Shown here: piece by piece, positions 1 to 64,000 of the stretch
Layout: each line of letters starts with the position of its first letter
Numbering within the stretch: the first letter of the stretch is position 1
Source of the DNA: Escherichia phage slur09
Length of the DNA stretch: 64,000 nucleotides
Reading direction: 5' to 3' (one strand)
Sequence record: NC_028840.1
Notes under the pieces: model-generated
What the model saw: only the letters and a program-made list of their open reading frames with translations
Databases searched by the model: none
Told to the model about the DNA's origin: nothing
Made by a program: the position numbers and the translations under genes

Positions 1-127
1 CCTATATCTAGGATCCGCCGTTAAAAGAGCCAATGAACTTCGTTTACAATTGCACGGTGAAAATGCTGTTATAGAAACTTTTGATTCTACAAAATCTTTA
101 CCAACTTTAGAGGAACTTAATAAATGA
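1..127 (+). CDS. HNH/AP2-type homing endonuclease, 3' end only (5' end lies outside the window)
   Basis: Frame open from window edge to TGA at 125-127; translation ...RANELRLQLHGENAVIETFDSTKSLPTLEELNK closely matches the C-termini of the HNH genes at 7031-7567 and 63556-64000. Confidence 0.6.
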   Translation, partial: LYLGSAVKRANELRLQLHGENAVIETFDSTKSLPTLEELNK

Positions 128-876
128 GTGTACTAGTGGGTCTGCATGGCGAAGCAGGTGCAGGAAAAGATACCGTTGCAAAATTAATTATCGATTGGTG
201 TAATGACACGTATCCAACGTGTTTATCCCGTCGTTATAGTTTTGCTAAGCCCGTTTATGAACTTGCATCCGTAATCCTCGGTGTAACTCCAGAGTTTCTA
301 GGAGAGCGCAGGGGGAAAGAGGTTGACCAATGGTTTACGGTCACACAATCTCAATTGGAGCGAGCCAGAGATGTGTGGTTTAAGTACGGTATCGATAAGT
401 TTGAAGACTTCTCGTACGTTTGGCCTATTTTTGAGGAAAAATACCTTAATCCTCAACAACTTATCTCAGAGAATAAAGAAGACGGACTTTATAGTTTATT
501 TATTTCTCCGAGAAAAATGTTACAGCTCGTAGGGACAGAGCTAGGAAGGCAGCTGGTGCATGAACGCATTTGGCTCATAATTCTGGAGCAATCCATCGCT
601 AAAGACGACCCAGACGTCGCCGTAATAACAGATGTTAGATTCCCCAATGAAGGAGAGCTACTCAGAGAAACAAACCATTTAGATATGGATTCTTTGATAG
701 TAAATGTAGTACCCGCTGAGCAGAAGCTTACTATTAAATCAGATCATCCATCTGAAAGTGGTATTCCTGCAAAATATATTACTCACGAATTAGTCAATAA
801 ATTCGATGGTATCAATAACCTTAAACTAGAAGTTTATAACTTCTGTGACTTAGAGCTAGAACCACTAGTTGGATAA
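124..876 (+). CDS. dnk: deoxynucleoside monophosphate kinase
   Basis: 250 aa; N-terminal P-loop GLHGEAGAGKDT; ATG overlaps upstream stop; position in early module. Confidence 0.7.
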   Translation: MSVLVGLHGEAGAGKDTVAKLIIDWCNDTYPTCLSRRYSFAKPVYELASVILGVTPEFLGERRGKEVDQWFTVTQSQLERARDVWFKYGIDKFEDFSYVWPIFEEKYLNPQQLISENKEDGLYSLFISPRKMLQLVGTELGRQLVHERIWLIILEQSIAKDDPDVAVITDVRFPNEGELLRETNHLDMDSLIVNVVPAEQKLTIKSDHPSESGIPAKYITHELVNKFDGINNLKLEVYNFCDLELEPLVG

Positions 877-888
877 TCAAGGATCGCT

Positions 889-1488
889 ATGACTAATAAA
901 AAAGAAGAAAAGACTAACCTGTTTCACTCCATTCGCCAATCTAATGAGTATACCTTTTTCTTTGATGAAGAATTAGGTCCGCCAGATGAATACCGTGATT
1001 TATCAATGGTACTTATGCAAGCAAATGAGGACGACGAAATTAATCTGATGATTAATGGCCCTGGTGGTTATGTTGATACTGCTGCACAGTTATCTAACTT
1101 AATTGCTAATTGCCGTGGAACAGTTATAGGACATCTGGTTGGTCCTAGTGCTTCTGCTTACTGCACAATTTTCCTATCCTGCCATGGATGGGTAGTACAT
1201 CCACATGCTACGCTAATGGGACACACGTTCTCCGGCGGATTCTGTGAGAAGGGTCAAGAAATCAAGAAAGCCTATGAATCTTACAATAAGTTCGTAGAAG
1301 ATATGATGCTAGATGTCTACTATCCGTTCTTCTCAATAGACGAAATCGACGAGATGGTAAAAGACAACAAAAATATCTATCTAGATAGCAAAGAAATCCA
1401 TAAGCGTATTGAAATCTTGGCAAAATATCGATCTGAGCAATATAATAAAGCCCAGTTACCTCAATCCGAGGAGCATAACGAAGAGTAA
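889..1488 (+). CDS. ClpP-like serine protease (S14-like fold)
   Basis: 199 aa; LMINGPGGYV...GPSASAY...LMGHTFSGG resembles ClpP INSPGG / active-site Ser / His contexts. Confidence 0.55.
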   Translation: MTNKKEEKTNLFHSIRQSNEYTFFFDEELGPPDEYRDLSMVLMQANEDDEINLMINGPGGYVDTAAQLSNLIANCRGTVIGHLVGPSASAYCTIFLSCHGWVVHPHATLMGHTFSGGFCEKGQEIKKAYESYNKFVEDMMLDVYYPFFSIDEIDEMVKDNKNIYLDSKEIHKRIEILAKYRSEQYNKAQLPQSEEHNEE

Positions 1489-1496
1489 GTAATTTT

Positions 1497-1530
1497 AAGC
1501 CAGGGTTTAACGACCCTGGCTTTTCTTTTA
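1497..1530 (+). terminator. rho-independent terminator after ClpP-like gene
   Basis: Hairpin AGCCAGGGT/ACCCTGGCT followed by TTTTCTTTT. Confidence 0.65.
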
Positions 1531-1592
1531 TCTAAAATTCTTCTTGACAACGATAAAATTTTATGCTCCAGAAGTGATCTTTAAAAACACAT

Positions 1593-1620
1593 TGTAATTT
1601 TCCTCCAAAATTAGTATAAT
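1593..1620 (+). promoter_or_regulatory. sigma70-type promoter upstream of putative holin
   Basis: TTGTAA-N16-TATAAT. Confidence 0.5.
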
Positions 1621-1644
1621 GGTAATGGTTAGAGGAGGTTACAA

Positions 1645-2301
1645 TTGGAAAAGTTCTTACAATTATTAACAGTACTGCTCCAAGAAGCGAAAGATCCAGC
1701 ATCGCTTCTTAAACGTCTGCTAACTATCTTAGTTGCTGTCATTATTTTCTTATTTGTTAGTAATACTAGCGAGGTGATGTCGTTCTTAAAGACTTTCTCC
1801 ACGTCTGCGGTTCTACAGGATGTTCAAACTCAAAGGATAGATAACTTTCCTAATGTAGCTAGAGAAAAGAGCATGGTTCTCTTTTCTCAAACGGGTGCAG
1901 ATGCTGTTTTTGTCGTCAAGTATAAACCCGATGCCATTAATGATTATTCTAACATTATTGCATGGGAAAGCAATGCGCAATTAGATAGGGCTGACTTGGC
2001 CGATAAAGCGGTAAATAAAACGTCTGAGCTATATAGACGTCACTTAGAGGGCTTTAACTACGCATCGGATTTAAGTGTAAAAGTAAATAAATACATGGGG
2101 TTAAATATACCTGCGTTTAAGAACGTTACTTTTAATTACATATACACTTGTCCGTATTTCAATCTAAACAATATCTATGCTGGATATATTGGTATTGCTT
2201 GGAAAGATAATCCTGTAGATGCGGCCGATTCTGAGAAATTTAACGAGTATTTAACAAAGCTCTGTTCTCCACAACAGAGATCTTTAGGTAGATCAATATG
2301 A
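1645..2301 (+). CDS. putative holin (TTG start)
   Basis: 218 aa; N-terminal hydrophobic helix LLTILVAVIIFLFV; RBS AGAGGAGG 6 nt upstream; stop overlaps endolysin start (ATGA). Confidence 0.5.
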   Translation: MEKFLQLLTVLLQEAKDPASLLKRLLTILVAVIIFLFVSNTSEVMSFLKTFSTSAVLQDVQTQRIDNFPNVAREKSMVLFSQTGADAVFVVKYKPDAINDYSNIIAWESNAQLDRADLADKAVNKTSELYRRHLEGFNYASDLSVKVNKYMGLNIPAFKNVTFNYIYTCPYFNLNNIYAGYIGIAWKDNPVDAADSEKFNEYLTKLCSPQQRSLGRSI

Positions 2302-2711
2302 GTTTTAAATTTGGTAAAAATAGCGAAAAACAATTAGCTACCGTTAAGCCAGAGCTACAAAAAGTAGCTCGTAGAGCTTTAGAATTATCTCCATATGATT
2401 TCACGATCGTACAGGGTATTCGTACAGTAGCACAAAGTGCCCAGAATATTGCTAATGGTACTTCATTTTTAAAAGATCCTAGTAAAAGCAAGCATATTAC
2501 TGGGGATGCCCTTGATTTTGCTCCATACATTAATGGCAAAATTGATTGGAATGACTTAGAAGCATTTTGGGCAGTTAAAAAGGCTTTTGAACAAGCTGGT
2601 AAAGAACTAGGCATTAAACTTCGTTTTGGTGCTGATTGGAATGCTTCAGGAGATTATCACGACGAAATAAAACGTGGTACCTATGATGGCGGTCATGTCG
2701 AACTAGTTTAA
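2298..2711 (+). CDS. lys: endolysin, L-alanyl-D-glutamate peptidase (M15-like)
   Basis: 137 aa; HITGDALD ... DWN ... GGHVE zinc-binding pattern; same length as T5 endolysin. Confidence 0.85.
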   Translation: MSFKFGKNSEKQLATVKPELQKVARRALELSPYDFTIVQGIRTVAQSAQNIANGTSFLKDPSKSKHITGDALDFAPYINGKIDWNDLEAFWAVKKAFEQAGKELGIKLRFGADWNASGDYHDEIKRGTYDGGHVELV

Positions 2712-2720
2712 TTAATAACT

Positions 2721-2747
2721 GAGGCGGGAATATTCCCGCCTTTTTAG
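2721..2747 (+). terminator. rho-independent terminator after endolysin
   Basis: Perfect hairpin GGCGGGAATATTCCCGCC followed by TTTTT. Confidence 0.7.
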
Positions 2748-2788
2748 GCAAAGGGGGCTTTAATAATTTTTGAAGACAGGAGAAAGCC

Positions 2789-3205
2789 ATGTTTGCAGAA
2801 CTATTCACTATGATGCTGCTAGGTATCTGGAAAATAAGTCTAGTAGTATTCGTTTTAATGATAGTCTTTACTATCATTGCATTAACTACCCGAAATAGCT
2901 TATTAATAAAGGTTATTCACGGACTAGAGTATATAATTATGGGTTCATTCGGCGTTTGTAAATGCAATTGCCATAGAGATACGAAATATTGTTGGTTATG
3001 GATGGAACTAGAGAATCCTATATCCATAGCTTTGGCTGTTTCATTCGGCATGATTCTTATGGCCCTTACTCTAGCATTAATACCTTTGATGTTAGCTGGG
3101 GGAGTTACAGCGTATTTCACCCTTTTCTCCCCGATACTTATGTACTCAATTTACCCAATAACTATGTATCTAGTTAGGAAAAGATTTATACATGCAGTAG
3201 ATTAA
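2789..3205 (+). CDS. polytopic membrane protein, unknown function
   Basis: 138 aa with about four hydrophobic segments; RBS AGGAGAAAG upstream. Confidence 0.4.
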   Translation: MFAELFTMMLLGIWKISLVVFVLMIVFTIIALTTRNSLLIKVIHGLEYIIMGSFGVCKCNCHRDTKYCWLWMELENPISIALAVSFGMILMALTLALIPLMLAGGVTAYFTLFSPILMYSIYPITMYLVRKRFIHAVD

Positions 3206-3218
3206 GATAAAAAAGTAG

Positions 3219-3247
3219 TTGACTTTTAGCCCCAGTTATTATATAAT
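3219..3247 (+). promoter_or_regulatory. strong T5-type early promoter
   Basis: TTGACT-N17-TATAAT, A-rich upstream, ATAAATT motif downstream. Confidence 0.65.
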
Positions 3248-3280
3248 ATATACATAAATTAGTTAAGAGAGGTATATATT

Positions 3281-3712
3281 ATGTCTGATCGTTTCTATAC
3301 TCAAATGGCGGAACATTTTCGTATACCACATTACGAGCTAAACATTGCACTCCGTGATCATGACTCTCCTGAGTACAAAAAGCTCGAAAAGAAAGCGGAA
3401 AAATCTATTGATACAAAGGTAGGTGCATCTATGTCTAAGGGCAAAAAGTTAACTCGTCTTGATCTTAATAAAATTTTAACCGAACTTTTGGGTACTGATA
3501 TTGAAGGTGCTAAATTACCACTTCTTGTACTAGAGACTATGATTAAAAAGGTCAAAAATAAAGAATATAAGAAGGTAGAAGTCCCAGAAGGCAGATTGAA
3601 GGCTCCTTATCAGGAAGCATTAACCGAGTGTTTGGGTGTAAATCTTGATTTGAGCACCGCAACTGTAAAAACTATGAAAAACTTCTTAGAGGCCATTAAT
3701 AACTATGAGTAA
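3281..3712 (+). CDS. hypothetical protein
   Basis: 143 aa ORF downstream of promoter at 3219-3247 with RBS AAGAGAGG. Confidence 0.5.
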   Translation: MSDRFYTQMAEHFRIPHYELNIALRDHDSPEYKKLEKKAEKSIDTKVGASMSKGKKLTRLDLNKILTELLGTDIEGAKLPLLVLETMIKKVKNKEYKKVEVPEGRLKAPYQEALTECLGVNLDLSTATVKTMKNFLEAINNYE

Positions 3713-3995
3713 ATTAGTATATCTATTGAAAGGTTCCACTTGCAATCCTTGCAAAATGTTTGAGCCAGTATTTGATAAAGTAGTCAGTGACTATAATTTG
3801 GAAATCCATAAAGAGACTGATAATACAGAATTAATGCAGAAATTTGGTGTGCGCCAAGTTCCTGTAGTAGTTCTGGCGGATCGCTTACCTAATGGTCGAG
3901 TAGAAGCTAATCATATTCTGATTGGACGTCAGCTTCGTAAAGAAACTATGCACGAAGCTATTAAAAATTTCCTGGATGATAATCCAGAGGACTAA
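3705..3995 (+). CDS. thioredoxin/glutaredoxin-like protein
   Basis: 96 aa; C-x-x-C motif CNPC in thioredoxin-like N-terminal context; start overlaps upstream stop. Confidence 0.5.
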   Translation: MSKLVYLLKGSTCNPCKMFEPVFDKVVSDYNLEIHKETDNTELMQKFGVRQVPVVVLADRLPNGRVEANHILIGRQLRKETMHEAIKNFLDDNPED

Positions 3996-4000
3996 TAAAC

Positions 4001-4034
4001 AAAGCCTGATCTTAGCTGATCAGGCTTTTATTTT
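4001..4034 (+). terminator. rho-independent terminator
   Basis: Hairpin AGCCTGATC/GATCAGGCT followed by TTTATTTT. Confidence 0.65.
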
Positions 4035-4036
4035 AC

Positions 4037-4065
4037 TTGCTTTTTGCTAAAAATTTTGGTATAAT
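4037..4065 (+). promoter_or_regulatory. strong T5-type early promoter
   Basis: TTGCTT-N17-TATAAT. Confidence 0.6.
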
Positions 4066-4092
4066 ATTTATATAGATTGATAGGAGGATTAA

Positions 4093-4338
4093 ATGTTAGC
4101 AGAGCAAGCAAAACGTTTAGCTAGAGTTAATAGAGCTGCTCTTCTCAAGAGCCGAAAGAAAACGTATAGATGGGTTAAGCGGAGGATAGTATCTTCTGTC
4201 GAGATTGGAGGTTCTTTTGTACAGCTTAATCGTGACGAAATTAGTTATGAAGCTATAAAAGCCCTCAATAAAGAGGGTTATACTCTCAAACTATCAAATA
4301 ATTATGGTACAACTATTTTAAATGTTATTTGGGAATAA
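4093..4338 (+). CDS. hypothetical protein
   Basis: 81 aa basic ORF with RBS TAGGAGGA upstream. Confidence 0.45.
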   Translation: MLAEQAKRLARVNRAALLKSRKKTYRWVKRRIVSSVEIGGSFVQLNRDEISYEAIKALNKEGYTLKLSNNYGTTILNVIWE

Positions 4339-4340
4339 TT

Positions 4341-5204
4341 ATGAAAAAAGAATTTAATGTGCATAAAACACTAGTAGTACCTGATGATGTTAACTTATTC
4401 TTTGTTGGGGATATTCATGGATGCAACGATTTACTAGAAGATGCACTACAATTAGCTGGCTATAACGGCAAGAAAGACTGCGTTGTATGCGTAGGGGATT
4501 TAATTGATCGAGGCACGCAGAACCTACAAGTTTTAGCCAAATTCCTGTATAATCCACGCTTTATCAGTGTCCGTGGTAATCATGACCAATTTATGATTGT
4601 GGGAGATTGGGCTAACTGGATGTATAACGGTGGTATGTGGGCCATGAATGAACTAGATGCAGATACCATTAAAAATATTGCTGAAGACATGGCTGAAAAA
4701 ATGCCAGTATTTCTGACTGTATTGCATCGTGGTAAAAAGTATGGTGTTGTTCATGGTGGTGTACCTTTTACGTACAAAGAATGCGGTAACGAAGTAGAAA
4801 CCCCAGTATGGGATAGCCTTATTGCACAAGTAGAAACAGCTAAGGAAGACCCACATGACCATCCTGGATACCATGTTGAGCCATACTTATGGGATCGAGA
4901 TGTAATCCAAGAAATAGGTTTTCACTTAGCTAAAAATGGTGAAGAACACTCACATTTCCAGCGTTATGCAGGGTTTAAAGAGAAATACATGGTAGAAGTA
5001 CCTCCGGTTAATGGAGTAGACTTTGTATTTCATGGGCATACCGGAGTACCTTACCCGATTTTATACCAGAACCGTGTTTACCTAGATACTGGCGGTGTTT
5101 TCAACGGGCAGTTGACGGTTGCGCAGGTTAACGATGAAACTGGCAAAATCACCACATTTACCACAGACAAAAATGATAGCTGCGGTGTACAGAGGATCCT
5201 TTAA
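4341..5204 (+). CDS. Ser/Thr protein phosphatase (calcineurin-like metallophosphoesterase)
   Basis: GDIHGC, GDLIDRG, GNHD, HGG, GHTG phosphoesterase motifs; start taken at ATG 4341 (MKKEF) rather than track start 4329. Confidence 0.75.
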   Translation: MKKEFNVHKTLVVPDDVNLFFVGDIHGCNDLLEDALQLAGYNGKKDCVVCVGDLIDRGTQNLQVLAKFLYNPRFISVRGNHDQFMIVGDWANWMYNGGMWAMNELDADTIKNIAEDMAEKMPVFLTVLHRGKKYGVVHGGVPFTYKECGNEVETPVWDSLIAQVETAKEDPHDHPGYHVEPYLWDRDVIQEIGFHLAKNGEEHSHFQRYAGFKEKYMVEVPPVNGVDFVFHGHTGVPYPILYQNRVYLDTGGVFNGQLTVAQVNDETGKITTFTTDKNDSCGVQRIL

Positions 5205-5491
5205 TGAATGATAGAATGAAAGAAGTACAAGAAGAATTACGAGCAATGCGTATTGATGCCCTTCGTTGGAGGGCATTAGTTAATGCTTTCGTCAAAGGAG
5301 ATACCGGAGTAATATATTCTGGAATAGCAGTCAATTTTTGTTTTAATTCTCCTGCTGAAATAGAGATAGAAACAAGGCTTACTACCTACCTTAATGAGGT
5401 AGACCTTAAGGGAGGAGAGACTCCCGAGGAGTTTAAAACTAGAGTATTAACTACCTGGGTTGATAATTTAATACAAAAAAGGAGTAAGTGA
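5204..5491 (+). CDS. hypothetical protein
   Basis: 95 aa ORF, start overlaps upstream stop. Confidence 0.45.
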   Translation: MNDRMKEVQEELRAMRIDALRWRALVNAFVKGDTGVIYSGIAVNFCFNSPAEIEIETRLTTYLNEVDLKGGETPEEFKTRVLTTWVDNLIQKRSK

Positions 5492-6081
5492 TGAAGGTTA
5501 AATTCTGGTCGGACTTGCACTTAGACCACCCTGGAGCACTACGTTTCCGTCCGTGGTTTAAGAACATGAAAGAGCACGATGAGTATATTCTAGATACTTT
5601 GTCCAAGCATATTGGTAAACGAACAAAACTTATTTTGCTAGGAGATATTGCAGTAGGTCGTGAAGGCCTGGCCAAATTAAAGTCGGTTATCCACAATGTC
5701 CCTAATCAACTCATTATGGGTAATCATGATGCGGAGCGTCAAGGGCTGAGTATTAGGGACTTAGCGGAAGTTTATGACGATATTCAAGCTCTAGGCAAAC
5801 AGACTGGAGGTGGCAAAAAGTTTTGGCTATCTCACTGCCCTTTGCATCCCAATGAACTTCGTGGCAAACTAAATATTCACGGACATGTACATACTACTTC
5901 CCTACGTGATCCACGTTATATTAATGTCTCATTTGAAATGAGTAAAACTCCAATTCCGCTAGAGGATATTGTGTCTGGTAAGTTTACTAGTTATGATAGA
6001 GTAGTTAATTGTACTACCGGCGAAGTATTACAAATAGGGGAAGATGTAGCTGCTGTATTACGTGGCGATATAAATGTCTAA
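5491..6081 (+). CDS. metallophosphoesterase
   Basis: DLHLD, GD, GNHD, GHVH motifs; RBS AAAAGGAG 6 nt upstream of ATG 5491. Confidence 0.65.
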   Translation: MKVKFWSDLHLDHPGALRFRPWFKNMKEHDEYILDTLSKHIGKRTKLILLGDIAVGREGLAKLKSVIHNVPNQLIMGNHDAERQGLSIRDLAEVYDDIQALGKQTGGGKKFWLSHCPLHPNELRGKLNIHGHVHTTSLRDPRYINVSFEMSKTPIPLEDIVSGKFTSYDRVVNCTTGEVLQIGEDVAAVLRGDINV

Positions 6082-6188
6082 GTATATAGCCGAGGCTATT
6101 ATTAAACGAATCATACAAGCGATAGCAATACTTATAATCATTTGTATTACTATTGGCACAGGATTAGGCATTTTAACTAAAAGTTTTA

Positions 6189-6218
6189 TTTGCTAAAATG
6201 CTTAAGTTTCTGTATAAT
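6189..6218 (+). promoter_or_regulatory. strong T5-type early promoter
   Basis: TTGCTA-N18-TATAAT followed by ATAAATT and RBS. Confidence 0.65.
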
Positions 6219-6248
6219 TACTTTATAAATTGATGAGAAGGAATCAAA

Positions 6249-6680
6249 ATGAACAAAGTTGATAAAGCTCTAGTTTTCGCAGCAGCAGATAAGTTTGAAC
6301 AAGTTAAGGCAACTTTCCGAACCTTGTTCCAGTCTTACGTTCAGGATAAGTCTAATCCTATTTCTGAACGCTTGATGGTTTGGGAGTGTCATGCTTGCAA
6401 TGCCCTGCTAATTGCTGATTACCGTAGTGATATAGATAAAGATCTTTGTGAAATCCTTATCCCCAAGGAAGCAGAACGTTATCAGTTAATCTCTTTCCAA
6501 GATTTGGCGGAGCATATCATTCCTGATGATCTTTGGGATAAATACTATGGGGATCCTGAAGATGAAGGAATGACTCCAGAAGCCTGTATTGAGCTGATCT
6601 GCAAAGATCATCCTGAAATTGCGGAGAAATTTGAAAAAGTTTTTGCTTCTGAGTTCTCCGGCGTTGTTAACGATTGGTAA
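6249..6680 (+). CDS. hypothetical acidic protein
   Basis: 143 aa ORF behind promoter 6189-6218. Confidence 0.5.
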   Translation: MNKVDKALVFAAADKFEQVKATFRTLFQSYVQDKSNPISERLMVWECHACNALLIADYRSDIDKDLCEILIPKEAERYQLISFQDLAEHIIPDDLWDKYYGDPEDEGMTPEACIELICKDHPEIAEKFEKVFASEFSGVVNDW

Positions 6681-6697
6681 GTAATTAAAAAATTCAG

Positions 6698-6726
6698 TTG
6701 CTTTAAGCCTTAAAATTCTGTATAAT
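6698..6726 (+). promoter_or_regulatory. strong T5-type early promoter
   Basis: TTGCTT-N17-TATAAT followed by ATAAATT; near-identical architecture to 6189-6218. Confidence 0.65.
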
Positions 6727-6758
6727 AAGTTCATAAATTAATGAGAGAGGAAATTCTA

Positions 6759-7037
6759 ATGGAAAACATGACTAAAGATTTCGACGCCTCTAACCTTACT
6801 AAGACTGAAATGGCCAATGTATTAGCAATTCTCCTCGACATGCAAGGATTTGAGGGGCAACTGATGAAAATGTCTATTCCGGCGATGAAGAAGATGTATG
6901 ATTCTCTTAACAAGAACGCTATGGCCTTTAACTTAGCAAAACAAGAGGCACGCTTTGCTAAGGAGCATCAAGCAGTGGCAGAACGCCGAGCAGCTAGCTT
7001 TGAGCGTGAAGTCAAGCAATTAAAGAAAAAATGCTAA
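6759..7037 (+). CDS. hypothetical protein
   Basis: ORF behind promoter 6698-6726; start chosen at ATG 6759 behind GAGAGAGG (track start 6741). Confidence 0.45.
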   Translation: MENMTKDFDASNLTKTEMANVLAILLDMQGFEGQLMKMSIPAMKKMYDSLNKNAMAFNLAKQEARFAKEHQAVAERRAASFEREVKQLKKKC

Positions 7038-7567
7038 CACAAGAAAGATTAAAAGAGTTATTTGAATACCGCCCGGAAACGGGCGAGTTTATAAGGAAAG
7101 TCAGTAGAGGACGAGGTAAAGCAGGTAGTATTGCTGGTAGTCCTGATAAGGATGGTTATATATTTATTGGGATAAATAGAAAAAGATATGCAGCCCATAG
7201 ATTAGCCTTTTTGTACATGGAGGGGTATATTCCAAATCTAGTACACCACTTAAATAACATAAGAAAAGATAATAGATGGTGTAATTTAAAAGATTGTACG
7301 TCCCAAGAGAATAATCGTAGCAAAATCGCTCAATCTAATTAGGGGTACTTAGGAGTTACCTGGAAAAAAGATCGACAACAATGGAGAGTCCAGGCCAGAA
7401 GCGCCGAAAGCATTACAGTACACGGAGGCTACTTTAGGTACCTAGATTTAGAGTTGGCAGTTCAAAGAGCTAATGAACTACGTTTAGAACTACATGGGCC
7501 TAATGCTGTTATAGAAACTTTTGATCATACAAAACCCTTACCTACTTTAGAGGACTTAAATAAATGA
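7031..7567 (+). pseudogene. HNH/AP2 homing endonuclease interrupted by an in-frame TAG at 7340-7342
   Basis: HNH part (AHRLAFLY...HHLNNIRKDNRWCNL) ends at TAG; same frame continues GYLGVTWKKDRQQWRV...ELHGPNAVIETFDHT to TGA 7565-7567, colinear with the intact paralog at 63556-64000 where Ser occupies the TAG position. Confidence 0.55.
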
Positions 7568-7845
7568 TTACAGAAATTCTCATTGGATTGCTAGTGCTTA
7601 TGACACTAGTAGCGATTGGCGGAGTTATTGGGATTGTGAATGCACGAAAAAGCATGGAAAATATGCTTATTACTAATGATGGACTACACCACCGTTTGCT
7701 AGAGCAAGAGCAGGACATTGAATTAGCACAAAGACGCTCGGATATTCTTAAGGAAAAATTAAATAATATAGAAGCAATAGTTGGGAATAATAAATTACCT
7801 GCTAAAGTAATGCGTACACAGATAATCACGGAGATTAAAAAATGA
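7564..7845 (+). CDS. small membrane protein
   Basis: 93 aa, N-terminal TM helix then coiled-coil-like charged region. Confidence 0.45.
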   Translation: MITEILIGLLVLMTLVAIGGVIGIVNARKSMENMLITNDGLHHRLLEQEQDIELAQRRSDILKEKLNNIEAIVGNNKLPAKVMRTQIITEIKK

Positions 7846-8087
7846 TGATGTTTATTCTAGCGTTTTATTTGATTGTAGTTGGTGTACTGGTTACTAAGTA
7901 CCATACATGGGCACCAAAGAATATAGTTAAGGTAGCACTGTTTGTTATTCCAGTCCCGCTTATTATACTTTCTATGTTACTGGTGATGTTAATCGGTAAA
8001 ATAACAAAAACCGATATTAAACGTATTGCTGATGAATTGCAACAGTCTTGTGATATGGTAGAGGATATTCTTAAAGATGAAGCTTAA
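7842..8087 (+). CDS. small membrane protein
   Basis: 81 aa, two hydrophobic segments; ATGA overlap with upstream gene. Confidence 0.45.
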   Translation: MMMFILAFYLIVVGVLVTKYHTWAPKNIVKVALFVIPVPLIILSMLLVMLIGKITKTDIKRIADELQQSCDMVEDILKDEA

Positions 8088-8403
8088 TTTTAATGAATTA
8101 AATACCTTACATAAGATACTACAGTTTGTGAATAATAATATTAGCATTCCAGATGATACGCTAGAAGTTCTCATGTTAATCGAGAAAAAGGTAGGAATTG
8201 AAATTGAGGACTCCTGGAAACCGCTTTCTGTATTAACACCCCTTAATATGAAAGTGATAGTTAAAAATATCGATACTGGTGAAGAATGTAAGATGATTCG
8301 TAAAGAACTAGCTGATAGCTATTCACCAAAGTCTGTAGTAATGTACCATGATGATACCGCTAAGACTCTACAGACAGCTAATTACGTATGGCGTCTCCCA
8401 TGA
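8077..8403 (+). CDS. hypothetical protein
   Basis: 108 aa ORF. Confidence 0.45.
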   Translation: MKLNFNELNTLHKILQFVNNNISIPDDTLEVLMLIEKKVGIEIEDSWKPLSVLTPLNMKVIVKNIDTGEECKMIRKELADSYSPKSVVMYHDDTAKTLQTANYVWRLP

Positions 8404-8502
8404 TTGATTTAGTACCAATTACTGCGGGGCTAATAGCACTATTAGTGCTTGCAGTTTTTATTATTGTGGAGTAGGCCAAAGTAATAAGGAGACTTAAAAA
8501 CA

Positions 8503-8703
8503 ATGATAAAACGTCTTGTTTATCAGGCACCAAAGATTGTAACTGAGTATTTTGTATTACTGCCTCAGATTGTATTTCTAACAGCATTATTTAATACACT
8601 TTTTCGACATCTAGGAATAACGGAAAATATCTTCTACACTTCTGGGTTACTTCCTTTTATGTACGAAGGCATCATCGTGGCAATCAACGGAGTTCGTAAA
8701 TGA
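8503..8703 (+). CDS. hypothetical protein
   Basis: 66 aa ORF with RBS AAGGAGA upstream. Confidence 0.35.
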   Translation: MIKRLVYQAPKIVTEYFVLLPQIVFLTALFNTLFRHLGITENIFYTSGLLPFMYEGIIVAINGVRK

Positions 8704-9161
8704 CAGCACTACAACAACTACAGAATTACTGGTTTGATAACCAATTTAACGATCTTTTCATCCAGTTGTTTGTCGAAACGAACGGACGCTTCAACTACCG
8801 ATTCTTTAACAAGTTTCACGAAACAAAATTCTCGCATACAGAAATTAATGCAGCGATCCAAGACCTAACTGGTTCTAAAGTAGTTCAATATCGTGAAGTA
8901 GACTTTACACCAGATTGTTTCGGGTTTGAATTGTTTAAGAAAGCATATAAATTTGGTAAGTTTGAGGATGCTCGTCAATGGGTTCATGATTTCTGGTACA
9001 ACACTGATATTGTTCCTAGTCGTGTACTGATTCTTAACTGGATTGCCAAACAACATCCGCCTAAAGCTCAATCGTCCTTCTTACCAACTGATACAGGAAA
9101 CCTCTACCATGACAGAAAAGAAAAATCCATTATTGGAGCAGATGAAGGAGTGGGAGAGTAA
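8700..9161 (+). CDS. hypothetical protein
   Basis: 153 aa ORF, start overlaps upstream stop. Confidence 0.5.
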   Translation: MTALQQLQNYWFDNQFNDLFIQLFVETNGRFNYRFFNKFHETKFSHTEINAAIQDLTGSKVVQYREVDFTPDCFGFELFKKAYKFGKFEDARQWVHDFWYNTDIVPSRVLILNWIAKQHPPKAQSSFLPTDTGNLYHDRKEKSIIGADEGVGE

Positions 9162-9480
9162 TATTGAAACTGGTCTAATAGACGGTGAAGATATTGTCAA
9201 CTCCATGCTAGAAGTAACAGTAGATAACATTAATCCTATTTTGGCTGGAGAAACCTCAGATCTTATAGGACTCTCTAGCACATTTGATTCTTTGGCTAAA
9301 TTAGCTTTAGACGATGAAGAGATAACCAAAGAAGATCTCGCTACAGCTATGAATATGGCTATTAATGCTTACATCGGTAAACGTACTGATGAACTTGGTA
9401 AACAGATCAATAAGCGTGATGCTACGCTAGGTCTTATGGAAACGGCCACTATGTTAAGAAGTGGTAAACAACTTCATTAA
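9142..9480 (+). CDS. hypothetical acidic protein (start uncertain)
   Basis: Track ORF 9043-9480; ATG 9142 has GGAG 5 nt upstream; alternative ATG at 9109. Confidence 0.4.
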   Translation: MKEWESNIETGLIDGEDIVNSMLEVTVDNINPILAGETSDLIGLSSTFDSLAKLALDDEEITKEDLATAMNMAINAYIGKRTDELGKQINKRDATLGLMETATMLRSGKQLH

Positions 9481-9486
9481 TTTTAG

Positions 9487-9517
9487 GAGGCCAGGACTTA
9501 GTTGTTCTGGCCTTTTG
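9487..9517 (+). terminator. rho-independent terminator
   Basis: Hairpin GGCCAG/CTGGCC followed by TTTT. Confidence 0.5.
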
Positions 9518-9540
9518 AGTACATATAAAAGGAGACTATA

Positions 9541-9774
9541 GTGGAAATTGTATTAATTATTCTTGCAATAGCACTATTATTTGCAATCAGCATATCTATT
9601 AAAAAGACTCGTGATCTTAATAGGACTATAGATGATAACAGAAAACTACGTGGTGAAAAGGCTAGGCTTAACCTACAGCATGAAGCTCTGAAGTTATTTG
9701 TAGTTCAGGGCAATAGAAACCATACTCCTGAAGATTTTATTAAACAGCTTAAAAAGCACTTAGGGCTCAAATAA
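9541..9774 (+). CDS. small membrane protein (GTG start)
   Basis: 77 aa, N-terminal TM helix; RBS AAAAGGAG upstream. Confidence 0.4.
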   Translation: MEIVLIILAIALLFAISISIKKTRDLNRTIDDNRKLRGEKARLNLQHEALKLFVVQGNRNHTPEDFIKQLKKHLGLK

Positions 9775-9959
9775 TGGAAACTCTTTTTCTTTTAATGCTC
9801 GTAGGTTCTCTGTTACTAATACTAGCACTTCTACTAATCTGCAACATTCTTAACAACAAGAATCTAGAGTTAAAGTGCGAAAACCAAATCCTTAATCGTG
9901 AACTTAAACAATATAATCTAGCAGCACATAAACTGTTAGACAAACTGGAGAATAAATAA
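9774..9959 (+). CDS. small membrane protein
   Basis: 61 aa, N-terminal TM helix plus coiled coil. Confidence 0.4.
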   Translation: METLFLLMLVGSLLLILALLLICNILNNKNLELKCENQILNRELKQYNLAAHKLLDKLENK

Positions 9960-10570
9960 TGTTTACACAACAACCTATTCAAGTAGTACCAGACCATGAA
10001 CTGAACACATGGGATTATAGCTTTAAAGATTTAACTGCTACTATACAATTCAAATCTATGAAGCTAACATTTGCACACACTGACCTTAGAGCATGTAAAG
10101 ATCTTGAAGGTAAGCTCGAAGATGCTCGTAAGATTTTTGGCACGGCTCGCATCCCGGCTGATAACCTGATTAATGCACTGATCGATGCAGGATACAAACT
10201 AGTGAAGGCTGAGGTTAACCGTCCTAGTACTCCTGTAACTATTAGAGATCCGTGGCAGTCAGGGACAATCTCAATGCTGAGTAACTCCGATAAAAGGTTA
10301 ATGTCGGATATGCACAATGTTCCTTGTGGGGGTGTGGTAAGTAGTACGAAGTCATATAAGTTTGGGGAAGATTACGGCCCTTCTGTACAGTTGAAACATA
10401 CTCAAGAAGCTTTTGAATCTGATATGCGAAGCGTAGCACCTGCGGATGCTGAAGGTTTTAAAAGTCCCCTCTATGTTACTCACTTTAATAATCTTAGACC
10501 TGGGAGTATAAGTGATACTATCCTTGAAGCGTTGGGAGCTGCTATTAATGAAGATAAGAGGGGTAATTAA
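9959..10570 (+). CDS. hypothetical protein
   Basis: 203 aa ORF, RBS GGAGAA. Confidence 0.5.
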   Translation: MFTQQPIQVVPDHELNTWDYSFKDLTATIQFKSMKLTFAHTDLRACKDLEGKLEDARKIFGTARIPADNLINALIDAGYKLVKAEVNRPSTPVTIRDPWQSGTISMLSNSDKRLMSDMHNVPCGGVVSSTKSYKFGEDYGPSVQLKHTQEAFESDMRSVAPADAEGFKSPLYVTHFNNLRPGSISDTILEALGAAINEDKRGN

Positions 10571-11295
10571 TGAGTATAAAAAAGAATTTAGCAGAGATTA
10601 TTAAATTAGCTAGAGCTTGTAATGGGAAATGTGTTTCTCAGCTTAATGAGTTAGAGGCACATGCAGTGGCATTTTGTGCAGAGTTCTATCCTGCATACAT
10701 TAATGCTAGTGGACAACCTAAATATAATAAAGATGCAGAAGAAGTTACGTTAGCTCCTTCTTATATTAGTATACGTCGTCTGATTCAAACTGTTGATCCG
10801 ACTATTAAAGGATTTTCAGCAGATTCATTCCATGTCTTTGCTGATAAAGAACTCCCACATTTTAAAGAAGGAAGTGCAAAGACAGCCCTAGAATGTTATC
10901 CTAAGATTTTGATGATTCCACCTAAGCAATGTAAATACGATCATCTTCCTAGACTTACAAAGAAAGTAGAACCACCTTATTCTTCTCTATCTGAATTAAA
11001 GCTAGGAATTGTATCGACACTTGCGCAGGTTCATCTAAGTATAGTTGACGACTCAACAACATCTAATCCTATTCTAGATGCTGCACACTTTGAAATTTTA
11101 CGTGATCCTGAACAAGCTAGAAAAGTTGCAAAGTCTGTTAAGTTTGATATAGCAACAATTCTTGACACTAAACAAGAAACTAGACCTAGAGGAAGTGTAG
11201 ATTATTCTGCGCTAAACTCCGAGTCATCTTACTTAGCAACATTCCTTTTCATGGCGTCAAAAGGAGTTATTCTAAAGGTTAATAAAGATGGATGA
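10570..11295 (+). CDS. hypothetical protein
   Basis: 241 aa ORF. Confidence 0.5.
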   Translation: MSIKKNLAEIIKLARACNGKCVSQLNELEAHAVAFCAEFYPAYINASGQPKYNKDAEEVTLAPSYISIRRLIQTVDPTIKGFSADSFHVFADKELPHFKEGSAKTALECYPKILMIPPKQCKYDHLPRLTKKVEPPYSSLSELKLGIVSTLAQVHLSIVDDSTTSNPILDAAHFEILRDPEQARKVAKSVKFDIATILDTKQETRPRGSVDYSALNSESSYLATFLFMASKGVILKVNKDG

Positions 11296-12016
11296 TTTAC
11301 GTGCTGAAATTAATAAAAAGCTACGCGAGGAAGCCAGGAGGTTTCCTCTTAAAAACTTTTTGAAGTCAAATGGCTCTACTAATATAACGAAGATTAGGCA
11401 ACTTCACCCTGACTTCCAACAAGAGGCCTTAAACCTTATCTTTATTAGGAAAGCTTTAAAAGTCCAGAAAGAAGAGTATGGGTATGAAAGAGTTAATTAT
11501 AAGACAGCCAATCAGTTAGTAGAGATATGGTGCTATAAGCATAAAGGATACTTTATGCAAACTGCTAGATCTCACCTAGATGGGCACGGTTGTTTACAAT
11601 GTGCTAGAGAAAGCAACCTCAATACACCTATCGAGAAACCGGAAGTAGAAGAAGATGTTCAATTTCCCACATATCTCTATATCTTCTCTAATAAAGATCA
11701 GTCTAGGAAGAAATTAAAGACAAAGATTGGGGTTTCTAGAGAGCCACATCAAAGGTTTAAGAATCTAGAGTATGATAAATTGCGTGTGCCGGGTTTTGAA
11801 GATATGGAAGTATTTGGTATCTACCAGTACAAGAAAGGATCGAAAGAACTTGCTTACAAAATAGAACACCAAGCACATAAATTTTTCGAGAATAAATTTG
11901 CTAATCATTATAAATTCGATGGAGCAAAAGAGATATTCAATATTAAAGCTGTAGAGGCAGAAAAATATCTATTAAGTCAAGGTTGCATAAAAATTTACCC
12001 AACTCCAAACTCATGA
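11288..12016 (+). CDS. T5orf172-like / GIY-YIG-like domain protein with Cys/His cluster
   Basis: 242 aa; CYKHKG...HGCLQCARE cysteine cluster followed by YLYIF...KIGVSREPHQRFKN, which resembles GIY-YIG-like cores. Confidence 0.4.
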   Translation: MDDLRAEINKKLREEARRFPLKNFLKSNGSTNITKIRQLHPDFQQEALNLIFIRKALKVQKEEYGYERVNYKTANQLVEIWCYKHKGYFMQTARSHLDGHGCLQCARESNLNTPIEKPEVEEDVQFPTYLYIFSNKDQSRKKLKTKIGVSREPHQRFKNLEYDKLRVPGFEDMEVFGIYQYKKGSKELAYKIEHQAHKFFENKFANHYKFDGAKEIFNIKAVEAEKYLLSQGCIKIYPTPNS

Positions 12017-12043
12017 CGAAAATTTAAAAGTAACGAAATTTGC

Positions 12044-12073
12044 TTGACATTCGTGAGAATAATGTGTTATAAT
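12044..12073 (+). promoter_or_regulatory. near-consensus sigma70 promoter firing into coding-free repeat region
   Basis: TTGACA-N18-TATAAT immediately after stop of 11288-12016; no ORF with RBS downstream for about 1.7 kb. Confidence 0.55.
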
Positions 12074-12516
12074 AATCTCATAGATTAAAAACATCAACTT
12101 GTTTTTACCTCTAGGCCGTAGATTTACATCATTCCTCGTAGGAAAACACTTGATGACGGTTCTGCTCGCAGGTTCTCGTCAATTGTTCTTCCACACCGAG
12201 ACTTAGGAGGATGTATCAAATCGCACGCGCCTAGAGGGGCTAACTCTCATGAAATGGGGGTATATTTACTTTTAAATAACTAAAAATATTTAAAGGCAAT
12301 ATCTGTGTTCAAGATGATACACCTGTTGCCGCTCTTCTGCTAGGATGGCACAACACTTTTCTAGAAACTCCAGAGTTCTCACGAAATACTCACCCTTTCT
12401 AGGGCGGTTCTCCTAAGTTTCCAGGAACATATACTAGGCGGTTTAATACAGGGCGGTTATTGGGAGGGGGGTTATTTCTATAAGACATTTTTCCAAAACA
12501 CATTTCCAGAAATTAC

Positions 12517-13117
12517 TGTCGGATTTGCACACTGACATAAGTTTAAAAACTGGTCGGATTTGCACAATGACAGGAGTCTCCTAAGTTTTTAGGAACGCTG
12601 AAAATGGCAGCATTATTTCGGGCCGAAGGCCCATGATTGCCTGAGTTTTTAGAGCCACAGAAATTTTCACTTGTCAAGCTATTTTGCCCCATTTAGCTAA
12701 TAAAATTTTACTTTTTCTGCACTTATCTCAAATTAACCCAAATCTTCTCAACTCTTCTCCAAAATCCCCGCAAATCAGGTGCTCCGCACCAAACATGCGC
12801 CCCTCTCGCAGTTCCCCCAAGTTTCTCTCGATCTCTCATCCTCTCCTCAAACCCATACAATCACACACCCTCCAATCGAAGTCACAAAAATCTTGTCGGA
12901 TTCGCACATCTTAATCCTAGAAAAACCGTGTCGGATTTGCACATATCCCACAGGATTCGAACGCAGTTCGTGATTGCTGGAGTTTTTAGGAAAATTCATT
13001 GTCGGATTCGCACACTATAAAAATTTTTCGGGTCGGATTTGCACACTACCAAAAATTGTCGGATTTGCACATACACGCCCACGCGTAATCCAGGGGGGCA
13101 AATGTCGGTTTTGCACA
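12517..13117 (+). repeat. eight direct copies of 15-mer (T/G)GTCGGATT(T/C)GCACA
   Basis: Copies start at 12517, 12552, 12894, 12929, 13000, 13031, 13057, 13103, all same orientation, in loose pairs; region also holds TCCTAA-N4-TTAGGA palindromic motifs at about 12410 and 12580. Confidence 0.85.
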
Positions 13118-13120
13118 AAA

Positions 13121-13142
13121 GCGCAGGGCAATTGCCCTGCGC
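13121..13142. repeat. perfect 22-bp palindrome GCGCAGGGCAATTGCCCTGCGC
   Basis: Read directly; sits right after the last 15-mer copy. Confidence 0.9.
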
Positions 13143-13149
13143 TAAATAC

Positions 13150-13335
13150 GAATGATAATAAGAATCATTCTCATTTAAAAAGCGGAATGAGAATGATAAT
13201 AATTCGCATTTAGAAAGTGAAATGAGAATTATTCAGGAAGTGAAACGATTCTCATTTAAAAAGTGAAATGATTATTAGTTAGATAGTGAAATGCGAATGA
13301 TACTGATTTGCATTCAAGAATGGAAGTGAGAAACA
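13150..13335 (+). repeat. short degenerate tandem repeats of type AGTGAAATGAGAAT
   Basis: About six units (gcggaatgagaatga, agtgaaatgagaatt, agtgaaacgattctc, agtgaaatgattatt, agtgaaatgcgaatg, ggaagtgagaaacac) read by eye. Confidence 0.6.
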
Positions 13336-13347
13336 CTGTTATTTAAG

Positions 13348-13430
13348 TTATCCACAGACTTATTAACAGCACGATTTGACTTGACAGAATCCTAGCCATT
13401 TTGAGGCGTTATTAACAGACTTATCCACAG
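13348..13430 (+). promoter_or_regulatory. two exact DnaA-box 9-mers TTATCCACA
   Basis: 13348-13356 and 13422-13430. Confidence 0.5.
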
Positions 13431-13438
13431 CTTATCCT

Positions 13439-13458
13439 ACTGTATAAATATACAGTAT
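13439..13458. promoter_or_regulatory. LexA-box-like palindrome TACTGTATAAATATACAGTA
   Basis: CTGT-N8-ACAG with AT-only spacer and TA flanks; one spacer difference from my recalled SOS-box consensus TACTGTATATATATACAGTA. Confidence 0.45.
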
Positions 13459-13822
13459 TCCTACGCAGTGAATAATTCTAATATAGCGTTAAAACGTCCT
13501 AGATCGCATTCTAACGCGTTTAATTTTGGTGGGGATACTAAAACACGGGCAAAATTGGAGGAGGCTTGAAAATTAGTTAGCACGCTAACGATCACACAAG
13601 GCGACACGTAACACCCTAACCATTAGCAGGCTAACCATCGCGGGCGCGGTCAAATGAGAATGATTCTCATTTGAGAATTGGGGCACTTCCTGATAGTTGC
13701 GCCCCGTGATTATTATAGTAGTGGGCAACCGTTACGCTTTGCCCACTCCCGCCACTCATCTTGATGCCTAGACTTGCGACGGCGTACTAAAAACCGCTTG
13801 TACCAGTGATTAAACCATCGTT

Positions 13823-14026
13823 TCATAAATCCTCCTCCGGTAGTCGATGCGTGATCTTCTCCTCTTCCCCGTAGGAGTCTACCAAATGCTGATAATAACC
13901 ATCGTGATCATAAATCACTTTATCATACTCGCCACGCTCGACCGCTTGTCGGTTTTCCGGCGTATCAGGCACATAAAAAACGTCTACCGTTGTGGTAGTT
14001 TTGGTTACAACAATTTTATTGCTCAT
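13823..14026 (-). CDS. small acidic protein, unknown function
   Basis: 67 aa ORF, acidic C-terminus (GEEEKITHRLPEEDL). Confidence 0.45.
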   Translation of the reverse strand: MSNKIVVTKTTTTVDVFYVPDTPENRQAVERGEYDKVIYDHDGYYQHLVDSYGEEEKITHRLPEEDL

Positions 14027-14041
14027 ACTAACGCTCCGTTA

Positions 14042-14149
14042 TTAAAAATTACCGTATATTCCCGGCCAAATTTTACTAGTAACATAAGTTACTATTCCTG
14101 CCGTAATTATGCTGTAAACTACTAACAAGATAAACATTAAACCAGACAT
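14042..14149 (-). CDS. 35-aa hydrophobic membrane peptide
   Basis: Hand-translated MSGLMFILLVVYSIITAGIVTYVTSKIWPGIYGNF; RBS GGAGG upstream; below track length cutoff. Confidence 0.4.
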   Translation of the reverse strand: MSGLMFILLVVYSIITAGIVTYVTSKIWPGIYGNF

Positions 14150-14174
14150 AATACCTCCTCGTAAATATATAATC

Positions 14175-14519
14175 TCATTGCGCCACCTTTCGAAACGCTG
14201 TTTCAATACTATCCGCAGTGGATTGAATATACGCGCCTTTCATTATCAGGCGCTCAGTGCATACTTTGCGGAAAATATTAATAAAATCATCTTCATTTTC
14301 TGCAATTAATGCTTCACCCATAACTTGAACGTCACAAGATGCAAAAGTCAAAAATTGAAATGCTAGTTCACGGGCAACGACCGCATTAATTTTATAATGC
14401 GCCTTGCCCTCATAAATATTAATAACGCCCTTATAAGCTGGGGAAAGCTGATTTAAATAGTTTGCTAATAATGCCGGACGGCAATTAGCAACAAAGCGAT
14501 TGCCTTCATAAATAACCAT
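14175..14519 (-). CDS. hypothetical protein
   Basis: 114 aa from ATG 14519, translationally coupled to upstream gene (TAAaATG); track extends to 14558. Confidence 0.45.
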   Translation of the reverse strand: MVIYEGNRFVANCRPALLANYLNQLSPAYKGVINIYEGKAHYKINAVVARELAFQFLTFASCDVQVMGEALIAENEDDFINIFRKVCTERLIMKGAYIQSTADSIETAFRKVAQ

Positions 14520-14520
14520 T

Positions 14521-14733
14521 TTATAGCACCCCACGAAACGCAGCGTAAAAGGTGGCAAAGTGTTTAACCGTTTCAGCGATCACGTTGCCGCGCTTATCAA
14601 ATTTTTTCTCAGTAACACGAAAGGCATTTTTATTACGTGCTACATATTCGATTCTACAATCTTCCCGCTCGAACGTGTTAACATCCACCAGCTTAAAGCC
14701 TTTCGAACGTGCAAGAGAAACGTTGCGGATCAT
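14521..14733 (-). CDS. hypothetical basic protein
   Basis: 70 aa ORF; start immediately after stop of membrane peptide. Confidence 0.45.
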   Translation of the reverse strand: MIRNVSLARSKGFKLVDVNTFEREDCRIEYVARNKNAFRVTEKKFDKRGNVIAETVKHFATFYAAFRGVL

Positions 14734-14735
14734 TT

Positions 14736-14885
14736 TTATTCCCCTTTACTAGTCATGCAGCCCAGCAGATAAGAAAATACAGCGATACCCGCGCCGATAA
14801 TAACCGCGTGAACGCCGAAAGCTATTGCAAATAATGATAAAATAGCGCCCAAGATACCTGCTAGAATAGCTCGAAAAATAACCAT
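14736..14885 (-). CDS. 49-aa hydrophobic membrane peptide
   Basis: Hand-translated MVIFRAILAGILGAILSLFAIAFGVHAVIIGAGIAVFSYLLGCMTSKGE; RBS AGGAGG upstream. Confidence 0.45.
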   Translation of the reverse strand: MVIFRAILAGILGAILSLFAIAFGVHAVIIGAGIAVFSYLLGCMTSKGE

Positions 14886-14934
14886 TTGTGATAGCCTCCT
14901 AGTTATCGGGGGATATAATATCCCCCGCTATTAA

Positions 14935-15165
14935 TTACATTAAAACAATTTTTGCCGCTTGTTTTTTGGTACAGTGTTCCGCTTTCAGGGTATCCAGTAA
15001 AAAGCCAGCCGTTTGCTGATCGATTTTATCAGCGTTATATAGTTCCTGAATGGTATTATAAGTTTTAGCAATGCCGAACTCCTGCACCATTTCATATATG
15101 ACAGCGCGATTAGATACCCAACCTTGAGCGGTAAACAGATGACTAGCAGAAGAATAAGCAACCAT
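14935..15165 (-). CDS. hypothetical protein
   Basis: 76 aa from ATG 15165 behind GGAGGC; track ORF extends to 15243. Confidence 0.4.
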   Translation of the reverse strand: MVAYSSASHLFTAQGWVSNRAVIYEMVQEFGIAKTYNTIQELYNADKIDQQTAGFLLDTLKAEHCTKKQAAKIVLM

Positions 15166-15228
15166 TTTAAGCCTCCAAATTTTTGGGAAAATTTTCAATC
15201 CACCGTTTTGGTGTAAAGGCATTATAAC

Positions 15229-15256
15229 AAAAAAGGCCGCCATAAAAGGCGACCTT
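15229..15256 (-). terminator. rho-independent terminator (minus strand)
   Basis: Hairpin GGTCGCC/GGCGGCC followed by T-run on minus strand. Confidence 0.5.
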
Positions 15257-15270
15257 TACAAAACTTTACA

Positions 15271-15765
15271 TTAAACTACCTGTAAGGATTCAATATTGAA
15301 ACATCGTTTCAATTCGTCATGCAAAACAGCGTATTCATCCCATCGGGTACTATCAGGAATATAAACAAGCTGCTTTAACCGGTTTGCATATATTACCGCT
15401 TTGTTATCAATTATCTCGACGCCACCATGTTTAATAATTAATTTTATGACGGAATTAATAGGATCGCCGCCGTTTACATATGTGCCGGATTTACTTAACT
15501 GATAATGATAAAGGCTTGCATATACGTTTTCATTTTCATACCATTCGCCCGATTCCTCGTCCTCATAACCGTCACTACCAAAACGAGAAGCGTTATCAAT
15601 AGCCATTTCATGAGCGAAAGCGTCCAGATCACAACCAGCGGGAACAAAGTGTTCCTCCGTCCAACCTTCTCCGCAATAACCAGTATGACAATCGACCAAA
15701 ATGATCATATCATGTTTTGCCGTGCTCACTTCTCCCAGTGAGAAGCCATATTTTTCTTCTGGCAT
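15271..15765 (-). CDS. strongly acidic protein, unknown function (anti-restriction candidate, inferred)
   Basis: 164 aa from ATG 15765 behind AGGAGG; about 29 Asp/Glu versus 12 Lys/Arg by hand count. Confidence 0.5.
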   Translation of the reverse strand: MPEEKYGFSLGEVSTAKHDMIILVDCHTGYCGEGWTEEHFVPAGCDLDAFAHEMAIDNASRFGSDGYEDEESGEWYENENVYASLYHYQLSKSGTYVNGGDPINSVIKLIIKHGGVEIIDNKAVIYANRLKQLVYIPDSTRWDEYAVLHDELKRCFNIESLQVV

Positions 15766-15829
15766 AATTAGCCTCCTATTAATTAACAAGGGAATAGTAA
15801 AGCGGGGTAATAATCCCCGCTTAGTATTA

Positions 15830-16822
15830 TTACTCGCTTTCGGTGTTAGTTGTAAAAGTAGAAATATCGATACCTTTTACCATTTCATCAATCATCTCAG
15901 CGATGTTAAAACTTTGTACCATTTCCAGCATTGCCGCTTCCATAGCCGCTCCTGCTACCGCTTTCGCTTTCTGGTTATTTGGGGCGTACTGGTCAACCGC
16001 TACACTCAGCAGGTTAGCGATCACTACTCGACCGATAGGCGTATCAATATAACCTTTAATCATAAATGGCGCTTTTTTAGCCACTACTTTCGTGATTTGA
16101 GTTAGTGCAATTTTACCCGCTTCCAGTTTTGCAGCGTTTACAACAGCGGATTTATTAGCGGCAACGATGTTAGCAATCTTGGTCATGGTGTTTTTTCCTT
16201 TGTTTTCAGTAGTTTGAGTGTTAACGCTTTGAGTGTTAGAATTTACAGTATGTTTTTCTATACTGTCAATAGGCTGATTTTCATCTTTCCAGAACGTAAA
16301 GCCGGCTTCTTCTATCAGATCATTATAAACATACGGGCATAATTCCGACGGTAGCAAAAAATTACCGTTATCATCAAAAGCCATTACAGCCGCAAAACGA
16401 TACCCGTGATAATCTGACTTATTCCACCCAAGTGATAAATAACGCCAAAATGAATCGAGAAAATTTTCTACGTCATAAAGATCTTTATCATAAGCCTCAT
16501 AGTTTTCTATTGTGAAAACTTCTAAGCCCGCCCCAGCATCATAGGCTTTTACTGTATTGCCTTTTACTATGATAAAATCAGCATCCGGCCCCCGACTAGT
16601 AAGCAAGTGGGACTCCTGATTATATAAAACAAGCGTTGCCCCTTGTTTATATAACGGTAGAAAACTATTCATATTATAAGCATCATAATCATCAAAAAAA
16701 TTATGATGAATAGTTTCAATATTGAAAACAAAATGTTTAATGCTGGTTGTCCTGCTACCGTCCAGCAGGTTGCGCAATGCACCTTTTAAAACGGTAGCGT
16801 TATCAGGTTTATAAAGCCTCAT
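15830..16822 (-). CDS. hypothetical protein (largest gene of cassette)
   Basis: 330 aa; RBS GAGGGGGG; N-terminal Tyr/Asp-rich half and Ala/Val/Lys-rich C-terminal half; no recognisable motif. Confidence 0.5.
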   Translation of the reverse strand: MRLYKPDNATVLKGALRNLLDGSRTTSIKHFVFNIETIHHNFFDDYDAYNMNSFLPLYKQGATLVLYNQESHLLTSRGPDADFIIVKGNTVKAYDAGAGLEVFTIENYEAYDKDLYDVENFLDSFWRYLSLGWNKSDYHGYRFAAVMAFDDNGNFLLPSELCPYVYNDLIEEAGFTFWKDENQPIDSIEKHTVNSNTQSVNTQTTENKGKNTMTKIANIVAANKSAVVNAAKLEAGKIALTQITKVVAKKAPFMIKGYIDTPIGRVVIANLLSVAVDQYAPNNQKAKAVAGAAMEAAMLEMVQSFNIAEMIDEMVKGIDISTFTTNTESE

Positions 16823-17086
16823 TTGTTGGCCCCCCTCGTTAATCGGTGAGTGAATGATATAGATATTTGTTCACTAGGGGCAAGAAAAAAGAAAATGTTT
16901 TTTATTCCTTGCCTAGCGCCTATTTTTATGATAGCCGCGCAGCGGTGTAATAAAGAGCAAAACACGGCGAAGCCACCAGGCCGTCGCATTGAGGCTTTGC
17001 TTTAGTATTACCTAACAGCGTTTAGCTCGTTAGAATGCGATTTAGGCCGCTTAAAATTGATTGCAGTCGTTAACACTACCTTTTTA

Positions 17087-17106
17087 CCCTGTATATTTAT
17101 ACAGTA
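17087..17106. promoter_or_regulatory. LexA-box-like palindrome CCCTGTATATTTATACAGTA, upstream of minus-strand cassette
   Basis: Inverted copy of 13439-13458; about 265 bp upstream of the start of 15830-16822. Confidence 0.45.
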
Positions 17107-17114
17107 GGATAACC

Positions 17115-17196
17115 TGTGGATAAGTCTGTGCAAAAGTTCTTATATCGCCGCCTATCATGTCAAGCCAAAAAGTGCTGTGGATAACTTTGTGGATAA
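17115..17196 (-). promoter_or_regulatory. three exact DnaA-box 9-mers (TGTGGATAA on plus strand)
   Basis: 17115-17123, 17176-17184, 17188-17196; further near-matches at 17448-17456 and 17473-17480. Confidence 0.5.
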
Positions 17197-17937
17197 CTTA
17201 AATGATAGTGTTTCTCACTTAGGCTAATGATTTCTTATAGTTATTATTTCTCATTAATTTATATGTATATAATATATTATGTAATAGTTAGTTGGCTAAT
17301 GAGATTTTCCGTGATTAATAGTCTGCTATTAATTCAGGCCGTTACAATCCACCAGCATGACCATCATCCTAGCAATTATTAGTCTGCTATTCTTCCAATA
17401 CACACTAGCAAATAAAAGTCAATTAATTTATTTTATAAAATAAGTAGTTATCCACTGGAAAATAAAAGTCAAGTGGATAACTAGGAAAATTTCATTTTTG
17501 CTTTGGGGATAAGTTATCAACAAGGCTAGAATGCGCCTAAAACGCTCCAGAACGCGATAAAGTTTTAGGCCATCCCATCATAAGGGGATAGGCCGTTTAT
17601 CGCTACCACGAGCTTTTTAGATTTTGTCAAGTAGGGCAAAGCAAATATAAATGAAAAAATTACTTGCCTATCTGCTTTGTTTTGTGGTATTCGCGCGCCC
17701 GTTTCTTTTAATTTTAATGCGCCGTGCCCAGGTCGCCGCACGGTGTCCGGTGGCGTTTGTCTTTACGTTTCTTTACAAAAATAAGGTTGCGCCATTTTCG
17801 GGAATCCCCTATTATTTATCACGTAGGGCGGCAATGACGAACTACACGGCGGGAAGTTTACCGCCACGCTCTTTAAAAATTGGGTATATCTTAAAGCCTA
17901 TCGGCGGTAAACTTATTTATTATAAGGAATCGACGAT

Positions 17938-18141
17938 ATGAAACAAACTTTATTGATCACTGGCAAGCCTAGCAAGGCACTAGATAGCAAAACAAAAGAT
18001 TTGTTGACAGTAGCGCAAAGATCGGTAAAATATCGATTTAAGCAGTACAAGAAAGGTCGCCAGCAAGGTCTGGAAATGATCTGGCGAAATATTATGATTG
18101 ACCTGAAAGAAAATCATAAAAAATCTCAAAAAATTGTTTGA
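17938..18141 (+). CDS. small basic protein
   Basis: 67 aa ORF with RBS AAGGA. Confidence 0.45.
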   Translation: MKQTLLITGKPSKALDSKTKDLLTVAQRSVKYRFKQYKKGRQQGLEMIWRNIMIDLKENHKKSQKIV

Positions 18142-18372
18142 CAACCTAGCCGATAGGTTTTAAGATGTACCCAGTTCGATAAGAGCGATAACTTGATAAA
18201 ATTTGACGGTCGGCACTTACCATAATGTGTCCCGCCCCCTAACTGGGATATAGCGGCCCGTGTGGAGTTCTTTAAATTGATTAAACTGGCGAGCGGATTG
18301 TTACTTATTACCTGCTGTTACTTTCTAGCAGGTAATGCGGAACAATCCCCTAAATAACTCGGAGTTTATACT

Positions 18373-18624
18373 ATGCAAAACGTTATCACCGCGCCTAAAA
18401 TTGGTCAATCCGTCTTCATTCCTTTCGTTACTAAAACGGATGAATTAACCGGAAAGGCCGAACGCATTAAAGGTGCGGCGCTTATGCCGTTCGATACAAT
18501 CGACGCGGTATATGCTGAAACTGAACGCAGTAACAACGGCAAGCCTGTTTTTAGCGTTCGCGTTAAATCCGGTGACGTTGTAAAGGTTGTTCAACGTAAC
18601 GAAAAATGGGAAGCTGTATTATAA
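18373..18624 (+). CDS. hypothetical pre-early protein
   Basis: 83 aa; preceded by AATCCCCTAAAT...GGAG leader motif. Confidence 0.5.
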   Translation: MQNVITAPKIGQSVFIPFVTKTDELTGKAERIKGAALMPFDTIDAVYAETERSNNGKPVFSVRVKSGDVVKVVQRNEKWEAVL

Positions 18625-18722
18625 ATTAGTGTTAACTTTATATCCCCCTTATTTCAGGGGGATATAACGATTAACATTAAGTTAATCTAATCCCTTAAAT
18701 TAAACTAATAGGAGTTTATATC

Positions 18723-19130
18723 ATGACTAACGTTAAAACCGCAAAATTCGCATGGAATGAAGAAAACACTCAAAAAGCTGTTTCCATGTATCAACAGTTA
18801 ATCAATGAAAACGGTTTAGATTTCGCAAATAGCGACGGCCTGAAAGAGATTGCAAAAGCAGTAGGCGCGGCTTCCCCTGTATCCGTTCGCTCAAAATTGA
18901 CCAGTGCAAAAGCCTATCAAAAAAGTGATAAGCCTCGTAAAGTTGGCGGCGGTAGCTCTGTGCGTAAAGCTCACTATGTGCGCGTTATTGCTAAACATGC
19001 TATCGATTCCGGCATTATTAAAGACGCCGACGATCTGGCAAGTCTGGAAAGTGCAAAACTTGAAACGCTGGACGCAGTAGCGCAACTGTTAGGCGTTGCC
19101 GATGAAGTAAAACAAGCCGCAGGCGAATAA
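18723..19130 (+). CDS. hypothetical pre-early protein
   Basis: 135 aa; preceded by AATCCCTTAAAT...GGAG leader motif and hairpin 18638-18667. Confidence 0.5.
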   Translation: MTNVKTAKFAWNEENTQKAVSMYQQLINENGLDFANSDGLKEIAKAVGAASPVSVRSKLTSAKAYQKSDKPRKVGGGSSVRKAHYVRVIAKHAIDSGIIKDADDLASLESAKLETLDAVAQLLGVADEVKQAAGE

Positions 19131-19222
19131 TAGTTATATCTTGCCCCCTTTTAGTGAGGGGGCAATAATATAACTGTTTAGCGATAGTTATTTTCTTCCC
19201 TTAAATCAGGAGTTTTAAAAAA

Positions 19223-19420
19223 ATGATTTTCTTTCCTACTGAATCATTAATTCTAGGCTTGTTTATTATGGCGGCCTCATTATTATTTGCTTATTTTCAG
19301 AATGATTTAGATTCATATTATTTTAAACGTAAATCTAAATTAGCAAAGCGTTTAGGTCTGCTTTGTTTTATCGCTGCCGTTGCTTGTGGTGTTAGTTCTA
19401 GCCTAGTGCCTTTAAATTAA
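19223..19420 (+). CDS. small membrane protein
   Basis: 65 aa with two hydrophobic segments; CCCTTAAATCAGGAG leader. Confidence 0.45.
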   Translation: MIFFPTESLILGLFIMAASLLFAYFQNDLDSYYFKRKSKLAKRLGLLCFIAAVACGVSSSLVPLN

Positions 19421-19510
19421 TGTTGCAAATTATAACGCCTATTACTTGAGGCGTTATATTTGGCAATATTGCCGTTATTAATCTAATCCCTTTAATGGAG
19501 TTTTATTACT

Positions 19511-21175
19511 ATGATTATTTCCGCAGAAAAACAAACCGTTATCCTGAAAATGGCCGCTGACTTTAATTTCTATGGTAAACGTCTGCGCGCTACTAAACTG
19601 GAAGTCTGCGACGATATATCAAAAGCGGTCTACGATACCACTAAACACTCTACCGCCATTTGTGATTGGTTGGAAGCGAATAAACCAGCTAAACCGAAAG
19701 CGGCAAAAGTAGCAAAAGCCATTAAAAACGATGAGCGCCCAGAAGCGGCGGGAATTGTTTCTAGTACGGTTGAGCAATGGGAAGTAAAACAGGGTAAACG
19801 CTTTATTATTACGTCGATTCAAAATAATACTTTCCCGCATAAAAACTTTTTAGCAAGTCTGGAAAAATTCGCTGAATATATCGGTGCTGATTTGCTTGTT
19901 TCTAAGTATATTTATAATAAAAACGGCTTCCAGAATGGAGAAGGTGCAGACGGTATCAAATACGATCCCGCATTTGATAAATATATTTGCAGCAAAAACG
20001 TGTTTTTAAATAACCGCCGTTTTGCTTTCATGGCTGAAATTAATGTTTTGCCTACCGCAGACTATCCGCTTTCAGGATTTGCAGAAACTGCAACGGCTTT
20101 AAATATTGAAGGGCTGGCAATTGGTCACGCTAAAATTACCGCTGAAAGCGTGCCAGCTTTAAAAGGTGAAGTAGTGCGCCGTATGTATTCAACCGGAACG
20201 ACAACGCTCAAAAACTACATTCAGCAGAAAGCAGGACAAAAGGCCGAGGCGCTGCATAACTTCGGTGCGCTTATTGTTGAGTTCGACGACGACGGGGAAT
20301 TTTTTGTTCGCCAGCTTGAAACGATGGATGAAAGCGGGGTGTTTTATGATCTGAATGTTTGCGCTACTCCTGCTGGATGCTATGAAACGTCGGGGCATGT
20401 TTTAGGCTTGCAATATGGCGATATTCACGCCGAAAAATTAGATGATGATTGTGCCGTTGCGTCATGGGCTGGCGAAAATAGCTTGCTTGATATTCTTAAA
20501 CCTAAATATCAGTTTATTCATGACGTGCATGATTTTACATCGCGCAATCATCATAATCGTGCGTCCGGTGTATTCCTAGCAAAACAGTACGCCGCAGGAC
20601 GTGATAAAGTTCTGGATGATCTTATCGATACCGGTCGCGTGCTGGAATCAATGGAACGCGATTTTAGTCAAACGATTATCGTAGAATCTAACCATGATCT
20701 AGCGTTATCCCGTTGGCTAGATGATCGTAATGCTAACATCAAAGACGATCCAGCAAACGCCGAGTTATATCACCGCCTGAATGCTGCAATTTACGCGGCA
20801 ATCGGTGAACATGACGAGACGTTTAACGTGCTAGATTATGCTTTGCGCAAGGTTGCAGGTTGTGAGTTTAACGCCATTTTCCTGACCACTGACCAATCTT
20901 TCAAGATTGCAGGCATTGAATGCGGCGTACACGGTCACAACGGCATTAACGGTAGCCGTGGCAATCCTAAACAATTTAAGAAATTGGGCAAGTTAAACAC
21001 GGGGCATACGCATACCGCCAGCATTTACGGCGGCGTATACACCGCTGGCGTAGCTGGTAGTCTGGATATGGGCTACAACGTTGGCGCGTCAAGCTGGACG
21101 CAAACGCATTTAATTACCTATGCAAACGGTCAGCGTACTTTGATTGACTTTAAAAACGGTAAATTTTTCGCGTAA
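19511..21175 (+). CDS. A1: A1-like pre-early protein (metallophosphoesterase-type nuclease)
   Basis: 554 aa, matching recalled T5 A1 size; GDIHAE, GHNG and GHTH phosphoesterase-like motifs; followed by A2-like and Dmp-like genes. Confidence 0.6.
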   Translation: MIISAEKQTVILKMAADFNFYGKRLRATKLEVCDDISKAVYDTTKHSTAICDWLEANKPAKPKAAKVAKAIKNDERPEAAGIVSSTVEQWEVKQGKRFIITSIQNNTFPHKNFLASLEKFAEYIGADLLVSKYIYNKNGFQNGEGADGIKYDPAFDKYICSKNVFLNNRRFAFMAEINVLPTADYPLSGFAETATALNIEGLAIGHAKITAESVPALKGEVVRRMYSTGTTTLKNYIQQKAGQKAEALHNFGALIVEFDDDGEFFVRQLETMDESGVFYDLNVCATPAGCYETSGHVLGLQYGDIHAEKLDDDCAVASWAGENSLLDILKPKYQFIHDVHDFTSRNHHNRASGVFLAKQYAAGRDKVLDDLIDTGRVLESMERDFSQTIIVESNHDLALSRWLDDRNANIKDDPANAELYHRLNAAIYAAIGEHDETFNVLDYALRKVAGCEFNAIFLTTDQSFKIAGIECGVHGHNGINGSRGNPKQFKKLGKLNTGHTHTASIYGGVYTAGVAGSLDMGYNVGASSWTQTHLITYANGQRTLIDFKNGKFFA

Positions 21176-21196
21176 TTAAATTATTCCCCTAGCGGC

Positions 21197-21487
21197 TTGA
21201 AATATAGCCGCTATTACAGGAGTCAAAAAATGAAAGTTACATTGCCCAAAACATTGGACGAAAAAGTATTCATTTCACCGGATGAAATGGAATCCGATAA
21301 AGTTTACCGCTTCGGGCCTATCCTAGCCGCCAAAACTAATACTGATGGCATTATTTCCGTCGATTCCCGTGATAATGATATTGTTCCTTTTGATGACGAT
21401 AGCGCTTTTTATGAGTGGTTAAGCGATAATAATTTACCCGTAAACGGTGAAATAACGCCGTATCAAATGCAGATTATTATTAAATAA
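21197..21487 (+). CDS. hypothetical pre-early protein
   Basis: 96 aa ORF. Confidence 0.45.
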   Translation: MKYSRYYRSQKMKVTLPKTLDEKVFISPDEMESDKVYRFGPILAAKTNTDGIISVDSRDNDIVPFDDDSAFYEWLSDNNLPVNGEITPYQMQIIIK

Positions 21488-21523
21488 TTTAAATCCCTTA
21501 TTAAACTATTTGGAGTTATAAAC

Positions 21524-21925
21524 ATGACTAAATCTAACCGCATCCCATTTGACCGCGCTCAATCTTCCTTAATTCTGGTTTATTCTAATGGTCAGCGTTA
21601 TCACGTTGAATCAGGTCACGTTGTTGATGATTTGCTGGAATTTAACGAAGCCCTACAGGTTACAACGTTTGCTTATACCACTGGTAAATTATCCAGCCGT
21701 ATCAAAGCAAAAGGCGTTTATGTTGATACTATTAAGCAAGAAACAATTATTGTGGATGCTCTTAAATCCGGCCTTGCTTTCGTTGTTGTCACACCTTGCC
21801 CCGCTTGCCTTGATGATCAATTGATGAGTGCGAAAGTGTTTACATGCGCCGGGATTCGTTCTAGTGTACATGGTGAAGATATTAGCTTTATTGCCGATGC
21901 TCTCGCTTTTGGTCTGGCGTTCTAA
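21524..21925 (+). CDS. A2: A2-like pre-early protein
   Basis: 133 aa gene immediately after A1-like gene; assignment by size and position only. Confidence 0.45.
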   Translation: MTKSNRIPFDRAQSSLILVYSNGQRYHVESGHVVDDLLEFNEALQVTTFAYTTGKLSSRIKAKGVYVDTIKQETIIVDALKSGLAFVVVTPCPACLDDQLMSAKVFTCAGIRSSVHGEDISFIADALAFGLAF

Positions 21926-22013
21926 TAGTTAATTGAACATAGCCCGCTAATAAAATATAATTAGCGGGCTAGATTGAATTAACCTAAATCCCTTAAATGG
22001 AGAATGTAACAAA

Positions 22014-22748
22014 ATGAATAAAGCTATCATTAATTCTTTCCGTGCTTTCCCGCAAATATCCCGCGTCATGATTTGGGATTTAGACGGCACTATCATTAAT
22101 TCTTTCCATCGTGTAGCGCCTTGCTTTGATAGTGAGGGCAATTTAGATTTAAATAAGTATAAAAATGAAGCCTGTAAACATGATTTAATAATGCAAGATA
22201 CCTTGCTACCGCTTGTTGTTTATATGCGTGAGTGTATGAATGATGTAAATACACTAAACATTATTTGCACCGCTCGACTAATGAGCAAATCAGATTATTA
22301 CTTCCTACGCAAACAAGGCTTGCGCGGTCGTGGTAATAGCAATATCCGCGTATTTTCCCGCGATACACTGCATAAATACTTTGAAGCTGATAAGGTTAGC
22401 GAAATATATCACAGCAAAGACGCAGTATATAAAAGTTATTACTTTGAACTATTTAAACAGTTATATCCTAACGCTGATTTTACGATGATTGATGATCATA
22501 AAGGTGTATTAGCGGCGGCGGCATCATACGGATTTAAAACGCTGGACGCTCAAGCTATTAACGATATTCTATCAATCGGTGTTGCAATGATAGGTGAAAC
22601 CTTTATTGATGAATCCCTCGATGATGATAATGATTATCAATTCCTAGCTGACCGCTTAAAGCTATGCTGGGAAGGTATGACCGAGGAAGAACGCGCAGAA
22701 TATAGTTGCAGCCCGCAACAATATATTGAGAAATTAAAAGTTGCGTAA
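22014..22748 (+). CDS. dmp: 5'-deoxyribonucleotidase (HAD-like), Dmp-like
   Basis: 244 aa; HAD motif I VMIWDLDGTII near N-terminus; size matches recalled T5 Dmp. Confidence 0.6.
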   Translation: MNKAIINSFRAFPQISRVMIWDLDGTIINSFHRVAPCFDSEGNLDLNKYKNEACKHDLIMQDTLLPLVVYMRECMNDVNTLNIICTARLMSKSDYYFLRKQGLRGRGNSNIRVFSRDTLHKYFEADKVSEIYHSKDAVYKSYYFELFKQLYPNADFTMIDDHKGVLAAAASYGFKTLDAQAINDILSIGVAMIGETFIDESLDDDNDYQFLADRLKLCWEGMTEEERAEYSCSPQQYIEKLKVA

Positions 22749-22765
22749 TAATTAAAGTTGAAATA

Positions 22766-22802
22766 GTTTCATCCTGCGATTAAAATGGTTGCAGGATGAA
22801 AC
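22766..22802. terminator. bidirectional hairpin between dmp and minus-strand HNH gene
   Basis: 12-bp stem GTTTCATCCTGC/GCAGGATGAAAC. Confidence 0.5.
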
Positions 22803-22921
22803 AATTACCCTGCTAATAGTAACGGGGGTGGCGGTTAGCAGACTAAGTATTCTCCCCCAACCCACTGGACACACCCACGCGTACGTAATCCAAAGAATTT
22901 GGCAAAAGTCAATTAGCGCTA

Positions 22922-23419
22922 TTAAACGGTATTAGCGAACTCACCGTGGAGAATCTCACGAGCTGCACTGAGTTCTGAAATAGCTTCTTCAAGACTTCCG
23001 AAAGTTCCTATATTTACCATATTGCCATCGACTCTGATTCTTGCCCGATATTTTCCCGAGCTTGTAAGAGTTATTCCCTTGACCCCTGTAGACTCATTCT
23101 TCCACCCCGAGGAGTTTTTACCATTCTCTGCGTGTGAAGCTTTACGAAGATTCCCCCACTTATTATTGAAGGGATCTTGGTCTTTATGATCAATGAGAGA
23201 ATCTCCTGGATCTTCTCCCGTAATGTAGAGCCATGCTACACGATGTGCCTTAAATCTCCCGAGTTTGCCCATGTAAAGAGTTATACCATCTTTCTCTCTA
23301 CCGCCTGCTGGCTTACCTTTACGACTTCCTGAGTTCCAGGTAAACATACCGGTTTCAGGATCATAATCAAATTTCTTCTGGTATTCGGCTAAGGGAAGTA
23401 GAGGTTTATGATCTGCCAT
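22922..23419 (-). CDS. HNH homing endonuclease
   Basis: 165 aa; KAHRVAWLYITGEDPGDSLIDHKDQDPFNNKWGNLRKASHAENGKN. Confidence 0.7.
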   Translation of the reverse strand: MADHKPLLPLAEYQKKFDYDPETGMFTWNSGSRKGKPAGGREKDGITLYMGKLGRFKAHRVAWLYITGEDPGDSLIDHKDQDPFNNKWGNLRKASHAENGKNSSGWKNESTGVKGITLTSSGKYRARIRVDGNMVNIGTFGSLEEAISELSAAREILHGEFANTV

Positions 23420-23624
23420 CTATCTTGAATCTCTTCCGCGACGCCCGAGATCCATCCGACCACTTCCGCTCAAACTCCGCACGTTTCTCGTCAAACTTCC
23501 GCTCCCTTTCCGCAATCTCCCGCGTCACTCCCGCAATATATTCCCGATGCTTATTGATTGCCGCAGTCGTCCCGAAAACTCCCGCGAGTATCCCGATAAT
23601 AAAAGCAATTACAATACTAAACAT
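23406..23624 (-). CDS. small membrane-anchored protein
   Basis: 72 aa; N-terminal TM helix then highly charged tail. Confidence 0.45.
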   Translation of the reverse strand: MFSIVIAFIIGILAGVFGTTAAINKHREYIAGVTREIAERERKFDEKRAEFERKWSDGSRASRKRFKIDGRS

Positions 23625-23811
23625 CTAATTCCTTCTCAATTTGCAGAATACGGGTGCTATCACACCGTTGCAGTAGTACTAGCTTTTCTAGCGCAACTTG
23701 TTGTTGTTTTACCTGGGCTTCTAGAGTTTTTAGGCGAATATACACGATACGAGAGGCAATGAGGATTACCCAGACTAATATTACTATTAGTGTAACTGCC
23801 ACTTCCATCAT
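23617..23811 (-). CDS. small membrane-anchored protein
   Basis: 64 aa; TM helix then coiled-coil-like segment. Confidence 0.45.
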   Translation of the reverse strand: MMEVAVTLIVILVWVILIASRIVYIRLKTLEAQVKQQQVALEKLVLLQRCDSTRILQIEKELDV

Positions 23812-23915
23812 TTACGTTTCTCCGATAGTAAGGTTTCAATTCTAGCTAAGTGATTATCTAAAATACACTGCCCAATAATCACAATCCCCAGTAGTGCAAT
23901 AATTACCCATTCCAT
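23808..23915 (-). CDS. 35-aa membrane peptide
   Basis: Hand-translated MEWVIIALLGIVIIGQCILDNHLARIETLLSEKRK; stop overlaps next start; weak RBS. Confidence 0.3.
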   Translation of the reverse strand: MEWVIIALLGIVIIGQCILDNHLARIETLLSEKRK

Positions 23916-24206
23916 TAGATCCACCCCGCCATAGCTGCTAACCAAAAACCTACGAAAATAAAGAATAGGATAGTTCCGAACCCAAAACTATTTATCCAAC
24001 TCTCATACACTTCTCCACGTCTACTCTTTCTTTTGTTTGACATATCTTTCATGCTCCTATATGTGTGGTATTTAAAATATTCTAGCAATTGCAGTGATTA
24101 GTATAATTATTCCCCCTATACCTTCAATAGTGTATTGTGTGGCATCCTGAACTAATTCTGCACTAGGTGCATCTTAAGTAGTGGTGGTTACTAAGGTGGT
24201 TTTTAC

Positions 24207-24440
24207 TTAGAAAACTCCCTCGCATGTACTTCCTTCGGTAAAGTAGCTTACGGGGGCCCAGAAAGATCCATAGGCCATAATTGGTGACACCAAAAACATA
24301 TCCCCTTTCCTATCAAAAACATTAGCCTTATATTTCACATGATCCTGCATATAGTAGGCCTCACATTTAATATCCTCTGGTCCTAACATGGTGCAGCCTG
24401 AAAGAAGTACAACTGCCAGAGCTAAAAATAATTTTTTCAT
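24207..24440 (-). CDS. llp: lytic-conversion lipoprotein (receptor-blocking), Llp-like
   Basis: 77 aa; signal peptide with lipobox LLSGC; divergent from and adjacent to receptor-binding protein gene. Confidence 0.6.
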   Translation of the reverse strand: MKKLFLALAVVLLSGCTMLGPEDIKCEAYYMQDHVKYKANVFDRKGDMFLVSPIMAYGSFWAPVSYFTEGSTCEGVF

Positions 24441-24519
24441 TTACATTCTCCTCTATTTAATTTATAATACTATTATACAAGATTATAGCAATATAGGCAA
24501 ATAAATTTTTGGAGGATAA

Positions 24520-26439
24520 ATGGGCTTTTTTGCGGGAAGACTAAATAATACTCCTACCTTATCTTTAAAGAGGGGTAGTGGTGGGGATATTAATCAACAT
24601 ATTAATCCTGATAATAATACTATATTTCACTCTAATATGCCTCATGTTATTATTACAGAAACCCACTCAGCTAACTTAGCATTAGCTACTAATGAATATT
24701 ACTGGGCCGCCATGCCTAGTAGAATAGTTACTCTACATAATAACGACTCTAACCTAGTTATTCTTACAGAAATAGAATTCACGGATGGTACTAGGCATAT
24801 GATTAACGGTATGAGCATGGGGGTTGGAGTAAAAGCATATGGAACTACTAACCCACAAGTTAGTAGTGGTGGTGGTAATAAAATTCAGATAACCGCTAGT
24901 GCAGACTTATCTCTAGATGTGGGTTATTTTAATACAGGTACTTCTGGAAGCATTGTAGAAAAACTACGTGATGGTACTGGTTGCCAGCACATGTTTGGTT
25001 CCTATGCTATGCGCAGAGGATTTGCTACAGCAGCTATGTATATGGGTAGCGCAGCATTATATAAATCTGCGTGGGATGGTTCTAGTAATGTTGTTGCGGA
25101 TAGAAATACTCTTACAGTTAAAAGTTCTTCGATTAGACATCCTGGATCACGAAGTCTAGGATTCGATGCTATTTACGTAAGAGGCAGATCTTGTCCTAGA
25201 ATAGTATATGGCTATAATGGTCCTAACCATACCACCGCTGGTAGAGTACAAGGTGTGGCTAGTTCAGCTGCTGAAATGGTGAAGAACTATAACTCTACTG
25301 ACCCAAGTTCTATGGCCTGGGCGGTTGGGTTTGCTAGAGCTGCACCTCATGGGTACGCTTATTGGGAAGGTATGTCTGATCCTAATAACGGTCCTGGTGG
25401 TCCCATTGGTATATATAGTGAGAGCTTAGGAGTTACTCCTAAAAAAGTTACCTGGTATGTAACTAATCTAAGGTATACTGGAAGTGGTTTTACTGTTGGC
25501 ACAGATTTATTCAAAGGTTCTGATATAAAGATAAGTCCTAACGACTTTACTATCAGAGGAGTTAACTTATCTACGACTTCATGGAAGTTTATTAACTTTG
25601 TTCAGCCGGGATATAACCCAGGAAGTAGAGCTGATATTAGAAATATAGGTAATAATGTTAGTAGTAGTTCTAATTCTACTGGTGTGAATGGTATAGCTAC
25701 TTTTGCCGTACCTGTTACTAATGGTAGTAATGCTCCGCTGTTTAAGGGTGGTAACGTGGGTGGTCTTACTAACAGCACTGTTAGTATTTATAGTTTTATG
25801 CCTTCCAGTTCTTGGTACGCTCAGAGTACCCCCCCAAAAATAGGAAATAAATATGGGGATGTTTGGAGTGAAAGTAATATACCTCTACGTTTAATAGCCG
25901 GTAGTGCTTCTGCAACATTATCAGGAAATGTGGTATTTAGTAGTGGTAGTTCAGTTCATTTAACTACCATGGGATTAGGTATCCAAAGTGCGAGAGATGG
26001 AGCCATTGTATGCACAATGGAGTTCCTAGATGATACCTGGTTATCCGCAGGGGGTATAGGCTGCTTTAACCCTAATGAGATACTTAACAGAGGTGCTACT
26101 ACAGGTGATAGTCGTTTTAGGATTTCTAGTAACGCAGTTAGTAAAAAGTTACACCAAATATTATCCTTACCCTCAGGTAAATATGTTCCATTTTTAACTA
26201 TTAAAGGTACTGCTGTTAATGCTACCGGGGGTGGCGGAGCAATGTTTACTCCTACTGCTTTCTGGGTGTCCAGTCTATATGGTGGGAATGCTCAAACTGG
26301 ATATTATACTATAACCTACTATTTGAAAAATGACGGAAATGGTAATGTTAGTGTGTGGCTAAACGCTTCTGTAAGTAATGTGGTTGGACTAAAAGCTTGC
26401 CTACCTAATGTAAAAATAACAATTCAACGCCTTACCTAA
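24520..26439 (+). CDS. oad: receptor-binding tail protein pb5-like
   Basis: 639 aa (T5 pb5 about 640 aa); first gene of late operon next to llp; RBS GGAGG. Confidence 0.6.
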
Positions 26440-26449
26440 AGGAGGAAAT

Positions 26450-26932
26450 ATGGCAAATGATGTATTAGTACCAGATCTTATGTCCCCTGAAGGGATGGAT
26501 GTAATTGAAGCTTATTTACAGTGTGGTAGCGATGTGCCTTCTGCCGCACGTAGTCTTGGAATGTCCGAAATTGCTTTCCGAGATATTATGAATCGTAGTG
26601 AAGTTAAGAACTATTTAAACGATATTTTTATGGAAAGTGGTTTCCGTAACAGAGATCGTTTGTTCGGTGTTCTAGATGAAGTTATTAAACGTAAGCTGGA
26701 GGAACTGGAAGAAACTGGCATGGGTTCTGACCAGGATATTATGGATATTCTATGGAAGGCACATAAAATGAAGATGGAAGAGATGAAAATGATGGTGGAG
26801 CTAGAAAAAGCTAAAGCTGCCGTCCGAGCTCCTGCTAGTCAGACCAATATCCAGAATAATATTATTGCTGGAGCCGGGGATCAAAACTACATGGACTTAA
26901 TTACTTCCCTAGCTACTGGAGGTAAGAAGTAA
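26450..26932 (+). CDS. putative terminase small subunit / DNA-binding protein
   Basis: 160 aa directly upstream of terminase large subunit; assignment by position only. Confidence 0.35.
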
Positions 26933-28248
26933 TGGAAGTATCAAGACCCTACGTTAACACAGTAGATGTTATTGATTTCGGAATAGACAAACGTTTCTTT
27001 CGTCTGCCTGTTTCGGGAATACTAGCGCAAGAAGGTATTACACCTAATGGTCCTCAAATAGCAATTATCAATGCTCTAGAAGATCCTAGACATCGTTTTG
27101 TAACGGCGTGTGTGTCACGCCGTGTAGGTAAATCCTTTATAGCATATACTCTTGGGTTCCTAAAATTGCTGGAACCTAATGTGAAGGTGCTAGTAGTTGC
27201 CCCTAACTACTCACTGGCCAATATCGGATGGTCTCAGATTCGTGGTCTCATTAAGAAGTATGGCCTACAAACCGAACGTGAGAACGCTAAAGATAAAGAG
27301 ATTGAGTTAGCTAATGGTTCTCTATTTAAACTAGCTTCTGCGGCTCAGGCTGACTCCGCAGTTGGACGTTCATATGATTTTATCATTTTTGACGAGGCGG
27401 CAATTTCCGATGTGGGAGGTGATGCCTTCAGGGTTCAGCTGCGTCCTACTCTAGATAAACCTAATTCTAAGGCTCTATTTATTTCCACCCCTCGTGGAGG
27501 TAACTGGTTTAAAGAGTTTTACGCCTACGGATTTGATGATACGTTGCCTAACTGGGTATCTATTCATGGTACATATCGTGATAACCCGCGTGCTGACTTG
27601 AATGACATCGAAGAAGCACGTCGTACTGTTAGTAAAAACTACTTCCGTCAGGAATATGAGGCTGACTTCTCTGTATTCGAAGGTCAGATCTTTGATACCT
27701 TTAATGCTATCGATCATGTTAAAGACCTTAAAGGTATGCGTCACTTCTTTAAAGATGATGAAGCATTCGAAACATTGCTTGGCATTGACGTTGGTTATCG
27801 TGATCCTACAGCAGTTCTTACTATTAAGTACCACTATGATACAGATACTTACTATGTATTAGAAGAGTACCAGCAGGCAGAGAAAACTACAGCTCAGCAT
27901 GCTGCGTATATTCAGCACTGTATAGATCGTTATAACGTAGATCGTATCTTCGTTGACTCCGCGGCAGCTCAGTTCCGCCAGGACTTAGCTTATGAACATG
28001 AAATTGCATCAGCTCCAGCTAAAAAATCTGTCCTAGATGGCCTAGCATGTTTACAAGCACTATTCCAACAGGGTAAGATTATTGTAGATGCCTCATGTTC
28101 CTCATTAATCCATGCATTGCAGAACTATAAATGGGATTTCCAGGAAGGCGAAGAGAAATTATCACGTGAAAAACCACGTCATGATGCTAACTCTCACCTT
28201 TGTGATGCGCTGCGCTACGGAATTTACTCTATTTCCCGTGGTAAATAA
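26932..28248 (+). CDS. terminase large subunit
   Basis: 438 aa; ATPase-type Walker A-like RRVGKS, acidic FIIFDEAA; position upstream of portal. Confidence 0.7.
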   Translation: MEVSRPYVNTVDVIDFGIDKRFFRLPVSGILAQEGITPNGPQIAIINALEDPRHRFVTACVSRRVGKSFIAYTLGFLKLLEPNVKVLVVAPNYSLANIGWSQIRGLIKKYGLQTERENAKDKEIELANGSLFKLASAAQADSAVGRSYDFIIFDEAAISDVGGDAFRVQLRPTLDKPNSKALFISTPRGGNWFKEFYAYGFDDTLPNWVSIHGTYRDNPRADLNDIEEARRTVSKNYFRQEYEADFSVFEGQIFDTFNAIDHVKDLKGMRHFFKDDEAFETLLGIDVGYRDPTAVLTIKYHYDTDTYYVLEEYQQAEKTTAQHAAYIQHCIDRYNVDRIFVDSAAAQFRQDLAYEHEIASAPAKKSVLDGLACLQALFQQGKIIVDASCSSLIHALQNYKWDFQEGEEKLSREKPRHDANSHLCDALRYGIYSISRGK

Positions 28249-28362
28249 ATAAGTATAGGATGGGATACTACTCAGTTGGTATCCCATTCCTGCATTTTAA
28301 AATCCCCTTTACAAATTCGATACGATTATGTATACTATATTCATACAGTTGAGGAGAACACT

Positions 28363-28800
28363 ATGGCAAGCAATGTAAAATATAAACGCGATGCTATATC
28401 CCTTATGAGAGACGGAATAAAAAGTCAATATAAAAAAGACTCTCAATGTGCTATCTGCGGTTGTGCTGAAGAATTAGAGCTTCATCATTACCATACAGTG
28501 TCTCTACTAGTTAAAAAATTTGCTAAAGAACTCCAATTGGATTTCACTGACGAAGAAATAGTCCTTTCAAATAGGACGGCATTCTATGATCGATATAGGC
28601 ATGAGCTAGTAGAAGACACTGTTACCCTTTGTGTACACCATCACCAATTATTACATAAGGTTTACACAAAAGAACCTCCTTTATTTTCTGCTAATAAGCA
28701 AAAAGTGTGGGTTCAAAAGCAGAAAGACAAATTACAGAATCCTCAAGAAAAGACACAAGTCAAGACTGAAACAAAATCAGGATTCGCAAGGTTCTTATAA
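28363..28800 (+). CDS. small HNH-like zinc-finger nuclease (terminase-associated)
   Basis: CAICGC...HHYH...CVHHHQLLH Cys/His pattern; start chosen at ATG 28363 behind GAGGAGA (track 28276). Confidence 0.45.
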   Translation: MASNVKYKRDAISLMRDGIKSQYKKDSQCAICGCAEELELHHYHTVSLLVKKFAKELQLDFTDEEIVLSNRTAFYDRYRHELVEDTVTLCVHHHQLLHKVYTKEPPLFSANKQKVWVQKQKDKLQNPQEKTQVKTETKSGFARFL

Positions 28801-30017
28801 TGGGTTTTAAAAGCTGGATTACTGAAAAGCTAAATCCGGGTCAACGTATTATAAGAGACATGGAACCAGTTAGTCATCGCACTAACCGTAAGCCTTTTAC
28901 CACTGGACAAGCCTATAGTAAAATTGAGATTCTCAATAGAACTGCTAATATGGTTATAGATAGTGCGGCGGAGTGTTCTTATACTGTCGGAGATAAATAT
29001 AATATTGTCACGTATGCTAACGGCATCAAGACAAAGACTCTAGACACTCTCTTAAATGTACGACCTAATCCATTCATGGATATAAGCACATTCCGTAGAC
29101 TTGTAGTCACTGACCTACTTTTTGAAGGTTGTGCATACATCTATTGGGATGGCACAGCACTTTATCATGTCCCTGCTGCACTAATGCAAGTAGAGGCAGA
29201 TGCCAATAAGTTTATCAAAAAATTTATATTTAATAACCAGATAGACTATCGCGTAGATGAGATTATCTTTATAAAGGATAACAGTTACGTGTGTGGCACA
29301 AATTCTCAAATTTCTGGACAATCTCGTGTTGCTACTGTTATTGATTCTCTTGAGAAGCGTTCCAAGATGCTTAACTTTAAAGAGAAATTCCTCGATAACG
29401 GAACAGTGATTGGTCTTATTCTTGAGACGGATGAAATCCTGAACAAGAAATTGCGTGAGCGTAAACAAGAAGAATTACAACTAGATTATAATCCTAGTAC
29501 TGGTCAGTCCTCTGTCCTGATTCTAGATGGTGGTATGAAAGCTAAACCGTACTCCCAAATATCCTCTTTTAAAGATCTAGACTTTAAGGAAGACATTGAA
29601 GGATTTAATAAATCTATCTGTCTAGCCTTTGGTGTTCCGCAAGTACTGCTTGATGGTGGTAATAATGCGAACATTCGACCAAACATCGAATTGTTCTATT
29701 ATATGACTATCATCCCTATGCTGAACAAACTGACTAGTTCTCTTACTTTCTTTTTTGGTTATAAGATTACTCCTAATACTAAGGAAGTAGCTGCATTAAC
29801 ACCAGATAAAGAATCTGAGGCTAAACATTTAACCTCATTGGTTAATAATGGTATTATAACTGGTAACGAAGCTCGTTTAGAGCTGAACCTTGAACCTTTA
29901 GATGATGAGCAGATGAATAAGATTCGTATTCCTGCTAACGTTGCTGGTTCTGCAACAGGCGTATCTGGTCAAGAAGGTGGTAGACCTCAAGGTTCCACCG
30001 AGGGAGATAAAGAATGA
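28800..30017 (+). CDS. portal protein
   Basis: 405 aa, position between terminase and protease; T5 portal about 403 aa. Confidence 0.6.
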   Translation: MGFKSWITEKLNPGQRIIRDMEPVSHRTNRKPFTTGQAYSKIEILNRTANMVIDSAAECSYTVGDKYNIVTYANGIKTKTLDTLLNVRPNPFMDISTFRRLVVTDLLFEGCAYIYWDGTALYHVPAALMQVEADANKFIKKFIFNNQIDYRVDEIIFIKDNSYVCGTNSQISGQSRVATVIDSLEKRSKMLNFKEKFLDNGTVIGLILETDEILNKKLRERKQEELQLDYNPSTGQSSVLILDGGMKAKPYSQISSFKDLDFKEDIEGFNKSICLAFGVPQVLLDGGNNANIRPNIELFYYMTIIPMLNKLTSSLTFFFGYKITPNTKEVAALTPDKESEAKHLTSLVNNGIITGNEARLELNLEPLDDEQMNKIRIPANVAGSATGVSGQEGGRPQGSTEGDKE

Positions 30018-30499
30018 TTGATTATAGTGGTCTAAAGACCATTTTTGGTGAAAAACTGCCAGAATCTCATATCTTCTTTGCTACGGTTGCTGCGCATAAA
30101 TATGTTCCTAGCTACGCTTTTCTGCGTAGAGAACTAGGACTTTCATCTGCGCATACTAACCGTAAAGTATGGAAGAAATTTGTAGAGGCTTATGGTAAAG
30201 CAGTTCCTCCTGCTCCACCATTAACTCTTTCTAAGGATTTAACTGCTAGCATGTCCGTTGAAGAGGGAGCAGCTTTAACCCTTTCTGTTACTGCAACCGG
30301 TGGTACTGATCCATATACTTATGCATGGACTAAAGATGGTTCTCCTATTCCAGATGCTTCAGGAGCTACCTATACTAAGCCTACAGCAGCTACTGAGGAT
30401 TCTGGAGCCTATAAAGTAACTGTAACAGATAGTAAGCAAGTAAGCAAGGACTCTACCACATGTGCTGTGACAGTTAATCCTACTGTTCCTGGAGGCTAA
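30014..30499 (+). CDS. capsid decoration protein with Ig-like domain (pb10-like)
   Basis: 161 aa; C-terminal Ig-like segment LTLSVTATGGTDPYTYAWTKDGSPI...GAYKVTVTD. Confidence 0.55.
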   Translation: MIDYSGLKTIFGEKLPESHIFFATVAAHKYVPSYAFLRRELGLSSAHTNRKVWKKFVEAYGKAVPPAPPLTLSKDLTASMSVEEGAALTLSVTATGGTDPYTYAWTKDGSPIPDASGATYTKPTAATEDSGAYKVTVTDSKQVSKDSTTCAVTVNPTVPGG

Positions 30500-30502
30500 T
30501 AA

Positions 30503-31135
30503 ATGACACAAGCTGCTATTGACTATAACAAGTTAAAATCAGCACCGGTTCATTTAGATGCTTATATTAAATCTATTGATAGCGAATCCAAAGAGGGTGT
30601 TGTAAAAATCCGTGGATTCGCTAATACAATTAGTAAAGATCGCGCTGGTGATGTAATTCCTGCCTCCGCATGGAAAACATCTAATGCACTTGCTAACTAT
30701 ATGAAAAACCCGATTATTCTTTTCGGACACGACCATCGTCGTCCAATCGGCAAGTGTATTGATCTTAATCCTACTGAAATGGGTCTCGAAATCGAATGCG
30801 AGATCTATGAAAGTTCTGATCCAGCTATCTTTTCACTAATTAAAAACGGTGTACTGAAAACTTTTAGTATCGGATTCCGCTGCCTAGATGCAGAGTGGGA
30901 TGAAGCTACTGATATATTTATTATTAAAGATTTAGAACTATACGAAGTTTCGGTAGTTTCTGTACCTTGTAATCAGGACTCGACATTCAATCTCGCTAAG
31001 AGCATGAATGGTCATGATTATACTGAATGGCGTAAATCTTTTACTGCAATAAGTTCTAAAGCTGTCCCAGCTCAAGAACGTAATCTTTCTGAACTAGAAA
31101 AACTTGCGATAGCTTTAGGCTACGTTAAAGAATAA
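30503..31135 (+). CDS. prohead protease (pb11-like)
   Basis: 210 aa immediately upstream of major capsid gene. Confidence 0.55.
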   Translation: MTQAAIDYNKLKSAPVHLDAYIKSIDSESKEGVVKIRGFANTISKDRAGDVIPASAWKTSNALANYMKNPIILFGHDHRRPIGKCIDLNPTEMGLEIECEIYESSDPAIFSLIKNGVLKTFSIGFRCLDAEWDEATDIFIIKDLELYEVSVVSVPCNQDSTFNLAKSMNGHDYTEWRKSFTAISSKAVPAQERNLSELEKLAIALGYVKE

Positions 31136-31152
31136 CGGAGAATTATTTAAAA

Positions 31153-32529
31153 ATGACTATTGATATTAATAAGCTGAAAGAAGAACTTGGTCTGGGTGAT
31201 CTGGCTAAATCTCTGGAAGGTCTGACCGCTGCTCAGAAAGCTGCTGAAGCTGAACGTATGCGTAAAGAGCAGGAAGAAAAAGAACTGGCTCGTATGAATG
31301 ATCTGGTTTCTAAAGCAGTTGGCGAAGATCGTCAGAAACTGGAACAAGCTCTGGAACTGGTTAAGTCTCTGGATGAAAAATCTAAGAAGAGCGCAGAGCT
31401 GTTTGCACAAACTGTAGAAAAACAACAGGAAACTATTGTTGGTCTTCAGGATGAAATCAAATCTCTACTGGCAGCTCGTGAAGGGCGTTCCTTCGTCGGT
31501 GATAGCGTAGCTAAAGCACTGTATGGTACTCAGGAAGCTTTTGAAGACGAAGTTGAAAAACTAGTTCTCCTGTCCTATATGATGGAGAAGGATGTATTTG
31601 AAACGGAGCATGGTAAGGCCCATATTAAAGCTGTTAATACCTCTTCCTCTGTACAGGTTTCCAGTGAAAACTATGAAACTATTTTCTCTACCCGTATTCT
31701 TCGAGACCTGCAGAAAGAGTTAGTAGTTGGCGCACTGTTCGATGAACTGCCAATGTCCAGCAAAATCCTTACTATGCTGGTTGAGCCTGAAGCTGGAAAA
31801 GCTACTTGGGTAGATGCTGGTTCATATGGTACTGATGCTACTGTTGGTGAAGAAGTTAAAGGTACCTTAACTGAAATTAGTTTTAAAACCTACAAGCTGG
31901 CTGCTAAGTCCTTCATTACTGATGAAACTGAAGAAGATGCAATCTTCTCCCTGCTACCGCTGCTGCGTAAGCGTCTGATTGAAGCACACGCTGTTTCTAT
32001 CGAAGAAGCGTTTATGACTGGTGATGGTACTGGTAAGCCTAAAGGTCTGTTGAAATTGGCTGAAGGCGATAGTGCTAAAGTTATTACTGAAGCTAAAGCC
32101 GATGGTTCTGTTCTGGTAACTGCTAAAACTATCTCTAAACTGCGTCGTAAACTGGGACGTCATGGTCTGAAACTGAGCAAACTGGTACTGATCGTATCTA
32201 TGGATGCTTACTACGATTTGCTGGAAGATGAAGAATGGCAGGATGTTGCACAGGTTGGTAATGATGCTGTTAAATTGCAAGGTCAGGTTGGTCGCATTTA
32301 TGGCCTGCCGGTTGTAGTTTCCGAATACTTCCCAGCTAAAGCTACCTCTGCAGAGTTCGCAGTTATTGTTTATAAAGATAACTTCGTAATGCCGCGCCAG
32401 CGTGCTGTTACTGTTGAACGTGAGCGCCAAGCTGGTAAACAGCGTGATGCGTACTACGTTACTCAGCGTGTTAACCTGCAACGTTACTTTGAAAATGGCG
32501 TTGTATCTGGTGCTTACGCTGCATCTTAA
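31153..32529 (+). CDS. major capsid protein (pb8-like, HK97 fold)
   Basis: 458 aa; N-terminal coiled-coil scaffold-like domain then capsid body; followed by strong terminator. Confidence 0.7.
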   Translation: MTIDINKLKEELGLGDLAKSLEGLTAAQKAAEAERMRKEQEEKELARMNDLVSKAVGEDRQKLEQALELVKSLDEKSKKSAELFAQTVEKQQETIVGLQDEIKSLLAAREGRSFVGDSVAKALYGTQEAFEDEVEKLVLLSYMMEKDVFETEHGKAHIKAVNTSSSVQVSSENYETIFSTRILRDLQKELVVGALFDELPMSSKILTMLVEPEAGKATWVDAGSYGTDATVGEEVKGTLTEISFKTYKLAAKSFITDETEEDAIFSLLPLLRKRLIEAHAVSIEEAFMTGDGTGKPKGLLKLAEGDSAKVITEAKADGSVLVTAKTISKLRRKLGRHGLKLSKLVLIVSMDAYYDLLEDEEWQDVAQVGNDAVKLQGQVGRIYGLPVVVSEYFPAKATSAEFAVIVYKDNFVMPRQRAVTVERERQAGKQRDAYYVTQRVNLQRYFENGVVSGAYAAS

Positions 32530-32548
32530 TACAGGCTTTTCAGCCGAT

Positions 32549-32576
32549 AAGGAGAGCTTCGGCTCTCCTTTTTTAT
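32549..32576 (+). terminator. rho-independent terminator after capsid gene
   Basis: GGAGAGC-TTCG-GCTCTCC hairpin followed by TTTTTT. Confidence 0.8.
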
Positions 32577-32588
32577 TGGGAAAAATAA

Positions 32589-33101
32589 ATGCAAATCATC
32601 ACAGCCGAAGATTATAGACTATATGGTGGTTTAAAACGACCTGAATTAGAATCTGGTGTAGAAATGATGATTACTGCTGCCAATGCGCTGATTACTAGCC
32701 TTCTAGGCATGGATGATGCTGATGCGGTAGACCAGCTAATCAATACAAAACCTACACGTAGAAAATATTTTCTGAGTTCGCCATCTGCTACTTCAGTAAT
32801 CAAAATGACTATTAATGATAAGGAGATAGATCCCGAACAGTATAAGTTGTACTCTGATGGGGTTATACTCCTTAAATTTAATCCTCCAGAAGGTTATATG
32901 GACGTAGAATATACACAAAGTGGATTTAATCCAATGCCTGAAGACCTCAAACTTGCAGCATGTATGTTAGTAGATCATTGGCATAAACAAGATTATCGCC
33001 AAGCTAAAACAATTGGTGGTGAAACAGTAACCTTCAATAATACTAAATCTGGTATTCCAGAGCATATTCGTACTATTATTGAAGTATATAGGAGAGTATA
33101 A
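32589..33101 (+). CDS. head-tail connector / head completion protein (putative)
   Basis: 170 aa, position between capsid and tail genes. Confidence 0.4.
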   Translation: MQIITAEDYRLYGGLKRPELESGVEMMITAANALITSLLGMDDADAVDQLINTKPTRRKYFLSSPSATSVIKMTINDKEIDPEQYKLYSDGVILLKFNPPEGYMDVEYTQSGFNPMPEDLKLAACMLVDHWHKQDYRQAKTIGGETVTFNNTKSGIPEHIRTIIEVYRRV

Positions 33102-33868
33102 TGTCTCTTTCCGATCTAGCTAGACAAATTATTAAAGAGCAGCTAGATACTGCAAGTCGATCTGAAAACAATAAGAATACTGTTGTATACTCTGTTGAAA
33201 CAGGATTAAAAGATCCTACCAGAGATGGTACTGTTGCTCAAGTATCTTTTAAGTTTTCAAAACCTGTATCACAAGATCTCCTTAATATTAGAACAGCTTC
33301 TATATTAAAAGCTGTATCCTCTAGTTTAGATCTTTCTGGAGACTTAGGTGCTCTAGAGAACTTAATACAAGCAACTGCGGGTAAAAAATCCTCAGTAGGT
33401 AAAAAACGTTCTACTGGTAGAGTGCAGGTAAATTTTGGTGATCCTAGTGATGTTGAAGATGGGTATTCTGGTGCAGTAACAGGTGCTTCTGGACGTTTCG
33501 TGTCTAACAGCAATATGAAGATTATACTAGAGATAGTTGCTAAAGAATACTTAATAAAGGATATGAAAAAAGCGGGAGCACCACTAAAATTTAGGACCGG
33601 TCGCTTTGCAAACTCTTTAAAAATTAAAGATGTTATGCTTCGTGATTCTGAAACTAGTAAAGGCTCTCCTGAATTGAACGTAACATATAATTATATGACT
33701 CGTCCATATTCTGTGTTCAACCCGGCAGTATCTACATACAGAAGATTATCTCTACGACCTTATCCTGGCGCTAGAAACCCACAAAAACTTATTGGTGAGG
33801 CTATAGCAAAAGCTGCAAGAGACCTGATTCACTCCAGATATAAAATTAAGGTTAATCAAGGAACCTAA
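33101..33868 (+). CDS. head-tail joining protein (putative)
   Basis: 255 aa, position. Confidence 0.4.
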   Translation: MSLSDLARQIIKEQLDTASRSENNKNTVVYSVETGLKDPTRDGTVAQVSFKFSKPVSQDLLNIRTASILKAVSSSLDLSGDLGALENLIQATAGKKSSVGKKRSTGRVQVNFGDPSDVEDGYSGAVTGASGRFVSNSNMKIILEIVAKEYLIKDMKKAGAPLKFRTGRFANSLKIKDVMLRDSETSKGSPELNVTYNYMTRPYSVFNPAVSTYRRLSLRPYPGARNPQKLIGEAIAKAARDLIHSRYKIKVNQGT

Positions 33869-33871
33869 TAA

Positions 33872-34357
33872 ATGGATCATAGAACAAGTATTGCACAAGC
33901 TATGGTTGACCGAATCTCTAAACAAATGGATGGTTCTCAACCTGACGAATATTTTAATAACCTATATGGAAACGTTTCTCGTCAAACTTATAAATTTGAG
34001 GAAATACGAGAGTTTCCTTATGTGGCAGTTCATATCGGAACTGAAACTGGGCAGTATCTTCCTTCAGGCCAACAGTGGATGTTTTTAGAACTTCCAATCC
34101 TGGTGTACGATAAAGAGAAAACAGACATTCAAGAGCAACTTGAAAAACTCGTAGCGGATATAAAAACCGTTATTGACACAGGTGGAAATTTAGAATATAC
34201 TGTTAGTAAACCTAATGGATCGACCTTCCCATGTGAGGCAACTGATATGATCATTACATCAGTTAGTACAGATGAGGGTCTACTGGCCCCATATGGTTTA
34301 GCAGAAATAAATGTAACAGTGAGGTATCAGCCTCCGCGTAGGTCACTTCGCAGATAA
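33872..34357 (+). CDS. tail terminator/completion protein (putative)
   Basis: 161 aa immediately upstream of tail tube gene. Confidence 0.4.
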   Translation: MDHRTSIAQAMVDRISKQMDGSQPDEYFNNLYGNVSRQTYKFEEIREFPYVAVHIGTETGQYLPSGQQWMFLELPILVYDKEKTDIQEQLEKLVADIKTVIDTGGNLEYTVSKPNGSTFPCEATDMIITSVSTDEGLLAPYGLAEINVTVRYQPPRRSLRR

Positions 34358-34383
34358 GTTACAGATTAGGAGAAAATAATTAA

Positions 34384-35775
34384 ATGTCTTTACAACTATT
34401 ACGTAATACTCGAATCTTCGTGTCTACGGTTAAGACCGGTCATAATAAGACCAACACGCAAGAGATTCTAGTTCAGGATGATATTTCTTGGGGTCAGGAC
34501 AGTAACTCAACAGATATTACTGTTAATGAAGCTGGTCCGCGTCCAACTCGTGGTTCTAAACGTTTTAACGACTCTTTAAACGCAGCTGAGTGGAGTTTTT
34601 CTACTTATATCCTGCCGTATAATGACAAAACCACTAGCAAACAAATTGTTCCTGACTATATGTTATGGCATGCACTTTCTAGCGGTAAAGCTCTTAACCT
34701 AGAAGGTGATACAGGGGCACACAATAACGAAGCTAACTTTATGGTTAACTTCAAAGATAACTCTTATCACGAGTTAGCAATGCTGCATATTTATATTCTG
34801 ACTGATAAAGCATGGAGTTATATCGATTCCTGTCAGATTAATCAGGCAGAAGTTAACGTTGATATCGAAGATATTGGCCGTGTAACTTGGTCTGGTAATG
34901 GTAATCAGCTTATTCCTCTGGATGAGCAACCATTTGATCCGGATGAGATAGGTATTGATGATGAAACTTATATGACTATCCAGGGTTCTTATATTAAGAA
35001 CAAACTAACGATCTTGAAGATCAAGGACATGGATACCAATAAGTCTTATGACATACCGATTACCGGTGGTACTTTTACTATTAACAACAACATTACTTAT
35101 TTAACACCTAATGTAATGTCCCGTGTTACTATTCCAATTGGTTCCTTTACTGGTGCTTTTGAATTAACTGGTTCATTAACTGCTTATCTGAATGATAAAT
35201 CTCTTGGTTCTATGGAACTGTATAAAGATCTTATCAAAACTCTGAAGGTAGTTAACCGCTTCGAAATCGCTCTAGTACTTGGTGGCGAGTATGAGGATGA
35301 ACGTCCTGCAGCTATTCTGGTAGCTAAACAAGCGCACGTTAACATCCCTACGATTGAGACTGATGATGTACTTGGTACATCAGTAGAATTTAAGGCTATT
35401 CCGTCAGACCTGGATGCTGGTGATGAAGGTTACTTAGGTTTCTCTAGTAAATATACTAAAACAACTATTAATAACTTGATTGTTAATGGTGATGGTGCTA
35501 CTGATGCTGTAACTGCAATTACTGTTAAATCTGCCGGTGAGGCTACTACAGTAAACAACTCGGCTACTCTTCAGATGAGTGTTGAAGTTACTCCTTCTTC
35601 CGCAAATAATAAGGAAGTTACTTGGGCTATCACTGCTGGTGACGCAGCTACTATCAATGCAACAGGGTTACTAAGAGCAGATGCTAGTAAAACTGGTGCA
35701 GTAACTGTAGAAGCTACTGCTAAAGATGGTTCTGGAGTTAAAGGTACTAAACAGATTACTGTAACAGGTGGTTAA
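34384..35775 (+). CDS. tail tube protein (pb6-like) with C-terminal Ig-like domain
   Basis: 463 aa (T5 pb6 about 464); C-terminal Big_2-like segment ...EVTWAITAGDAATINATGLL...VTVEATAKDGSG. Confidence 0.65.
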   Translation: MSLQLLRNTRIFVSTVKTGHNKTNTQEILVQDDISWGQDSNSTDITVNEAGPRPTRGSKRFNDSLNAAEWSFSTYILPYNDKTTSKQIVPDYMLWHALSSGKALNLEGDTGAHNNEANFMVNFKDNSYHELAMLHIYILTDKAWSYIDSCQINQAEVNVDIEDIGRVTWSGNGNQLIPLDEQPFDPDEIGIDDETYMTIQGSYIKNKLTILKIKDMDTNKSYDIPITGGTFTINNNITYLTPNVMSRVTIPIGSFTGAFELTGSLTAYLNDKSLGSMELYKDLIKTLKVVNRFEIALVLGGEYEDERPAAILVAKQAHVNIPTIETDDVLGTSVEFKAIPSDLDAGDEGYLGFSSKYTKTTINNLIVNGDGATDAVTAITVKSAGEATTVNNSATLQMSVEVTPSSANNKEVTWAITAGDAATINATGLLRADASKTGAVTVEATAKDGSGVKGTKQITVTGG

Positions 35776-35779
35776 TTAA

Positions 35780-36676
35780 ATGTTTTATTCTCTCATGCGA
35801 GAGTCTAAAATAGTTGTTGAGTATGATGGTAGAGGGTATCATTTCGATGCCCTCTCTAACTATGACGCTAGTACGTCTTTTCAAGAGTTTAAAACTCTTA
35901 GACGTACTATCCATAATCGTACAAACTATGCAGACTCTATTATTAATGCTCAAGATCCTTCATCTATTTCATTGGCAATAAATTTCAGTACTACGCTTAT
36001 TGAGTCTAATTTCTTTGATTGGATGGGATTCACGCGTGAGGGAAATTCTTTATTTTTGCCAAGAAATACTCCCAATATTGAACCTATTATGTTCAATATG
36101 TATATTATTAATCATAATAATAGCTGCATTTATTTCGAAAACTGTTACGTATCAACAGTTGATTTTTCTCTAGATAAGAGTATACCAATTCTAAATGTTG
36201 GTATTGAGTCTGGAAAATTCTCTGAAGTATCTACTTTCCGTGATGGATATACAATTACACAAGGTGAAGTACTTCCATATAGTCCTCCAGCTGTGTATAC
36301 TAATAGCGCACCATTGCCTGCATTAGTTTCAGCATCTATGTCCTTCCAGCAACAATGTTCTTGGAGAGAAGATAGAAGTATATTTGATATAAATAAAGTT
36401 TATACTAATAAACGAGCTTATGTCAATGAAATGAATGCTTCCGCAACGCTAGCTTTCTATTACGTTAAGAGATTGGTAGGAGATAAGTTCTTGAATCTAG
36501 ACCCTGAAACAAGAACTCCACTAATTATTAAGAATAAATATGTTTCTATAACATTCCCTTTAGCACGTATTTCAAAACGCCTAAACTTCTCAGATTTGTA
36601 TCAGGTAGAGTATGATGTAATACCTACTGCTGATTCAGATCCTGTAGAAATAAACTTCTTTGGAGAAAGAAAATAA
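35780..36676 (+). CDS. tail protein (p140-like)
   Basis: 298 aa between tail tube and chaperone genes. Confidence 0.4.
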   Translation: MFYSLMRESKIVVEYDGRGYHFDALSNYDASTSFQEFKTLRRTIHNRTNYADSIINAQDPSSISLAINFSTTLIESNFFDWMGFTREGNSLFLPRNTPNIEPIMFNMYIINHNNSCIYFENCYVSTVDFSLDKSIPILNVGIESGKFSEVSTFRDGYTITQGEVLPYSPPAVYTNSAPLPALVSASMSFQQQCSWREDRSIFDINKVYTNKRAYVNEMNASATLAFYYVKRLVGDKFLNLDPETRTPLIIKNKYVSITFPLARISKRLNFSDLYQVEYDVIPTADSDPVEINFFGERK

Positions 36677-37080
36677 TGATTAACTTAAAAGATATTACTC
36701 TAGAAACTCGTACTGTCACTCTTTCATACCCAGGTATGCCGAACTTTAAGCTAGAACTTAATTATATGTCTCGTGCTACTTCTAAACGGGTTATCACTTC
36801 TGCTAAGCGTGACGAATGGGTTAATGGTACTTTGATCCAGGTACAGGATGACGATAAGTTCATTGAAGCCTTCGTTGATGCTGCGATTAAAGGTTGGACT
36901 GGTTTGACTGTAGGTGACGTTGAAAAACTGATGCTGATTGAAACAGATGCTGATCCTGCTACTGAGGTTCCTTTCAGTCGTGATAATGCTGTAATGCTTA
37001 TGCAGAACTCTGCTGCGTTTGATTCTTGGATCAACCAGACAGTGTTCCACTTAGACACTTTTCGTAGCTCAAAAGCGTAA
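36676..37080 (+). CDS. tail assembly chaperone
   Basis: 134 aa upstream of tape measure; acidic. Confidence 0.5.
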   Translation: MINLKDITLETRTVTLSYPGMPNFKLELNYMSRATSKRVITSAKRDEWVNGTLIQVQDDDKFIEAFVDAAIKGWTGLTVGDVEKLMLIETDADPATEVPFSRDNAVMLMQNSAAFDSWINQTVFHLDTFRSSKA

Positions 37081-37141
37081 AGAGTTACTAGATGCTGTTG
37101 CTGACTTTGCTGATAAGTGTATTAAAAGCTCAGCATCTAAA

Positions 37142-37510
37142 ATGACTAAACAACAATATTTAATACTTTGCGAGTCAATGGGTATAGAACCTGATCCTAA
37201 GGCTATGCCTGTTGAACTTGAAGATTTTCCACCTATTGTAGCTATTAGTATGAATATTTATAATAGTCTAGTTGACTGTTTCATACCCGGTGACTTTCCT
37301 ATCTTTATAGGTAAAGACAAAGCTGCTCTAGGTGTTTTATTTGATATTTATGGGATTACTGATCCTATAGAAAAAGAATTTGTTCTACACATTATCAATA
37401 TATTTGATGCTAAAGCTGTAGATGCTGCACGTAAACGTGCTGAGAAGCATAAACCGCAAAACGGAAGGATTCCTAACGTTAAGCCACATGCTAAATCTCG
37501 TGCACGATAA
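37142..37510 (+). CDS. second tail assembly chaperone ORF, possibly expressed as +1 frameshift extension
   Basis: Its frame is open upstream to 37055, overlapping the end of 36676-37080; no Shine-Dalgarno before ATG 37142. Confidence 0.45.
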   Translation: MTKQQYLILCESMGIEPDPKAMPVELEDFPPIVAISMNIYNSLVDCFIPGDFPIFIGKDKAALGVLFDIYGITDPIEKEFVLHIINIFDAKAVDAARKRAEKHKPQNGRIPNVKPHAKSRAR

Positions 37511-37545
37511 AAGTTTCCTCCAATGGGCGTTCCACGATGAGGCTT

Positions 37546-37577
37546 GGCTCTGGGTGATTTGCCCAGAGCCTTTTTTA
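37546..37577 (+). terminator. rho-independent terminator before tape measure gene
   Basis: GGCTCTGGG/CCCAGAGCC hairpin followed by TTTTTT. Confidence 0.7.
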
Positions 37578-37593
37578 TTGGGAAAAATAAAAC

Positions 37594-40500
37594 ATGACTG
37601 ATAAGCTAATACGAGAACTACTAATAGACGTTAAACAGAAGGGGGCAACTCGTACTGCAAAGTCTATTGAAAACGTATCTGATGCGTTGGAAAACGCTGC
37701 TGCTGCTTCCGAACTGACAAATGAGCAGTTAGGTAAAATGCCCAAAACCCTTTACTCCATTGAGAGGGCAGCGGATAGAGCAGCGAAAAGTCTTACTAAA
37801 ATGCAAGCAAGCCGAGGTATGCTTAGTGTTACTAAATCTATAAATAATATAGGGGCTAAGTTAGATGACCTTGCTATACAACTTATTGAAGTAACAGATA
37901 AACTAGAAATTGGATTCGATGGAGTTTCTAGATCTGTTAAAGCAATGGGTAATGATGTTGCAGCTGCAACAGAGAAAGTTCAAGATAGATTGTATGACAC
38001 CAATAGAGTTTTAGGTGGTACAGCTAGAGGTTTTAATGATACTGCTGGTGCCGCTGGTAGAGCTTCTAGAGCTATTGGTAATACTTCCGGTTCAGCACGC
38101 GGTGCAACTCGTGATTTTGCGGCAATGGCTAAGATCGGTGGTAGTTTACCTATTATGTATGCAGCTCTTGCTTCCAACATCTTCGTTTTGCAATCTGCAT
38201 TCGAACAACTTAAACTAGGTGATCAGTTAAATCGTCTAGAAAAATTTGGTGTTATAGTGGGTACTCAGACAGGTACTCCTGTTCAGTCTCTTGCTAGATC
38301 ACTACAAGAGTCAGCTGGCTATGCAATCTCTTTTGAAGAAGCTATGAGGCAAGCATCCTCAGCGTCCGCTTATGGATTTGATGCTGAACAACTTAATAAA
38401 TTTGGTTTAGTAGCTCGTCGTGCTGCTGCTGTTCTTGGCGTTGATATGACTGATGCACTTAATCGTGTAATTAAGGGTGTATCTAAACAAGAAATCGAAC
38501 TTCTGGATGAGCTTGGTGTTACTATTCGTCTTAACGATGCTTATGCTGATTACGTTAAACAGTTAAATGCTGCTAACACAGGTATAACATATAATATTAA
38601 TAGCCTTACTACCTTCCAGAAACAGCAAGCGTACGCTAATGCTGTTATAGCAGAGTCTACTAAACGTTTTGGTTACTTAGATGAAGTACTACGTGCAACT
38701 CCATGGGAGCAATTTGCTGCTAATGCAGATGCTGCACTAAGAAAAATACAACAAGCTGCTGCTAAGTATTTAGGGCCAGTAATTGATGCTATTAATACTG
38801 TATTCTATACATCTCAGGCTTCTGTATCTGCTGAAGCAGCTAGAGCTCAAGAAAAAACTAATAGACAGATAGATCCTACTAACGTTGGTGCTGTTGCTTT
38901 AAGTTTGGCCGCTTCTGAAGAAGGATATAATAAAGCTCTAGATATGTATAAGGAATCTCTTAATAAGCGTAATAAGCTAAAATCTGAGTTCGATAAACGA
39001 ATGGAACAAGCAGATTTCTATACAAAATTAGCTATACGTCAAGTTGGTGAAGGTATTCCTGTTGGTCTTGCAGCAGCAGGTGCTTCGGAAGCCAATAAAC
39101 AATTTGTAGCAGAAACTGCCGCTATGGGACTACAAGTAGCTAGATTAGGTAAGGAAGTTGATGACTCTACGGAAAACCTTAATGCTTGGAAATCCGCGTA
39201 CCAAGCTGCTGGGGCTGCTGCTGCAAAGGCTAGTCCAGAGTTTCAGAAGCAAATTAACCTACAGAGAGATACTACTGATCCTGATGCTGTATACGATTTT
39301 AACTCTACTGTATTAAAAGGTCTAACTGAGCAACAGAAAGCGTACAATCAGACTAAGAAAACTGCTAGTGACTTAGCAAATGACTTTCAAAATATAGCTA
39401 GTAGCACAGATACTGCTGCTAAAACCAGTGCAACTTTTGAAGAGGTAATTAAAAACATATCATCTCTATCCGCAGGAACTGGTAAGAGTGCTGATGAGTA
39501 CGTTAAAAGTCTCAACTTAGGGTTTAACACTCTGTCTGAAATGAAAACTGCATCCCAGGCTCTATCTGAGTACGTTAAACTAACTGGTAATGAAACTAAA
39601 AATCAGTTAGCAGTTCAACAGAAAATAGCTGATGTGTATAATCAAACTAAGGATAAGGAAAAGGCACAGGAAGCCGGTAGGCGTTTAGAACTCCAACAGT
39701 TAGAAGAGCAAGAAGCTGCTTTACGCCGTGTTCTTCAAACAAACCAGGGGAATAAGGCTGTTGAGAAAGAAATTGAAAAAATTCAGCTGGAGAAACTTAA
39801 ACTTACCAATCAGGGTATGGAAGCTCAGAAGAAGGTCAAGGATTACACAGATAAAATTCTTGGTGTAGATCGTGAGATAGCTCTCTTAAATAACCGTACT
39901 ATGACAGATACTCAGTATCGTCTAGCACAGTTAAATCTTGAATTGACCATTGAAAAAGAGAAGTACGAATGGTATACAAAACAAGCTGATAAACAGAAAG
40001 AGGCTGAACAGTCTAGACGTTCTCAAGCCCAAATTGAACGTGAAATATGGAAATTCCGTCAGGATCAGCAAGCTGAAATGACCAGTAAAAGGCAAGAAGC
40101 CTTTGAAAATACTCTAACTTCCATGTTCCCTCTGGCAGGGGAAATGCAAAAAATGGAAATGCAGTTAGATTTTTATACTCAGATGAAAGAACTTACCAAA
40201 GGTAATGCTAACGAGCAAATGCGCTGGAATGCTGAAATAGCTAAGACAAGGGCTCAGATGTCAGCTTTAAAAGCACAACGTAATGCTCAGATGCAGCAAC
40301 AGGTAGGTTCTTCTGTGGGAGCTACATATACTCCTACAACCGGGCTATCTGGAGAGGATAAAGATTTTGCTGATATGCAGAATAGGATGTCTTCATATGA
40401 CCAAGCAATTTCTAAACTATCTGAGTTAAATTCCGAAGCAACTGCTGTAGCTCAAAGTATGGGTAATTTAACTAATTCTATGATTCAGTTCTCTCAAGGA

Positions 40501-41277
40501 TCTCTAGATACTACATCTATGATTGCTTCTGGTATGCAGACTGTGGCCTCTATGATTCAATATAGTACTAGTCAACAGGTTAGTGCAATTGATCAGGCTA
40601 TTGCAGCAGAACAGAAACGAGATGGTAAATCTGAAGCATCTAAAGCTAAACTGAAAAAGTTAGAGGCTGAAAAGTTAAAAATCCAGCAAGATGCAGCTAA
40701 GAAGCAAATTATTATCCAGACAGCAGTAGCAGTAATGCAGGCAGCAACAGCTGTACCATACCCGTTCTCTATTCCTTTGATGGTGGCGGCAGGTTTAGCA
40801 GGTGCCTTAGCTCTTGCTCAAGCATCTTCTGCATCTGGTATGTCTTCTATTGCAGATTCTGGAGCAGATACTACTCAGTACTTAACTCTAGGTGAGAGAC
40901 AGAAGAACGTTGATGTATCTATGCAAGCTAGCTCAGGAGAATTATCCTACCTACGTGGTGATAAAGGTATTGGTAATGCCAACTCATTTGTTCCGCGTGC
41001 TGAAGGTGGTATGATGTACCCTGGGGTTAGTTATCAAATGGGTGAGCATGGTACCGAAGTAGTAACTCCTATGGTTCCTATGAAAGCCACACCTAATGAT
41101 CAGCTTTCTGATGGATCAAAGACTACCTCTGGAAGACCAATCATTCTGAATATTAGCACAATGGATGCTGCTAGCTTTAGAGATTTTGCATCGAATAACA
41201 GCACTGCTTTAAGAGATGCCGTGGAACTGGCTCTTAATGAGAATGGATCCACCCTTAAATCTCTTGGTAATATGTAA
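37594..41277 (+). CDS. tape measure protein (pb2-like)
   Basis: 1227 aa; long Ala/Gln-rich coiled coils; C-terminal hydrophobic stretch and metallopeptidase-like region; position. Confidence 0.85.
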   Translation: MTDKLIRELLIDVKQKGATRTAKSIENVSDALENAAAASELTNEQLGKMPKTLYSIERAADRAAKSLTKMQASRGMLSVTKSINNIGAKLDDLAIQLIEVTDKLEIGFDGVSRSVKAMGNDVAAATEKVQDRLYDTNRVLGGTARGFNDTAGAAGRASRAIGNTSGSARGATRDFAAMAKIGGSLPIMYAALASNIFVLQSAFEQLKLGDQLNRLEKFGVIVGTQTGTPVQSLARSLQESAGYAISFEEAMRQASSASAYGFDAEQLNKFGLVARRAAAVLGVDMTDALNRVIKGVSKQEIELLDELGVTIRLNDAYADYVKQLNAANTGITYNINSLTTFQKQQAYANAVIAESTKRFGYLDEVLRATPWEQFAANADAALRKIQQAAAKYLGPVIDAINTVFYTSQASVSAEAARAQEKTNRQIDPTNVGAVALSLAASEEGYNKALDMYKESLNKRNKLKSEFDKRMEQADFYTKLAIRQVGEGIPVGLAAAGASEANKQFVAETAAMGLQVARLGKEVDDSTENLNAWKSAYQAAGAAAAKASPEFQKQINLQRDTTDPDAVYDFNSTVLKGLTEQQKAYNQTKKTASDLANDFQNIASSTDTAAKTSATFEEVIKNISSLSAGTGKSADEYVKSLNLGFNTLSEMKTASQALSEYVKLTGNETKNQLAVQQKIADVYNQTKDKEKAQEAGRRLELQQLEEQEAALRRVLQTNQGNKAVEKEIEKIQLEKLKLTNQGMEAQKKVKDYTDKILGVDREIALLNNRTMTDTQYRLAQLNLELTIEKEKYEWYTKQADKQKEAEQSRRSQAQIEREIWKFRQDQQAEMTSKRQEAFENTLTSMFPLAGEMQKMEMQLDFYTQMKELTKGNANEQMRWNAEIAKTRAQMSALKAQRNAQMQQQVGSSVGATYTPTTGLSGEDKDFADMQNRMSSYDQAISKLSELNSEATAVAQSMGNLTNSMIQFSQGSLDTTSMIASGMQTVASMIQYSTSQQVSAIDQAIAAEQKRDGKSEASKAKLKKLEAEKLKIQQDAAKKQIIIQTAVAVMQAATAVPYPFSIPLMVAAGLAGALALAQASSASGMSSIADSGADTTQYLTLGERQKNVDVSMQASSGELSYLRGDKGIGNANSFVPRAEGGMMYPGVSYQMGEHGTEVVTPMVPMKATPNDQLSDGSKTTSGRPIILNISTMDAASFRDFASNNSTALRDAVELALNENGSTLKSLGNM

Positions 41278-41283
41278 TATTGG

Positions 41284-41310
41284 AGGAGGACTTTATGTCC
41301 TCCTTTTCTT
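41284..41310 (+). terminator. terminator-like hairpin after tape measure gene
   Basis: AGGAGGAC/GTCCTCCT hairpin followed by TTTTCTTT. Confidence 0.6.
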
Positions 41311-41330
41311 TATGGAAAAATAAAAATTTC

Positions 41331-41359
41331 TTGATAAAATTTTCCAATACTATTATAAT
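41331..41359 (+). promoter_or_regulatory. sigma70-like promoter upstream of distal tail protein gene
   Basis: TTGATA-N17-TATAAT. Confidence 0.5.
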
Positions 41360-41386
41360 ATTGTTATTAAAGAGGAGAAATTAACT

Positions 41387-42001
41387 ATGAGACTACCAGA
41401 TCCATACACGAACCCAGAGTACCCAGGGTTAGGTTTTGAAAGCGTCAACGTAGTAGATAATGACCCTATGATTCGTGATGAATTACCTAATGGTAAAGTC
41501 AAAGAGGTTAAAATATCTGCTCAATACTGGGGAATTAATATCTCATACCCGGAACTTTTCCCAGATGAATATGCGTTCCTAGATTCTAAAATTTTAGAAT
41601 ATAAAAGAACTGGAGATTATCTAGAAGTACTTCTACCTCAGTATGAAGCATTTAGAGTACGTGGTGATACTAAAAGTGTTACTATACCAGCGGGACAGAA
41701 AGGTTCTCAGATTATACTAAATACTAATGGAACTTTGACAGGACTACCAAAAGCTGGAGATCTATTTAAATTATCCAGTCACCCAAAAGTCTATAAAATA
41801 ACAAATTTTACTAGCTCAGGAAATGTATGGAACTTATCTCTATACCCTGATCTATTTATTACTACTACGGGTAGTGAAAAACCAGTTTTTAATGGTATCC
41901 TATTTAGAACTAAGCTAATGAATGCTGATTCTTTTGGTTCTACATTAAATAATAATGGTACTTACTCTGGTATTTCACTTTCCTTGAGGGAAAGTCTATG
42001 A
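41387..42001 (+). CDS. distal tail protein (pb9-like)
   Basis: 204 aa directly after tape measure. Confidence 0.6.
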   Translation: MRLPDPYTNPEYPGLGFESVNVVDNDPMIRDELPNGKVKEVKISAQYWGINISYPELFPDEYAFLDSKILEYKRTGDYLEVLLPQYEAFRVRGDTKSVTIPAGQKGSQIILNTNGTLTGLPKAGDLFKLSSHPKVYKITNFTSSGNVWNLSLYPDLFITTTGSEKPVFNGILFRTKLMNADSFGSTLNNNGTYSGISLSLRESL

Positions 42002-44847
42002 AGCAGATACTCGATAGTGCTAAAACATATCTTAATACTCATGACAAGCTAAAAACAGCTTGTCTTATAGCTTTAGAGCTTCCTAGTTCATCAGGCTCTG
42101 CTGCTACTTATATTTATTTAACCGACTATTTTAGAGATGTTACTTATAATGGAATCTTATATAGATCGGGTAAAGTAAAAAGTATCGGATCTCATAAACA
42201 AAATCGTGAACTATCTATTGGTAGCCTATCTTTTACCATAACTGGTACAGCAGAAGATGAAGTATTAAAACTAGTTCAAAATGGAGTATCTTTCTTAGAT
42301 AGAACTATCTCTATACACCAAGCTATAATTGATGAAGAAGGTAATATTCTTCCTGTAGATCCTGATACTAATGGGCCTTTACTATTCTTTCGTGGTAGAA
42401 TTACTGGAGGTGGAATAAAGGATAATGTTAATACTTCCGGTATAGGAACTTCTGTTATAACATGGAACTGTTCCAACCAGTTCTATGACTTTGATAGAGT
42501 GAATGGTCGCTATACTGATGATGCTTCTCACCGAGGACTTGAAGTTGTTAATGGAACTCTTCAGCCATCAAATGGTGCTAAACGTCCTGAGTACCAAGAA
42601 GACTATGGATTCTTCCACTCTAATAAGAGTACAACTATTCTAGCTAAATACCAAGTTAAAGAAGAACGATATAAATTACAATCTAAGAAAAAGTTATTTG
42701 GTTTGTCTAGAAGCTATAGCCTTAAAAAGTACTATGAGACTGTAACTAAAGAAGTTGACATAGACTTTAATTTAGCAGCTAAATTTATACCTGTAGTATA
42801 TGGTGTTCAGAAAATTCCTGGTATACCTATTTTTGCAGATACTGAGCTAAATAATCCTAATATAGTGTATGTAGTCTACGCTTTCTCGGAGGGAGAAATT
42901 GATGGATTTCTAGATTTCTATATTGGTGACAGCCCAATGATCTGTTTCGATGAAACGGATTCCAATGCTAGAACCTGCTTTGGTCGTAAGAAACTAGTGG
43001 GTGATACAATGCATAGACTAGCTGCGGGCACAAGTACTTCTCAACCCTCTGTTCATGGTCAGGAGTACAAGTATAATGACGGTAATGGTGATATAAGAAT
43101 ATGGACTTTTCATGGCAAACCAGACCAGACAGCAGCTCAAGTATTAGTAGATATTGCTAAAAGAAAAGGTTTCTATTTACAGGACCAAAATGGCAATGGT
43201 CCAGAATACTGGGATTCTCGTTATAAGCTCTTGGACACAGCCTATGCTGTAGTTAGATTTACTATTAACGAGAATAGGACTGAAATTCCAGAAATTAGTG
43301 CTGAAATACAGGGTAAGAAGGTCAAAGTATATAACTCTGACGGGTCCATTAAAGCTGATAAAACTAGCCTTAACGGTATCTGGCAGCTCATGGACTATCT
43401 AACCTCTGAACGTTATGGAGCTAATATAACTCTAGATCAGTTCCCATTACAAAAGATTATATCAGAAGCAAAAATTCTAGATATAATTGATGAATCTTAT
43501 CAGGTTAGCTGGCAACCTTATTGGAGATACGTTGGGTGGAGTGATTCTATTTCTGAACACCGCCAAGTAGTTCAGTTAAACACTATATTAGATACCTCCG
43601 AATCAGTATTTAAAAACGTTCAGGGAGTTCTGGATTCATTTGGTGGTGCTATAAATAACTTATCTGGTGAGTATAGAATAACTGTAGAGAAGCATTCTAC
43701 AACCCCCTTGAAGATAAGTTTTCTAGATACTTACGGGGACTTAGACTTATCTGATACTACTGGTAGAAATAAGTTTAACTCAGTACAAGCATCCATAGTA
43801 GATCCTGCGCTAAGCTGGAAAACAAACTCTATTACGTTTTATAACTCTAAGTTTAAAGAACAAGATAAGGGTTTGGATAAAAAACTTCAGCTATCTTTTG
43901 CAAATATTACTAACTACTACACTGCTCGTAGCTATGCAGATAGAGAGCTTAAAAAATCTAGGTATTCACGTACACTTAGCTTCTCAGTACCATATAAATT
44001 CATTGGTATAGAGCCAAACGATCCTATTGCTTTTACTTATGATCGTTATGGATGGAAAGACAAGTTCTTCCTAGTAGATGAAGTAGAAAATACTCGTGAT
44101 GGTAAGATTAACTTAACACTACAAGAGTATGGTGAAGATGTATTTATCAACTCTGATCAAGTGGATAACAGTGGTAATGATATTCCAGATATTAGTAATA
44201 ATGTACTTCCTCCTAGGGACTTTAAATATACACCAACTCCTGGTGGTATGATAGGTGCTATAGGTAAAAACGGGGAACTATCTTGGCTACCTAGTCTTAC
44301 TAATAACGTAGTATATTATTCTATAGCTCATTCAGGTCATGTAGATCCTTACATAATTCAGCAACTAGAGAATAATCCTAATGAGAGGATGATTCAGGAG
44401 ATTATAGGTGAGCCTGCTGGTTTAGCTATTTTTGAATTACGTGCCGTTGATATTAATGGTAGACGTAGCTCTCCTGTTACTCTTTCCGTGGATCTTAACT
44501 CTGCTAGAAACTTGAGCGTAGTTAGTAACTTTAGAGTAACTAATACAGCTTCTGGAGACGTAACTGAATTTGTTGGTCCAGATGTGAAACTTGCTTGGGA
44601 TAAGATACCAGAGGAAGAAATAATTCCAGAAATCTATTATACTCTAGAAATACATGATTCTCAGGATAGAATGCTTCGTAGTATTAGGATAGAGGATGCC
44701 TATACTTATGACTATCTATTAACATATAATAAGGCGGATTTTGCTTTGCTGAACTCAGGTGCTCTAGGTATCAATCGTAAATTACGATTTAGAATACGGG
44801 CTGAGGGAGAGAGTGGAGAACAATCTGTTAGTTGGGCTACTATTTAA
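41998..44847 (+). CDS. baseplate hub protein (pb3-like)
   Basis: 949 aa, position. Confidence 0.6.
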   Translation: MKQILDSAKTYLNTHDKLKTACLIALELPSSSGSAATYIYLTDYFRDVTYNGILYRSGKVKSIGSHKQNRELSIGSLSFTITGTAEDEVLKLVQNGVSFLDRTISIHQAIIDEEGNILPVDPDTNGPLLFFRGRITGGGIKDNVNTSGIGTSVITWNCSNQFYDFDRVNGRYTDDASHRGLEVVNGTLQPSNGAKRPEYQEDYGFFHSNKSTTILAKYQVKEERYKLQSKKKLFGLSRSYSLKKYYETVTKEVDIDFNLAAKFIPVVYGVQKIPGIPIFADTELNNPNIVYVVYAFSEGEIDGFLDFYIGDSPMICFDETDSNARTCFGRKKLVGDTMHRLAAGTSTSQPSVHGQEYKYNDGNGDIRIWTFHGKPDQTAAQVLVDIAKRKGFYLQDQNGNGPEYWDSRYKLLDTAYAVVRFTINENRTEIPEISAEIQGKKVKVYNSDGSIKADKTSLNGIWQLMDYLTSERYGANITLDQFPLQKIISEAKILDIIDESYQVSWQPYWRYVGWSDSISEHRQVVQLNTILDTSESVFKNVQGVLDSFGGAINNLSGEYRITVEKHSTTPLKISFLDTYGDLDLSDTTGRNKFNSVQASIVDPALSWKTNSITFYNSKFKEQDKGLDKKLQLSFANITNYYTARSYADRELKKSRYSRTLSFSVPYKFIGIEPNDPIAFTYDRYGWKDKFFLVDEVENTRDGKINLTLQEYGEDVFINSDQVDNSGNDIPDISNNVLPPRDFKYTPTPGGMIGAIGKNGELSWLPSLTNNVVYYSIAHSGHVDPYIIQQLENNPNERMIQEIIGEPAGLAIFELRAVDINGRRSSPVTLSVDLNSARNLSVVSNFRVTNTASGDVTEFVGPDVKLAWDKIPEEEIIPEIYYTLEIHDSQDRMLRSIRIEDAYTYDYLLTYNKADFALLNSGALGINRKLRFRIRAEGESGEQSVSWATI

Positions 44848-46932
44848 ATGATTTCAAATAATGCACCAGCTAAAATGGTCCTAAATAGCGTCTTAACTGG
44901 ATATACATTGGCGTATATCCAGCATTCTATCTACTCTGATTACGACGTTATAGGCAGATCTTTTTGGCTTAAAGAAGGTAGCAATGTTACTCGTAGAGAT
45001 TTTACTGGAGTTGATACCTTCTCTGTAACTATTAATAACCTAAAACCTACAACAACTTATGAAGTTCAGGGTGCATTTTATGATTCTATAATAGACTCTG
45101 AACTACTTAATGCTCAGATAGGTATTAATCTATCTGACAAACAAACTTTTAAAATGAAGTCAGCACCTAGAATTACAGGTGCTAGATGTGAATCAGAGCC
45201 TGTAGACGTAGGTGTTGGGGCGCCAATAGTTTATATAGATACTACAGGAGAAGCTGATTATTGTACTATAGAATTAAAAAATAATTCTAATGCTAATAAT
45301 CCGTGGGTTAAATATTATGTTGGTGCGTTAATGCCAACTATTATGTTTGGTGGTGTGCCAATCGGGTCCTATAAGGTAAGAATTTCTGGACAAATATCCC
45401 TACCAGATGGAGTAACTATTGATTCATCTGGATACTATGAGTATCCTACTGTCTTTGAAGTTAGATATAACTTTGTACCACCTACAGCTCCTGTTAATAT
45501 TGTGTTTAAAGCTGCGCGTATAGCGGACGGTAAAGAACGCTACGACTTACGTGTGCAATGGGATTGGAATAGGGGTGCAGGTGCCAACGTTCGTGAATTC
45601 GTTCTATCTTATATAGATTCAGCAGAATTTGCTAGAACTGGATGGACTAAGGCACAAAAAATCAACGTGGGGGCTGCTCAGTCGGCGACAATTATATCAT
45701 TCCCATGGAAAGTAGAGCATAAATTTAAAGTGTCATCTATTGCCTGGGGGCCGGATGCTCAAGATGTTACTGATTCCGCAGTACAGACATTTATATTAAA
45801 TGAGAGCACACCGTTAGATAATAGTTTTGTTAATGAAACTGGTATCGAAGTAAATTATGCGTACATTAAGGGAAAGATCAAAGATGGATCTACCTGGAAA
45901 CAAACCTTCCTAATAGATGCTGCCACCGGTGCTATTAATATAGGTCTTCTAGATGCAGAAGGAAAAGCACCAATATCTTTTGATCCCATTAAAAAGATAG
46001 TTAACGTTGATGGAAGTGTAATAACTAAAACCATTAATGCTGCGAACTTTGTAATGACTAACTTAACTGGTCAAGACAATCCAGCAATCTATACTCAAGG
46101 TAAAACTTGGGGAGATACAAAATCTGGTATTTGGATGGGCATGGATAATGCTACTGCGAAGCCAAAACTGGACATTGGTAATGCTACACAGTATATTCGT
46201 TATGATGGCGATACATTAAGAATCTCTAGTGGGGTTGTAATTGGTACACCTAATGGTGATATTGATATACAGACAGGTATACAAGGTAAGCAAACAGTAT
46301 TTATTTATATTCTAGGTACTTCACTACCTGCTAAACCAACAAGTCCTGCATATCCGCCTTCTGGTTGGTCTAAAACTCCACCTAATAGAACATCTAATAC
46401 TCAGAATATTTACTGCTCTACGGGTACTCTGGATCCTGTTACTAATCAATTAGTATCCGGAACTAGTTGGTCAGACGTAGTTCAATGGAGTGGTACAGAA
46501 GGTGTTGATGGTAGGCCCGGAGCGGATGGTAGGCCAGGAGATACAGGACAACGTGGTCCTGGAATGTATTCTCTTGCTATAGCTAATTTAACAGCATGGA
46601 ATGATTCACAAGCTAATTCATTCTTTACATCTAACTTTGGTACTGGCCCTGTTAAATATGATGTACTAACTGAGTATAAAAGTGGAGCACCTGGAACAGC
46701 GTTTACTAGACAGTGGAATGGTTCAGCATGGGTTAGCCCTGCAATGGTTTTACACGGAGATATGATAGTTAATGGTACGGTAACTGCTAGTAAAATTGTT
46801 GCTAATAATGCTTTCTTATCACAAATTGGTGTAAATATTATATACGATCGTGCGGCAGCACTATCCTCTAACCCAGAGGGATCCTACAAAATGAAGATAG
46901 ACCTGCAAAACGGGTATATCCATATAAGGTAA
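44848..46932 (+). CDS. central/straight tail fibre protein (pb4-like)
   Basis: 694 aa; collagen-like [21 protein letters not shown] segment. Confidence 0.55.
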
Positions 46933-46936
46933 AATA

Positions 46937-47359
46937 ATGAGTACAGAAAATAGAGTTATTGATTTAGTAGTAGATGAGAACGTACCTTATGGTTTACTTA
47001 TGCAATTTATGGATGTAGATGATAGTGTTTACCCATCTACATCCAAACCAGTAGATCTTACTGGTTTCTCTCTTAGAGGGAATATTAAAAGTAGCTTAGA
47101 GGATGGGGCTGAAACTTTAGCATCTTTTACTACGTCTATTGTTGATGCTGCACAAGGAGTAGCATCTATAAGTCTACCTGTTAGTGCTGTAACTACTATT
47201 GCTTCCAAAGCATCCAAAGAAAGAGATAGATATAATCCTAGGCAGAGATTAGCTGGATACTATGATATTATAATTACTAGAACAGCTGTTGGTAGCGCTA
47301 CTAGCTCCTTCCGTATTATGGAAGGCAAAATTTATATTAGCGATGGAGTAACTCAATAA
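46937..47359 (+). CDS. tail collar protein (p132-like)
   Basis: 140 aa between pb4-like and fibre genes. Confidence 0.45.
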
Positions 47360-50300
47360 TGGCTATAACTAAAATAATCCTACAACAAATGGTCACTATG
47401 GACCAGAATAGTATAACTGCAAGTAAATACCCTAAATATACTATAGTTCTTGGGAATTCAATTAGTTCTATTACAGCAGGAGAATTAACTTCTGCTATAG
47501 AATCCTCTAAAGCTTCTGCTGCAGCAGCTAAACAATCCGAAATTAATGCTAAACAATCGGAGCTAAATGCTAAAGATTCTGAAAATGAAGCAGAAATTTC
47601 TGCAGCATCTTCTCAGCAATCTGCAACTCAGTCTGCTTCTTCTGCTACTGCTTCTGCTAATAGTGCTAAAGCTGCTAAAACTTCAGAAACTAATGCAAAA
47701 GCTAGTGAAACTGCTGCTAAAACTTCAGAAACTAATGCAAAAGCTAGTGAAACCGCAGCTAAAACTTCAGAAACTAATGCTAATAGTAGCAAAACTGCTG
47801 CGGCTGCTTCTGCTTCAGCAGCTAAAACATCAGAAACTAATGCCAGTGCTTCGGCTGCTGCGGCTAAAACATCAGAAACTAATGCTAATAATAGTAAAAA
47901 TGCTGCTGCTAATAGTGCTAATGCTGCTAAAGCATCAGAAACCAATGCTAAAACATCAGAAACTAATGCGGCGGCATCTGCTACTAAAGCTGAAAATGTA
48001 GCTTCTGGTATGCGAGATTCTATAGGTCTTGGTTCATCACAACGTGAGTGTACTGATATTTCCGGCGATCCATCAGGATATATCGGATTTATGCGTATTA
48101 GGAGTAGCGCAAAAGGCTTCCCGTCGATCGCATCCGGTGAAAACAGTATTACAGGGTTTATTAGTCAGGTAGATGGAACTCCAGCGTATGCAGGTGTATT
48201 TCAGGGATGGGATACGTTCTCGCTTTATACTTATCGCTGGAATCCGACAATAGGTCCGCAATGGCAGCGCCATGCTCGCAAAAATGAAGTTGACAAACTT
48301 GTACAGCTTAATTCTGAGACCCAGCTGTTAAACCCAGGTGATAATGCTAAAATTATTATTACTAGTAATAAACTTTGGGGAGCTTATGATATAGAAAATA
48401 GATCATATATACCACTTGCAGTAGGACAAGGAGGTACTGGCGGTAGGTCAGCTGCTGAAGCTAGAAATAATCTACAGCTAAACCGTTTTCAGCGTTCTAG
48501 TGATACAAGAACTATCATTTTATCTACAGACGTCCAGAAGGATGGTTGTTACTTACAGGTTGATGCTGATGGTCAATGGGGTGCGTTTAACCCTAAAATC
48601 GGTAAATGGCAAGCGCTTGCCATTCCGCAGGGTGGTACTGGGGCTAATGATACCAGCACGGCACGCACAAATTTGCAGGTTATGTATGAGGCAAAAACTG
48701 GCCTTGATGAGAATACGAACTTAAACGATATAAAAGGTACTACAGCTGGTTTTTATTACCAACCAATGTCTGCCAATGCAAAGCCAGAACTAAATTACCC
48801 TATACAGCTTGCGGGTGCACTGAGGGTTTTAAAGGACGGGGCTAATGTTGGGTACTCATGTATTCAGACTTATTATGTATACAATAACCCAAAAATCTCA
48901 TATAGCCGTGTATACAATGGTGGTTCTGACACATGGTCAGACTGGGTGAGAAACGTATCAACAGGAAGAATTGAAGAAGGAGAATCGACCACTTATGTTT
49001 ATTCTGATTATTCTCCATTAGCACCTAGACTTCAAGTGGGAACATCTGGATTGTGGGGCTGTCATAATGGATCATCATGGGTTCCATTATCTATTGGTCA
49101 AGGTGGCACAGGTGCAACTACACTTCAAGATGCAAAAACCAACTTACAGATCCCTGAAGGTGGTTTAACTAAAGCCATGCTCTTGCAAGCTCCCAAAGGT
49201 GCAGAGGATGGTAAATACTACCCTGTCATAATCGACGCCTCAGGAATTGAAGGTAACGGAAACCTTACGTGCCCTATTGATATAAAAACAGCAGGACGCG
49301 CATCATCCGATCCGATGAATAGCAATACATTTAGTGGGTATTTTAGATGTGGTGGCTGGTCTGATACCAAAGATATAGCTTACGGCTCATTTATTACCTA
49401 TGACAAAAATGAGCTTGGTATACTTTGTCTCAAGGTATCGCAGAAAGACTATCCGCAATATGTAGCGTTTTATATTCACAAATCAGCTTTCCCGATATTA
49501 TTGCAAACAGGCTATAAAGCGCGAGTTATTGTACCAACAGAAGATTATGTGATCGGCACAAACGGCGTCAAATATAAATTTGGTGTATCAACGTCAACAG
49601 AGGGTAACGCCGAGAACTCTGTTAAAAATGCTCTCGATTTCACCGGTGGTGAAAGCGGGTTTTATAGCAACCTGCCGTTCCGGCAAGGCTACGCCTATAA
49701 TGTGGCATTAACAAATGACCTGAATTTTGACAAAAATTTTACCTTCACTACTCCTATATTTTTAAACAATGGCCAGATTAAAGCAACACAATCTTTCACC
49801 GCGTACGGTACGGATGTTTCAAATAGATCGTTTGTCTCTCAAAGATTACAATCCGAAGGAGGTCAGGTTGTCGATCAAACCGAACTAAGGGCCGCTAACG
49901 GGTCAGGTGAGATCGTTGTTAGAGACGTAAACAATTCAGGTAATTCTAAATGGTTTACTTTTAGTCTCGATGGAACTATGTCATCATACAATGGTATTGC
50001 TGTAACCGCGAGCCAAAACTGGGCAATACAACATAATGACAATGTAAATAAGTTTAAGCCAATAGCAGGGAGCGCAGGCAGTCCTGACGGAACAATGGTT
50101 GTTGGCGGATTCCATGCTCAATTTAGTGGTAATTACGCCACACAATTCGCCGGTCGCAACTCCAGTTTTTGGGCAAGAAGTTTTGAGGCTGGGGTTGATA
50201 AGGGATGGAAACGACTATTAACAGTAGACGATCTCAATTCATCTACTAATCTTACTGTTAACTCATTAACTACCATAAGTTCTGTAAAATCAGGAAGTGG

Positions 50301-51177
50301 CAATCTGACCATATTAGGTAGCACATCTGATAGCAGTTTAATGAATTGCACTCTCCATGGGTATAACAGCGCCGGTTCAAGTCTTGCATGGACAATTGGA
50401 ACGTCTGCATCTGAAAACAAGATGCTTACAATTAGGAACCTTCATAGCGAAGCAAAAGTATTACTAAACGGTGTAGATGGAGCAATTCAACTCAAAACAG
50501 GTACTGTTGGAGGAGCCGCTGCGCAAGCGATCACTATTAATAAGGATGAGGTCTACTCAACTGTTGATTTTGCCATTACAAAAGGAGGTAAGAGATTCTC
50601 TATACAAAACAGCGCCAACTCCGAACTACCATTCGCTATCAGGGTATGGGGCTCCAGCACTCGTCAAAACGTTTTTGAGGTTGGCACGTCTGCTGCGTAT
50701 TTGTTCTATGCTCAAAAAACATCGCAGGGGCAACTGTTTGATGTAAATGGTAATATTAACTGTGTAACACTTAACCAGTCCTCGGACCGAAGACTTAAAG
50801 AGAATATCAATGTTATTTCTGACGCAACAGGAGCTATCAGAAAGATCAATGGATATACATACACCCTTAAAGATGGAGGTTCCAATAAGGCTGGTGTTAT
50901 CGCCCAGGAAGTGATGGAAGCATTACCTGAAGCAGTAGGTTCATTTATCCGGTACGGTGAAGAACTTCCAGGCCCAACCGAAGATGGGAATACTTTGCGT
51001 GAAGAAGCATCATATCTTAACGTCGACTATTCCGCGCTTACTGGTCTTCTTGTTCAGGTGGCACGCGAAACAGATAACCGAGTCACCGAACTAGAATCAG
51101 AAGTATCTGATCTTAAAAAGCAACTTGCAGACCTAACTCTAGTAGTTAACTCTTTGTTAGCAAATAGGGCACAGTAA
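47359..51177 (+). CDS. ltf: L-shaped tail fibre (pb1-like) with C-terminal intramolecular chaperone domain
   Basis: 1272 aa; N-terminal KTSETNAKASETAA repeats; C-terminal S74-type chaperone signature SSDRRLKENI...GYTYTLKDGG...VIAQEV. Confidence 0.8.
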   Translation: MAITKIILQQMVTMDQNSITASKYPKYTIVLGNSISSITAGELTSAIESSKASAAAAKQSEINAKQSELNAKDSENEAEISAASSQQSATQSASSATASANSAKAAKTSETNAKASETAAKTSETNAKASETAAKTSETNANSSKTAAAASASAAKTSETNASASAAAAKTSETNANNSKNAAANSANAAKASETNAKTSETNAAASATKAENVASGMRDSIGLGSSQRECTDISGDPSGYIGFMRIRSSAKGFPSIASGENSITGFISQVDGTPAYAGVFQGWDTFSLYTYRWNPTIGPQWQRHARKNEVDKLVQLNSETQLLNPGDNAKIIITSNKLWGAYDIENRSYIPLAVGQGGTGGRSAAEARNNLQLNRFQRSSDTRTIILSTDVQKDGCYLQVDADGQWGAFNPKIGKWQALAIPQGGTGANDTSTARTNLQVMYEAKTGLDENTNLNDIKGTTAGFYYQPMSANAKPELNYPIQLAGALRVLKDGANVGYSCIQTYYVYNNPKISYSRVYNGGSDTWSDWVRNVSTGRIEEGESTTYVYSDYSPLAPRLQVGTSGLWGCHNGSSWVPLSIGQGGTGATTLQDAKTNLQIPEGGLTKAMLLQAPKGAEDGKYYPVIIDASGIEGNGNLTCPIDIKTAGRASSDPMNSNTFSGYFRCGGWSDTKDIAYGSFITYDKNELGILCLKVSQKDYPQYVAFYIHKSAFPILLQTGYKARVIVPTEDYVIGTNGVKYKFGVSTSTEGNAENSVKNALDFTGGESGFYSNLPFRQGYAYNVALTNDLNFDKNFTFTTPIFLNNGQIKATQSFTAYGTDVSNRSFVSQRLQSEGGQVVDQTELRAANGSGEIVVRDVNNSGNSKWFTFSLDGTMSSYNGIAVTASQNWAIQHNDNVNKFKPIAGSAGSPDGTMVVGGFHAQFSGNYATQFAGRNSSFWARSFEAGVDKGWKRLLTVDDLNSSTNLTVNSLTTISSVKSGSGNLTILGSTSDSSLMNCTLHGYNSAGSSLAWTIGTSASENKMLTIRNLHSEAKVLLNGVDGAIQLKTGTVGGAAAQAITINKDEVYSTVDFAITKGGKRFSIQNSANSELPFAIRVWGSSTRQNVFEVGTSAAYLFYAQKTSQGQLFDVNGNINCVTLNQSSDRRLKENINVISDATGAIRKINGYTYTLKDGGSNKAGVIAQEVMEALPEAVGSFIRYGEELPGPTEDGNTLREEASYLNVDYSALTGLLVQVARETDNRVTELESEVSDLKKQLADLTLVVNSLLANRAQ
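47677..47965 (+). repeat. 42-bp tandem repeats inside tail-fibre gene
   Basis: 47677-47718 and 47719-47760 near-identical, followed by degenerate copies. Confidence 0.8.
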
Positions 51178-51180
51178 AAA

Positions 51181-51217
51181 GAAACCCCAGTGGACAAAAT
51201 CCACTGGGGTTTTTCTA
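51181..51217. terminator. bidirectional rho-independent terminator between late operon and replication genes
   Basis: AAACCCCAGTGGA-caaaa-TCCACTGGGGTTT with A-run upstream and T-run downstream. Confidence 0.85.
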
Positions 51218-51427
51218 TTATTCGCTTCTACAACCTTCTATAATACCAAGATTATAAATAGTTAGTAGTATTTTTAAATGTTCATTATCAGTATTAGTAC
51301 AAAGCTCTACAAAACCTTCAGGATCCCAGAAAGTAACATTACCTTCTTTATCTGTTCTTAGCACAAATGTTTCTGATTCAGTAGTTTTAATCTGATAAGT
51401 TGACGTATTAGTATCAATACCTACCAT
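51218..51427 (-). CDS. hypothetical protein (start uncertain)
   Basis: Track ORF 51218-51481 would overlap dUTPase 3' end; ATG 51427 avoids overlap. Confidence 0.3.
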   Translation of the reverse strand: MVGIDTNTSTYQIKTTESETFVLRTDKEGNVTFWDPEGFVELCTNTDNEHLKILLTIYNLGIIEGCRSE

Positions 51428-51443
51428 ATTAGGATCAGTAAAA

Positions 51444-51890
51444 TTATTTGCTTCCTGAACTTCCAAATCCGCCTTCCCCACGATTAGTCTCCCCTAGTTT
51501 GTCGACGATTTCAAAATTATGAGTTGAGTAGTGTGGTACTACTACTAGCTGACAAAGTCTTTCAAAATTCTCCAGAGTTTGAATTTCAGAACCGTAGTTG
51601 AACAAGTTCATCTTAATAGTTCCACGATAGTCTGAGTCAATCACCCCTGCGGTGTTTGCAATCATCAGATGACGCTTACCTAAAGAACTACGAGGAACTA
51701 CCAAACCGAACCAACCTCGCGGAATTTCTACCGCGACACCGGTGTCAATCATAAGAGATTTGCCTGGTGCAATAGCACGTAAATCTGCAGCAGGGTTAGT
51801 ACCAAAGAACGCTCTCAGATCCATACCTGCGGCATCTTCTGAACCAATCTTAGGCATACAATCTGGATGAGTTAACTTAATTTTAATCAT
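51444..51890 (-). CDS. dUTPase
   Basis: 148 aa; AAGMDLRA, RSSLGKRH, GVIDSDYRG, GEGGFGSSG motifs. Confidence 0.85.
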   Translation of the reverse strand: MIKIKLTHPDCMPKIGSEDAAGMDLRAFFGTNPAADLRAIAPGKSLMIDTGVAVEIPRGWFGLVVPRSSLGKRHLMIANTAGVIDSDYRGTIKMNLFNYGSEIQTLENFERLCQLVVVPHYSTHNFEIVDKLGETNRGEGGFGSSGSK

Positions 51891-52762
51891 TGTTCTGCAA
51901 TCTCCAAAATATCTTTTGTAAACTTATCTAATACATCTTGACCTACAGCAGCAATAGCATCCACACAGTAGGTAGGTAAATCAACCAGAATTAAATTTCG
52001 GTAAAGCAATTCTTCCGAAGCATTTAAATTCTGTATATATTTCTGTTTTCCAGGTAGTGGAAGCTGATCAATAATATCCAGAACGTTACCAAATTCACGA
52101 ATAATGTTATACCCGCGTTTTGCCCCAATACCCTCAACACCACGGATATTATCTCCTAAATCACCCATAATTGCTTTCAGAGAGATAAACTGCTCTACAT
52201 CGTCAACATTATGATGCTCATACATATCACGAAGATGGTATTCACGACGTGTTGTGAAAGAGAAGCGAGATATTTTATCTGTTAATAAAGTATCCCAGTC
52301 ACCGTCAGTAGAAATCAGCCAAACGTGATCATATAGATGCCCGATCAGCTTAACAATATAAGCTGCCATATCATCTGCTTCTACGCCACGAATAGTGAAG
52401 GTTGGGAATGTAGTTTCACATAGTTCGAAAGCATCTTTCAAATACTCGAAGAACTGCTCATCTAACGCTTTCTCCTCTTCCGTACGCTGTGAGTATTTCT
52501 CATCTCGGTTCCCTTTATACTCGGGGAGATGCTCTAGGCGGAATGCAGACTTCCCTTTATCTCCTAAAACTATTGTAGTTCTAGCAGAATAAGATTTTGC
52601 AAGAGACTGGATAGTGGAAACATAACTTGAGGCAAATGGTTTTTTACTATTGTTATGCTTGAAGCGAAAGCCTAAGTTAGTTCCATCGACAATCATTAGG
52701 TTACTACGGGAAGCCATTTCAGCTTCCTCTTCTTCAATAAATTTTCCCCAGGATTTACTCAT
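51887..52762 (-). CDS. D15: flap endonuclease / 5'-3' exonuclease
   Basis: 291 aa (T5 D15 is 291 aa); N-terminal LMIVDGTNLGFRF 5'-nuclease motif. Confidence 0.8.
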   Translation of the reverse strand: MSKSWGKFIEEEEAEMASRSNLMIVDGTNLGFRFKHNNSKKPFASSYVSTIQSLAKSYSARTTIVLGDKGKSAFRLEHLPEYKGNRDEKYSQRTEEEKALDEQFFEYLKDAFELCETTFPTFTIRGVEADDMAAYIVKLIGHLYDHVWLISTDGDWDTLLTDKISRFSFTTRREYHLRDMYEHHNVDDVEQFISLKAIMGDLGDNIRGVEGIGAKRGYNIIREFGNVLDIIDQLPLPGKQKYIQNLNASEELLYRNLILVDLPTYCVDAIAAVGQDVLDKFTKDILEIAEQ

Positions 52763-53244
52763 TATTTAATTAAGTCCTCAACAGATGCATGATGTAGCCA
52801 CGGCTCAAATAAACCAATTACGATTTCCATGTCTTTCTTATTTAACACCATATGGGTACGACTCATTAAGTTGTCAACCATCGGGTCTGAGCTATCCAAA
52901 GCTATTAACCACTGTCCTCTGTCTTTCTTGAATATTAATGCAGGTTTGGAGTTCATCTGCTCACCTTCACGTGAGCATTGCTGCCACCACTTCTCTAGAG
53001 TGGATTCACCAACATTAAATAAATTACTTGATAATGCGTCATCTTTATACCACTTAACTTCGAAGCAGTATTTACTAATGTGTCCGCTTTGTGGTGGAAG
53101 GTAGATGTCACCTTTCAGTCCGTGGCTCTGGCCAAAAGCACCAGAGCCAGGAACACGTTCCCACTCAAGACCTGTACGCTCACGTAGAATATCTCTTACC
53201 TGATACTCACCTCGTTTACCTTTCTCTCTACTATCTACAGCCAT
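52762..53244 (-). CDS. hypothetical protein, possible nuclease (D14-position)
   Basis: 160 aa; GxGDIY...EVKW suggestive of PD-(D/E)xK-like core. Confidence 0.35.
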   Translation of the reverse strand: MAVDSREKGKRGEYQVRDILRERTGLEWERVPGSGAFGQSHGLKGDIYLPPQSGHISKYCFEVKWYKDDALSSNLFNVGESTLEKWWQQCSREGEQMNSKPALIFKKDRGQWLIALDSSDPMVDNLMSRTHMVLNKKDMEIVIGLFEPWLHHASVEDLIK

Positions 53245-53247
53245 GTT

Positions 53248-55086
53248 TTATTCTAAGTAGGAAAATCCTTCTGCATCTTTTTTAACAGTAATCTTATGAG
53301 CTAATGGATGCGTATGCCCATGAGAAACAATGATAGAATTTAGACTTTCTTCCTCATTTAATAGTTCAACAAGAGTGTCAAGTCCTTTAGTATCAATAAA
53401 GCTAATTACTTCATCAAGGAATAGAAGATTAATATTAACTTTACTAATAGATGTTAGTAGCATTCGAATAGCTAACAGAGTTGCTAGGTTGATTCGACTT
53501 TGCTGACCAGTAGAGCAATTCTCCATACTAGTACGATTTCCATCATTGAAGATTACTACTTGTAATTTTGTTTCATCAAGTTCAAATCCAAGTGCGAACT
53601 TACCGCCAGTCATAATGGAAAGGTATTTATTGATAAGCTCTTCAAATACTTTCACACTATGCTCTAGTTTATATCCTACTAGATTCTTTAATGCAGCGAT
53701 CAGAATATCGAGATCAGCAACAGCCTCTGATACCTCATCCAGTTTGGAAGTAATCTCAGACATTTCTGCCTCAGCTTTCTCAATCTGTTCTAGTTTCGCT
53801 TTATATTTTGCATTGGCTAATTCGACATTTGCATTATGCTCTTTGGCAATTGCAACCTTAGAACGGCCATCAGCGATTTCCTGTTCTAATTGTCGGATTT
53901 GCACCTGTAGGTTTTGCACATTGAGTTCTTCAAAAGAAGCATCACTCATTGAACTTTTGAACTCGTCTCTAGCTGCTAATGCTTTATCCAAAGCATCCTT
54001 TGCTCTAATATATGCAGTGTATTCAAGTTGTTCTTTCTTCAACTGTTCTAGCTTAGCTTCAAGAGATTGCTTCTCTTTGAACAGAGGATCATATTCTGTT
54101 CTAGCCATATCCATTGCTTTTTGAGCAGCCGTTGTATCCAGATGAGTACCGCAAGTAGGGCATTCAGTATTTGAAGCCTCTTGCTTGAACTTCTGATAAC
54201 GTTTCTTAACTTCGCCTGCACGTGAGGTTACAATCGTTAGATCACGCGTAACACTTGAGATCTCTTCGTTTTGGTCAATGGGCGCGGGCAAATTTTTGAA
54301 AGGCTCGAAAGATTGTTCGGCAACTTGTACAGCTTTGTCCAAATTACGCAATTTAGTAATATTAGCCTCTTGAGACTTGGCTAATGCCGCCTTAATTTTC
54401 GATTCAGTAAGTTCTTGTGCTAATGGCTCTTCATCAAACTCTGGTACTTCTACAGGTTCCTGCAAAGTTCCCAGATTATTCTTTCCATTAAGGATTTTCG
54501 TAATTACAGCCATTTGGCCCTGCAAATTATTTAAGGTATTTGCTATTTCTTTACGGTCAGCCTTAATAGTTTCTGACATTTCTTTGTACTGTTCTTGATT
54601 GAACAAGTTAACAAGAAAAGCCTTACGTGTTGCATCTGTTGCTTTTAGAAAGTCTAGATTGGAACCCACCGATTGATAAATCAGTTTGGTGAATGTTTGG
54701 AAGTCACCACCCATAATTTCTTCAATCATCTTGTATGTTTGGGTTGCCGTGTGTCCACTAATATCTTCCCCATTCTTAATAAGAGTTACTTTAGCAGTTG
54801 ATTTAACTACTTTATGCAGTTCGTACTCATCTTCATCTTTCGAGAAGTAAGCGTGCATATCGTATTCTTTTTTCGGAGAAGACCAGGAGAACAGAGCATC
54901 CTTCTTAATACCACGTGAGTTCTTGTTATAAAACAATTCCTCGATAACCGTAGCGATGGTGGATTTTCCTAATCCATTGCCACCAATTAGTTGAGTAACT
55001 GGATTCTTATCGAAATGAATTACGATGTCCTTACCGTAAGACATAACGTTACTAAATTTTAGTGTCTTAATTGTAATCTTTGACAT
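53248..55086 (-). CDS. SbcC/Rad50-like ATPase
   Basis: Walker A GGNGLGKST near N-terminus, long coiled coil, C-terminal LFLDEVISFID D-loop-like segment; start at ATG 55086 (track 55167). Confidence 0.7.
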   Translation of the reverse strand: MSKITIKTLKFSNVMSYGKDIVIHFDKNPVTQLIGGNGLGKSTIATVIEELFYNKNSRGIKKDALFSWSSPKKEYDMHAYFSKDEDEYELHKVVKSTAKVTLIKNGEDISGHTATQTYKMIEEIMGGDFQTFTKLIYQSVGSNLDFLKATDATRKAFLVNLFNQEQYKEMSETIKADRKEIANTLNNLQGQMAVITKILNGKNNLGTLQEPVEVPEFDEEPLAQELTESKIKAALAKSQEANITKLRNLDKAVQVAEQSFEPFKNLPAPIDQNEEISSVTRDLTIVTSRAGEVKKRYQKFKQEASNTECPTCGTHLDTTAAQKAMDMARTEYDPLFKEKQSLEAKLEQLKKEQLEYTAYIRAKDALDKALAARDEFKSSMSDASFEELNVQNLQVQIRQLEQEIADGRSKVAIAKEHNANVELANAKYKAKLEQIEKAEAEMSEITSKLDEVSEAVADLDILIAALKNLVGYKLEHSVKVFEELINKYLSIMTGGKFALGFELDETKLQVVIFNDGNRTSMENCSTGQQSRINLATLLAIRMLLTSISKVNINLLFLDEVISFIDTKGLDTLVELLNEEESLNSIIVSHGHTHPLAHKITVKKDAEGFSYLE

Positions 55087-56044
55087 ATTTTGCAGCTCTA
55101 GCCAAGATTCTATCAATGTCGCCTTGAGATAGCTTCTCGACTTCACGGAAGTAAAGTTCAAGTTCACCTAACATATCAAGATCAACAAGATTTAACTTAG
55201 CGTCTTTAGTAACTCGATGGTTAATCTTCTTATCTAATAAATCAGAGTCTTTGATAGACTTTAATTGAACAACGTCACCAGTAACTTCATAGACTACACG
55301 ATCATAATCACTAGGTTCCATCTCTTCACCAGCCCCGATTGTTTTACGAATCAGTTGTGGTAAATCACCGAGTTCAATCCATTCTACTTTTAATGTGTCG
55401 GTATCAACGATAAAGCAACCATTTGTACCTTTTGTGCGTTCTCTATGAAACGATGTAGTTAATGGAGACCCTGGGTAGAGAAGTCTAGTAGATCCGATAG
55501 TCTGGCTATTAGTATAAGAATGTAAATCGCCAGCAATTACAGTATCATAACAGTTGTACTTAGTTAGATCAATTTCTGGTTTTACATGTGGAGGGATTTC
55601 ACCACGAACATGCGTGAAACATAGTTTTGATTCAGATGGTTTCCACTTAGATTTATGGATTTCATCATACGGAACAATATCAAATTCAGGGGAACGATAT
55701 GGTTTGGTAATTACTTCCCACTTACCACTCGTTACCTTATTAATAACTCCTGCATAATGATATAGACATGAAATGGTTTTAGTTAACATTTCATGATTAC
55801 CAGTAAAGATTTTGCCTGGATGGTCAAGTCTTGACATGAACTGTTCAAGCAGTTCTATTTCTTCTGACGACGGGTCGGCAACATCAAGTATATCACCACC
55901 AGCAATATGAAGATCACAGTTATGATTATGGAATATATCATTTAACCGTTCTCCTAGCATCAGGAAGCGACGCTTCTGCCATTCTTTGGGTATCTTATCT
56001 TGGCCCAGCTTAATATGATGATCAGCACTAAATAGTATTTTCAC
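55067..56044 (-). CDS. SbcD/Mre11-like nuclease
   Basis: 325 aa; ADHH, GDILD, GNHE, GDLH phosphoesterase motifs. Confidence 0.7.
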   Translation of the reverse strand: MKILFSADHHIKLGQDKIPKEWQKRRFLMLGERLNDIFHNHNCDLHIAGGDILDVADPSSEEIELLEQFMSRLDHPGKIFTGNHEMLTKTISCLYHYAGVINKVTSGKWEVITKPYRSPEFDIVPYDEIHKSKWKPSESKLCFTHVRGEIPPHVKPEIDLTKYNCYDTVIAGDLHSYTNSQTIGSTRLLYPGSPLTTSFHRERTKGTNGCFIVDTDTLKVEWIELGDLPQLIRKTIGAGEEMEPSDYDRVVYEVTGDVVQLKSIKDSDLLDKKINHRVTKDAKLNLVDLDMLGELELYFREVEKLSQGDIDRILARAAKYVKDYN

Positions 56045-56504
56045 TTAATAGACTATCATATACTGCATTTGCTACAGTCTCTGCTTCATGTATGGAATCT
56101 GTATATCCATAATGCTTACCTTTAATTTGAACAAAATATCTACCAGTTGAATGTTTTAAGAAGACACCTTTTGGTAATTCTTTATTACTATTCTTGTTTC
56201 TATTCAACTGATTGCGTGACTTAGAAGAGTCTAGTAAATTATCTATGGCATTATTTAATGGATTCCTATCCTTATGGTCAATTTCTTCTGGAATGTACCC
56301 ATACACATATAAGAAAGCTAACTGATGTGCTTTATACCTTTTACTATCAATTCGGATTTCCAATCTGATATAGTTATCAGATACCCGTACTTCCGTCCCT
56401 GCTATGGAGCCTTTCGATACTCTTCCTCTTGAGACTTTCCATCTAAATATACCAGTTAGAGGATCATAGTCTAATAGCTCTTTAAGTCTATCTTGTGTAA
56501 TCAT
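56028..56504 (-). CDS. HNH homing endonuclease
   Basis: 158 aa; YKAHQLAFLYVYGYIPEEIDHKDRNPLNN; same N-terminal LKELxxYxPxTG as other copies. Confidence 0.7.
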   Translation of the reverse strand: MITQDRLKELLDYDPLTGIFRWKVSRGRVSKGSIAGTEVRVSDNYIRLEIRIDSKRYKAHQLAFLYVYGYIPEEIDHKDRNPLNNAIDNLLDSSKSRNQLNRNKNSNKELPKGVFLKHSTGRYFVQIKGKHYGYTDSIHEAETVANAVYDSLLSENTI

Positions 56505-56541
56505 AAAGATATAAGAAAAGGGGCCGAAGCCCCTCTATTTA

Positions 56542-57315
56542 TTAGTCGTCCAGATCGCTTGCAGCTTCTGTGTCAATACCTTTCTGGGAGCCTGCATTGC
56601 TATTACCAGATTTGGCATCGTCATCTTTATTCTCACGACCCTCCATGAAGGCTAGAATTGCTTCTTTCTGCTCTTCATAGGTAGGAACCGGATAGGTTTG
56701 TTCCAGAGAAGGAACTTTTTCGAACTTAATGATGTCGCCATCTTCATCACACATAGCTTCACCGATCAGATCTACATCCGCAGCATATTGCTTAGATTCC
56801 GCGCTGTTAGGATCTTGCAGCTTAATCTGGAACTGCATAGCAGCAATCTGCTGTACATCATACTCAGTATCGAAACCTTTACCTTTTTTCTCGATAGAAA
56901 TATCAATATCAAACGGAGTTGCCAAACTCAACTGCTTCATGATAGACTGGATGCCTTTCAGAATAGTAGCCTTGACTTCCATTACTTTCAGTTTGTTATC
57001 AGAACGGTCGATAACAAAAGCGATATAGTTTTTCTTCGGTTTCAGCGGAACACGATTACCATCTTTATCCAGTTCTTTCTCGAAGAAGCCCATCTCATGA
57101 ACCGGATCAGCTTTACCACGAACAAAGCTCTCTTTGTCACGGTTAAAACGGAGACATTCGAAAGGAGCTACGTTACCCTCTTTATTAGTCAGCCAATAGA
57201 CATAACGTGGAAGAACACCAGAAACGATACGAACACGAGTGATACCGTTGTTGAACTTCAGGAATTCGATTTTATCGTTAGAACCGCCAGTAGTTTCGCC
57301 CCAAGACTTAGCCAT
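56542..57315 (-). CDS. hypothetical replication-module protein (D11-position)
   Basis: 257 aa acidic C-terminus. Confidence 0.5.
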   Translation of the reverse strand: MAKSWGETTGGSNDKIEFLKFNNGITRVRIVSGVLPRYVYWLTNKEGNVAPFECLRFNRDKESFVRGKADPVHEMGFFEKELDKDGNRVPLKPKKNYIAFVIDRSDNKLKVMEVKATILKGIQSIMKQLSLATPFDIDISIEKKGKGFDTEYDVQQIAAMQFQIKLQDPNSAESKQYAADVDLIGEAMCDEDGDIIKFEKVPSLEQTYPVPTYEEQKEAILAFMEGRENKDDDAKSGNSNAGSQKGIDTEAASDLDD

Positions 57316-57592
57316 ATTTTATTTCCTCTTTAAAGATTAATTTTGATTTGTTAATTGCGATTAGTGGGTTAGTGTCGATTACTAAACGTGGTATCCATAC
57401 TGGAACATATTGCATGTCCAAACTAGGATCGTTTGTAAACTTGTATTCGGCATAATTTCGTAGACTTAAAATTCCTAGATATTCTGCCAGTTGTCTATTA
57501 GACAATTTATTTGGATTATCAACTATTGTTGATTCATTCAAAATGAATGAGGAACCGACCAATAATTGGTGAGCATCAGGCTCTGTAAGCAT
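57308..57592 (-). CDS. hypothetical protein (weakly supported)
   Basis: 94 aa ORF, no clear RBS. Confidence 0.25.
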   Translation of the reverse strand: MLTEPDAHQLLVGSSFILNESTIVDNPNKLSNRQLAEYLGILSLRNYAEYKFTNDPSLDMQYVPVWIPRLVIDTNPLIAINKSKLIFKEEIKYG

Positions 57593-57699
57593 TCTTTTGA
57601 ATAACTTAATAATTAGGTCGGAATTTCCTCTAGCTAGTAAGTATAGCTTTTCATAATCGAAGAATTTAATTTTTGTTTTCTCCTCGAATTTATGTATAT

Positions 57700-57729
57700 A
57701 TTATACTAGATTTCGAGAGAATTTAGCAA
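57700..57729 (-). promoter_or_regulatory. T5-type early promoter (minus strand)
   Basis: TTGCTA-N18-TATAAT on minus strand followed by ATATACATAAATT and GAGGAG. Confidence 0.55.
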
Positions 57730-57800
57730 CTAAAATTTTTATTTTTCTGCTTCGGACTTTCTTATCAATCCGAAACTTTCTCTCTCAAATTTATGTATAT

Positions 57801-57829
57801 ATTATACATCATTTATGAGCTGTTGCCAA
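57801..57829 (-). promoter_or_regulatory. T5-type early promoter (minus strand), tandem with 57700-57729
   Basis: TTGGCA-N17-TATAAT on minus strand; lies in 23-bp direct repeat 57784-57807 / 57684-57707. Confidence 0.5.
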
Positions 57830-59165
57830 ATGCAATTTTAGCTAATTGAACTGCTTTCTCCGGAGTCATGGTAATAGTTTTCCACCCGTTGTTACGATAT
57901 ACTGCCATACGTCCAGAAGCCTGTCTTAGTCCAGTGCCCCCTTTCATAATTAGATCTACAACAATAGGGTCGAGTTTACCTTCAACAATACGTTGAACAC
58001 GACCTGCAAGCTGTTCAATGAGAGACTCATTATTAATAAGACTTCCCATTATTAAACAAGATAGCTCATTAAGGGAAATACCTTCAGAGAAGATACTCTG
58101 AGCTGCTGCAAGTACACAAGGTCCACCTTTTGCTATATCTTCCTGGATTTTTAATCGGTCATCTAAGGGGGTTGCCCCTATAATTTCATATGTTGTAACA
58201 CCACGCTGTGCAAGAGCTTCTAGTACTGTTTGGATTAACTCTGTTCTATCGCTTACAATGAGTACTTTATGCCCCATATTCACGTATAAATGTGCTAGAT
58301 TTATAATAGTCTCTCGATATTCAGGATGATTATATACATCGTTAGCACGTAATGCCCATGGTACGTTTTGGTTCCCTGATAACTCAACAGGTACGGAGTA
58401 CCTATGGATTGTAGGTGCAACAGTATTATTAACCGGTGGGCTAAAGATCTTATATCCAAAGAAATCTTTGAACATAACTTGTAGACCATCTTTTCTTTTT
58501 AATGTTCCAGATAGTCCAATCTTATAGCGAGCACATGATATTTCTAGGAAGTTAGTGAAAGTTGTAGCCACACAATGGTGAACTTCATCAACTATAACAG
58601 TACCGAATACTTTAGAAAGATTATTCGCATGCTTATTCACTGTTTGAATATTACTGACCACAATTGGTGGATCAATATTGTATTTCCCAGAACCTATGAT
58701 ACCAGGTTCAAACCCAAACCATTTACGAACTTCTGCTGCCCACATTTCACGAATGGATGTATTCGTACAGATTACCAAAGTTTTCTGGCCAAATTTATAC
58801 GCAAGTGCAAGGGCTAGGATAGTTTTACCAAACCCAGGCTTACCATTAATAATACAGGTATCATCGCACTCTTCATATATTGGGAGCTGGTCTTCTTCAC
58901 GCAGCTTGAACTTAGGTTTTGGTATATCTACCGGAGCTAATGTACGTTTATCTACTAATTCGTATTTTACTCCTTTAGCATCTAATAAATCCAGACGCGT
59001 GATAGGAATCCACTTAATCTCTTTAGCAACAACACCACTATTCTTATACATAATAGGGTATTTACTAGTCATTGTCTCTATGTGATAGGTGGTTTGCTTA
59101 CTACAATAATCCCAAAGTTCATCATCGGGCTTGAAATAGGCTTTATTAGATATAACAACCTTCAT
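57813..59165 (-). CDS. D10: SF2 DNA helicase
   Basis: 450 aa; Walker A GKPGFGKT, Walker B VIVDEVHH. Confidence 0.75.
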   Translation of the reverse strand: MKVVISNKAYFKPDDELWDYCSKQTTYHIETMTSKYPIMYKNSGVVAKEIKWIPITRLDLLDAKGVKYELVDKRTLAPVDIPKPKFKLREEDQLPIYEECDDTCIINGKPGFGKTILALALAYKFGQKTLVICTNTSIREMWAAEVRKWFGFEPGIIGSGKYNIDPPIVVSNIQTVNKHANNLSKVFGTVIVDEVHHCVATTFTNFLEISCARYKIGLSGTLKRKDGLQVMFKDFFGYKIFSPPVNNTVAPTIHRYSVPVELSGNQNVPWALRANDVYNHPEYRETIINLAHLYVNMGHKVLIVSDRTELIQTVLEALAQRGVTTYEIIGATPLDDRLKIQEDIAKGGPCVLAAAQSIFSEGISLNELSCLIMGSLINNESLIEQLAGRVQRIVEGKLDPIVVDLIMKGGTGLRQASGRMAVYRNNGWKTITMTPEKAVQLAKIAFGNSS

Positions 59166-59659
59166 AATTTTATTCTAAGTCTAGGAATTTCAGGCTCCTC
59201 TTGATGGACTTGATAAATAACAGGGCTATTATTTACCAGAATATAGCTTATATAAGCTGGAACATAGGATAATACAAATGGATATGGAACTTTAGCTACA
59301 TAGCACTGGTATTTTCCGTTATAAATTCTAGCTGAATGCAAAACTTTAGAGGTAACAACATCATAGAACGTAGTTTTCTTCCAATTAATAAGATTTCCAT
59401 CAGAATCTATAAATTGGCTACGCTTTGACCCAACTAATTGGGACAACATTGATATTCTACCTCTAATAGGATAGAGCTTGTACGGTAATTCTTTCCGTTT
59501 CTCAAATAGAATAAGCCTACGTTGAGAAAACGTGCCAGGCAACTTCCTGTTATCTAGCACATATTTATTATATCTTGTTGTAATTACGGAATAATCACCT
59601 TCTTGCTCAATTGATACAAACGCCCGTAACGCATAGACGGGCAATTTGAAATCAAGCAC
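59162..59659 (-). CDS. hypothetical protein
   Basis: 165 aa between helicase and polymerase. Confidence 0.45.
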   Translation of the reverse strand: MLDFKLPVYALRAFVSIEQEGDYSVITTRYNKYVLDNRKLPGTFSQRRLILFEKRKELPYKLYPIRGRISMLSQLVGSKRSQFIDSDGNLINWKKTTFYDVVTSKVLHSARIYNGKYQCYVAKVPYPFVLSYVPAYISYILVNNSPVIYQVHQEEPEIPRLRIKL

Positions 59660-62219
59660 CGAGAATCCTTCTTACGTTATCCAAATCTTTACATACAGCA
59701 ATAAACTTATCATCCTTGTATTTGCTATGATCTGGATGCTCTTTATCCATTGCAGCTAGTTTCTTATACTCGAAATCTGCATCAAGTAACACACCTTTGA
59801 CATAACGAGTATATTCATCATCATCAATACAAGCGATTGATGGATGCTGCTTCTTCATCTTACCACAGGAATAGTCACGAGAACCTCCAGCCTCAGAATC
59901 AGAATCAATACCAATCGGACAGCCAGGAATACTGATACCACGGTCTTTCTGAATATTACGAATCAGGATTTCATTGTATTGGTCGATCAAATCCTCACGA
60001 ACAATAGCAACTACGGAGTCATGAACCAGCATAACAATCTTCATCTCTTGTTCTAGGCCAAGAGAAATGATCTCATTATCTGCATCTACAGCACCTAAAA
60101 GTAGGCTATCAGAAGAAGCAGACTGAATGATTGCGTTAAATCCAGAACGAATTTCTTCACCCTGAACACCACGGTCTTCGGAGTGGATATTATGCAGACG
60201 ACGTTTACGACCAAAGTGACTGTAGATAAATCCATGATTCTTGATCTGATCATGGCACTTATCAATCCAACGCTTAAGCTGCGGAAACTGACTGAAGTAA
60301 GTTTCAATGTACTCTTTAGCATCTGCAACAGTACACTCTACAAACGGTTCGCCTGTCTTAGCAGCCTGTTCCAGAAGAGCTTCGTTAACAGAATGAGCTA
60401 CTTTAGCCGGGCCAGAACCGTACAAAATACCGAAGGTAATTGCCTTAGCAGCCTGACGCAGAGCTGGGAATAACTTTTTAACATCACGAGGCTCGCATTG
60501 GAGCTTAAATACCATGTGCGCGATGTTAGAATGGAAGTCCGGGTACTTATCAGGTTCATTTCTCATGTTGATAAATACCTGTTGCATATTTCTATCACCA
60601 GATAGAACAGCAGCATAATAAACTTCCGCAGTTGTTAAGTCCCACGCGATTACACGATACCCTGGAGGAGCTACTACACAACCCTTGATAATAGATTCAT
60701 CACGAGGTAACTGCTGCAGGTTCAGTTTACCAGAAGAACTCAGACGACCAGAAGTAGTCATGTGTTCGTGGAAACCAGTACGAATGCAACCATCAGCATC
60801 AATGCTCAGAAGAATCTTCTCAACATAAGTAGAGATCAGCTTAGTCAGCTTACGAATCTCTAGCAGAGTCTTAGCAATTGGATGCTGCGTAGACAATTCG
60901 TTCAGAGCTTCTGCATCTGTAGAGTCTGCTCCAGTATCCGTCAATTTACCTGTTGGAGTTAAGCCAACATAATCAAACAGAAGAACACGGAGTTGTTTAA
61001 CAGAGTTTGGGTTAAACGCTTCATTCTGATCTTTCTCTAGCTGAACTACTTCTGGATAAGTATACAGCTTCTCACGAGCTTTATTCAGATTATGGGTTAA
61101 CTGGTACTGAGCTTCTTTTAAACGATCAATAGAAATTGGTACACCACGATCCTCAACACGCTGGAGAAATACACAACCAGGCATCAAAACATCATAATAC
61201 AGACTGCAAAGTTTTTCGTTCTTCTCAATTTTTGGTAAGAAGAAGTTGTGCAAACGTATGGTGGCATCGGTATCTTTTGCAGCGTAAGGCCACATAATAT
61301 CAAACGGAATTAAATCATAGGTGAAATCTTCTTTCTTGATTTTATGTGCTTTGCAGTAATCCTCTTTGAACTTATCTAGTTCGAAGTCATAGTCACCCAT
61401 ATCGGTGTACTTCATCGCTAGAGATTTCAAGCCATGAGTACCACGACGTTCATCTAGAACATAGTGTTGCAACATGGTATCATGGAGCCTGCGTTCTTTA
61501 TGCGCTTTATCAAAAGTAAGTCCCAGATGGTACTTATAAAAGTGCATATCAAACTTCAAGTTGTGAAAAACAATAGTGTGGTTTTCACTATCCAGAATTT
61601 TCTGGAGATAATATACCGCAACCTCTGTGAGGCAATCAGAATCTATATATACACCCTGATACTCTTGGTGAGACATAGAAACACCGAGCAGATAACCATC
61701 TCGACAGTATAGTGCTGAGGTTTCGGAGTCGAATGCGACAGGTCCGATAACCATATTATACACCATCTTGATATATTCTTCTGCCTCATCAGGGTCAGTA
61801 ATAGGACGGTAATCACCAGCTTTTGCAATCTTCTCACGACCATTGATAATATCGTGGATATTCTCTACTGTTGCATCAAAAACTGGTTTCATTTCAGGTT
61901 TAAAGTGTAACTGGGCTGGGCTGATACTCGCAATCCAGTTAGCATATCCATTATATTCTACACGTTTACCGGTATAATCACCAATACCTTTCTTACCTGC
62001 AAAGTACAGGAAAGGTTCAGCACCTACTAGTATAACAAAATCATAATCATTCGGATCAAATGGGTTTTCTGGTGTTCCAATAGTAATGTGCTTTTTAAGC
62101 AAACGACCAGATAACTTCTCGTTACACATATGGAATACATCAACTTCCTCGCCGTATAGCTGGAAATGTTTATCATAACGAGTGTTGTTTAGAGCTTTAT
62201 CAACTACTGCGATTTTCAA
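59652..62219 (-). CDS. DNA polymerase, family A, with 3'-5' exonuclease domain
   Basis: 855 aa; motif B RQAAKAITFGILYGSG, motif C LVHDS, exo motif FHNLKFDMHF. Confidence 0.9.
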   Translation of the reverse strand: MKIAVVDKALNNTRYDKHFQLYGEEVDVFHMCNEKLSGRLLKKHITIGTPENPFDPNDYDFVILVGAEPFLYFAGKKGIGDYTGKRVEYNGYANWIASISPAQLHFKPEMKPVFDATVENIHDIINGREKIAKAGDYRPITDPDEAEEYIKMVYNMVIGPVAFDSETSALYCRDGYLLGVSMSHQEYQGVYIDSDCLTEVAVYYLQKILDSENHTIVFHNLKFDMHFYKYHLGLTFDKAHKERRLHDTMLQHYVLDERRGTHGLKSLAMKYTDMGDYDFELDKFKEDYCKAHKIKKEDFTYDLIPFDIMWPYAAKDTDATIRLHNFFLPKIEKNEKLCSLYYDVLMPGCVFLQRVEDRGVPISIDRLKEAQYQLTHNLNKAREKLYTYPEVVQLEKDQNEAFNPNSVKQLRVLLFDYVGLTPTGKLTDTGADSTDAEALNELSTQHPIAKTLLEIRKLTKLISTYVEKILLSIDADGCIRTGFHEHMTTSGRLSSSGKLNLQQLPRDESIIKGCVVAPPGYRVIAWDLTTAEVYYAAVLSGDRNMQQVFINMRNEPDKYPDFHSNIAHMVFKLQCEPRDVKKLFPALRQAAKAITFGILYGSGPAKVAHSVNEALLEQAAKTGEPFVECTVADAKEYIETYFSQFPQLKRWIDKCHDQIKNHGFIYSHFGRKRRLHNIHSEDRGVQGEEIRSGFNAIIQSASSDSLLLGAVDADNEIISLGLEQEMKIVMLVHDSVVAIVREDLIDQYNEILIRNIQKDRGISIPGCPIGIDSDSEAGGSRDYSCGKMKKQHPSIACIDDDEYTRYVKGVLLDADFEYKKLAAMDKEHPDHSKYKDDKFIAVCKDLDNVRRILGA

Positions 62220-62312
62220 ATTTAATCTCCTCTTGGTAAGTAAGTATAACTTCAGTGTTTCTTCTCTAACTTACCAATATATTATATCAAAATATTGGGA
62301 TAATAGCAAATA

Positions 62313-62642
62313 CTATTTATAGGTGTGAAGTAATTTACGCATTTCATTGCGCTGCTTTTCTAGTACCCGAAATTCTTCATCTATACGCAGAAAAGCATCT
62401 AGCGCTTTCATAGATTGCTCAGTATTTTCTACAACAGCCCAATCATATGTTAGGTATACCTCTTGACCTGTATCTTTTACTTTAAAGTAAATATAAGATG
62501 CAGGTAATTTAGGATCACCAAATAAATGGAAATTCTTTCGTTTATTAAGGGACTCCAGTGTTGTAAACCGCTCTAGTTTAACCTCTTTGTGTGTTATACT
62601 ATCATACACTGGAACATCCGCATAAATATATACATATTCCAT
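62313..62642 (-). CDS. hypothetical protein
   Basis: 109 aa ORF. Confidence 0.45.
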   Translation of the reverse strand: MEYVYIYADVPVYDSITHKEVKLERFTTLESLNKRKNFHLFGDPKLPASYIYFKVKDTGQEVYLTYDWAVVENTEQSMKALDAFLRIDEEFRVLEKQRNEMRKLLHTYK

Positions 62643-62668
62643 AGTAGCTCCTCAGTTATTTAGGACTA

Positions 62669-63559
62669 TTATACCAAATCTTTAAGCGATTCAGCAACTA
62701 AAATTTCAATACGTTTTGCTAACATATCAATTTCTTCTTTATTTAAGTCACCTGGGTCTTTACCTTCAGGCAGAAGAAAGTTAGCAACTACAGGTGTTAA
62801 ACGCGTTTTTGTACGAATTAGCTTAGCCAGTGCTTGTGCAGCTTTATTACCAGAAGCATCATTATCTAGTAAGATAACAACAACTTTAACACCAGCAATA
62901 ATATACGGACTGAACTTATCTGCAATGTTGTCTGAAGTAAACTGATGTGTACCAAAGCAACAAGAAGCATAGTCTATACCATTATCCTCTAGATTCAGCA
63001 TATCAAAGATACCTTCAACTAGAATAAGAACTGGAGTATTATATCGTACAGGAAAAATTGGCGGTGAAACTTGTTTTGGTTTTACTAGGTATTTAGGAGG
63101 GGCAGAACTGTTTATAGAACGACCCAAAAATAGGATATTGCGTCCAACAGCATCTGTGATTGGGAATACAATTCTGCCTTCCCAGTCTGCTTGGTGTTGG
63201 AAAGCAAAATATTTCTTCAAGGTCTTAGAACTTATACCTCGGAAATCACCTTCGAAAAGGTAAGCAGATTCAGGAATTGCAAGATTCGTAGATCCATTCC
63301 TAATCTCTGAAATCTTTTTACGTACCTGTGCTAGTCTTGGGGACTGTCGGTACTGAGTCTCATTAAAATAATGGTAAATGCTCGGTATACCTTTACCGAA
63401 GCCACAACTCAAGCAGTGCATAATACCTGTTTCAGGATCAATACGCAAACTTGGGTGTTTATCGTCATGATCTGGATTGAGACAACAGATTAAAATATCT
63501 CCACCAGTATCTTTATACTCAATTCCCTTAAGATCAAGTAATTCTGTTATTCGACTCAT
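62669..63559 (-). CDS. DNA primase (zinc-binding, DnaG-like)
   Basis: 296 aa; CLNPDHDDKHPSLRIDPETGIMHCLSCGFGKG zinc ribbon then TOPRIM-like region. Confidence 0.7.
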   Translation of the reverse strand: MSRITELLDLKGIEYKDTGGDILICCLNPDHDDKHPSLRIDPETGIMHCLSCGFGKGIPSIYHYFNETQYRQSPRLAQVRKKISEIRNGSTNLAIPESAYLFEGDFRGISSKTLKKYFAFQHQADWEGRIVFPITDAVGRNILFLGRSINSSAPPKYLVKPKQVSPPIFPVRYNTPVLILVEGIFDMLNLEDNGIDYASCCFGTHQFTSDNIADKFSPYIIAGVKVVVILLDNDASGNKAAQALAKLIRTKTRLTPVVANFLLPEGKDPGDLNKEEIDMLAKRIEILVAESLKDLV

Positions 63560-64000
63560 GAATTTAACTCCTCCAGTGAAGGATAATTAGATGTATCAAA
63601 AATTTCTATAACAGCACGTTCTCCATGTAACTTAGTCCTTAATATATTTGCTGAATTTACAGCTAGCTCTAGCTCTTCATGCTTAAATCTGCCACCATTT
63701 TTAAGAGTGCTATTAGAGTCTCTTACTTGAACTCTCCATCTTTGTTTTTCGGTATCCCAAGCAACTCCCAAATATCCAGACTTACTACATGCGGTTTTAT
63801 TTCTACTATTTTCCTGAGCTGTGGCGTCTCTTAGATTACACCACCTATTATCAAAAGGTATTCTGTTTACATGGTCTACTTTTTTCGGCAATGTATTTTC
63901 CATAAATAGAAAAGCCATCCGATGGGCTTTGTAATCCTTGCCATCTATACCAATAATTATATAACCGTTAGAGTCTTTTCTGGTTATTATACTACCAGCT
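63556..64000 (-). CDS. HNH/AP2 homing endonuclease (5' end outside window)
   Basis: Frame open to window edge; ...DGYIIIGIDGKDYKAHRMAFLFMEN...NRWCNLRDATAQEN...SGYLGVAWDTEKQRWRV; intact paralog of 7031-7567. Confidence 0.7.
   Translation of the reverse strand, partial: AGSIITRKDSNGYIIIGIDGKDYKAHRMAFLFMENTLPKKVDHVNRIPFDNRWCNLRDATAQENSRNKTACSKSGYLGVAWDTEKQRWRVQVRDSNSTLKNGGRFKHEELELAVNSANILRTKLHGERAVIEIFDTSNYPSLEELNS

Follow-up and report, generated by a model that had tools for sequence, protein, structure and literature searches.

The systems closest to the gene analysed here are its own orthologues in phage T5 and other Demerecviridae, the cellular ClpP peptidases (MEROPS family S14, such as E. 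coli ClpP, PDB 1yg6/3mt6), the ClpP-related head-maturation proteases of phages (NF045542, phrog_1684 and phrog_94) and ClpP1 of Listeria monocytogenes. In cellular ClpP, the N-terminus is a conserved gating loop and helix A, which serve pore gating and coupling to the ATPase. The docking pocket for the ClpX and ClpA loops in the E. coli enzyme is formed by residues that we take to be Y60, Y62, F82, I90, F112 and L114. The head-maturation proteases are phage proteins that have no ATPase partner. Listeria ClpP1 carries a Ser98-His123-Asn172 triad, in which the Asn replacing the catalytic Asp leaves the enzyme inactive on its own; it is unable to bind AAA+ chaperones and gains activity when assembled with ClpP2 in a mixed complex (PMC9257651).

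The gene itself is the orthologue of T5.042 of phage T5 (YP_006870), annotated as a "putative ATP-dependent Clp protease", a label carried across hundreds of T5-like genomes. T5.042 is one of eight core genes whose identity exceeds 80% in 185 Tequintavirus genomes (PMC12639943). When it was knocked down in T5, the outcome was a "Not Fit" score, which denotes no measurable cost (PMC11879866, supplement); the T5 primase received the same score, so this call carries little weight. No functional study of the family to which this protein belongs (phrog_1827) was found in the literature on T5, phage and ICP1 ClpP, virion proteomics, fitness screens and T5 transcription, and preprints on phage gene essentiality held no data on a T5.042-type gene. 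The gene is already known, and the present work is a well-supported re-annotation rather than a discovery.

The analysed window is a stretch of 64,000 nucleotides of Escherichia phage slur09 (NC_028840.1). It shares 99.2% identity with phage BB1 in the first 9.4 kb and 86-97% elsewhere, and by this comparison it is a mosaic T5-like genome. The DNA of the gene is 100% identical to that of BB1, where it bears the same "putative ATP-dependent Clp protease" label, and 96-98% identical to other Tequintavirus records; at the protein level, identity to the largest cluster is 98%. T5.042 and the Demerecviridae orthologues are the same gene with the same flanks and show no difference of substance from the window gene. 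The 199-residue reading frame lies exactly where a preliminary description of this DNA had placed it, and the features around it are listed in the table below. The dnk stop codon at 874-876 leaves a spacing of 12 nt to the protease gene, and no terminator-like site is apparent between the two, which agrees with the earlier assignment to an early module. The terminator behind the gene is followed by a promoter-like site upstream of the holin gene, so that holin and endolysin apparently form a separate unit. We likewise find a stand-alone ClpP-like protease gene that lies far from the S78 prohead protease gene and bears no relation to it.

Table. Features of the protease gene and its surroundings in the window
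Feature	Coordinates	Strand	Evidence or remark
dnk, deoxynucleoside monophosphate kinase	124..876	+	directly upstream of the protease gene
Shine-Dalgarno AAGGA	879..883	+	5 nt ahead of the ATG; sequence inspection
ClpP-fold serine peptidase gene (T5.042 orthologue, 199 aa, phrog_1827)	889..1488	+	ORF, Pfam, PHROG, fold
Gly59-Gly60, ClpP "PGG" oxyanion-hole motif	1063..1068	+	invariant, 164/164
Ser89, predicted nucleophile	1153..1155 (TCT)	+	aligns with ClpP Ser97 (Ser111 of the precursor); 164/164
His112	1222..1224 (CAC)	+	aligns with ClpP His122 (His136 of the precursor); 164/164
Asn162	1372..1374 (AAT)	+	position of ClpP catalytic Asp171
Intrinsic terminator, 11-pair hairpin and T-run	1497..1532	+	3' of the protease gene, the terminator-like hairpin and T-run being placed at 1497-1522; BB1 annotation agrees
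T-type holin	1645..2301	+	conserved downstream neighbour of the protease gene
L-Ala-D-Glu peptidase endolysin	2298..2711	+	conserved downstream neighbour
S78 prohead protease	30503..31135	+	Pfam Peptidase_S78 E=9.6e-19, phrog_80 E=2.8e-50; head module

The likeness of the protein to ClpP is far beyond chance. The profile-HMM search proposed in the preliminary description returned Pfam CLP_protease (PF00574) with E=4e-8 over residues 41-139 only, its 33.7 bits lying above the gathering score of 20.2, and phrog_1827 with E=2.1e-90, residues 1-198 matching profile positions 5-201 of 202. An AlphaFold2 monomer model (pLDDT 81, pTM 0.78) was compared with the PDB using Foldseek, and the best 50 listed matches were all ClpP structures (best E=3e-9, TM 0.6-0.65), Listeria ClpP1/2 (4ryf) being among the top ones. 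A profile search against the PDB also supported the fold assignment, so the term ClpP-like is borne out by Pfam, PHROG and structure alike. The preliminary description had named unalignable catalytic residues and an unrelated fold as grounds for abandoning the assignment; neither was found, because the serine and histidine align and the fold is that of ClpP. With the cellular enzymes the protein shares, besides the fold, the "PGG" motif, the handle helix, the Gly-Gly strand and an alignable position for the catalytic Asp.

In contrast, the sequence identity to E. coli ClpP is only about 18-21%, and none of the NCBIfam ClpP equivalog or subfamily models was passed, with scores of 13.7-22.8 bits against cut-offs of 228-347 (TIGR00493, 15.9 against 308.6; the best ClpP model, NF001368, 22.8 against 249). 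The preliminary description had spoken of a ClpP paralogue, which these scores do not support, every such model having failed by a factor of at least ten in bits. The top NCBIfam match, although below threshold, was NF045542, "head maturation protease, ClpP-related" (40.9 bits against 120), and the second-tier PHROG match was phrog_1684 (E=6.5e-21). By these scores, the protein is not an orthologue of cellular ClpP, and phrog_1827 is a phage-specific family, a distant sister of cellular ClpP that scores closer to the ClpP-related prohead proteases. The phrog_1827 profile was also matched by all 48 of the diverse relatives examined, and the family comprises at least 503 clusters at 50% identity (representatives matching over their full length with E≤1e-30). 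A structure search of BFVD gave about 19 phage proteins with E≤1e-13, followed by a gap to generic ClpP-like proteins at 1e-9. The long family members (ICP1, Vequintavirus and Vibrio phages D151 and F88) carry C-terminal extensions in which no Pfam domain was detected; these tails are acidic and resemble coiled coils or scaffold domains. Homology to defence or anti-defence systems was considered and rejected, as the PADLOC models gave no match with E≤0.01 for the window protein, P0016 or ICP1 gp211.

The dnk neighbour is kept in nearly all Demerecviridae examined, and the order spanins-dnk-protease-holin-endolysin is annotated in Epseptimavirus, Sugarlandvirus and a metagenomic T5-like contig, with positionally equivalent genes in phages AAS21 and Proteus phage 2. 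Outside the T5-like phages, the neighbours are nrdAB, PhoH, DHFR, ligase or DNA polymerase genes, and the family occurs in the nucleotide-metabolism and replication clusters of many large lytic phages. The gene order running from nrdAB/PhoH to the protease gene recurs in other phages. A membrane or lysis role was also considered, since all Demerecviridae examined place the gene inside the spanin-holin-endolysin cluster. It was rejected: the terminator parts the gene from the holin, family members outside the Demerecviridae have no lysis neighbours, and none of the 11 members checked has a hydrophobic segment (maximum KD19 1.55). The reading that we favour, and regard as probable, is that of an ATPase-independent, phage-specific ClpP-fold serine peptidase which is cytoplasmic and accessory to host takeover or recycling.

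Alternatively, the protein might be a morphogenetic or virion-associated protease, for example the enzyme responsible for cleaving the T5 tape-measure protein pb2 after R1127, or a packaged protein. Purified virions of phage BF23 yielded three of its peptides at a low level (PMC10644984), a presence that a purely cytoplasmic early enzyme leaves unexplained. In the passages of PMC10038345 that describe the pb2 cleavage, no protease is named. The matches to head-maturation proteases, which were the best among the curated models, and the scaffold-like tails of the long members point the same way. However, the title of a 1973 paper cited in PMC10038345 points to a host role in tail-protein cleavage, and in the BF23 particles the protein gave about 4% of the prohead protease signal, together with DHFR (PMC10644984), so that carry-over is possible. 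Unlike the genes of the head-maturation proteases, this gene is not beside portal or capsid genes and lies in the early region, between dnk and holin and outside the structural module, while the head module of the phage has its own S78 protease. Myoviruses and N4-like podoviruses likewise hold the family in nucleotide-metabolism clusters, and among the loci examined its members were never found in head modules. We therefore consider a morphogenetic role unlikely.

Gene neighbourhoods also suggest a link to the phage PhoH-like ATPase, with which the protease could form a functional pair or module. In ICP1, Vibrio phage F88, one Vequintavirus, Pseudomonas phage KIL1 and Alteromonas phage V22, PhoH is found on the strand of the protease gene and zero to two genes upstream of it; in KIL1 the two genes share 8 nt. 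PhoH is also encoded by T5, as T5.098, and by BB1. In environmental viral loci, which were found with a narrower alignment (A3), single-protein scans having given near-identical relatives only, PhoH stands 0-1 kb upstream of the protease gene in 18 of 80 and downstream in one. These 80 loci, however, collapse to seven clusters at 60% identity, and the nrdAB/PhoH figures drawn from them are therefore not based on 80 independent cases. T5-like phages keep PhoH about 31 kb away, adjoining nrdAB, and at N4-like, KVP40-like and other loci no PhoH stands next to the protease gene. The nrdAB-PhoH-protease order may simply be an inherited block of early genes, and PhoH is not an AAA+ unfoldase. Such a partnership is accordingly quite doubtful, and we give equally little weight to its extended form, in which the two proteins would be a conserved two-component, ATP-coupled module for recycling host macromolecules that has been split in T5-like phages and whose triad is now Ser-His-Asn.

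The active site was examined in an alignment of 164 sequences (163 family members and E. coli ClpP). Here, the catalytic-triad comparison that had been suggested earlier brings Ser89 and His112 onto their ClpP counterparts, whereas the third position is Asn162 and not the Asp of the ClpP Ser-His-Asp triad. Gly59, Gly60, Ser89, His112, E152 and R173 are invariant in the family and all present in the window protein; E152 and R173, as well as F147, K121 and D49, belong to the near-invariant residues of the phage family that are absent from E. coli ClpP. At the third triad position the 164 aligned sequences have Asp in 133 cases, Glu in 18, Asn in 8 and Thr in 4. Asn is confined in this alignment to the T5 clade, and more distant family members with the same gene context have Asp. 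Within the T5 clade, the Asn162 codon varies synonymously between AAT and AAC, and dN/dS for the gene is 0.03-0.12 at dS of 0.2-1.3. Judged by these substitution patterns, the gene, Asn162 included, is under strong purifying selection. With its Ser-His-Asn triad, the protein of the T5 clade probably retains activity, though reduced or conditional.

The same residue raises the possibility of a subunit resembling Listeria ClpP1, an impaired Ser-His-Asn heptamer that would stack on host ClpP, become activated and alter or poison ClpXP/ClpAP. Asn162 falls exactly at the catalytic Asp position, as does Asn172 of Listeria ClpP1, the Listeria ClpP1/2 structure is among the top structural matches noted above, and an evident chaperone docking site is absent from both proteins. 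Since Listeria ClpP1 with its Asn is inactive alone, the T5 protein might need a partner for activity. The handle helix (residues 123-144) and the Gly-Gly strand are kept, so stacking on another ring, including a host ClpP ring, would be structurally compatible. However, the handle segment has no special similarity to host ClpP, and the overall identity to E. coli ClpP is low. Listeria ClpP1 is a true ClpP paralogue that is paired with ClpP2 of the same genome, whereas the phage protein has no known partner ring. Its close relatives have Asp at this position in the same gene context, from which it follows that the function of the family does not depend on Asn. A ClpP1-like role thus appears highly improbable.

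A coupling of phage ClpP-like rings to host ClpX or ClpA, which would redirect ATP-dependent degradation, had been put forward in the preliminary description, and the ClpP fold, the retained handle region and the database name "ATP-dependent Clp protease" are in its favour. The preliminary description was also right that the window has no cognate ATPase: among ORFs of at least 100 aa, the strict Walker-A pattern [AG]xxxxGK[ST] revealed no Clp-type ATPase and matched only pb4 (a chance match), a Rad50/SbcC-like protein and an SF2 helicase, although this pattern misses deviant P-loops such as that of dnk. No Clp-type ATPase is annotated in BB1 (record positions 1-106,038), and the supplement to the T5 CRISPRi-ART paper, with its T5 re-annotation, contains no mention of "ClpX". 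These observations concern phage genes and are compatible with use of a host unfoldase; as the phage has none, any ATPase would have to be that of the host.

The presumed docking regions nevertheless speak against such coupling. Residues 1-21, at the place of the ClpP gating loop, are unconserved in the family, have pLDDT values of 35-59 and lack similarity to ClpP, the hhalign match beginning at residue 22. In a mapping by sequence alignment at about 20% identity, the residues that fall on the presumed docking pocket are N52, M54, N74, H82, V102 and H104, four of which are polar (N52, N74, H82 and H104); position 52 varies widely within the family. The scores against ClpP equivalogs amount to one tenth of the cut-offs or less, and no co-variation is seen across hosts that range over Vibrio, Alteromonas and Pseudomonas. 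With the gating loop not conserved, the presumed pocket mostly polar and no Clp-type unfoldase seen in the window or in the BB1 annotation, recruitment of host ClpX/ClpA is most unlikely, as is a dead decoy. The latter, a catalytically inactive protein or scaffold acting by binding only, had likewise been proposed earlier, and changes of the triad Asp to Asn do strongly reduce activity in classical serine proteases, as textbooks have it, and in Listeria ClpP1, but it deserves very little credence against a serine, a histidine and oxyanion glycines that are invariant in all 164 sequences, the Asn clade included, a dN/dS of 0.03-0.12, and a third position that accepts Asp, Glu, Asn or Thr as is typical of an orienting residue.

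The favoured reading, an ATPase-independent phage peptidase, draws on the same features: in a protein that apparently has no conserved gating loop or docking pocket, encoded by a phage without an unfoldase, they argue that the enzyme very probably needs no AAA+ partner and acts as a self-contained peptidase, which is likely to form rings. Its targets in the infected cell would be peptides, loosely folded proteins or particular proteins, and it would have an accessory function in host takeover or recycling, expressed alongside the nucleotide-salvage enzymes. Activity, oligomeric state and substrates of the family members are in all this inferred.

The name "ATP-dependent Clp protease", in use since the annotation of the T5 genome, probably misleads, because the protein is not a ClpP orthologue, has no evident features for docking an unfoldase and comes from a phage that encodes none. 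The gene belongs instead to a large family that is confined to phages and associated with blocks of nucleotide-metabolism genes, and in the T5 clade selection maintains an Asp-to-Asn change in the active site. If the pairing with PhoH were true, it would provide the first functional handle on PhoH, which is among the commonest phage genes of unknown role. If host proteins or defence factors are what these peptidases degrade, the family would represent a widespread and unstudied tool of host takeover.

The protease gene of this T5-like (Tequintavirus) phage is the orthologue of T5.042 (YP_006870) and has a DNA-level match in 524 phage records. Its novelty is low, since it is already known and annotated, with hundreds of records naming it 'putative ATP-dependent Clp protease' or 'ClpP'. 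The stand-alone ClpP-like protease of the preliminary description was confirmed by the intact ORF, the ClpP fold and the profile check against ClpP-type families (Pfam CLP_protease, 33.7 bits vs a threshold of 20.2). A phmmer search of PDB sequences returned only ClpPs, save one chance match at ~E=0.5 (best 3q7h, E=2e-5). The family profile improved the best E-value to 2e-18; the matches listed were again all ClpPs, and no solved structure of a family member was found among them. The AlphaFold2 model (pLDDT 81, pTM 0.78) gave TM scores of 0.6-0.65 against ClpP structures across ~160 residues. By sequence and model together, the protein is ClpP-like in fold and active site.

Its sub-cut-off NCBIfam scores, its membership of phrog_1827 and its family-specific residues show that the protease is not a ClpP in the strict sense. 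All NCBIfam ClpP equivalog or subfamily models scored 13.7-22.8 bits against cut-offs of 228-347, and the top match, 'head maturation protease, ClpP-related' (40.9 bits), lay under its cut-off of 120. The full-length PHROGs match was phrog_1827 (E=2e-90), with ClpP-type head-maturation families as the next tier. An exhaustive profile search yielded at least 503 family members at E<=1e-30, each representing a cluster at 50% identity and matched end to end, and a viral structure library gave ~19 phage proteins at E<=1e-13, followed by a gap down to generic ClpP-likes at ~1e-9. Residues E152, R173, F147, K121 and D49 are near-invariant in the phage family and absent from E. coli ClpP. K121, E152 and R173, kept in 142, 163 and 160 of 164 aligned sequences, sit in the handle strand and C-terminal helices and could form family-specific assembly or regulatory contacts. 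Many family members are longer (300-350 aa), with a strongly acidic C-terminal extension that resembles a coiled coil and in which neither a Pfam domain nor a transmembrane segment was found.

The gene has an AAGGA Shine-Dalgarno site 5 nt 5' of its ATG. It appears to be the last gene of a transcription unit common with dnk and separate from the holin and endolysin genes, since the dnk stop codon is 12 nt from the protease start, a terminator follows and a promoter-like site precedes the holin gene. The terminator, an 11-pair hairpin with a T-run, is annotated as such in the nearest GenBank record, Escherichia phage BB1. Lysis genes of T5-like phages are split (window 1-2711), with spanins 5' of dnk and with holin and endolysin 3' of the protease, beyond the terminator; dnk and the protease are two non-lysis genes inside this cluster, kept across the T5-like genera examined (loci L010, L011, L012, L016, L017 and L021).

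Identity to BB1 is 99.9% in the first 3 kb of the window, 99.2% in the first 9.4 kb and 86-97% in the remainder. The window is a mosaic relative to that record (1-9363 at 99.2%, 14601-63559 at 86-97%), with a replaced segment at ~5209-6093. A few kb 3' of the protease, two ORFs match BB1 serine/threonine protein phosphatases by position and correspond to T5 YP_006863 and YP_006862; the second lies inside the segment unlike BB1. The pre-early genes (A1, dmp) directly follow the structural genes here, as they do in the BB1 record; the assembly therefore appears to have collapsed or permuted the terminal repeat.

Positions of the protease gene and its neighbours in the window, and of homologous loci (positions within each retrieved locus, handle in brackets)
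Source	Feature	Position	Strand	Remark
Window	dnk, dNMP kinase gene	124-876		upstream of protease
Window	protease ORF	889-1488	+	intact, 199 aa
Window	K121, E152, R173 codons	1249-1251, 1342-1344, 1405-1407
Window	hairpin and T-run	1497-1522		3' of protease
Window	promoter-like site	1592-1620
Window	T-type holin gene	1645-2301
Window	endolysin gene	2298-2711
Window	phosphatase-position ORFs	4329-5204, 5488-6081
ICP1 (L002)	PhoH-protease; long protease	3253-5951; 4971-5951		nrdAB ... PhoH, two small genes, protease ... ligase
Vibrio phage F88 (L007)	PhoH-protease; long protease	2936-4918; 3992-4918		nrdB ... PhoH, one small gene, protease ... ligase
Vequintavirus WalterGehring (L003)	PhoH-protease; long protease	3548-5861; 4812-5861		nrdDG, PhoH, one gene, protease
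Pseudomonas KIL1 (L004)	PhoH-protease	4235-5579		phoH overlaps protease start by 8 nt
Environmental, e.g. L069, L071, L093	PhoH-protease
KVP40-like Vibrio phage PVA23 (L005)	DHFR-protease	3378-4636		DHFR overlaps protease start
T4-like or related contigs (L018; L019)	DHFR-protease	5385-6750; 5340-6813
Two metagenomic contigs	protease locus			thyA, ligase, DHFR, protease, topoisomerase II
N4-like phage	protease locus			nrdAB, one gene, protease
N4-like contig	protease locus			DNA polymerase ... protease
Vibrio phage D151 (L015)	long protease	3396-4358		overlaps endolysin start; no holin annotated between

Epseptimavirus, Sugarlandvirus and a metagenomic T5-like contig share the annotated order i-/o-spanin, dnk, protease, holin, endolysin. 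Genes equivalent by position are present in Pantoea phage AAS21 and Proteus phage 2, where 'hypothetical protein' is the only annotation of the AAS21 spanins and of the Proteus phage 2 spanins and dnk. In a Vibrio T5-like phage, a hypothetical gene separates dnk from a 320-aa protease that overlaps the endolysin start. Outside Demerecviridae, tblastn found homologues in 1,301 phage records, and in all contexts examined there the protease lies among nucleotide-metabolism or replication genes, not head genes. A morphogenetic or virion protease, cutting for example the tape-measure protein pb2, is accordingly improbable. The protein does occur at a low level in purified virions of the close T5 relative BF23 (3 peptides, ~4% of the prohead-protease signal; PMC10644984), and passages of PMC10038345 that describe the cutting of T5 pb2 after R1127 name no protease for it. 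T5.042, listed as 'Ambiguous, ATP-dependent protease, phrog_1827', scored 'Not Fit' in a T5 transcriptome-wide knock-down screen (PMC11879866 supplement); this is weak evidence of dispensability, because the T5 primase likewise scored 'Not Fit' (PMC11879866). T4-like and related contigs have the protease directly after dihydrofolate reductase (DHFR). DHFR and the Clp-like protease are the two unexpected non-structural proteins of purified BF23 virions (PMC10644984).

In several unrelated large phages a PhoH-like ATPase gene lies 0-2 genes 5' of the protease on the same strand. A partnership with phage PhoH is nevertheless very unlikely. The two genes are adjacent in Alteromonas V22 (CDS-146 and CDS-147; PMC7289586), and among 80 environmental viral loci retrieved with the family alignment, the same-strand upstream genes included NrdB in 41, NrdA in 21 and PhoH in 18 (0-1 kb off), with one NrdB and one PhoH downstream; this count overstates independence, since clustering at 60% identity reduces the loci to 7 groups, five of them positive. 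In T5-like phages PhoH lies ~31 kb from the protease; in BB1 it adjoins nrdAB, frd and td at this distance.

The active site was compared in an alignment of 164 sequences (the window protease, 162 relatives and E. coli ClpP, whose reference sequence is identical to PDB 3mt6 over 207 residues); four alignments cover this region. ClpP Ser97 and His122 have their counterparts in Ser89 and His112, and the 'PGG' oxyanion motif has its own in Gly59-Gly60; these residues are invariant in 164/164. At the position of catalytic Asp171 the window protease has Asn162. This position holds Asp in 133 sequences (counting E. coli ClpP), Glu in 18, Asn in 8, Thr in 4 and Ser in one. Asn is confined to the T5 clade (relatives at least 57% identical), and more distant Demerecviridae (Sugarlandvirus FZ41, Pantoea phage AAS21, Proteus phage 2) have GAT (Asp). 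Judged by sequence comparison, the Asn form is under selection, with no decay: five Asn-clade orthologues compared in pairs give dN/dS values of 0.03-0.12 at dS 0.2-1.3, the only variation in the Asn162 codon (AAT/AAC) and in the codons for Ser and His is synonymous, and the gene is one of eight core genes that stay above 80% identity in 185 Tequintavirus genomes (PMC12639943). Given this constraint, and since Asp, Glu, Asn and Thr are all accepted at the site, Asn162 probably tunes rather than kills the predicted activity. Listeria ClpP1 likewise has a Ser-His-Asn triad; alone it is inactive and unable to bind AAA+ chaperones, and stacking on ClpP2 switches its activity on (PMC9257651). Mixed rings of the phage protease with host ClpP, formed in this fashion, are very unlikely.

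Pairing with host ClpX/ClpA, also proposed at the outset, found no support, and such docking is highly improbable. The profile-profile alignment with E. coli ClpP starts only at residue 22, and residues 1-21 are not conserved and poorly modelled. What we take to be the hydrophobic docking pocket of E. coli ClpP in ClpP-activator structures (Y60, Y62, F82, I90, F112, L114) aligns with N52, M54, N74, H82, V102 and H104, and position 52 varies strongly across the phage family. Features for the use of host ClpX/ClpA are not evident in the sequence or the predicted model. Among window ORFs of at least 100 aa, the strict Walker-A motif [AG]xxxxGK[ST], which misses deviant P-loops (dnk has one), was carried only by an SF2 helicase, a Rad50/SbcC-like protein and, by chance, pb4; no Clp/Hsp100 unfoldase was found among them. 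No Clp-type ATPase is annotated in BB1 (record 1-106,038), and the supplement to the T5 CRISPRi-ART paper, T5 re-annotation included, does not contain 'ClpX'. A dead decoy, the other role initially suggested, is hard to credit given the invariant Ser, His and Gly-Gly and the low dN/dS.

We therefore lean towards an early, cytoplasmic ClpP-fold serine peptidase that is ATPase-independent and probably ring-forming, since the handle helix and the Gly-Gly strand are kept. Such a protease would be made alongside early nucleotide-salvage enzymes, and would work without an unfoldase or ATPase partner. Its cytoplasmic substrates may be peptides, loosely folded proteins or particular proteins, and its role an accessory one in host takeover or recycling. 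Of use here are the corrected assignment to a family and a clade-specific Ser-His-Asn triad kept by selection, and the recurrent nrdAB/PhoH-protease gene order offers a testable lead.

Follow-up and report, generated by a model that had tools for sequence, protein, structure and literature searches.

Introduction

Homing endonucleases of the I-HmuI-like His-Me finger group (group 2) typically carry modular DNA-binding domains, AP2 among them, and the combination of an HNH_3 motif with an AP2 domain has been described for this group (PMC5714182). I-HmuI (structure 1u3e) is of the HNH_3 type, and its nuclease domain is joined to DNA-binding modules of the NUMOD/HTH kind. The same group includes AP2-bearing members as well as the phage T5 endonucleases F-TflI, F-TflII, F-TflIV and P-TflIX/X. 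AP2 domains are also present in plant AP2/ERF proteins such as AtERF1 (1gcc), WRI1 (7wq5) and TEM1 (7et4/7et5), where a three-stranded sheet packs on a helix. The genes that vary among Tequintavirus genomes include HNH genes (PMC12639943).

Escherichia phage slur09 is a T5-like Tequintavirus, and its nearest phage record is Escherichia phage BB1, with 99.2% identity around the gene described here. We analysed a stretch of 64,000 nucleotides of the slur09 genome (NC_028840.1), referred to below as the window. It contains a gene that resembles I-HmuI in its HNH_3 motif and in the joining of a nuclease domain to a modular DNA-binding domain. The slur09 module differs from those of I-HmuI in being an AP2 domain, and one that is untranslated in this phage; the endonuclease role of the gene is predicted from sequence. 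The phage domain has the same fold as its plant counterparts, but it is fused to a nuclease, whereas the plant domains are parts of transcription factors.

The same locus, with the same two flanking genes, encodes an 'HNH endonuclease motif protein' in phages NBEco001 and RP5 (YP_009856606.1). This protein is 100% identical to that of slur09 if codon 104 of the slur09 gene is read as Ser. Intact orthologues are also found in phages NR01, SP01, fp01, VEc33, S130/S131, VAH1, DaisyDussoix, SelmaRatti, STP-SP2 and SP33, and in the relatives the annotation of the gene rests on similarity to T5 P-TflX. The intact orthologues have TCG at codon 104 and encode a two-domain protein of 178 aa, whereas slur09 has TAG at this codon and encodes 103 aa. 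Members of the same gene or family that are broken shortly past the HNH domain, with the remainder nearly intact, occur in phages BB1 (135 aa), ECOP18 (137 aa plus a 37-aa ORF) and PMBT31 (109 aa). The lesions in these three are +1 or −1 frameshifts; in slur09 a base substitution has created the stop codon.

Results and Discussion

An amber codon interrupts the reading frame

The endonuclease ORF was read directly from the window. It starts with ATG at 7031 on the plus strand and runs for 103 codons to a TAG at 7340-7342. Beyond the TAG the frame remains open for 74 more codons until a TGA at 7565-7567, giving 179 codons including both stops. An earlier reading of the letters, made without database searches (the sequence-only reading), had described an ORF that stops at this TAG with the same frame continuing to 7567, and direct reading confirmed it. 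The features of the locus and its paralogues are collected in Table 1.

Table 1. Features of the endonuclease locus and of the paralogous genes (positions in the window)
Feature	Coordinates	Strand	Remarks
Upstream gene, T5.032 homologue	6741..7037	+	Stop overlaps the endonuclease start (ATGCTAA)
Truncated ORF	7031..7342	+	103 aa; N-terminal region and complete HNH_3 (I-HmuI-type His-Me finger) nuclease motif
In-frame amber TAG, codon 104	7340..7342	+	From TCG (Ser) by C-to-A at 7341; interdomain linker
In-frame remnant, 74 codons and TGA	7343..7567	+	AP2-type DNA-binding domain and C-terminal tail
A6 homopolymer run	7364..7369	+	Longest run noticed by eye in the gene; 22 nt past the TAG position
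Downstream gene, T5.030 homologue, membrane protein	7564..7845	+	ATG overlaps the endonuclease TGA (ATGA)
Fourth HNH_3-AP2 paralogue, 3' end	1..127	+	Full 178-aa gene at 9468-10004 of the upstream contig (L027)
Shorter paralogue, 158 aa	56028..56504	-	Between the D11 and D12 genes
HNH_3-AP2 paralogue	63556..64000	-	56% identical; adjoins the primase gene (T5 P-TflX position); window end removes about 30 first codons

The sequence-only reading also held that the second half of the frame lacks a start of its own. No in-frame start for the AP2 half was present ahead of a TTG at 7454. This TTG, the first in-frame start past the TAG and the sole candidate, opens an ORF of 37 aa that covers just the end of the AP2 helix, so the claim holds. 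Promoter-like and terminator-like sites for the endonuclease gene alone were also sought, and none rose above chance. Independent expression of the AP2 half was rejected for the lack of a start before the TTG and of a promoter above chance, and translation of positions 7343 to 7567 as part of the protein has presumably ceased. The 103-aa product is identical to SLUR09_00014 (YP_009202060.1) of slur09, and the public record of the phage labels this ORF 'hypothetical protein'.

Both ends of the endonuclease gene overlap its neighbours (Table 1), and the gene therefore lies within a tightly packed operon. The downstream gene has its own GAGGA Shine-Dalgarno sequence at 7550-7554, 9-10 nt ahead of its ATG. 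For this reason translation of the T5.030 homologue probably persists, with translational coupling probably lost.

The interrupted frame encodes an HNH_3 nuclease domain and an AP2 domain

The HNH_3 profile (PF13392) matched residues 53-96 over its whole length, with 42.3 bits for the read-through protein and 43.7 bits for the 103-aa product, both of which exceed the gathering cutoff of 24.8 bits. The read-through protein also matched PHROG 99, 'HNH endonuclease', with an E-value of 2e-58. Residues H56, H73, N81 and N94, which occupy invariant columns among 34 homologues, are all kept in the slur09 sequence. A profile of this 34-sequence family matched I-HmuI (1u3e) across the beta-beta-alpha-metal motif (positions 36-101; E 9e-6). 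The N-terminal half is by these comparisons a His-Me finger group 2 (I-HmuI-like) nuclease domain with predicted activity.

The second half had been called AP2-like from the letters alone. As a single sequence it scored 15 bits against Pfam AP2 (PF00847; E 0.03, model positions 2-52 of 54), which does not reach the gathering cutoff of 33.3 bits, and a PDB search with the single sequence returned nothing useful. The family profile was needed, and it matched the AP2 domains of WRI1 (7wq5; E 7e-8) and TEM1 (7et4; E 5e-4) in the PDB, and also Plasmodium ApiAP2 (3igm; E 0.02). Many of the homologues hold a precomputed PF00847 hit in addition to PF13392. An AlphaFold model of an intact orthologue (pLDDT 92.1) contains strands at residues 109-112, 117-123 and 129-135 followed by a helix at 137-158. 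Its best fold matches in the PDB, obtained with Foldseek, were the AP2 domains 7wq5, 1gcc and 7et5, with a target TM-score of 0.75 and a probability of 1.0 for 1gcc. Thus, the label falls below the Pfam threshold for the sequence alone and is upheld by the family profile, the PF00847 hits of the homologues and the modelled fold. Codon 104 falls in the interdomain linker, which is the least confident stretch of the model (pLDDT 69 at residues 91-100).

The TAG is private to slur09

The sequence-only reading had proposed that orthologous loci in related phages be compared. This was done with 16 orthologues of 95-99% nucleotide identity, i.e. those of 13 named phages, one IMG/VR contig and two metagenome contigs. 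TCG (Ser) is present at codon 104 in all 16 and TAG in none, and the 178-aa gene is intact in 14; more distant alleles have TCT or TCA at this codon. None of the 29 phage records having this stretch shares the TAG. A megablast search of 50,697 phage records with a 71-nt query centred on the TAG found no exact match, the best hit containing one mismatch. Degenerate-pattern scans of IMG/VR and metagenome contigs likewise recovered TCG alleles only (three IMG/VR hits and two metagenome hits) and no TAG.

The slur09 gene has just two private substitutions; that at 7258 is synonymous and that at 7341 creates the stop. Because all 16 orthologues have TCG, no record shares the TAG, and the protein with Ser restored is that of NBEco001, the TAG is a derived, private, single C-to-A change at 7341. 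The AP2 half downstream of the stop has zero private changes, and the lesion is therefore recent. In the orthologues pN/pS was 0.09 over the HNH half and 0.16 over the AP2 half, so that purifying selection acts on both in the relatives. The locus thus has the features of a recent pseudogene, with one disabling lesion set against constrained intact orthologues and no further decay.

A freshly inactivated homing endonuclease was one of two possibilities raised by the sequence-only reading. It is borne out by a stop codon that is one step from the TCG of all 16 orthologues and absent from the 29 records, and by an AP2 half that has not decayed. It is highly probable, in our view, that a free-standing homing endonuclease gene of the HNH-AP2 type, part of an early operon in this T5-like phage, was recently knocked out by one nonsense mutation confined to its lineage (Ser104, TCG to TAG). 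Such an event is of a known kind in a known gene family, and the identical intact allele is already in the databases.

The base call is reproduced by an independent assembly

A C-to-A change outside a homopolymer is an atypical consensus error for high-coverage MiSeq data, and the change at 7341 lies outside any homopolymer. This argues against the possibility that the true phage has TCG and that the TAG arose in sequencing or assembly. The slur09 genome was sequenced by MiSeq (2x250) and assembled with SPAdes, and the authors remapped the reads with BWA to correct miscalled bases; their genome announcement is of draft quality, which leaves some room for an error (PMC4698387). Logan contigs of run ERR1039470 were 100.000% identical to positions 5133-17342 (12.2 kb, including the TAG) and 1-2734 of the window. 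Both assemblies probably derive from one run, and a systematic error common to them or a wild-type minority in the phage population is conceivable, but two different assemblers, SPAdes and Logan, give the same base. Moreover, the remaining conserved ORFs of the window are uninterrupted. When the 74 BB1 ORFs of 90 aa or longer that have a match in the window were compared, this gene alone was truly interrupted. General assembly sloppiness was also considered and rejected, as the four other flagged ORFs were alternative-frame or opposite-strand ORFs inside annotated genes. Since the independent Logan assembly agrees and the authors remapped their reads, a sense codon in the raw reads is unlikely, and we regard an artefact as highly improbable.

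No CUA anticodon was found among the tRNAs scanned

The other possibility raised by the sequence-only reading was that the full-length protein is made only with amber suppression. Suppression by a phage-encoded CUA tRNA or by the host, or else leaky termination, could give rise to such a protein, and its expression would be conditional. Several features speak for this possibility. T5-like phages have more than 20 tRNA genes; by anticodon arithmetic, Gln-CUG, Lys-CUU, Tyr-GUA and Ser-UGA are each one base away from CUA; and the half of the gene downstream of the stop is still perfectly intact.

No tRNA gene was detected by ARAGORN or Rfam in the 64-kb window, because the T5-type tRNA cluster adjoins the window start on the upstream side. 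We therefore scanned the 9.9 kb directly upstream in the same genome, taken from run ERR1039470. Default ARAGORN settings identified 10 tRNAs in this segment, none with a CUA anticodon. Relaxing the threshold (-ps80) raised the count to 13, with four weaker calls set aside, by adding Ser-UGA, Ser-GGA and Gly-UCC; again, CUA was not among them. The segment covers part of the slur09 tRNA cluster, with about ten further tRNA genes beyond it, which favours the suppression reading to that extent. The full set of 22 tRNAs of BB1 also lacks a CUA anticodon, and a literature search for suppressor tRNAs in T5-like phages found nothing relevant.

Additional observations argue against suppression. Programmed read-through would require conservation of the in-frame stop among relatives; the TAG is present in slur09 only and every relative has a sense codon, so the stop is neither conserved nor programmed. 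TAG also terminates other ORFs in the window, e.g. those at 56028-56504 and 62313-62642. Neither a read-through signal nor a stimulatory structure was noticed when the sequence was read by eye. The isolation host MG1655 is not known to carry an amber suppressor. Amber suppression is thus strongly disfavoured, and continued production of the full-length protein by this route seems to us exceedingly improbable. Of the two readings originally offered, inactivation was retained on the strength of the private TAG and the constrained relatives, and suppression was set aside for want of a CUA tRNA among those scanned, the non-conserved stop and the host. The isolation host is E. coli K-12 MG1655, on which slur09 was plaque-purified and grown (PMC4698387).

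The tRNA scan also revealed a local difference between slur09 and BB1. In a comparison of the slur09 upstream contig (L027 1249-1924) with BB1 (L018 8300-9480), a 286-nt segment of BB1 that contains tRNA-Ser(UGA) is replaced in slur09 by a segment of about 100 nt. The latter encodes a different Ser(UGA)-like tRNA (L027 1464-1558) that was missed by default ARAGORN. Weak tRNA-like elements corresponding to Ser-GGA (L027 1361-1451) and Gly-UCC (2629-2704) were detected only with relaxed thresholds or in the Rfam E-value mode.

The endonuclease gene occupies a variable slot

The joined flanking genes, from the T5.032 homologue to the T5.030 homologue, measure about 1105 nt when the endonuclease gene is present. 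The corresponding length is 601 nt in phages GEC_vB_N5 and SE8, which lack the gene and have a 22-nt spacer in its place. In phage T5 the joined flanks measure 715 nt, and the slot is filled by T5.031, a 54-aa membrane ORF. Many other phages contain one of several diverged HNH-AP2 alleles in the slot. Presence or absence at a fixed site between conserved neighbours is the pattern by which a free-standing homing endonuclease gene is recognised in genomes, and it agrees with the variability of HNH genes noted for Tequintavirus (PMC12639943).

The slot was compared across window positions 6940-7640, GEC_vB_N5 (L028 500-700) and T5 (L029 480-800). The HNH-AP2 alleles that occupy it are mosaic; the first 20 and last 40 codons are near-identical and the middles have diverged. 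Phage VAH1 (MK373792.1) has the gene at 6316-6852 and a second, partial match at about 119337-119408, near the right end. The partial match is annotated as a 48-aa ORF (VAH1_00212) and contains one extra base relative to the first copy. Divergence of a terminal-repeat copy or an error of assembly may account for this partial match.

Truncated copies of the gene in other phages

The same gene is broken three different ways in three close records, those of slur09, BB1 and ECOP18. Gap columns at 7363/7364 in the alignment placed the BB1 and ECOP18 lesions in the A6 run, with an extra A (+1) in BB1 (L001 3935-4472) and a missing one (−1) in ECOP18 (L019 401-936); these are independent frameshifts. 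Both records annotate split or shortened CDSs for the gene. Real slippage and sequencing errors are both frequent in homopolymers, and the two frameshifts could be sequencing errors rather than real decay. Other alleles are truncated in PMBT31 (P0012) and in contigs P0023 and P0070. Five of the six truncated copies, that of slur09 included, break at about codons 104-117; the slur09 stop is at codon 104 and four of the five remaining copies (BB1, ECOP18, PMBT31 and P0023) break at about codons 109-117. The P0070 copy is truncated inside the HNH domain.

This narrow zone raises the possibility that truncation is selected and that the 103-aa HNH-only product is functional or favoured, e.g. as a less specific or less toxic nuclease or as a dominant modulator of the three paralogous enzymes. 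The survival of the complete HNH_3 motif ahead of the TAG is in keeping with this idea, as is the concentration of most breaks in codons 104-117. However, the BB1 and ECOP18 breaks are in the A6 run, where mutation or sequencing bias alone predicts clustering, and the PMBT31 and P0023 breaks appear to be at G/A runs too, as judged by eye from the DNA of the slot alleles. Furthermore, the P0070 copy breaks within the HNH domain, most relatives by far retain the full two-domain gene, on which purifying selection acts, and the TAG occurs in one genome only. There are 94 single-base routes to a stop codon in the intact gene, such that a hit at codon 104 carries no positional information. Selection for truncation is accordingly a doubtful explanation, to which we give a small probability.

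A broader version of this idea would account for the breaks of slur09, BB1, ECOP18, PMBT31 and P0023 within codons 104-117 together. It supposes either that selection has repeatedly turned the site-specific homing enzyme of T5-like phages into a lone HNH peptide serving another function, or that low-level read-through or slippage tunes dosage, and we consider it very unlikely. Because of the homopolymer sites, the P0070 break inside the HNH domain and the 94 routes to a stop, the clustering was taken as mutational bias.

Probable consequences of the nonsense mutation

If the gene was inactivated by the nonsense mutation, as we favour, translation would stop in the interdomain linker, after the nuclease domain and before the AP2 module. 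The resulting 103-aa peptide would keep the HNH motif without the target-specificity module. Site-specific cutting and homing would presumably be lost even though this product retains the whole catalytic motif, because the AP2 module is absent and the role of DNA-binding modules in this family is established (PMC5714182). The 74 downstream codons would be an untranslated remnant in which decay has not yet begun. Since the phage was plaque-purified and propagated on MG1655, a non-suppressing host, the gene is probably dispensable for lytic growth. The mutation may represent one step in the usual cycle of invasion, fixation and decay of selfish endonuclease genes.

The 103-aa ORF of slur09 is better annotated as a nonsense-disrupted HNH-AP2 homing endonuclease pseudogene. 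It shows the opening step in the decay of a homing endonuclease in clean and datable form, with a single mutation, without secondary damage and with an identical allele intact in a sister phage. Together, slur09 and NBEco001 form a natural isogenic pair that could be used as a control for homing into an empty site of the GEC_vB_N5 type. Outside annotation the consequence is slight; the locus provides no sign that T5-like phages reassign stop codons or encode suppressors, and reflects the ordinary decay of a selfish, probably dispensable gene rather than an altered genetic code.

Paralogues and genome layout

The slur09 genome contains four paralogous HNH_3(-AP2) endonuclease genes (Table 1). 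The sequence-only reading had cited the copy at 63556-64000 as an intact paralogue with Ser at the position of the amber codon. The Ser is there (TCT, 63780-63778, at the position homologous to codon 104), whereas 'intact' holds for the visible part only; the gene lies on the minus strand and is read from 63999 to 63556. This paralogue and the one at 56028-56504 are absent in BB1, where D6 and the primase gene abut. The D11/D12 and primase-adjoining paralogues are presence/absence polymorphisms too.

Two other genes may be further mobile nuclease genes. A T5orf172/MUG113 (GIY-YIG-related) gene lies among the tRNA genes of the upstream contig (L027 261-734), and a DUF723 ORF with a weak T5orf172 match is located at 11288-12016 of the window. 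From its start just past the tRNA cluster (dNMP kinase gene at 124), the window proceeds to the pre-early genes (A1 at 19511-21175, dmp at 22014-22748), the structural genes and then the replication genes on the minus strand. This gene order implies that the assembly is permuted and its terminal repeat collapsed.

What the first reader, a model, noticed from the sequence alone, without database searches (positions are those of the whole stretch)
11288..12016. T5orf172-like / GIY-YIG-like protein as last gene before the repeat region
The Cys/His cluster plus GIY-YIG-like core suggests a DNA-binding or nicking protein. Its position directly beside the repeat array raises the possibility that it acts on that region. 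The domain call is from memory of motifs and needs confirmation.
Basis: inference. Interest (0 to 1): 0.35.

Follow-up and report, generated by a model that had tools for sequence, protein, structure and literature searches.

The report
Zinc-finger T5orf172 homing-type endonuclease gene
This is a real gene of a T5-like phage that encodes a zinc-finger DNA-binding module fused to a T5orf172 (GIY-YIG-type) nuclease domain, and it behaves like an optional, horizontally spreading homing-endonuclease cassette, an ordinary kind of phage gene with no detectable tie to the neighbouring repeat array.

Summary
Window 11288-12016 (+) is a 242-aa ORF with a CHCC zinc cluster and a T5orf172 domain that scores above Pfam's cut-off (27.4 bits against 20).

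The window is a T5-like phage (Demerecviridae), reversed relative to T5. The ORF is the last gene of the unique early region, about 680 bp from the terminal-repeat boundary. The "repeat region" is T5's known Repeat Region 3, which holds the injection stop signal (iss). It has 9-10 copies of GTCGGATTTGCACA plus DnaA boxes.

The array is the same in phages that carry the gene, lack it, or carry a different gene in the slot. T5 itself lacks the gene and still has the array and its major nick. The proposed functional link is therefore not supported.

The gene looks like a free-standing homing-type endonuclease cassette:
- It is present in only 33 of roughly 540 T5-like records.
- It is a clean presence/absence polymorphism between a conserved upstream gene and a conserved promoter.
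- Other phages carry T5orf172-only genes in the same slot.
- It is a DNA identity island, with dS about half that of its neighbour and dN/dS 0.04-0.08.

Its N-terminal half is a paralogue (63% identity) of the near-universal T5.023, so it is either a chimera or the full-length relative of a truncated family. It is a new member of a known kind (T5orf172 homing endonucleases, Barth et al. 2023). Interest is low to moderate.

The parts
11288..12016 (+). ORF242: zinc-finger + T5orf172 endonuclease-like gene (the finding)
   Evidence: ORF. Pfam T5orf172 and MUG113 above cut-off. PHROG endonuclease families. 100% identical to a phage BB1 protein; the homologues in SE11 and S124 are annotated 'endonuclease'. 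dN/dS 0.04-0.08.
11288..11440 (+). N-terminal helical segment (aa 1-51), shared only with the T5.023 family
   Evidence: 63% identity to T5.023 over aa 4-106. AF2 pLDDT 69-89, helices at 2-18, 33-37 and 41-60. A match to the zinc-finger repeat HMM is not significant (2.9 bits), so reading it as a degenerate repeat is only a hint.
11441..11605 (+). Single DUF723/DUF4379 (CapR-like) treble-clef zinc-finger repeat, aa 52-106; ligands C82, H85, C102, C105; presumed DNA-binding module
   Evidence: Custom repeat HMM 60 bits. 14,947 library representatives match, mostly through this unit, many with 5-14 tandem copies. Invariant columns. pLDDT 94-96. Zinc-finger DNA-binding domains of T5orf172 homing endonucleases are described in PMC10448857.
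11666..12001 (+). T5orf172 (GIY-YIG superfamily) nuclease-like domain, aa 127-238; Y131, K146-I-G148, R156, E193, E215 conserved
   Evidence: Secondary-structure order is beta-beta-alpha-beta-alpha. The top five PDB fold matches are all the Slx1 GIY-YIG domain (prob 0.84-0.96, but E 0.1-0.4). 42% and 37% identical to the stand-alone T5orf172 proteins that occupy the same slot in CRW-SP6 and S113.
11290..12064 (.). Presence/absence segment (cassette): replaced by 43 bp in saus132 and by a 398-bp T5orf172-only gene segment in CRW-SP6
   Evidence: Pairwise blastn coordinates; junction sequences.
11170..12127 (.). Identity island against Epseptimavirus carriers (87-98% in most 60-bp windows, against 50-83% just outside); the putative transferred or co-converted tract
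   Evidence: Sliding-window identity; segment identities.
10570..11295 (+). Upstream gene ORF241 (PHROG 8993, function unknown); left flank of the slot, its stop overlaps the ORF242 start
   Evidence: 109 phage records hold it at >=80% aa identity, of which only 33 carry ORF242.
12044..12073 (+). Consensus sigma-70 promoter (TTGACA-N18-TATAAT with TG) that forms the right flank of the slot
   Evidence: 12 of 12 hexamer matches. Both hexamers are conserved in DaisyDussoix, HMD-P3, saus132, CRW-SP6 and S113 whatever the slot holds.
12500..13700 (.). Neighbouring repeat array = T5 Repeat Region 3 / injection stop signal, with the terminal-repeat boundary at about 12.7 kb. This is context, not part of the gene's system.
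   Evidence: Repeats. Mapping to T5 9321-10608. T5 annotation (TR end 10219, iss 9140-10149, nick 9748). The EscoHU1 LTR boundary lies 683 bp after the gene's stop. DnaA boxes TTATCCACA are visible at 13348 and 13422. Literature.

Best explanation
ORF242 is a free-standing homing-type endonuclease gene of the T5orf172 branch of the GIY-YIG superfamily, sitting in a T5-like phage.

Proposed mechanism:
1. The single treble-clef zinc finger, with the N-terminal helical segment it shares with T5.023, binds a specific DNA sequence.
2. The C-terminal T5orf172 domain cuts or nicks nearby DNA, using the conserved Arg156 and Glu215.
3. In mixed infections the enzyme cuts genomes of related phages that lack the cassette, somewhere near the ORF241/promoter junction.
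4. Recombinational repair from the carrier genome copies the cassette plus short flanks (about 11.2-12.13 kb) into the cut genome.

The gene is transcribed as the last gene of the early operon and is probably translationally coupled to ORF241.

Shown: domain architecture, conserved catalytic-type residues, purifying selection, a polymorphic slot, the identity island, and younger divergence than the flank.

Inferred: nuclease activity, the target site, and homing itself.
For: - Domains: T5orf172 above the Pfam cut-off; endonuclease and homing-endonuclease PHROGs; zinc-finger repeat at 60 bits. The zinc-finger(s)+T5orf172 architecture recurs in many database proteins, including a gene wedged between the portal and head-assembly genes of Salmonella phage seszw.
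- Catalytic-type residues Y131, K146, G148, R156 and E215 are invariant in the family alignment and in all 7 orthologues. The equivalent Glu is required for cleavage by the T5orf172 nuclease Odn (PMC8263062).
- Fold: beta-beta-alpha-beta-alpha order; the best PDB matches are all the Slx1 GIY-YIG domain; BFVD matches include T5orf172, GIY-YIG, 'Hef-like homing endonuclease' and CapR-homology proteins at E down to 1e-10.
- Sporadic distribution: 33 records at >=90% identity, against about 532 records holding the neighbouring T5.026 and 109 holding this ORF241 allele.
- Clean indel with fixed boundaries; the slot is empty or holds T5orf172-only genes in other phages. That type is annotated 'putative homing endonuclease P-TflXVII' in DT571/2.
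- Carriers fall in both Tequintavirus and Epseptimavirus. Identity over ORF242 is 90-93%, against 78-81% for ORF241 and 77-84% downstream. dS is 0.47-0.49 against 0.96-1.08 for ORF241 in the same phage pairs.
- Literature: T5orf172 homing endonucleases are abundant in T5-like phages, mostly carry DUF723/CapR-type zinc-finger DNA-binding domains, and mark boundaries of genetic exchange (PMC10448857). Homing nucleases are the main source of differences among T5-like genomes (PMC10644984).
Against: - No nuclease assay or mixed-infection data exist for this protein or any close homologue.
- The structural matches to GIY-YIG nucleases are not formally significant (E 0.1-0.4), and the nuclease-domain model has only moderate confidence (pLDDT 79).
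- No decayed copy was found. The one apparent split copy, in HMD-P3, is an Illumina-adapter assembly artefact.
- dN/dS of 0.04-0.08 is as low as for a useful gene.
- Canonical phage GIY-YIG homing endonucleases have the nuclease at the N-terminus, whereas here it is C-terminal. This does match other T5orf172 homing endonucleases.
- The identity island could come from ordinary recombination combined with strong selection.
Confidence: 0.6

Rival explanations
1. One reading: the protein binds or nicks the adjacent repeat array (iss / terminal-repeat boundary) and takes part in two-step injection, terminal-repeat formation or the site-specific nicks of T5-like DNA.
For: Physical adjacency: the gene ends about 500 bp before the first GTCGGATTTGCACA copies and about 680 bp before the terminal-repeat boundary. 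A T5orf172 nuclease that targets iterated repeats exists (Odn cleaves the PLE origin iterons; PMC8263062).
Against: The array has the same copy number and consensus in carriers, empty-slot phages, phages with a different slot gene, and T5. T5 lacks the gene but has the iss and the major nick inside the array. Only 33 of about 540 T5-like records carry the gene, while the array is reported in all T5-like phages. An optional gene cannot supply an essential cis-site function.
Confidence: 0.07
2. Domesticated or chimeric nuclease. The N-terminal T5.023-like module gives the protein the DNA specificity, or the whole function, of the near-universal T5.023 protein. ORF242 can then replace T5.023 and/or direct a nuclease to T5.023-binding sites, for example in competing phages, in the way Odn borrowed RepA specificity.
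For: The N-terminal 106 aa are 63% identical to T5.023. The window and 7 distinct phages (BB1, SE11, SE8, NG_A1, KS_S14, PH204, SP3) share a deletion of T5.022-024, and all of them carry ORF242. EscoHU1, also a carrier, lost T5.021-024 through a different deletion. T5.023 is otherwise near universal, with 525 records at >=80% coverage against 532 for its neighbour T5.026. dN/dS of 0.04-0.08 in both halves fits a useful gene.
Against: There are only two independent loss events, and I could not list T5-like phages that lack both genes. Most carriers keep T5.023. The function of T5.023 is unknown. The sporadic distribution and the identity island are what a selfish element gives.
Confidence: 0.2
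3. Inactive relic: a decaying former endonuclease gene that is merely carried along.
For: Homing endonuclease genes commonly decay after fixation. The nuclease domain scores only modestly against Pfam (27 bits).
Against: All 7 compared copies are intact and 729 bp long, with dN/dS of 0.04-0.08 in both halves and conserved catalytic-type residues. The only 'broken' copy is a sequencing-adapter artefact.
Confidence: 0.05

Closest known systems
T5orf172-family homing endonuclease genes of ICP1, T5-like and other phages (Barth, Dunham and Seed 2023, PMC10448857)
   Same: C-terminal T5orf172 domain preceded by DUF723/DUF4379/CapR-type zinc-finger DNA-binding module(s). Variable presence between close relatives. 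Located at a boundary where sequence identity between phages changes. T5-like phages are named there as a lineage rich in such genes.
   Different: It has one zinc-finger unit rather than several, plus an extra 51-aa N-terminal segment found only in the T5.023 family. No decayed alleles were seen. It lies next to the terminal-repeat boundary rather than next to terminase, RNR or capsid genes. No member from T5-like phages has been assayed, as far as the papers read here show.
'Putative homing endonuclease P-TflXVII' type: stand-alone T5orf172 proteins of 118-123 aa in the same slot (DT571/2, T5_ev219, S113, CRW-SP6)
   Same: Same genomic slot with the same left and right boundaries. The T5orf172 domain is 37-42% identical to aa 127-238 of ORF242.
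   Different: These proteins have no zinc finger or N-terminal module at all. ORF242 carries about 125 additional N-terminal residues related to T5.023.
T5.023 (YP_006851, PHROG 4605), a conserved early protein of T5-like phages with unknown function
   Same: 63% identity over the first 103-106 residues, including the CHCC zinc finger. The tail of the family (HIIWYNKDQ..K..GV in phiR2-01 g016) resembles the first beta-hairpin of the ORF242 T5orf172 domain (LYIFSNKDQ..K..IGV).
   Different: T5.023 is 148-172 aa, has no T5orf172 domain, lies about 2 kb upstream, and is near universal rather than sporadic. It looks like a truncated relative that keeps only the DNA-binding part, analogous to CapR.
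Odn (ICP1 Gp88), a chimeric T5orf172 nuclease (PMC8263062)
   Same: T5orf172 nuclease domain with the conserved Arg and Glu, fused to a DNA-binding module that is homologous to another protein's DNA-binding domain.
   Different: Odn's module is RepA_N from a satellite, and its target (the PLE origin iterons) is known. The module in ORF242 is related to a protein of its own phage lineage, and no target is known.
Free-standing GIY-YIG homing endonucleases of T4 (SegA-G; e.g. SegB, PMC2330249)
   Same: An intergenic, optional, free-standing gene of the GIY-YIG superfamily, expected to cause preferential inheritance of itself and its flanks in mixed infection.
   Different: Seg proteins have a canonical N-terminal GIY-YIG domain (PF01541) and C-terminal DNA-binding domains. 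Here the domain order is reversed and the nuclease belongs to the T5orf172 subfamily (KIG in place of YIG).

Membership tests
T5orf172 domain family (Pfam PF10544, GIY-YIG clan) | Score above Pfam's gathering threshold over most of the profile | tested here: met
   27.4 bits against a cut-off of 20, profile positions 2-95 of 101, aa 129-226. MUG113 from the same clan scores 22.9 against 22.3.
T5orf172 domain family (Pfam PF10544, GIY-YIG clan) | Conserved motif residues: Tyr of the first hairpin, K-I-G of the second strand, Arg in helix 1, C-terminal Glu | tested here: met
   Y131, K146, G148, R156 and E215 are invariant in alignment A2 with six distant homologues and in 7 orthologues.
GIY-YIG nuclease superfamily | beta-beta-alpha-beta-alpha core fold that superposes on solved GIY-YIG domains | tested here: inconclusive
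   The AF2 domain model (pLDDT 78.9, pTM 0.78) has the expected order of elements. The top five PDB matches are all the Slx1 GIY-YIG domain (TMq 0.43-0.51, prob 0.84-0.96), but E is 0.1-0.4. A profile search of PDB sequences found nothing.
GIY-YIG nuclease superfamily | Metal-dependent DNA cleavage that depends on the conserved Arg and Glu | not testable with these tools
   Needs purified protein. It has been shown for another T5orf172 protein (Odn E180A; PMC8263062).
Free-standing homing endonuclease gene | Presence/absence polymorphism at a fixed site between conserved flanks in related genomes | tested here: met
   Window 11290-12064 is replaced by 43 bp in saus132 and by another gene in CRW-SP6 and S113, with the same boundaries. 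33 carriers among 109 records that hold the same upstream allele.
Free-standing homing endonuclease gene | Evidence of horizontal spread: the gene is younger or more similar than its flanks across lineages | tested here: met
   Identity island at 11.17-12.13 kb. dS is about half that of ORF241 in the same pairs. Carriers occur in two genera.
Free-standing homing endonuclease gene | Site-specific cleavage of the cassette-less allele and preferential inheritance in mixed infection | not testable with these tools
   Requires biochemistry and phage crosses.
DUF723/DUF4379 (CapR-like) treble-clef zinc-finger repeat | C-x2-H ... C-x2-C ligands within the conserved ~60-aa unit (FI.kA...H..kY.Y..v.Y......v.I.C..HG.F.Q....Hl.G.GC..C) | tested here: met
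   Custom HMM built from 400 units: 60.2 bits, E 4e-20, aa 52-106. Precomputed PF05265 on the identical database protein. The current Pfam scan gave no hit for this single copy at E<=10, so the Pfam threshold itself is not met here.
   The array is present and unchanged in phages without the gene, including T5.
Anti-phage defence systems (PADLOC) | Match to a defence-system protein model | tested here: not met
   No PADLOC hit at E<=0.1.

The most novel reading that the evidence does not exclude
ORF242 is the full-length, still active form of the ancestor of the T5.023 family, or a chimera that borrowed T5.023's DNA-binding module. On this reading T5.023, which is near universal in T5-like phages, is a domesticated CapR-like homing-endonuclease remnant with a cellular role. 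ORF242 both substitutes for it, which would explain why the only T5.023 deletions seen here lie in ORF242 carriers, and directs a nuclease to T5.023-binding sites in competing phages.
Probability: 0.15. Interest if true: 0.5.

Novelty: new member of a known kind. Interest (0 to 1): 0.3.

Why it matters
Mostly as annotation. The result converts "hypothetical protein" in BB1, DaisyDussoix, EscoHU1 and others into a zinc-finger T5orf172 homing-type endonuclease. It also identifies the slot between ORF241 and a conserved promoter, about 0.7 kb outside the terminal repeat, as a cassette site that holds at least three states.

It removes a tempting but unsupported link between this gene and the T5 injection stop signal.

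The paralogy with T5.023 gives a first functional handle on that conserved early gene: a homing-endonuclease-derived zinc-finger DNA-binding protein. It also gives a simple genetic test, namely whether T5.023 is dispensable only when ORF242 is present.

Tried and rejected
- NCBIfam gave no hit for ORF242 or T5.023, and PADLOC gave none.
- A profile search of PDB sequences found nothing.
- Rfam on 11.9-14.0 kb gave only sub-threshold chance matches.
- I first read the split copy in HMD-P3 (two 'endonuclease' CDSs) as a decayed homing-endonuclease allele. I rejected this because the 110-bp insert is Illumina adapter sequence, so it is an assembly artefact.
- I tested whether aa 1-51 are a degenerate second zinc-finger repeat, as a MAFFT alignment with the seszw protein suggested. 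The repeat HMM gives only 2.9 bits, so this is unproven.
- T5.018 (the T5 gene at the equivalent position) is not related to ORF242 and only marginally related to ORF241.
- The word-indexed protein search with the single sequence found only 4 relatives. The exhaustive search and the profile search were needed.
- I could not count T5-like phages that lack both T5.023 and ORF242. The tools return totals and at most 60 rows, so the association in the novel case rests on two loss events.
- A literature search for 'P-TflXVII' found nothing useful.

Full report
**1. What the window is**

Megablast of 10.5-14.0 kb hits 454 phage records, nearly all T5-like Demerecviridae. The best hits are KS_S14, BB1 and DaisyDussoix at 93-96%.

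The annotated neighbours show the orientation is reversed relative to T5. Window 1-12016 holds the leftmost early genes of the unique region, from the phosphatase down to T5.019. Then comes a non-coding stretch, then the terminal repeat with T5.017 to T5.011, A2, A1 and dmp.

T5 annotates its left terminal repeat as 1-10219, the injection stop signal (iss) as 9140-10149, and a major single-strand interruption at 9748. Window 12308-13545 aligns to T5 10608-9321. In EscoHU1 the annotated LTR boundary lies 683 bp past the stop codon of the ORF's orthologue. The terminal-repeat boundary in the window is therefore near 12.7 kb.

It has nine or so GTCGGATTTGCACA repeats, palindromes, inverted repeats and DnaA boxes.

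**2. The observation**

ORF 11288-12016 (+), 242 aa, is as described.
- Pfam gives T5orf172 at 27.4 bits (cut-off 20) over aa 129-226, and MUG113 just above its cut-off.
- PHROGs give an N-terminal family of unknown function (4605, aa 1-144) and the endonuclease families 681 and 18411.
- The Cys/His cluster (C82, H85, C102, C105) is one unit of a very common ~60-aa zinc-finger repeat. An exhaustive HMMER search finds 14,947 representatives, most with 5-14 tandem units and some ending in T5orf172.
- An HMM I built from 400 such units matches aa 52-106 at 60 bits.
- The identical database protein carries precomputed PF10544 and PF05265 (DUF723).
- In an alignment with six distant zinc-finger+T5orf172 proteins, Y131, K146, G148, R156, E193 and E215 are invariant.

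**3. Structure**

AF2 on a 22-sequence alignment gives a confident N-terminal half (pLDDT 85-96) and a weaker C-terminal half. The C-domain alone reaches pLDDT 78.9 and pTM 0.78, with the beta-beta-alpha-beta-alpha order.

Against the PDB, the top matches of both models are the GIY-YIG domain of Slx1, but E is 0.1-0.5. I count the fold test as suggestive only.

Against BFVD the matches are significant. They include proteins named T5orf172, GIY-YIG nuclease, Hef-like homing endonuclease, treble-clef zinc finger and CapR-homology proteins.

**4. Distribution and the slot**

Full-length close homologues (>=90% aa identity) occur in 33 phage records. The neighbouring T5.026 is in about 532 records. 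The upstream ORF241 allele (>=80% identity) is in 109.

Pairwise blastn shows a clean polymorphism:
- saus132 aligns up to window 11289 and again from 12065, with 43 bp in between.
- CRW-SP6 has the same boundaries with a 398-bp segment that encodes a 123-aa protein.
- S113 has a 118-aa protein in the same place.

Both of those small proteins are stand-alone T5orf172 domains, 42% and 37% identical to aa 127-238 of ORF242. That type is annotated "putative homing endonuclease P-TflXVII" in DT571/2 and T5_ev219.

The right flank of the slot is a perfect sigma-70 promoter. Its hexamers are conserved in five other T5-like phages, whatever state the slot is in.

**5. Evolutionary signals**

Seven intact orthologues from Tequintavirus and Epseptimavirus phages give dN/dS of 0.04-0.08 in both halves. 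dS is about half that of ORF241 in the same phage pairs, for example 0.47 against 1.08 for window versus EscoHU1.

DNA identity to the Epseptimavirus carriers is 90-93% over ORF242, 78-81% over ORF241 and 77-84% downstream. A 60-bp sliding window places the island at about 11.17-12.13 kb.

So the cassette has a younger common ancestor than its surroundings. This is what transfer between lineages produces.

The one apparently broken copy, in HMD-P3, contains Illumina adapter sequence and is an assembly artefact. I therefore have no example of decay.

**6. Relation to T5.023**

The first 106 residues are 63% identical to T5.023, and the DNA is about 70% identical. T5.023 is a 148-aa early protein found in 525 records at >=80% coverage. 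It has no T5orf172 domain.

In the phiR2-01 orthologue the similarity runs on to aa 149, across the first beta-hairpin of the nuclease domain: LYIFSNKDQSRKKLKTKIGV against HIIWYNKDQTIKQELKKDGV.

The simplest reading is that T5.023 is a truncated relative that keeps only the DNA-binding part, comparable to CapR. ORF242 is then either the full-length form or a fusion of a T5.023-like module with the slot's resident T5orf172 gene. This is inference.

The window has no T5.023 at all. The same T5.022-024 deletion junction occurs in only 10 records (7 phages), all of them ORF242 carriers. EscoHU1, another carrier, lost T5.021-024 through a different deletion. Two events are too few to prove that ORF242 substitutes for T5.023, but that is the most novel reading left open.

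**7. The proposed link to the repeat array**

Counting GTCGGATTTGCACA (up to 2 mismatches) gives 9-10 copies in six carriers, 10 in the empty-slot phage, 9-10 in the two phages with T5orf172-only genes, 10 in T5 and 8 in phiR2-01. All copies lie on the same strand and share the same consensus.

T5 has the iss and its nick without this gene. The literature describes the array as conserved in all T5-like phages, while the flanking coding regions vary.

An optional gene cannot be a required partner of that cis element. What remains possible is that the endonuclease's target in cassette-less phages lies somewhere in the adjacent non-coding DNA.

**8. Comparison with what is known**

Barth et al. 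2023 (PMC10448857) describe this class:
- T5orf172 homing endonuclease genes are abundant in T5-like phages.
- 87% of them carry CapR/DUF723/DUF4397-type zinc-finger DNA-binding domains.
- The domains are modular and get exchanged.
- The genes sit at boundaries of genetic exchange.

Barth et al. 2021 (PMC8263062) show that a T5orf172 domain cleaves DNA and needs the conserved Glu.

ORF242 is therefore a new, uncharacterised member of a known kind. Some GenBank records already call it "endonuclease".

**Verdict**

The repeat-array link is not supported. The best explanation is a homing-type zinc-finger T5orf172 endonuclease cassette (confidence 0.6). Interest is 0.3.

Noticed in passing
window 12044-12073 (+), and 12080-12265: A perfect sigma-70 promoter (TTGACA-N18-TATAAT with an extended -10 TG) lies directly after the ORF242 stop and points into the ~650-bp non-coding stretch before the terminal-repeat boundary. 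Both hexamers are conserved in five other T5-like phages while the spacer varies. A terminator-like hairpin at 12243-12261 would give an RNA of about 180 nt. There is no Rfam match and no convincing ORF.
   Followed up: partly
window ~9480-9541 (junction between the T5.025 and T5.021 homologues): The window lacks T5.022, T5.023 and T5.024. The identical deletion junction is found in only 10 phage records (BB1, SE11, SE8, NG_A1, KS_S14, PH204, SP3), all of which carry ORF242. EscoHU1, also a carrier, lost T5.021-024 through a different deletion. T5.023 is otherwise near universal.
   Followed up: partly
L002 (PQ462667.1, phage HMD-P3) locus 6373-6443, equivalent to window ~11850: The public HMD-P3 record has a ~110-bp insert inside the ORF242 homologue. 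The insert consists of Illumina adapter sequence (AGATCGGAAGAGCGTCGTGTAGGGAAAGAGTGT ... GTGTAGATCTCGGTGGTCGCCGTATCATT) plus a short duplication. This splits the gene into two annotated 'endonuclease' CDSs and is an assembly artefact, not a pseudogene.
   Followed up: yes
window 22922-23419 (-): A 165-aa ORF with an HNH_3 domain (E 7e-11) sits just beyond dmp, on the other side of the collapsed terminal repeat and next to the physical genome end. T5 has no such gene there. Both unique/terminal-repeat junctions of this phage therefore have a homing-type nuclease gene close by.
   Followed up: partly
window 15271-15789 (-): A 172-aa ORF (TTG start) lies inside the terminal repeat between the T5.012 and T5.011 (DUF7566) homologues, where T5 has only a terminator. 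It has no Pfam hit and was not examined further.
   Followed up: no
window 22.75-24.5 kb: The terminal repeat (ending with dmp at 22014-22748) runs straight into the late region (pb5-like receptor-binding protein at 24520-26439, then the terminase subunits). The window therefore comes from an assembly with a single collapsed copy of the terminal repeat, and the true genome termini fall near 22.87 kb and 12.7 kb.
   Followed up: partly
window 13324-13516 versus L001 12623-12815 (window ~17.1-17.3 kb): A 190-bp stretch of the repeat region recurs inverted about 3.6 kb away inside the terminal repeat (72% identity). This corresponds to Davison's IRD'spacerIRC' / IRCspacerIRD pair with paired DnaA boxes.
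   Followed up: no

Follow-up and report, generated by a model that had tools for sequence, protein, structure and literature searches.

Location and Identity of the Junction

The DNA analyzed is a 64,000-nt stretch of the genome of Escherichia phage slur09 (NC_028840.1), referred to here as the window, which BLAST comparison with phage T5 (AY587007) revealed to be T5-like, in reverse orientation and with a single collapsed terminal repeat. A non-coding block at 12017-13822 separates early-type genes upstream from the pre-early genes A2 (18723-19130), A1 (19511-21175), and dmp (22014-22748) downstream, all three within the terminal repeat (12652-22871). The first-pass annotation had placed a gap between the early module and the pre-early block, which is correct by both BLAST to T5 and gene content, but had given it too small an extent (12040-13335), the non-coding gap running from 12017 to about 13822 and also containing DnaA boxes (13348 and 13421), two further palindromes and the end of the terminal repeat. 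The same annotation saw no credible open reading frame (ORF) here and this holds, with the seven largest gap ORFs (35-79 aa) being intact in only 2-11 of 14 close relatives. A coding explanation was rejected since these seven ORFs are hit by stops or frameshifts in many of the 14 near-identical relatives, with several broken in T5 too; the DNA of the gap ORFs is nearly invariant in the 14 relatives despite the broken frames.

The gap aligns with T5 9242-10528 at 83% identity (BLAST) and a sequence search matched it to 454 phage records. In T5 the corresponding stretch is annotated as repeat region 3 (9194-10409; AY587007) and is labeled ‘injection stop signal (iss)’ (9140-10149) in AY543070. 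The gap is almost certainly the slur09 counterpart of T5 repeat region 3, a non-coding junction that contains the end of the 10.2-kb terminal repeat (12651/12652). As such the earlier suggestion of a T5-type injection-stop or terminal-repeat boundary was well founded, with the T5 right terminal repeat ending at 12652 and the gap collinear with T5. Pausing of DNA transfer at the slur09 junction is putative, taken from the T5 ‘injection-stop’ annotation. The region is already known, its 15-mer, GCGC palindrome, tandem repeats and repeat end being annotated in the T5 GenBank records.

The order and identity of every element are shared by T5 and slur09, with a block identity of 83-88% and the same repeat-end sequence. 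Direct repeat D, the repeat end, direct repeat A, and further copies of direct repeat D are followed by the nick with palindrome J, direct repeat C with palindromes E-I, the D'-spacer-C' block with its DnaA boxes and lastly palindromes D and C. The two phages differ in that the slur09 junction has eight copies of direct repeat D and T5 has nine, that palindrome J is perfect in slur09 and imperfect in T5, that the flanking early gene is a homing-endonuclease-like ORF in slur09 and ORF018 in T5, and that the adjoining hairpin-RNA cassette in slur09 is of a different sequence type.

The End of the Terminal Repeat

The terminal repeat of about 10.2 kb (12652-22871) is present once in the assembly, with BLAST showing that the T5 right repeat stops at 12652 and that T5 position 1 corresponds to 22871. 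The end of the repeat, which is the right genome end in the virion, lies at 12646-12660 and reads TTTTTA/GAGCCACAG with the cut between 12651 and 12652, as placed by homology to the T5 right repeat and annotated relatives rather than from slur09 virion DNA. The annotated repeat ends of T5, MM-1, SPC35, and SIA3lw all fall at one sequence identical to that of slur09, while that of Klebsiella phage GZ8 reads TTTTTTAG/GAGCCACAGG, although for some relatives the annotated end may have been transferred from T5 by homology instead of measured. A GC hairpin (GGGCC-GAA-GGCCC; 12622-12634), read from the sequence, lies 18 bp outside the repeat end and has the same sequence in T5, MM-1, and SPC35, while SIA3lw differs by one change. 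Inside the repeat, CT-rich short repeats on the + strand (12728-12765) were identified by a repeat search and the T5 annotation as T5 direct repeat A copies 2 and 3.

An Early Promoter and a Predicted Hairpin RNA

A sigma-70 promoter on the + strand (12044-12073) matches all 12 consensus positions (TTGACA-18-TATAAT with an upstream TG) and points from the last early gene into the junction. A promoter of the same kind is found at the same place in the Klebsiella, Serratia, Erwinia, Proteus, and Vibrio relatives. Downstream of it a structured RNA of about 195 nt is predicted on the + strand (12080-12275), in which a small hairpin at the 5' end is followed by a long, imperfect one (about 130 nt) and then by a terminator hairpin (12243-12261) with a U-run; it is absent from the annotation of both T5 records examined. 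The predicted minimum free energy for 12080-12275 is -64.2 kcal/mol (z = -5.6; reached by 0 of 200 shuffles), and at the same place in T5 a non-homologous sequence adopts the same predicted fold (z = -6.3). This architecture is common to six sequence types, with the + strand fold usually 4-17 kcal/mol more stable than the - strand among the four typed with a recognized promoter.

Sequence-based alignment of the hairpin-RNA types gave no consensus fold because the stem interiors are non-homologous, and folds were compared type by type. A search of 11800-14300 against Rfam 15 returned only a sub-threshold match to rliI at 13115-13180 (24 bits, the gathering score being 45), a tRNA search found no tRNA in the gap region, and a scan of viral contigs with a 15-nt motif from the RNA start gave mostly chance matches. 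The first 250 bp of the gap are probably not inert, carrying this promoter and structured RNA, and on the folding predictions an unannotated, promoter-driven long-hairpin RNA (12044-12275) is probable family-wide.

The Direct Repeat D Array

The gap holds a 15-mer of the form GTCGGATT(T/C)GCACA, present in eight copies on one strand. Seven copies read GTCGGATTYGCACA (12518, 12553, 12895, 12930, 13001, 13032, and 13058, all + strand) and the eighth, at 13104 on the same strand, has one mismatch (GTCGGTTTTGCACA). This agrees with the eight same-orientation, loosely paired copies reported in the first-pass annotation, the successive spacings being 35, 342, 35, 71, 31, 26, and 46 nt. With up to one mismatch allowed, 10 matches are found in the whole window where 0.01 would be expected, and two of these lie outside the gap at 10303 and 53892. 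The 15-mer-like pair in the exo2 gene (53892-53921) was discarded as a further site, since the opposite strand encodes a repeated VQNLQ/VQIRQ peptide of a coiled-coil protein and coding suffices to account for it.

The motif had been taken as unrecognized, but AY587007 already annotates it as ‘direct repeat D’, numbering copies 1-9 at the junction and 10-12 at other T5 positions, and ‘nine DRD repeats’ are listed for T5 in Davison's preprint. The eight slur09 copies are positionally orthologous to T5 copies 1-8. An outer pair (12518-12532 and 12553-12567, together 12518-12567) corresponds to T5 copies 8 and 7 and lies outside the terminal repeat, while an inner cluster of six (12895, 12930, 13001, 13032, 13058, and 13104, together 12895-13118) corresponds to T5 copies 6 to 1 and lies inside it.

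A comparison across T5-like genomes, which had been proposed as a check, found both the 15-mer array and the boundary sequence to be shared by relatives. In the 14-genome alignment the 15-mers are invariant, while the within-pair spacers vary by substitutions and indels, the variable spacers of the outer pair being 12533-12552 and 12568-12578. In seven lineages (slur09, T5, Klebsiella GZ8, Serratia Slocum, Erwinia KEY, Vibrio Ceto, and Vibrio D258) the core T[TA][TC]GCAC occurs in 6-10 copies on one strand and in none on the other, so that TTYGCAC is confined to a single strand in phages of hosts ranging from E. coli to Vibrio. In four enterobacterial lineages the flank GTCGG is conserved as strongly as the core, and in the Vibrio lineages it is replaced.

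The array also brackets the annotated virion end, which lies between the two 15-mer clusters in four lineages (T5-likes, GZ8, Slocum, and Ceto). The offsets of the copies from the end are -134 and -99 outside and +243 to +454 inside in the T5-likes, with an extra outside copy at about -270 in T5, SPC35, and SIA3lw only; they are -213 to -132 outside and +135 to +332 inside in GZ8, and -173 and -146 outside and +115 to +300 inside in Ceto. In Slocum the end is at 12521, between copies at 12257 and 12640. No 15-mers were found at the other repeat end (22871) in a motif scan of the window. That the 15-mers form a binding-site array is a reasonable though unproven reading, strengthened by the conservation of the motif, its strand purity and the variable spacers.

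Palindromes, Tandem Repeats, and the Predicted Major Nick

Two bases past the last 15-mer lies the nick sequence AGCGCAGG (13120), within a palindrome that had been described as a perfect 22-bp GCGC palindrome at 13121-13142; it is indeed perfect but is 24 bp long (13120-13143). This palindrome, AGCGCAGGGCAATTGCCCTGCGCT, is T5 palindrome J and carries on the + strand the major-nick consensus R/GCGCRGG (PMC3517423), such that a nick is predicted between 13120 and 13121 on the + strand. At palindrome J the AY587007 annotation reads ‘major single-stranded nick 1, 7.9%’ and AY543070 places a nick at 9748/9749. In T5, CAYNYGTAA is found about 31 nt upstream of all four distinct major nick sites, and in slur09 the corresponding upstream box CACGCGTAA (13080-13088, + strand) lies 40 nt, start to start, before the nick motif. 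The two-part pattern of CAYNYGTAA plus nick motif has four matches in the window, all on the + strand, against 0.23 expected. By count alone the 12-mer CACGCGTAATCC is not significant (three matches against 2.2 expected) and it is meaningful only because of its fixed distance to the nick motif. The idea that 15-mers stand beside every nick was rejected, only nick 1 having one adjoining.

Beyond the nick, AT-rich tandem repeats and palindromes of the form AATGMGAATNATTCKCATT occupy 13150-13314, where T5 has its direct repeat C and palindromes E-I. The tandem repeats reported for the gap were recovered across 13150-13298 with periods of 23, 35, and 46, while palindromes of the AATGMGAATNATTCKCATT form have six matches in the window against 0.18 expected, all within 13157-13671. 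Further downstream are the palindromes ACTGTATA-AA-TATACAGT (13440-13459; T5 palindrome D), which in Vibrio phage Ceto and Proteus phage 1 likewise comes after the DnaA boxes, and TCAAATGAGAAT-G-ATTCTCATTTGA (13650-13674; T5 palindrome C, a putative terminator in the T5 annotation). Operator-like TCCTAA-N4-TTAGGA palindromes had also been described, of which one is perfect (TCCTAAGTTTTTAGGA; 12579-12594) and conserved in relatives, the others being degenerate, with a copy bearing two mismatches at 12411 and looser copies at 12640, 12977 and, inverted, at 12373. Across the window the count of this palindrome is not significant, at five against 1.3 expected and reached by 4 of 100 shuffles. Four copies of a AGGGCGGTTAT-type repeat on the + strand (12403-12476), read from the sequence, are nearly invariant in the 14-genome alignment, and the motif recurs in Erwinia KEY, Klebsiella GZ8, and Proteus phage 1.

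The stem of palindrome J is kept in relatives through compensatory changes while loop sizes vary, which fits a hairpin better than a dimer-binding site, and many palindromes are clustered just before the nick. Both observations would suit a scheme without any dedicated protein, in which DNA structure (bends, cruciforms, and the nick hairpin) stalls passage through the tail channel, or in which the conservation merely reflects recent common ancestry. As an account of the region this is hardly credible, since the 15-mer is asymmetric, strand-pure and conserved from Escherichia to Vibrio phages and so is not a structural element, and cruciforms are not formed by direct repeats. Recent ancestry is likewise at odds with an A1 identity of only 32-34% between Escherichia and Vibrio phages and with the divergence of the adjoining spacers and coding flanks.

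DnaA Boxes and the Possible Role of Host DnaA

Next to the AT-rich block lies an inverted repeat, D'-spacer-C' (13347-13440, + strand), with paired DnaA boxes 3 bp apart as described by Davison. The box pairs are TTATCCACA-GAC-TTATTAACA and TTATTAACA-GAC-TTATCCACA with boxes at 13348/13360 and 13409/13421. An inverted partner of the D'-C' block lies at 16995-17220 with four DnaA boxes on the - strand, in T5 the partner lying in repeat region 2. In Davison's model membrane-bound DnaA holds the first-step DNA and stops transfer. This published model for the region can be extended by reading the 15-mers as low-affinity DnaA boxes, in which case they and the four canonical boxes some 250 bp distant would jointly load host DnaA as the DNA enters. 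Several features favor this reading: set against TTWTNCACA, the 9-mer within the 15-mer matches at nine of nine positions in the 13104 copy, eight in five copies and seven in two, the TTYGCAC(A) conserved across the family corresponds to DnaA box positions 2-9, the 15-mers are oriented like the true boxes at 13348 and 13421, and DnaA specificity is common to all hosts.

Nevertheless the pattern of constraint is wrong for DnaA, in that N5, a free position in the DnaA box, is invariably G, T4 is often replaced by C although DnaA requires it, and A predominates at position 1. A DnaA site would require nothing outside its 9-mer, yet in enterobacterial phages the five flanking bases GTCGG, which fall outside the box, are conserved to the same degree as the core. 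Furthermore Proteus phage 1 has kept canonical DnaA boxes and lost the array, having only one 15-mer-like copy and other repeat arrays instead, and DnaA bound inside the cell would presumably draw the DNA inwards and not halt it. The 15-mers as low-affinity DnaA boxes are thus unlikely, and in view of the constraint pattern and Proteus phage 1, DnaA boxes as the whole explanation were retained only as a minor rival despite the box-like core. The poor fit of the constraint pattern to a DnaA box leads us to infer that direct repeat D is an array for a phage protein, and the GTCGG flank together with Proteus phage 1 suggests such a protein over host DnaA; with 7-9 of nine box positions matched by the core, host DnaA may contribute at the array.

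The same features recall DnaA-box clusters (oriC and datA) and the iteron origins of P1 (oriR) and RK2 (oriV), with which the junction shares same-orientation repeats, DnaA boxes, an AT-rich block and a TTWTNCACA-like core. On this basis the region could be an iteron-type replication origin at which the direct repeats bind a phage initiator, for example the UL9-like D2 helicase. The layout resembles that of plasmid and P1-type origins (same-strand repeats, the AT-rich block at 13150-13314, DnaA boxes and a strong promoter pointing in), and T5 D2 is homologous to the herpesvirus origin-binding protein UL9 with a predicted helix-turn-helix. The UL9 box, GTTCGCAC, has TTCGCAC in common with the 15-mer variant, which is a lead only. 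The junction differs from DnaA-box clusters and iteron origins in its constraint pattern, its conserved 5' flank and its irregular spacing, and neither the genes beside it, which include no initiator, nor the published positions of the origins agree with them. The 15-mer spacing depends on genus (26-71 nt in slur09 plus the 342-nt gap, 27 in GZ8, and 15 in Ceto), the neighbors of the array are a homing-endonuclease-like ORF and small pre-early ORFs, and the genome end splits the array such that its right-end copy is truncated. T5 origins are placed near the genome center (Davison, citing electron-microscopy studies). An origin at the junction is quite improbable.

Candidate Binding Proteins and a Model for the Junction

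The best overall explanation, and a fairly probable one, is that this is repeat region 3 with the 15-mers as docking sites for a phage DNA-binding protein. In such a scheme the eight same-strand 15-mers would be bound by one phage-encoded, sequence-specific protein, and the two clusters would lie on either side of the precise site at which the end of the virion DNA is formed. Acting in cis, the array would then affect genome-end formation, the pause and restart of DNA transfer, or both, with the nick site, hairpin, AT-rich palindromes and DnaA boxes nearby serving as a pause module.

Arrays of this kind are familiar from the pac sites of P1 and SPP1 and from cosB of lambda, which are recognized by terminase small subunits. 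In those systems, as in slur09, clustered short repeats lie beside or around the site of the end cut, the slur09 clusters lying about 100-250 bp either side of the conserved cut, and in T5-likes, GZ8, Slocum, and Ceto the array is found at the annotated virion ends. The leading candidate binder, tentatively, is the terminase small subunit, which on a pac-like array could position the cut at TTTTTA/GAGCCACAG. Its gene (26450-26932; ‘SciB’ in T5) matches phrog_3802 (E = 3e-90). Against this, pac sites are commonly, if not universally, within or next to the terminase genes, while the small-subunit gene is about 14 kb from the slur09 array. The systems also differ in that the second slur09 end has no array, that small-subunit binding is only putative for the T5 type, and that slur09 produces exact direct repeats of 10 kb, not headful or cohesive ends. 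Since there are no 15-mers at 22871, the terminase reading needs packaging to start at the junction end, a polarity for which the general ‘last in, first out’ rule is the sole ground and which one paper contradicts, giving the opposite for T5. The SciB gene is linked by genetics to nicking.

A close second candidate, itself rather doubtful, is the essential pre-early DNA-binding protein A2, which might load on the array to restart transfer. A2 is described as essential for second-step transfer and its DNA target as unknown (2026 preprint). The slur09 protein matches the ‘DNA binding protein’ family phrog_1725 and has a putative helix-turn-helix recognition helix, S..SVR(S/T)KL, in which S51, V55, R56, K58, and L59 are invariant in a family with 41-66% overall identity. 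A single-sequence structure prediction of A2 (pLDDT 75.8) gave weak Foldseek matches to Myb, homeodomain and TnpE helix-turn-helix proteins, all with E > 0.4. A Pfam search of A2, A1, and the small terminase subunit returned no family, and a PDB sequence search returned nothing for A2 and three chance-level matches (E 0.15-0.82) for the small terminase subunit. Against the A2 reading, it gives no reason for the genome end to lie inside the array.

A further parallel is offered by T7, in which, as reportedly described by Dunn and Studier in 1983, short-repeat arrays (SRL and SRR) of a 7-bp motif flank a 160-bp terminal repeat at both ends. As in slur09, short-motif arrays lie beside a direct terminal repeat in a phage with staged DNA entry; the differences are the 7-bp motif, the 160-bp repeat, the presence of arrays at both ends and the lack of any sequence relation to the 15-mer.

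Repeat region 3 of T5, said to have been sequenced in 1987, was reportedly the subject of work by Heusterspreute in 1987, Wang in 2005, and Davison in 2015 and 2020. The slur09 region is thus a rediscovery, annotated in T5 and present in more than 450 deposited phage genomes, and as found it matters little. The underlying question, namely what halts T5 DNA after 8% and by what means A1 and A2 resume its transfer, has gone unanswered for more than 50 years, and papers from 2026 still call the T5 stop signal uncharacterized. What is added here is the repeat-end sequence shared by four annotated relatives, an array that brackets the end in four lineages, the conserved core TTYGCAC as a probe and two named candidate binding proteins, as well as a two-part nick signal and a probable early hairpin RNA for any junction model.

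It is conceivable, as a tentative proposal, that the junction is a single cis-acting center. The 15-mers would dock the terminase small subunit and/or A2, setting the end cut, the first major nick (via CAYNYGTAA-N31-R/GCGC) and the pause and restart of transfer, while the first-entering early promoter would fire the hairpin RNA into the junction. The predicted RNA is itself conserved across the family while being hypervariable in sequence.

Relationship to T5 and coding potential

By local BLAST the window is collinear with T5 (AY587007) in reverse orientation and holds the terminal repeat once, with T5 position 1 corresponding to 22871 and the last T5 base (121752, where the right repeat ends) to 12652; past 22871 lies the unique right arm with llp, pb5 and terminase, followed by the genes for head and tail. 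The collinear alignment and repeat mapping therefore show that the first-pass annotation correctly placed the gap between the early module and the pre-early block. The gap is delimited by the stop codon of a 242-aa ORF (12016) and a small ORF on the minus strand (13823-14026). Megablast matched it to 454 phage records, almost all of them from T5-like phages of Salmonella or Escherichia, the best at 92-94% identity. That it holds no credible ORF was borne out in a 14-genome alignment, in which 12300-13720 is more conserved than its coding flanks but every one of the seven largest ORFs is disrupted in some genomes, the number with an intact copy being 2-11 of 14 per ORF.

The T5 annotation already describes every repeat element of the block. 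The 15-mers in the gap are direct repeat D copies 1-9, with copy 10 at 10303 in ORF019 and copies 11-12 corresponding to a 15-mer-like pair at 53892 in exo2. The palindrome at 13120-13143 is palindrome J, which overlaps "major single-stranded nick 1, 7.9%", the repeats at 13150-13314 are direct repeat C copies 1-4 with palindromes E-I, 13347-13440 holds inverted repeats D' and C', 13440-13459 and 13650-13674 are palindromes D and C, and the repeat end is at T5 10139. In AY543070 positions 9140-10149 are annotated as "injection stop signal (iss)" with a nick at 9748/9749. The same block was named "Repeat Region 3", with "nine DRD repeats", in a preprint in which the DnaA boxes are described as paired 3 bp apart and DNA is proposed to be stopped by membrane-bound DnaA (Davison preprint). 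The reading of the gap as a T5-type injection-stop or repeat-boundary region is thus supported by the T5 annotations and the alignment, and the feature is a correct rediscovery of one already known. Papers from 2023 and 2026 still call the stop signal uncharacterised, and the value of the present analysis lies in a sharper, testable picture of the junction.

Repeats and palindromes in the gap

Seven plus-strand matches to GTCGGATTYGCACA were found at 12518, 12553, 12895, 12930, 13001, 13032 and 13058, with an eighth plus-strand copy at 13104 carrying one mismatch. A repeat finder returned the same eight copies, as reported at first pass in one orientation, with spacings of 35, 342, 35, 71, 31, 26 and 46, and across the whole 64-kb window there were 10 matches at no more than one mismatch against 0.01 expected. 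The GCGC-containing palindrome at 13120-13143 is perfect as claimed, its length being 24 bp rather than 22 bp, and the tandem repeats were recovered at 13150-13298 with periods of 23, 35 and 46. The operator-like TCCTAA-N4-TTAGGA palindromes fared less well, with one perfect copy (12579-12594), the others few and degenerate, and a window-wide count that is not significant alone. AT-rich palindromes of the form AATGMGAATNATTCKCATT gave six matches against 0.18 expected, every one within the gap.

Palindromes of the type AATGAGAAT-S-ATTCTCATT lie at 13157-13314 and 13653-13671, differing at one position per half-site from an idealised Fur box, AATGATAAT-C-ATTATCATT. FhuA, the receptor used by T5, is iron-regulated. 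Four plus-strand repeats of AGGGCGGTTAT type are found at 12403-12476, upstream of the outer 15-mer pair, and the motif has an equivalent relative position in Erwinia, Klebsiella and Proteus relatives. At 16995-17220, in what is repeat region 2 of T5, the D'-spacer-C' element has its inverted partner, with four minus-strand DnaA-type boxes (17123, 17135, 17184 and 17196), completing the eight-box arrangement described by Davison. An internal tandem duplication in a late gene (47671-47885; 42-nt offset, 79% identity by self-BLAST) is unrelated to the junction.

The 15-mer array and the genome end

In T5, MM-1, SPC35 and SIA3lw the terminal repeat is annotated as ending at one and the same sequence, ...TGAGTTTTTA/GAGCCACAG..., which recurs unchanged in the window at 12651/12652. 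In these T5-like phages copies lie outside the repeat at -134 and -99, with a further copy at about -270 in T5, SPC35 and SIA3lw only, and inside it at +243 to +454. In Klebsiella phage GZ8 the end reads TTTTTTAG/GAGCCACAGG in diverged surrounding DNA, with copies at -213 to -132 outside and +135 to +332 inside, and in Vibrio phage Ceto the outside copies are at -173 and -146 and the inside copies at +115 to +300. In Serratia phage Slocum the repeat end is at 12521, with the first outer copy at 12640 and the last inner copy at 12257. The array therefore brackets the genome end in T5-likes, GZ8, Ceto and Slocum; in several complete IMG/VR genomes the end lies about 245 bp past the nearest copy, and a scan of the window found no 15-mers at the other repeat end (22871).

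Within the 14-genome alignment the 15-mers are invariant and the within-pair spacers (12533-12552, 12568-12578 and 12909-12927) vary freely. With the A1 protein as a guide, junctions were read in six more distant phages: GZ8 (Demerecviridae, Sugarlandvirus by its record; 72% A1 identity), Erwinia KEY (Demerecviridae, Markadamsvirinae by its record; 66%), Slocum (Demerecviridae, no genus in its record), Proteus phage 1 (Demerecviridae, Novosibvirus by its record; 42%), Ceto (Demerecviridae, Ermolyevavirinae, Cetovirus by its record; 32%) and Vibrio D258 (unclassified in its record; 34%). All six share the order early gene, promoter, array, nick-type GCGC element, AT-rich repeats, DnaA boxes, CTGTATA..TATACAG palindrome and pre-early genes. 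In five of them T[TA][TC]GCAC occurs 6-10 times, always on the same strand, the exception being Proteus phage 1, which has a single clear copy immediately ahead of the nick motif and otherwise different repeat arrays. The 5' flank (G/A)TCGG(A/T) is preserved in the enterobacterial lineages and substituted in the Vibrio lineages, for example by TAGAATTTGCACCTAT or AGGTTTCGCACAT.

The adjacent plus-strand 15-mer-like copies at 53892-53921 (GTCGGATTTGCACC and GTAGGTTTTGCACA) lie within the minus-strand exo2/D13 gene. Coding may explain the pair, since the gene encodes a repeated VQNLQ/VQIRQ peptide opposite it; T5 nick 4 is 370 bp away.

Nick signal and palindrome J

The published consensus for the T5 major nicks, R/GCGCRGG (PMC3517423), occurs on the plus strand of the window at 305, 13120, 50071 and 54281, the first, second and fourth of these being orthologous to T5 nicks 2, 1/5 and 4. 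CAYNYGTAA precedes each of the four distinct major nick sites of T5 by about 31 nt (T5 loci L002, L248 and L003). The two-part pattern matched the window four times (266-312, 13080-13127, 54243-54288 and 22876-22919), always on the plus, nicked strand, against 0.23 expected. Earlier authors held that nick recognition must need "additional sequence", and we predict that the CAYNYGTAA box may be that sequence. The copy at 22876-22919 (CACGCGTACGTAATCC...N...AGCGC) lies 5 nt beyond the left repeat end (22871/22872), and T5 has an equivalent (CATGTGTAATC...AGCGC) at the start of its right repeat.

Palindrome J was perfect in 11 of 40 locus occurrences scanned, and when perfect it presents the 7-nt motif on both strands, the minus-strand copy having no upstream box. 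Survival of the stem through compensatory changes (GGGGGGCAATTGCCCCC) and variable loop lengths (loci L060, L034, L044, L105 and L108) suggests that it acts as a hairpin. On the minus strand a short T-run follows the stem, for which reason palindrome J may also terminate rightward pre-early transcription weakly.

A predicted RNA upstream of the array

A sigma-70 promoter matching the consensus at 12/12 positions lies at 12044-12073 (plus strand), and the next 195 nt, to 12275, would fold into a small 5' hairpin, a long hairpin of about 130 nt and a terminator (MFE -64.2 kcal/mol, z = -5.6). The equivalent T5 sequence is unrelated with a like fold (z = -6.3), and six non-homologous sequence types of the unit among T5-like loci have this architecture in common. 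The plus strand is usually 4-17 kcal/mol stabler than the minus strand in the four types with a recognised promoter, three compensatory changes occur within one type and the 5' hairpin co-varies between types. All six of the more distant phages have the same unit of promoter and long hairpin at the corresponding position (z -2.1 to -6.2). From these folds and their recurrence, 12044-12275 is probably an RNA gene within what was first described as a coding-free repeat region; it matched no Rfam family, is absent from the annotation of both T5 records (AY587007 and AY543070), and no report of it surfaced in a literature search.

Just before the junction the early module closes with a homing-endonuclease-like gene (11288-12016, plus strand; phrog_4605 with HNH/endonuclease families), which has no DNA match in T5, where ORF018 stands in its place. 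As gene and RNA cassette type both differ from T5, the two may travel together.

Candidate proteins for the array

The terminase small subunit is the leading, though tentative, candidate for binding the 15-mers. The ORF at 26450-26932 belongs to this family (phrog_3802, E = 3e-90) and is the gene called sciB in T5 records, a name taken from single-chain interruptions. In the pac sites of P1 and SPP1 two motif clusters flank the cut site, a geometry like that of the junction. This reading presupposes that packaging starts at the junction end, given the general last-in-first-out rule; the opposite polarity has been stated for T5 and counts against it (PMC3517423).

The pre-early protein A2 is a close second, about as tentative. 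It is an essential DNA-binding protein required only for second-step transfer, its DNA target given as unknown in a 2026 preprint. Its putative recognition helix S..SVR(S/T)KL has residues invariant in all lineages at 41-66% overall identity, and a single-sequence model (pLDDT 75.8) has two three-helix bundles, with weak fold matches to Myb, homeodomain, TnpE and CENP-B DNA-binding domains (all E > 0.4).

Binding by host DnaA would account for the 9-mer embedded in the 15-mers, which fits TTWTNCACA at 7-9 of 9 positions, making pure chance unlikely, and is co-oriented with the true DnaA boxes. However, the position left free by DnaA is invariably G, the T4 that DnaA requires is often C, five conserved bases lie outside the box and Proteus phage 1 keeps true DnaA boxes with the array absent, making this improbable. 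An iteron-type replication origin is rated more improbable still, since T5 origins are near the genome centre according to Davison, citing electron-microscopy studies. Among terminase, A2, DnaA and an origin no evidence is decisive.

The 15-mer variant GATTCGCACA, noted together with the copy at 13104-13118, has the core TTCGCAC, equal to that of the herpesvirus UL9 origin-binding box, which we take to be GTTCGCAC, and this may be coincidence. T5 encodes a UL9-like helicase, D2 (PMC3632103), the gene for which lies outside the window.
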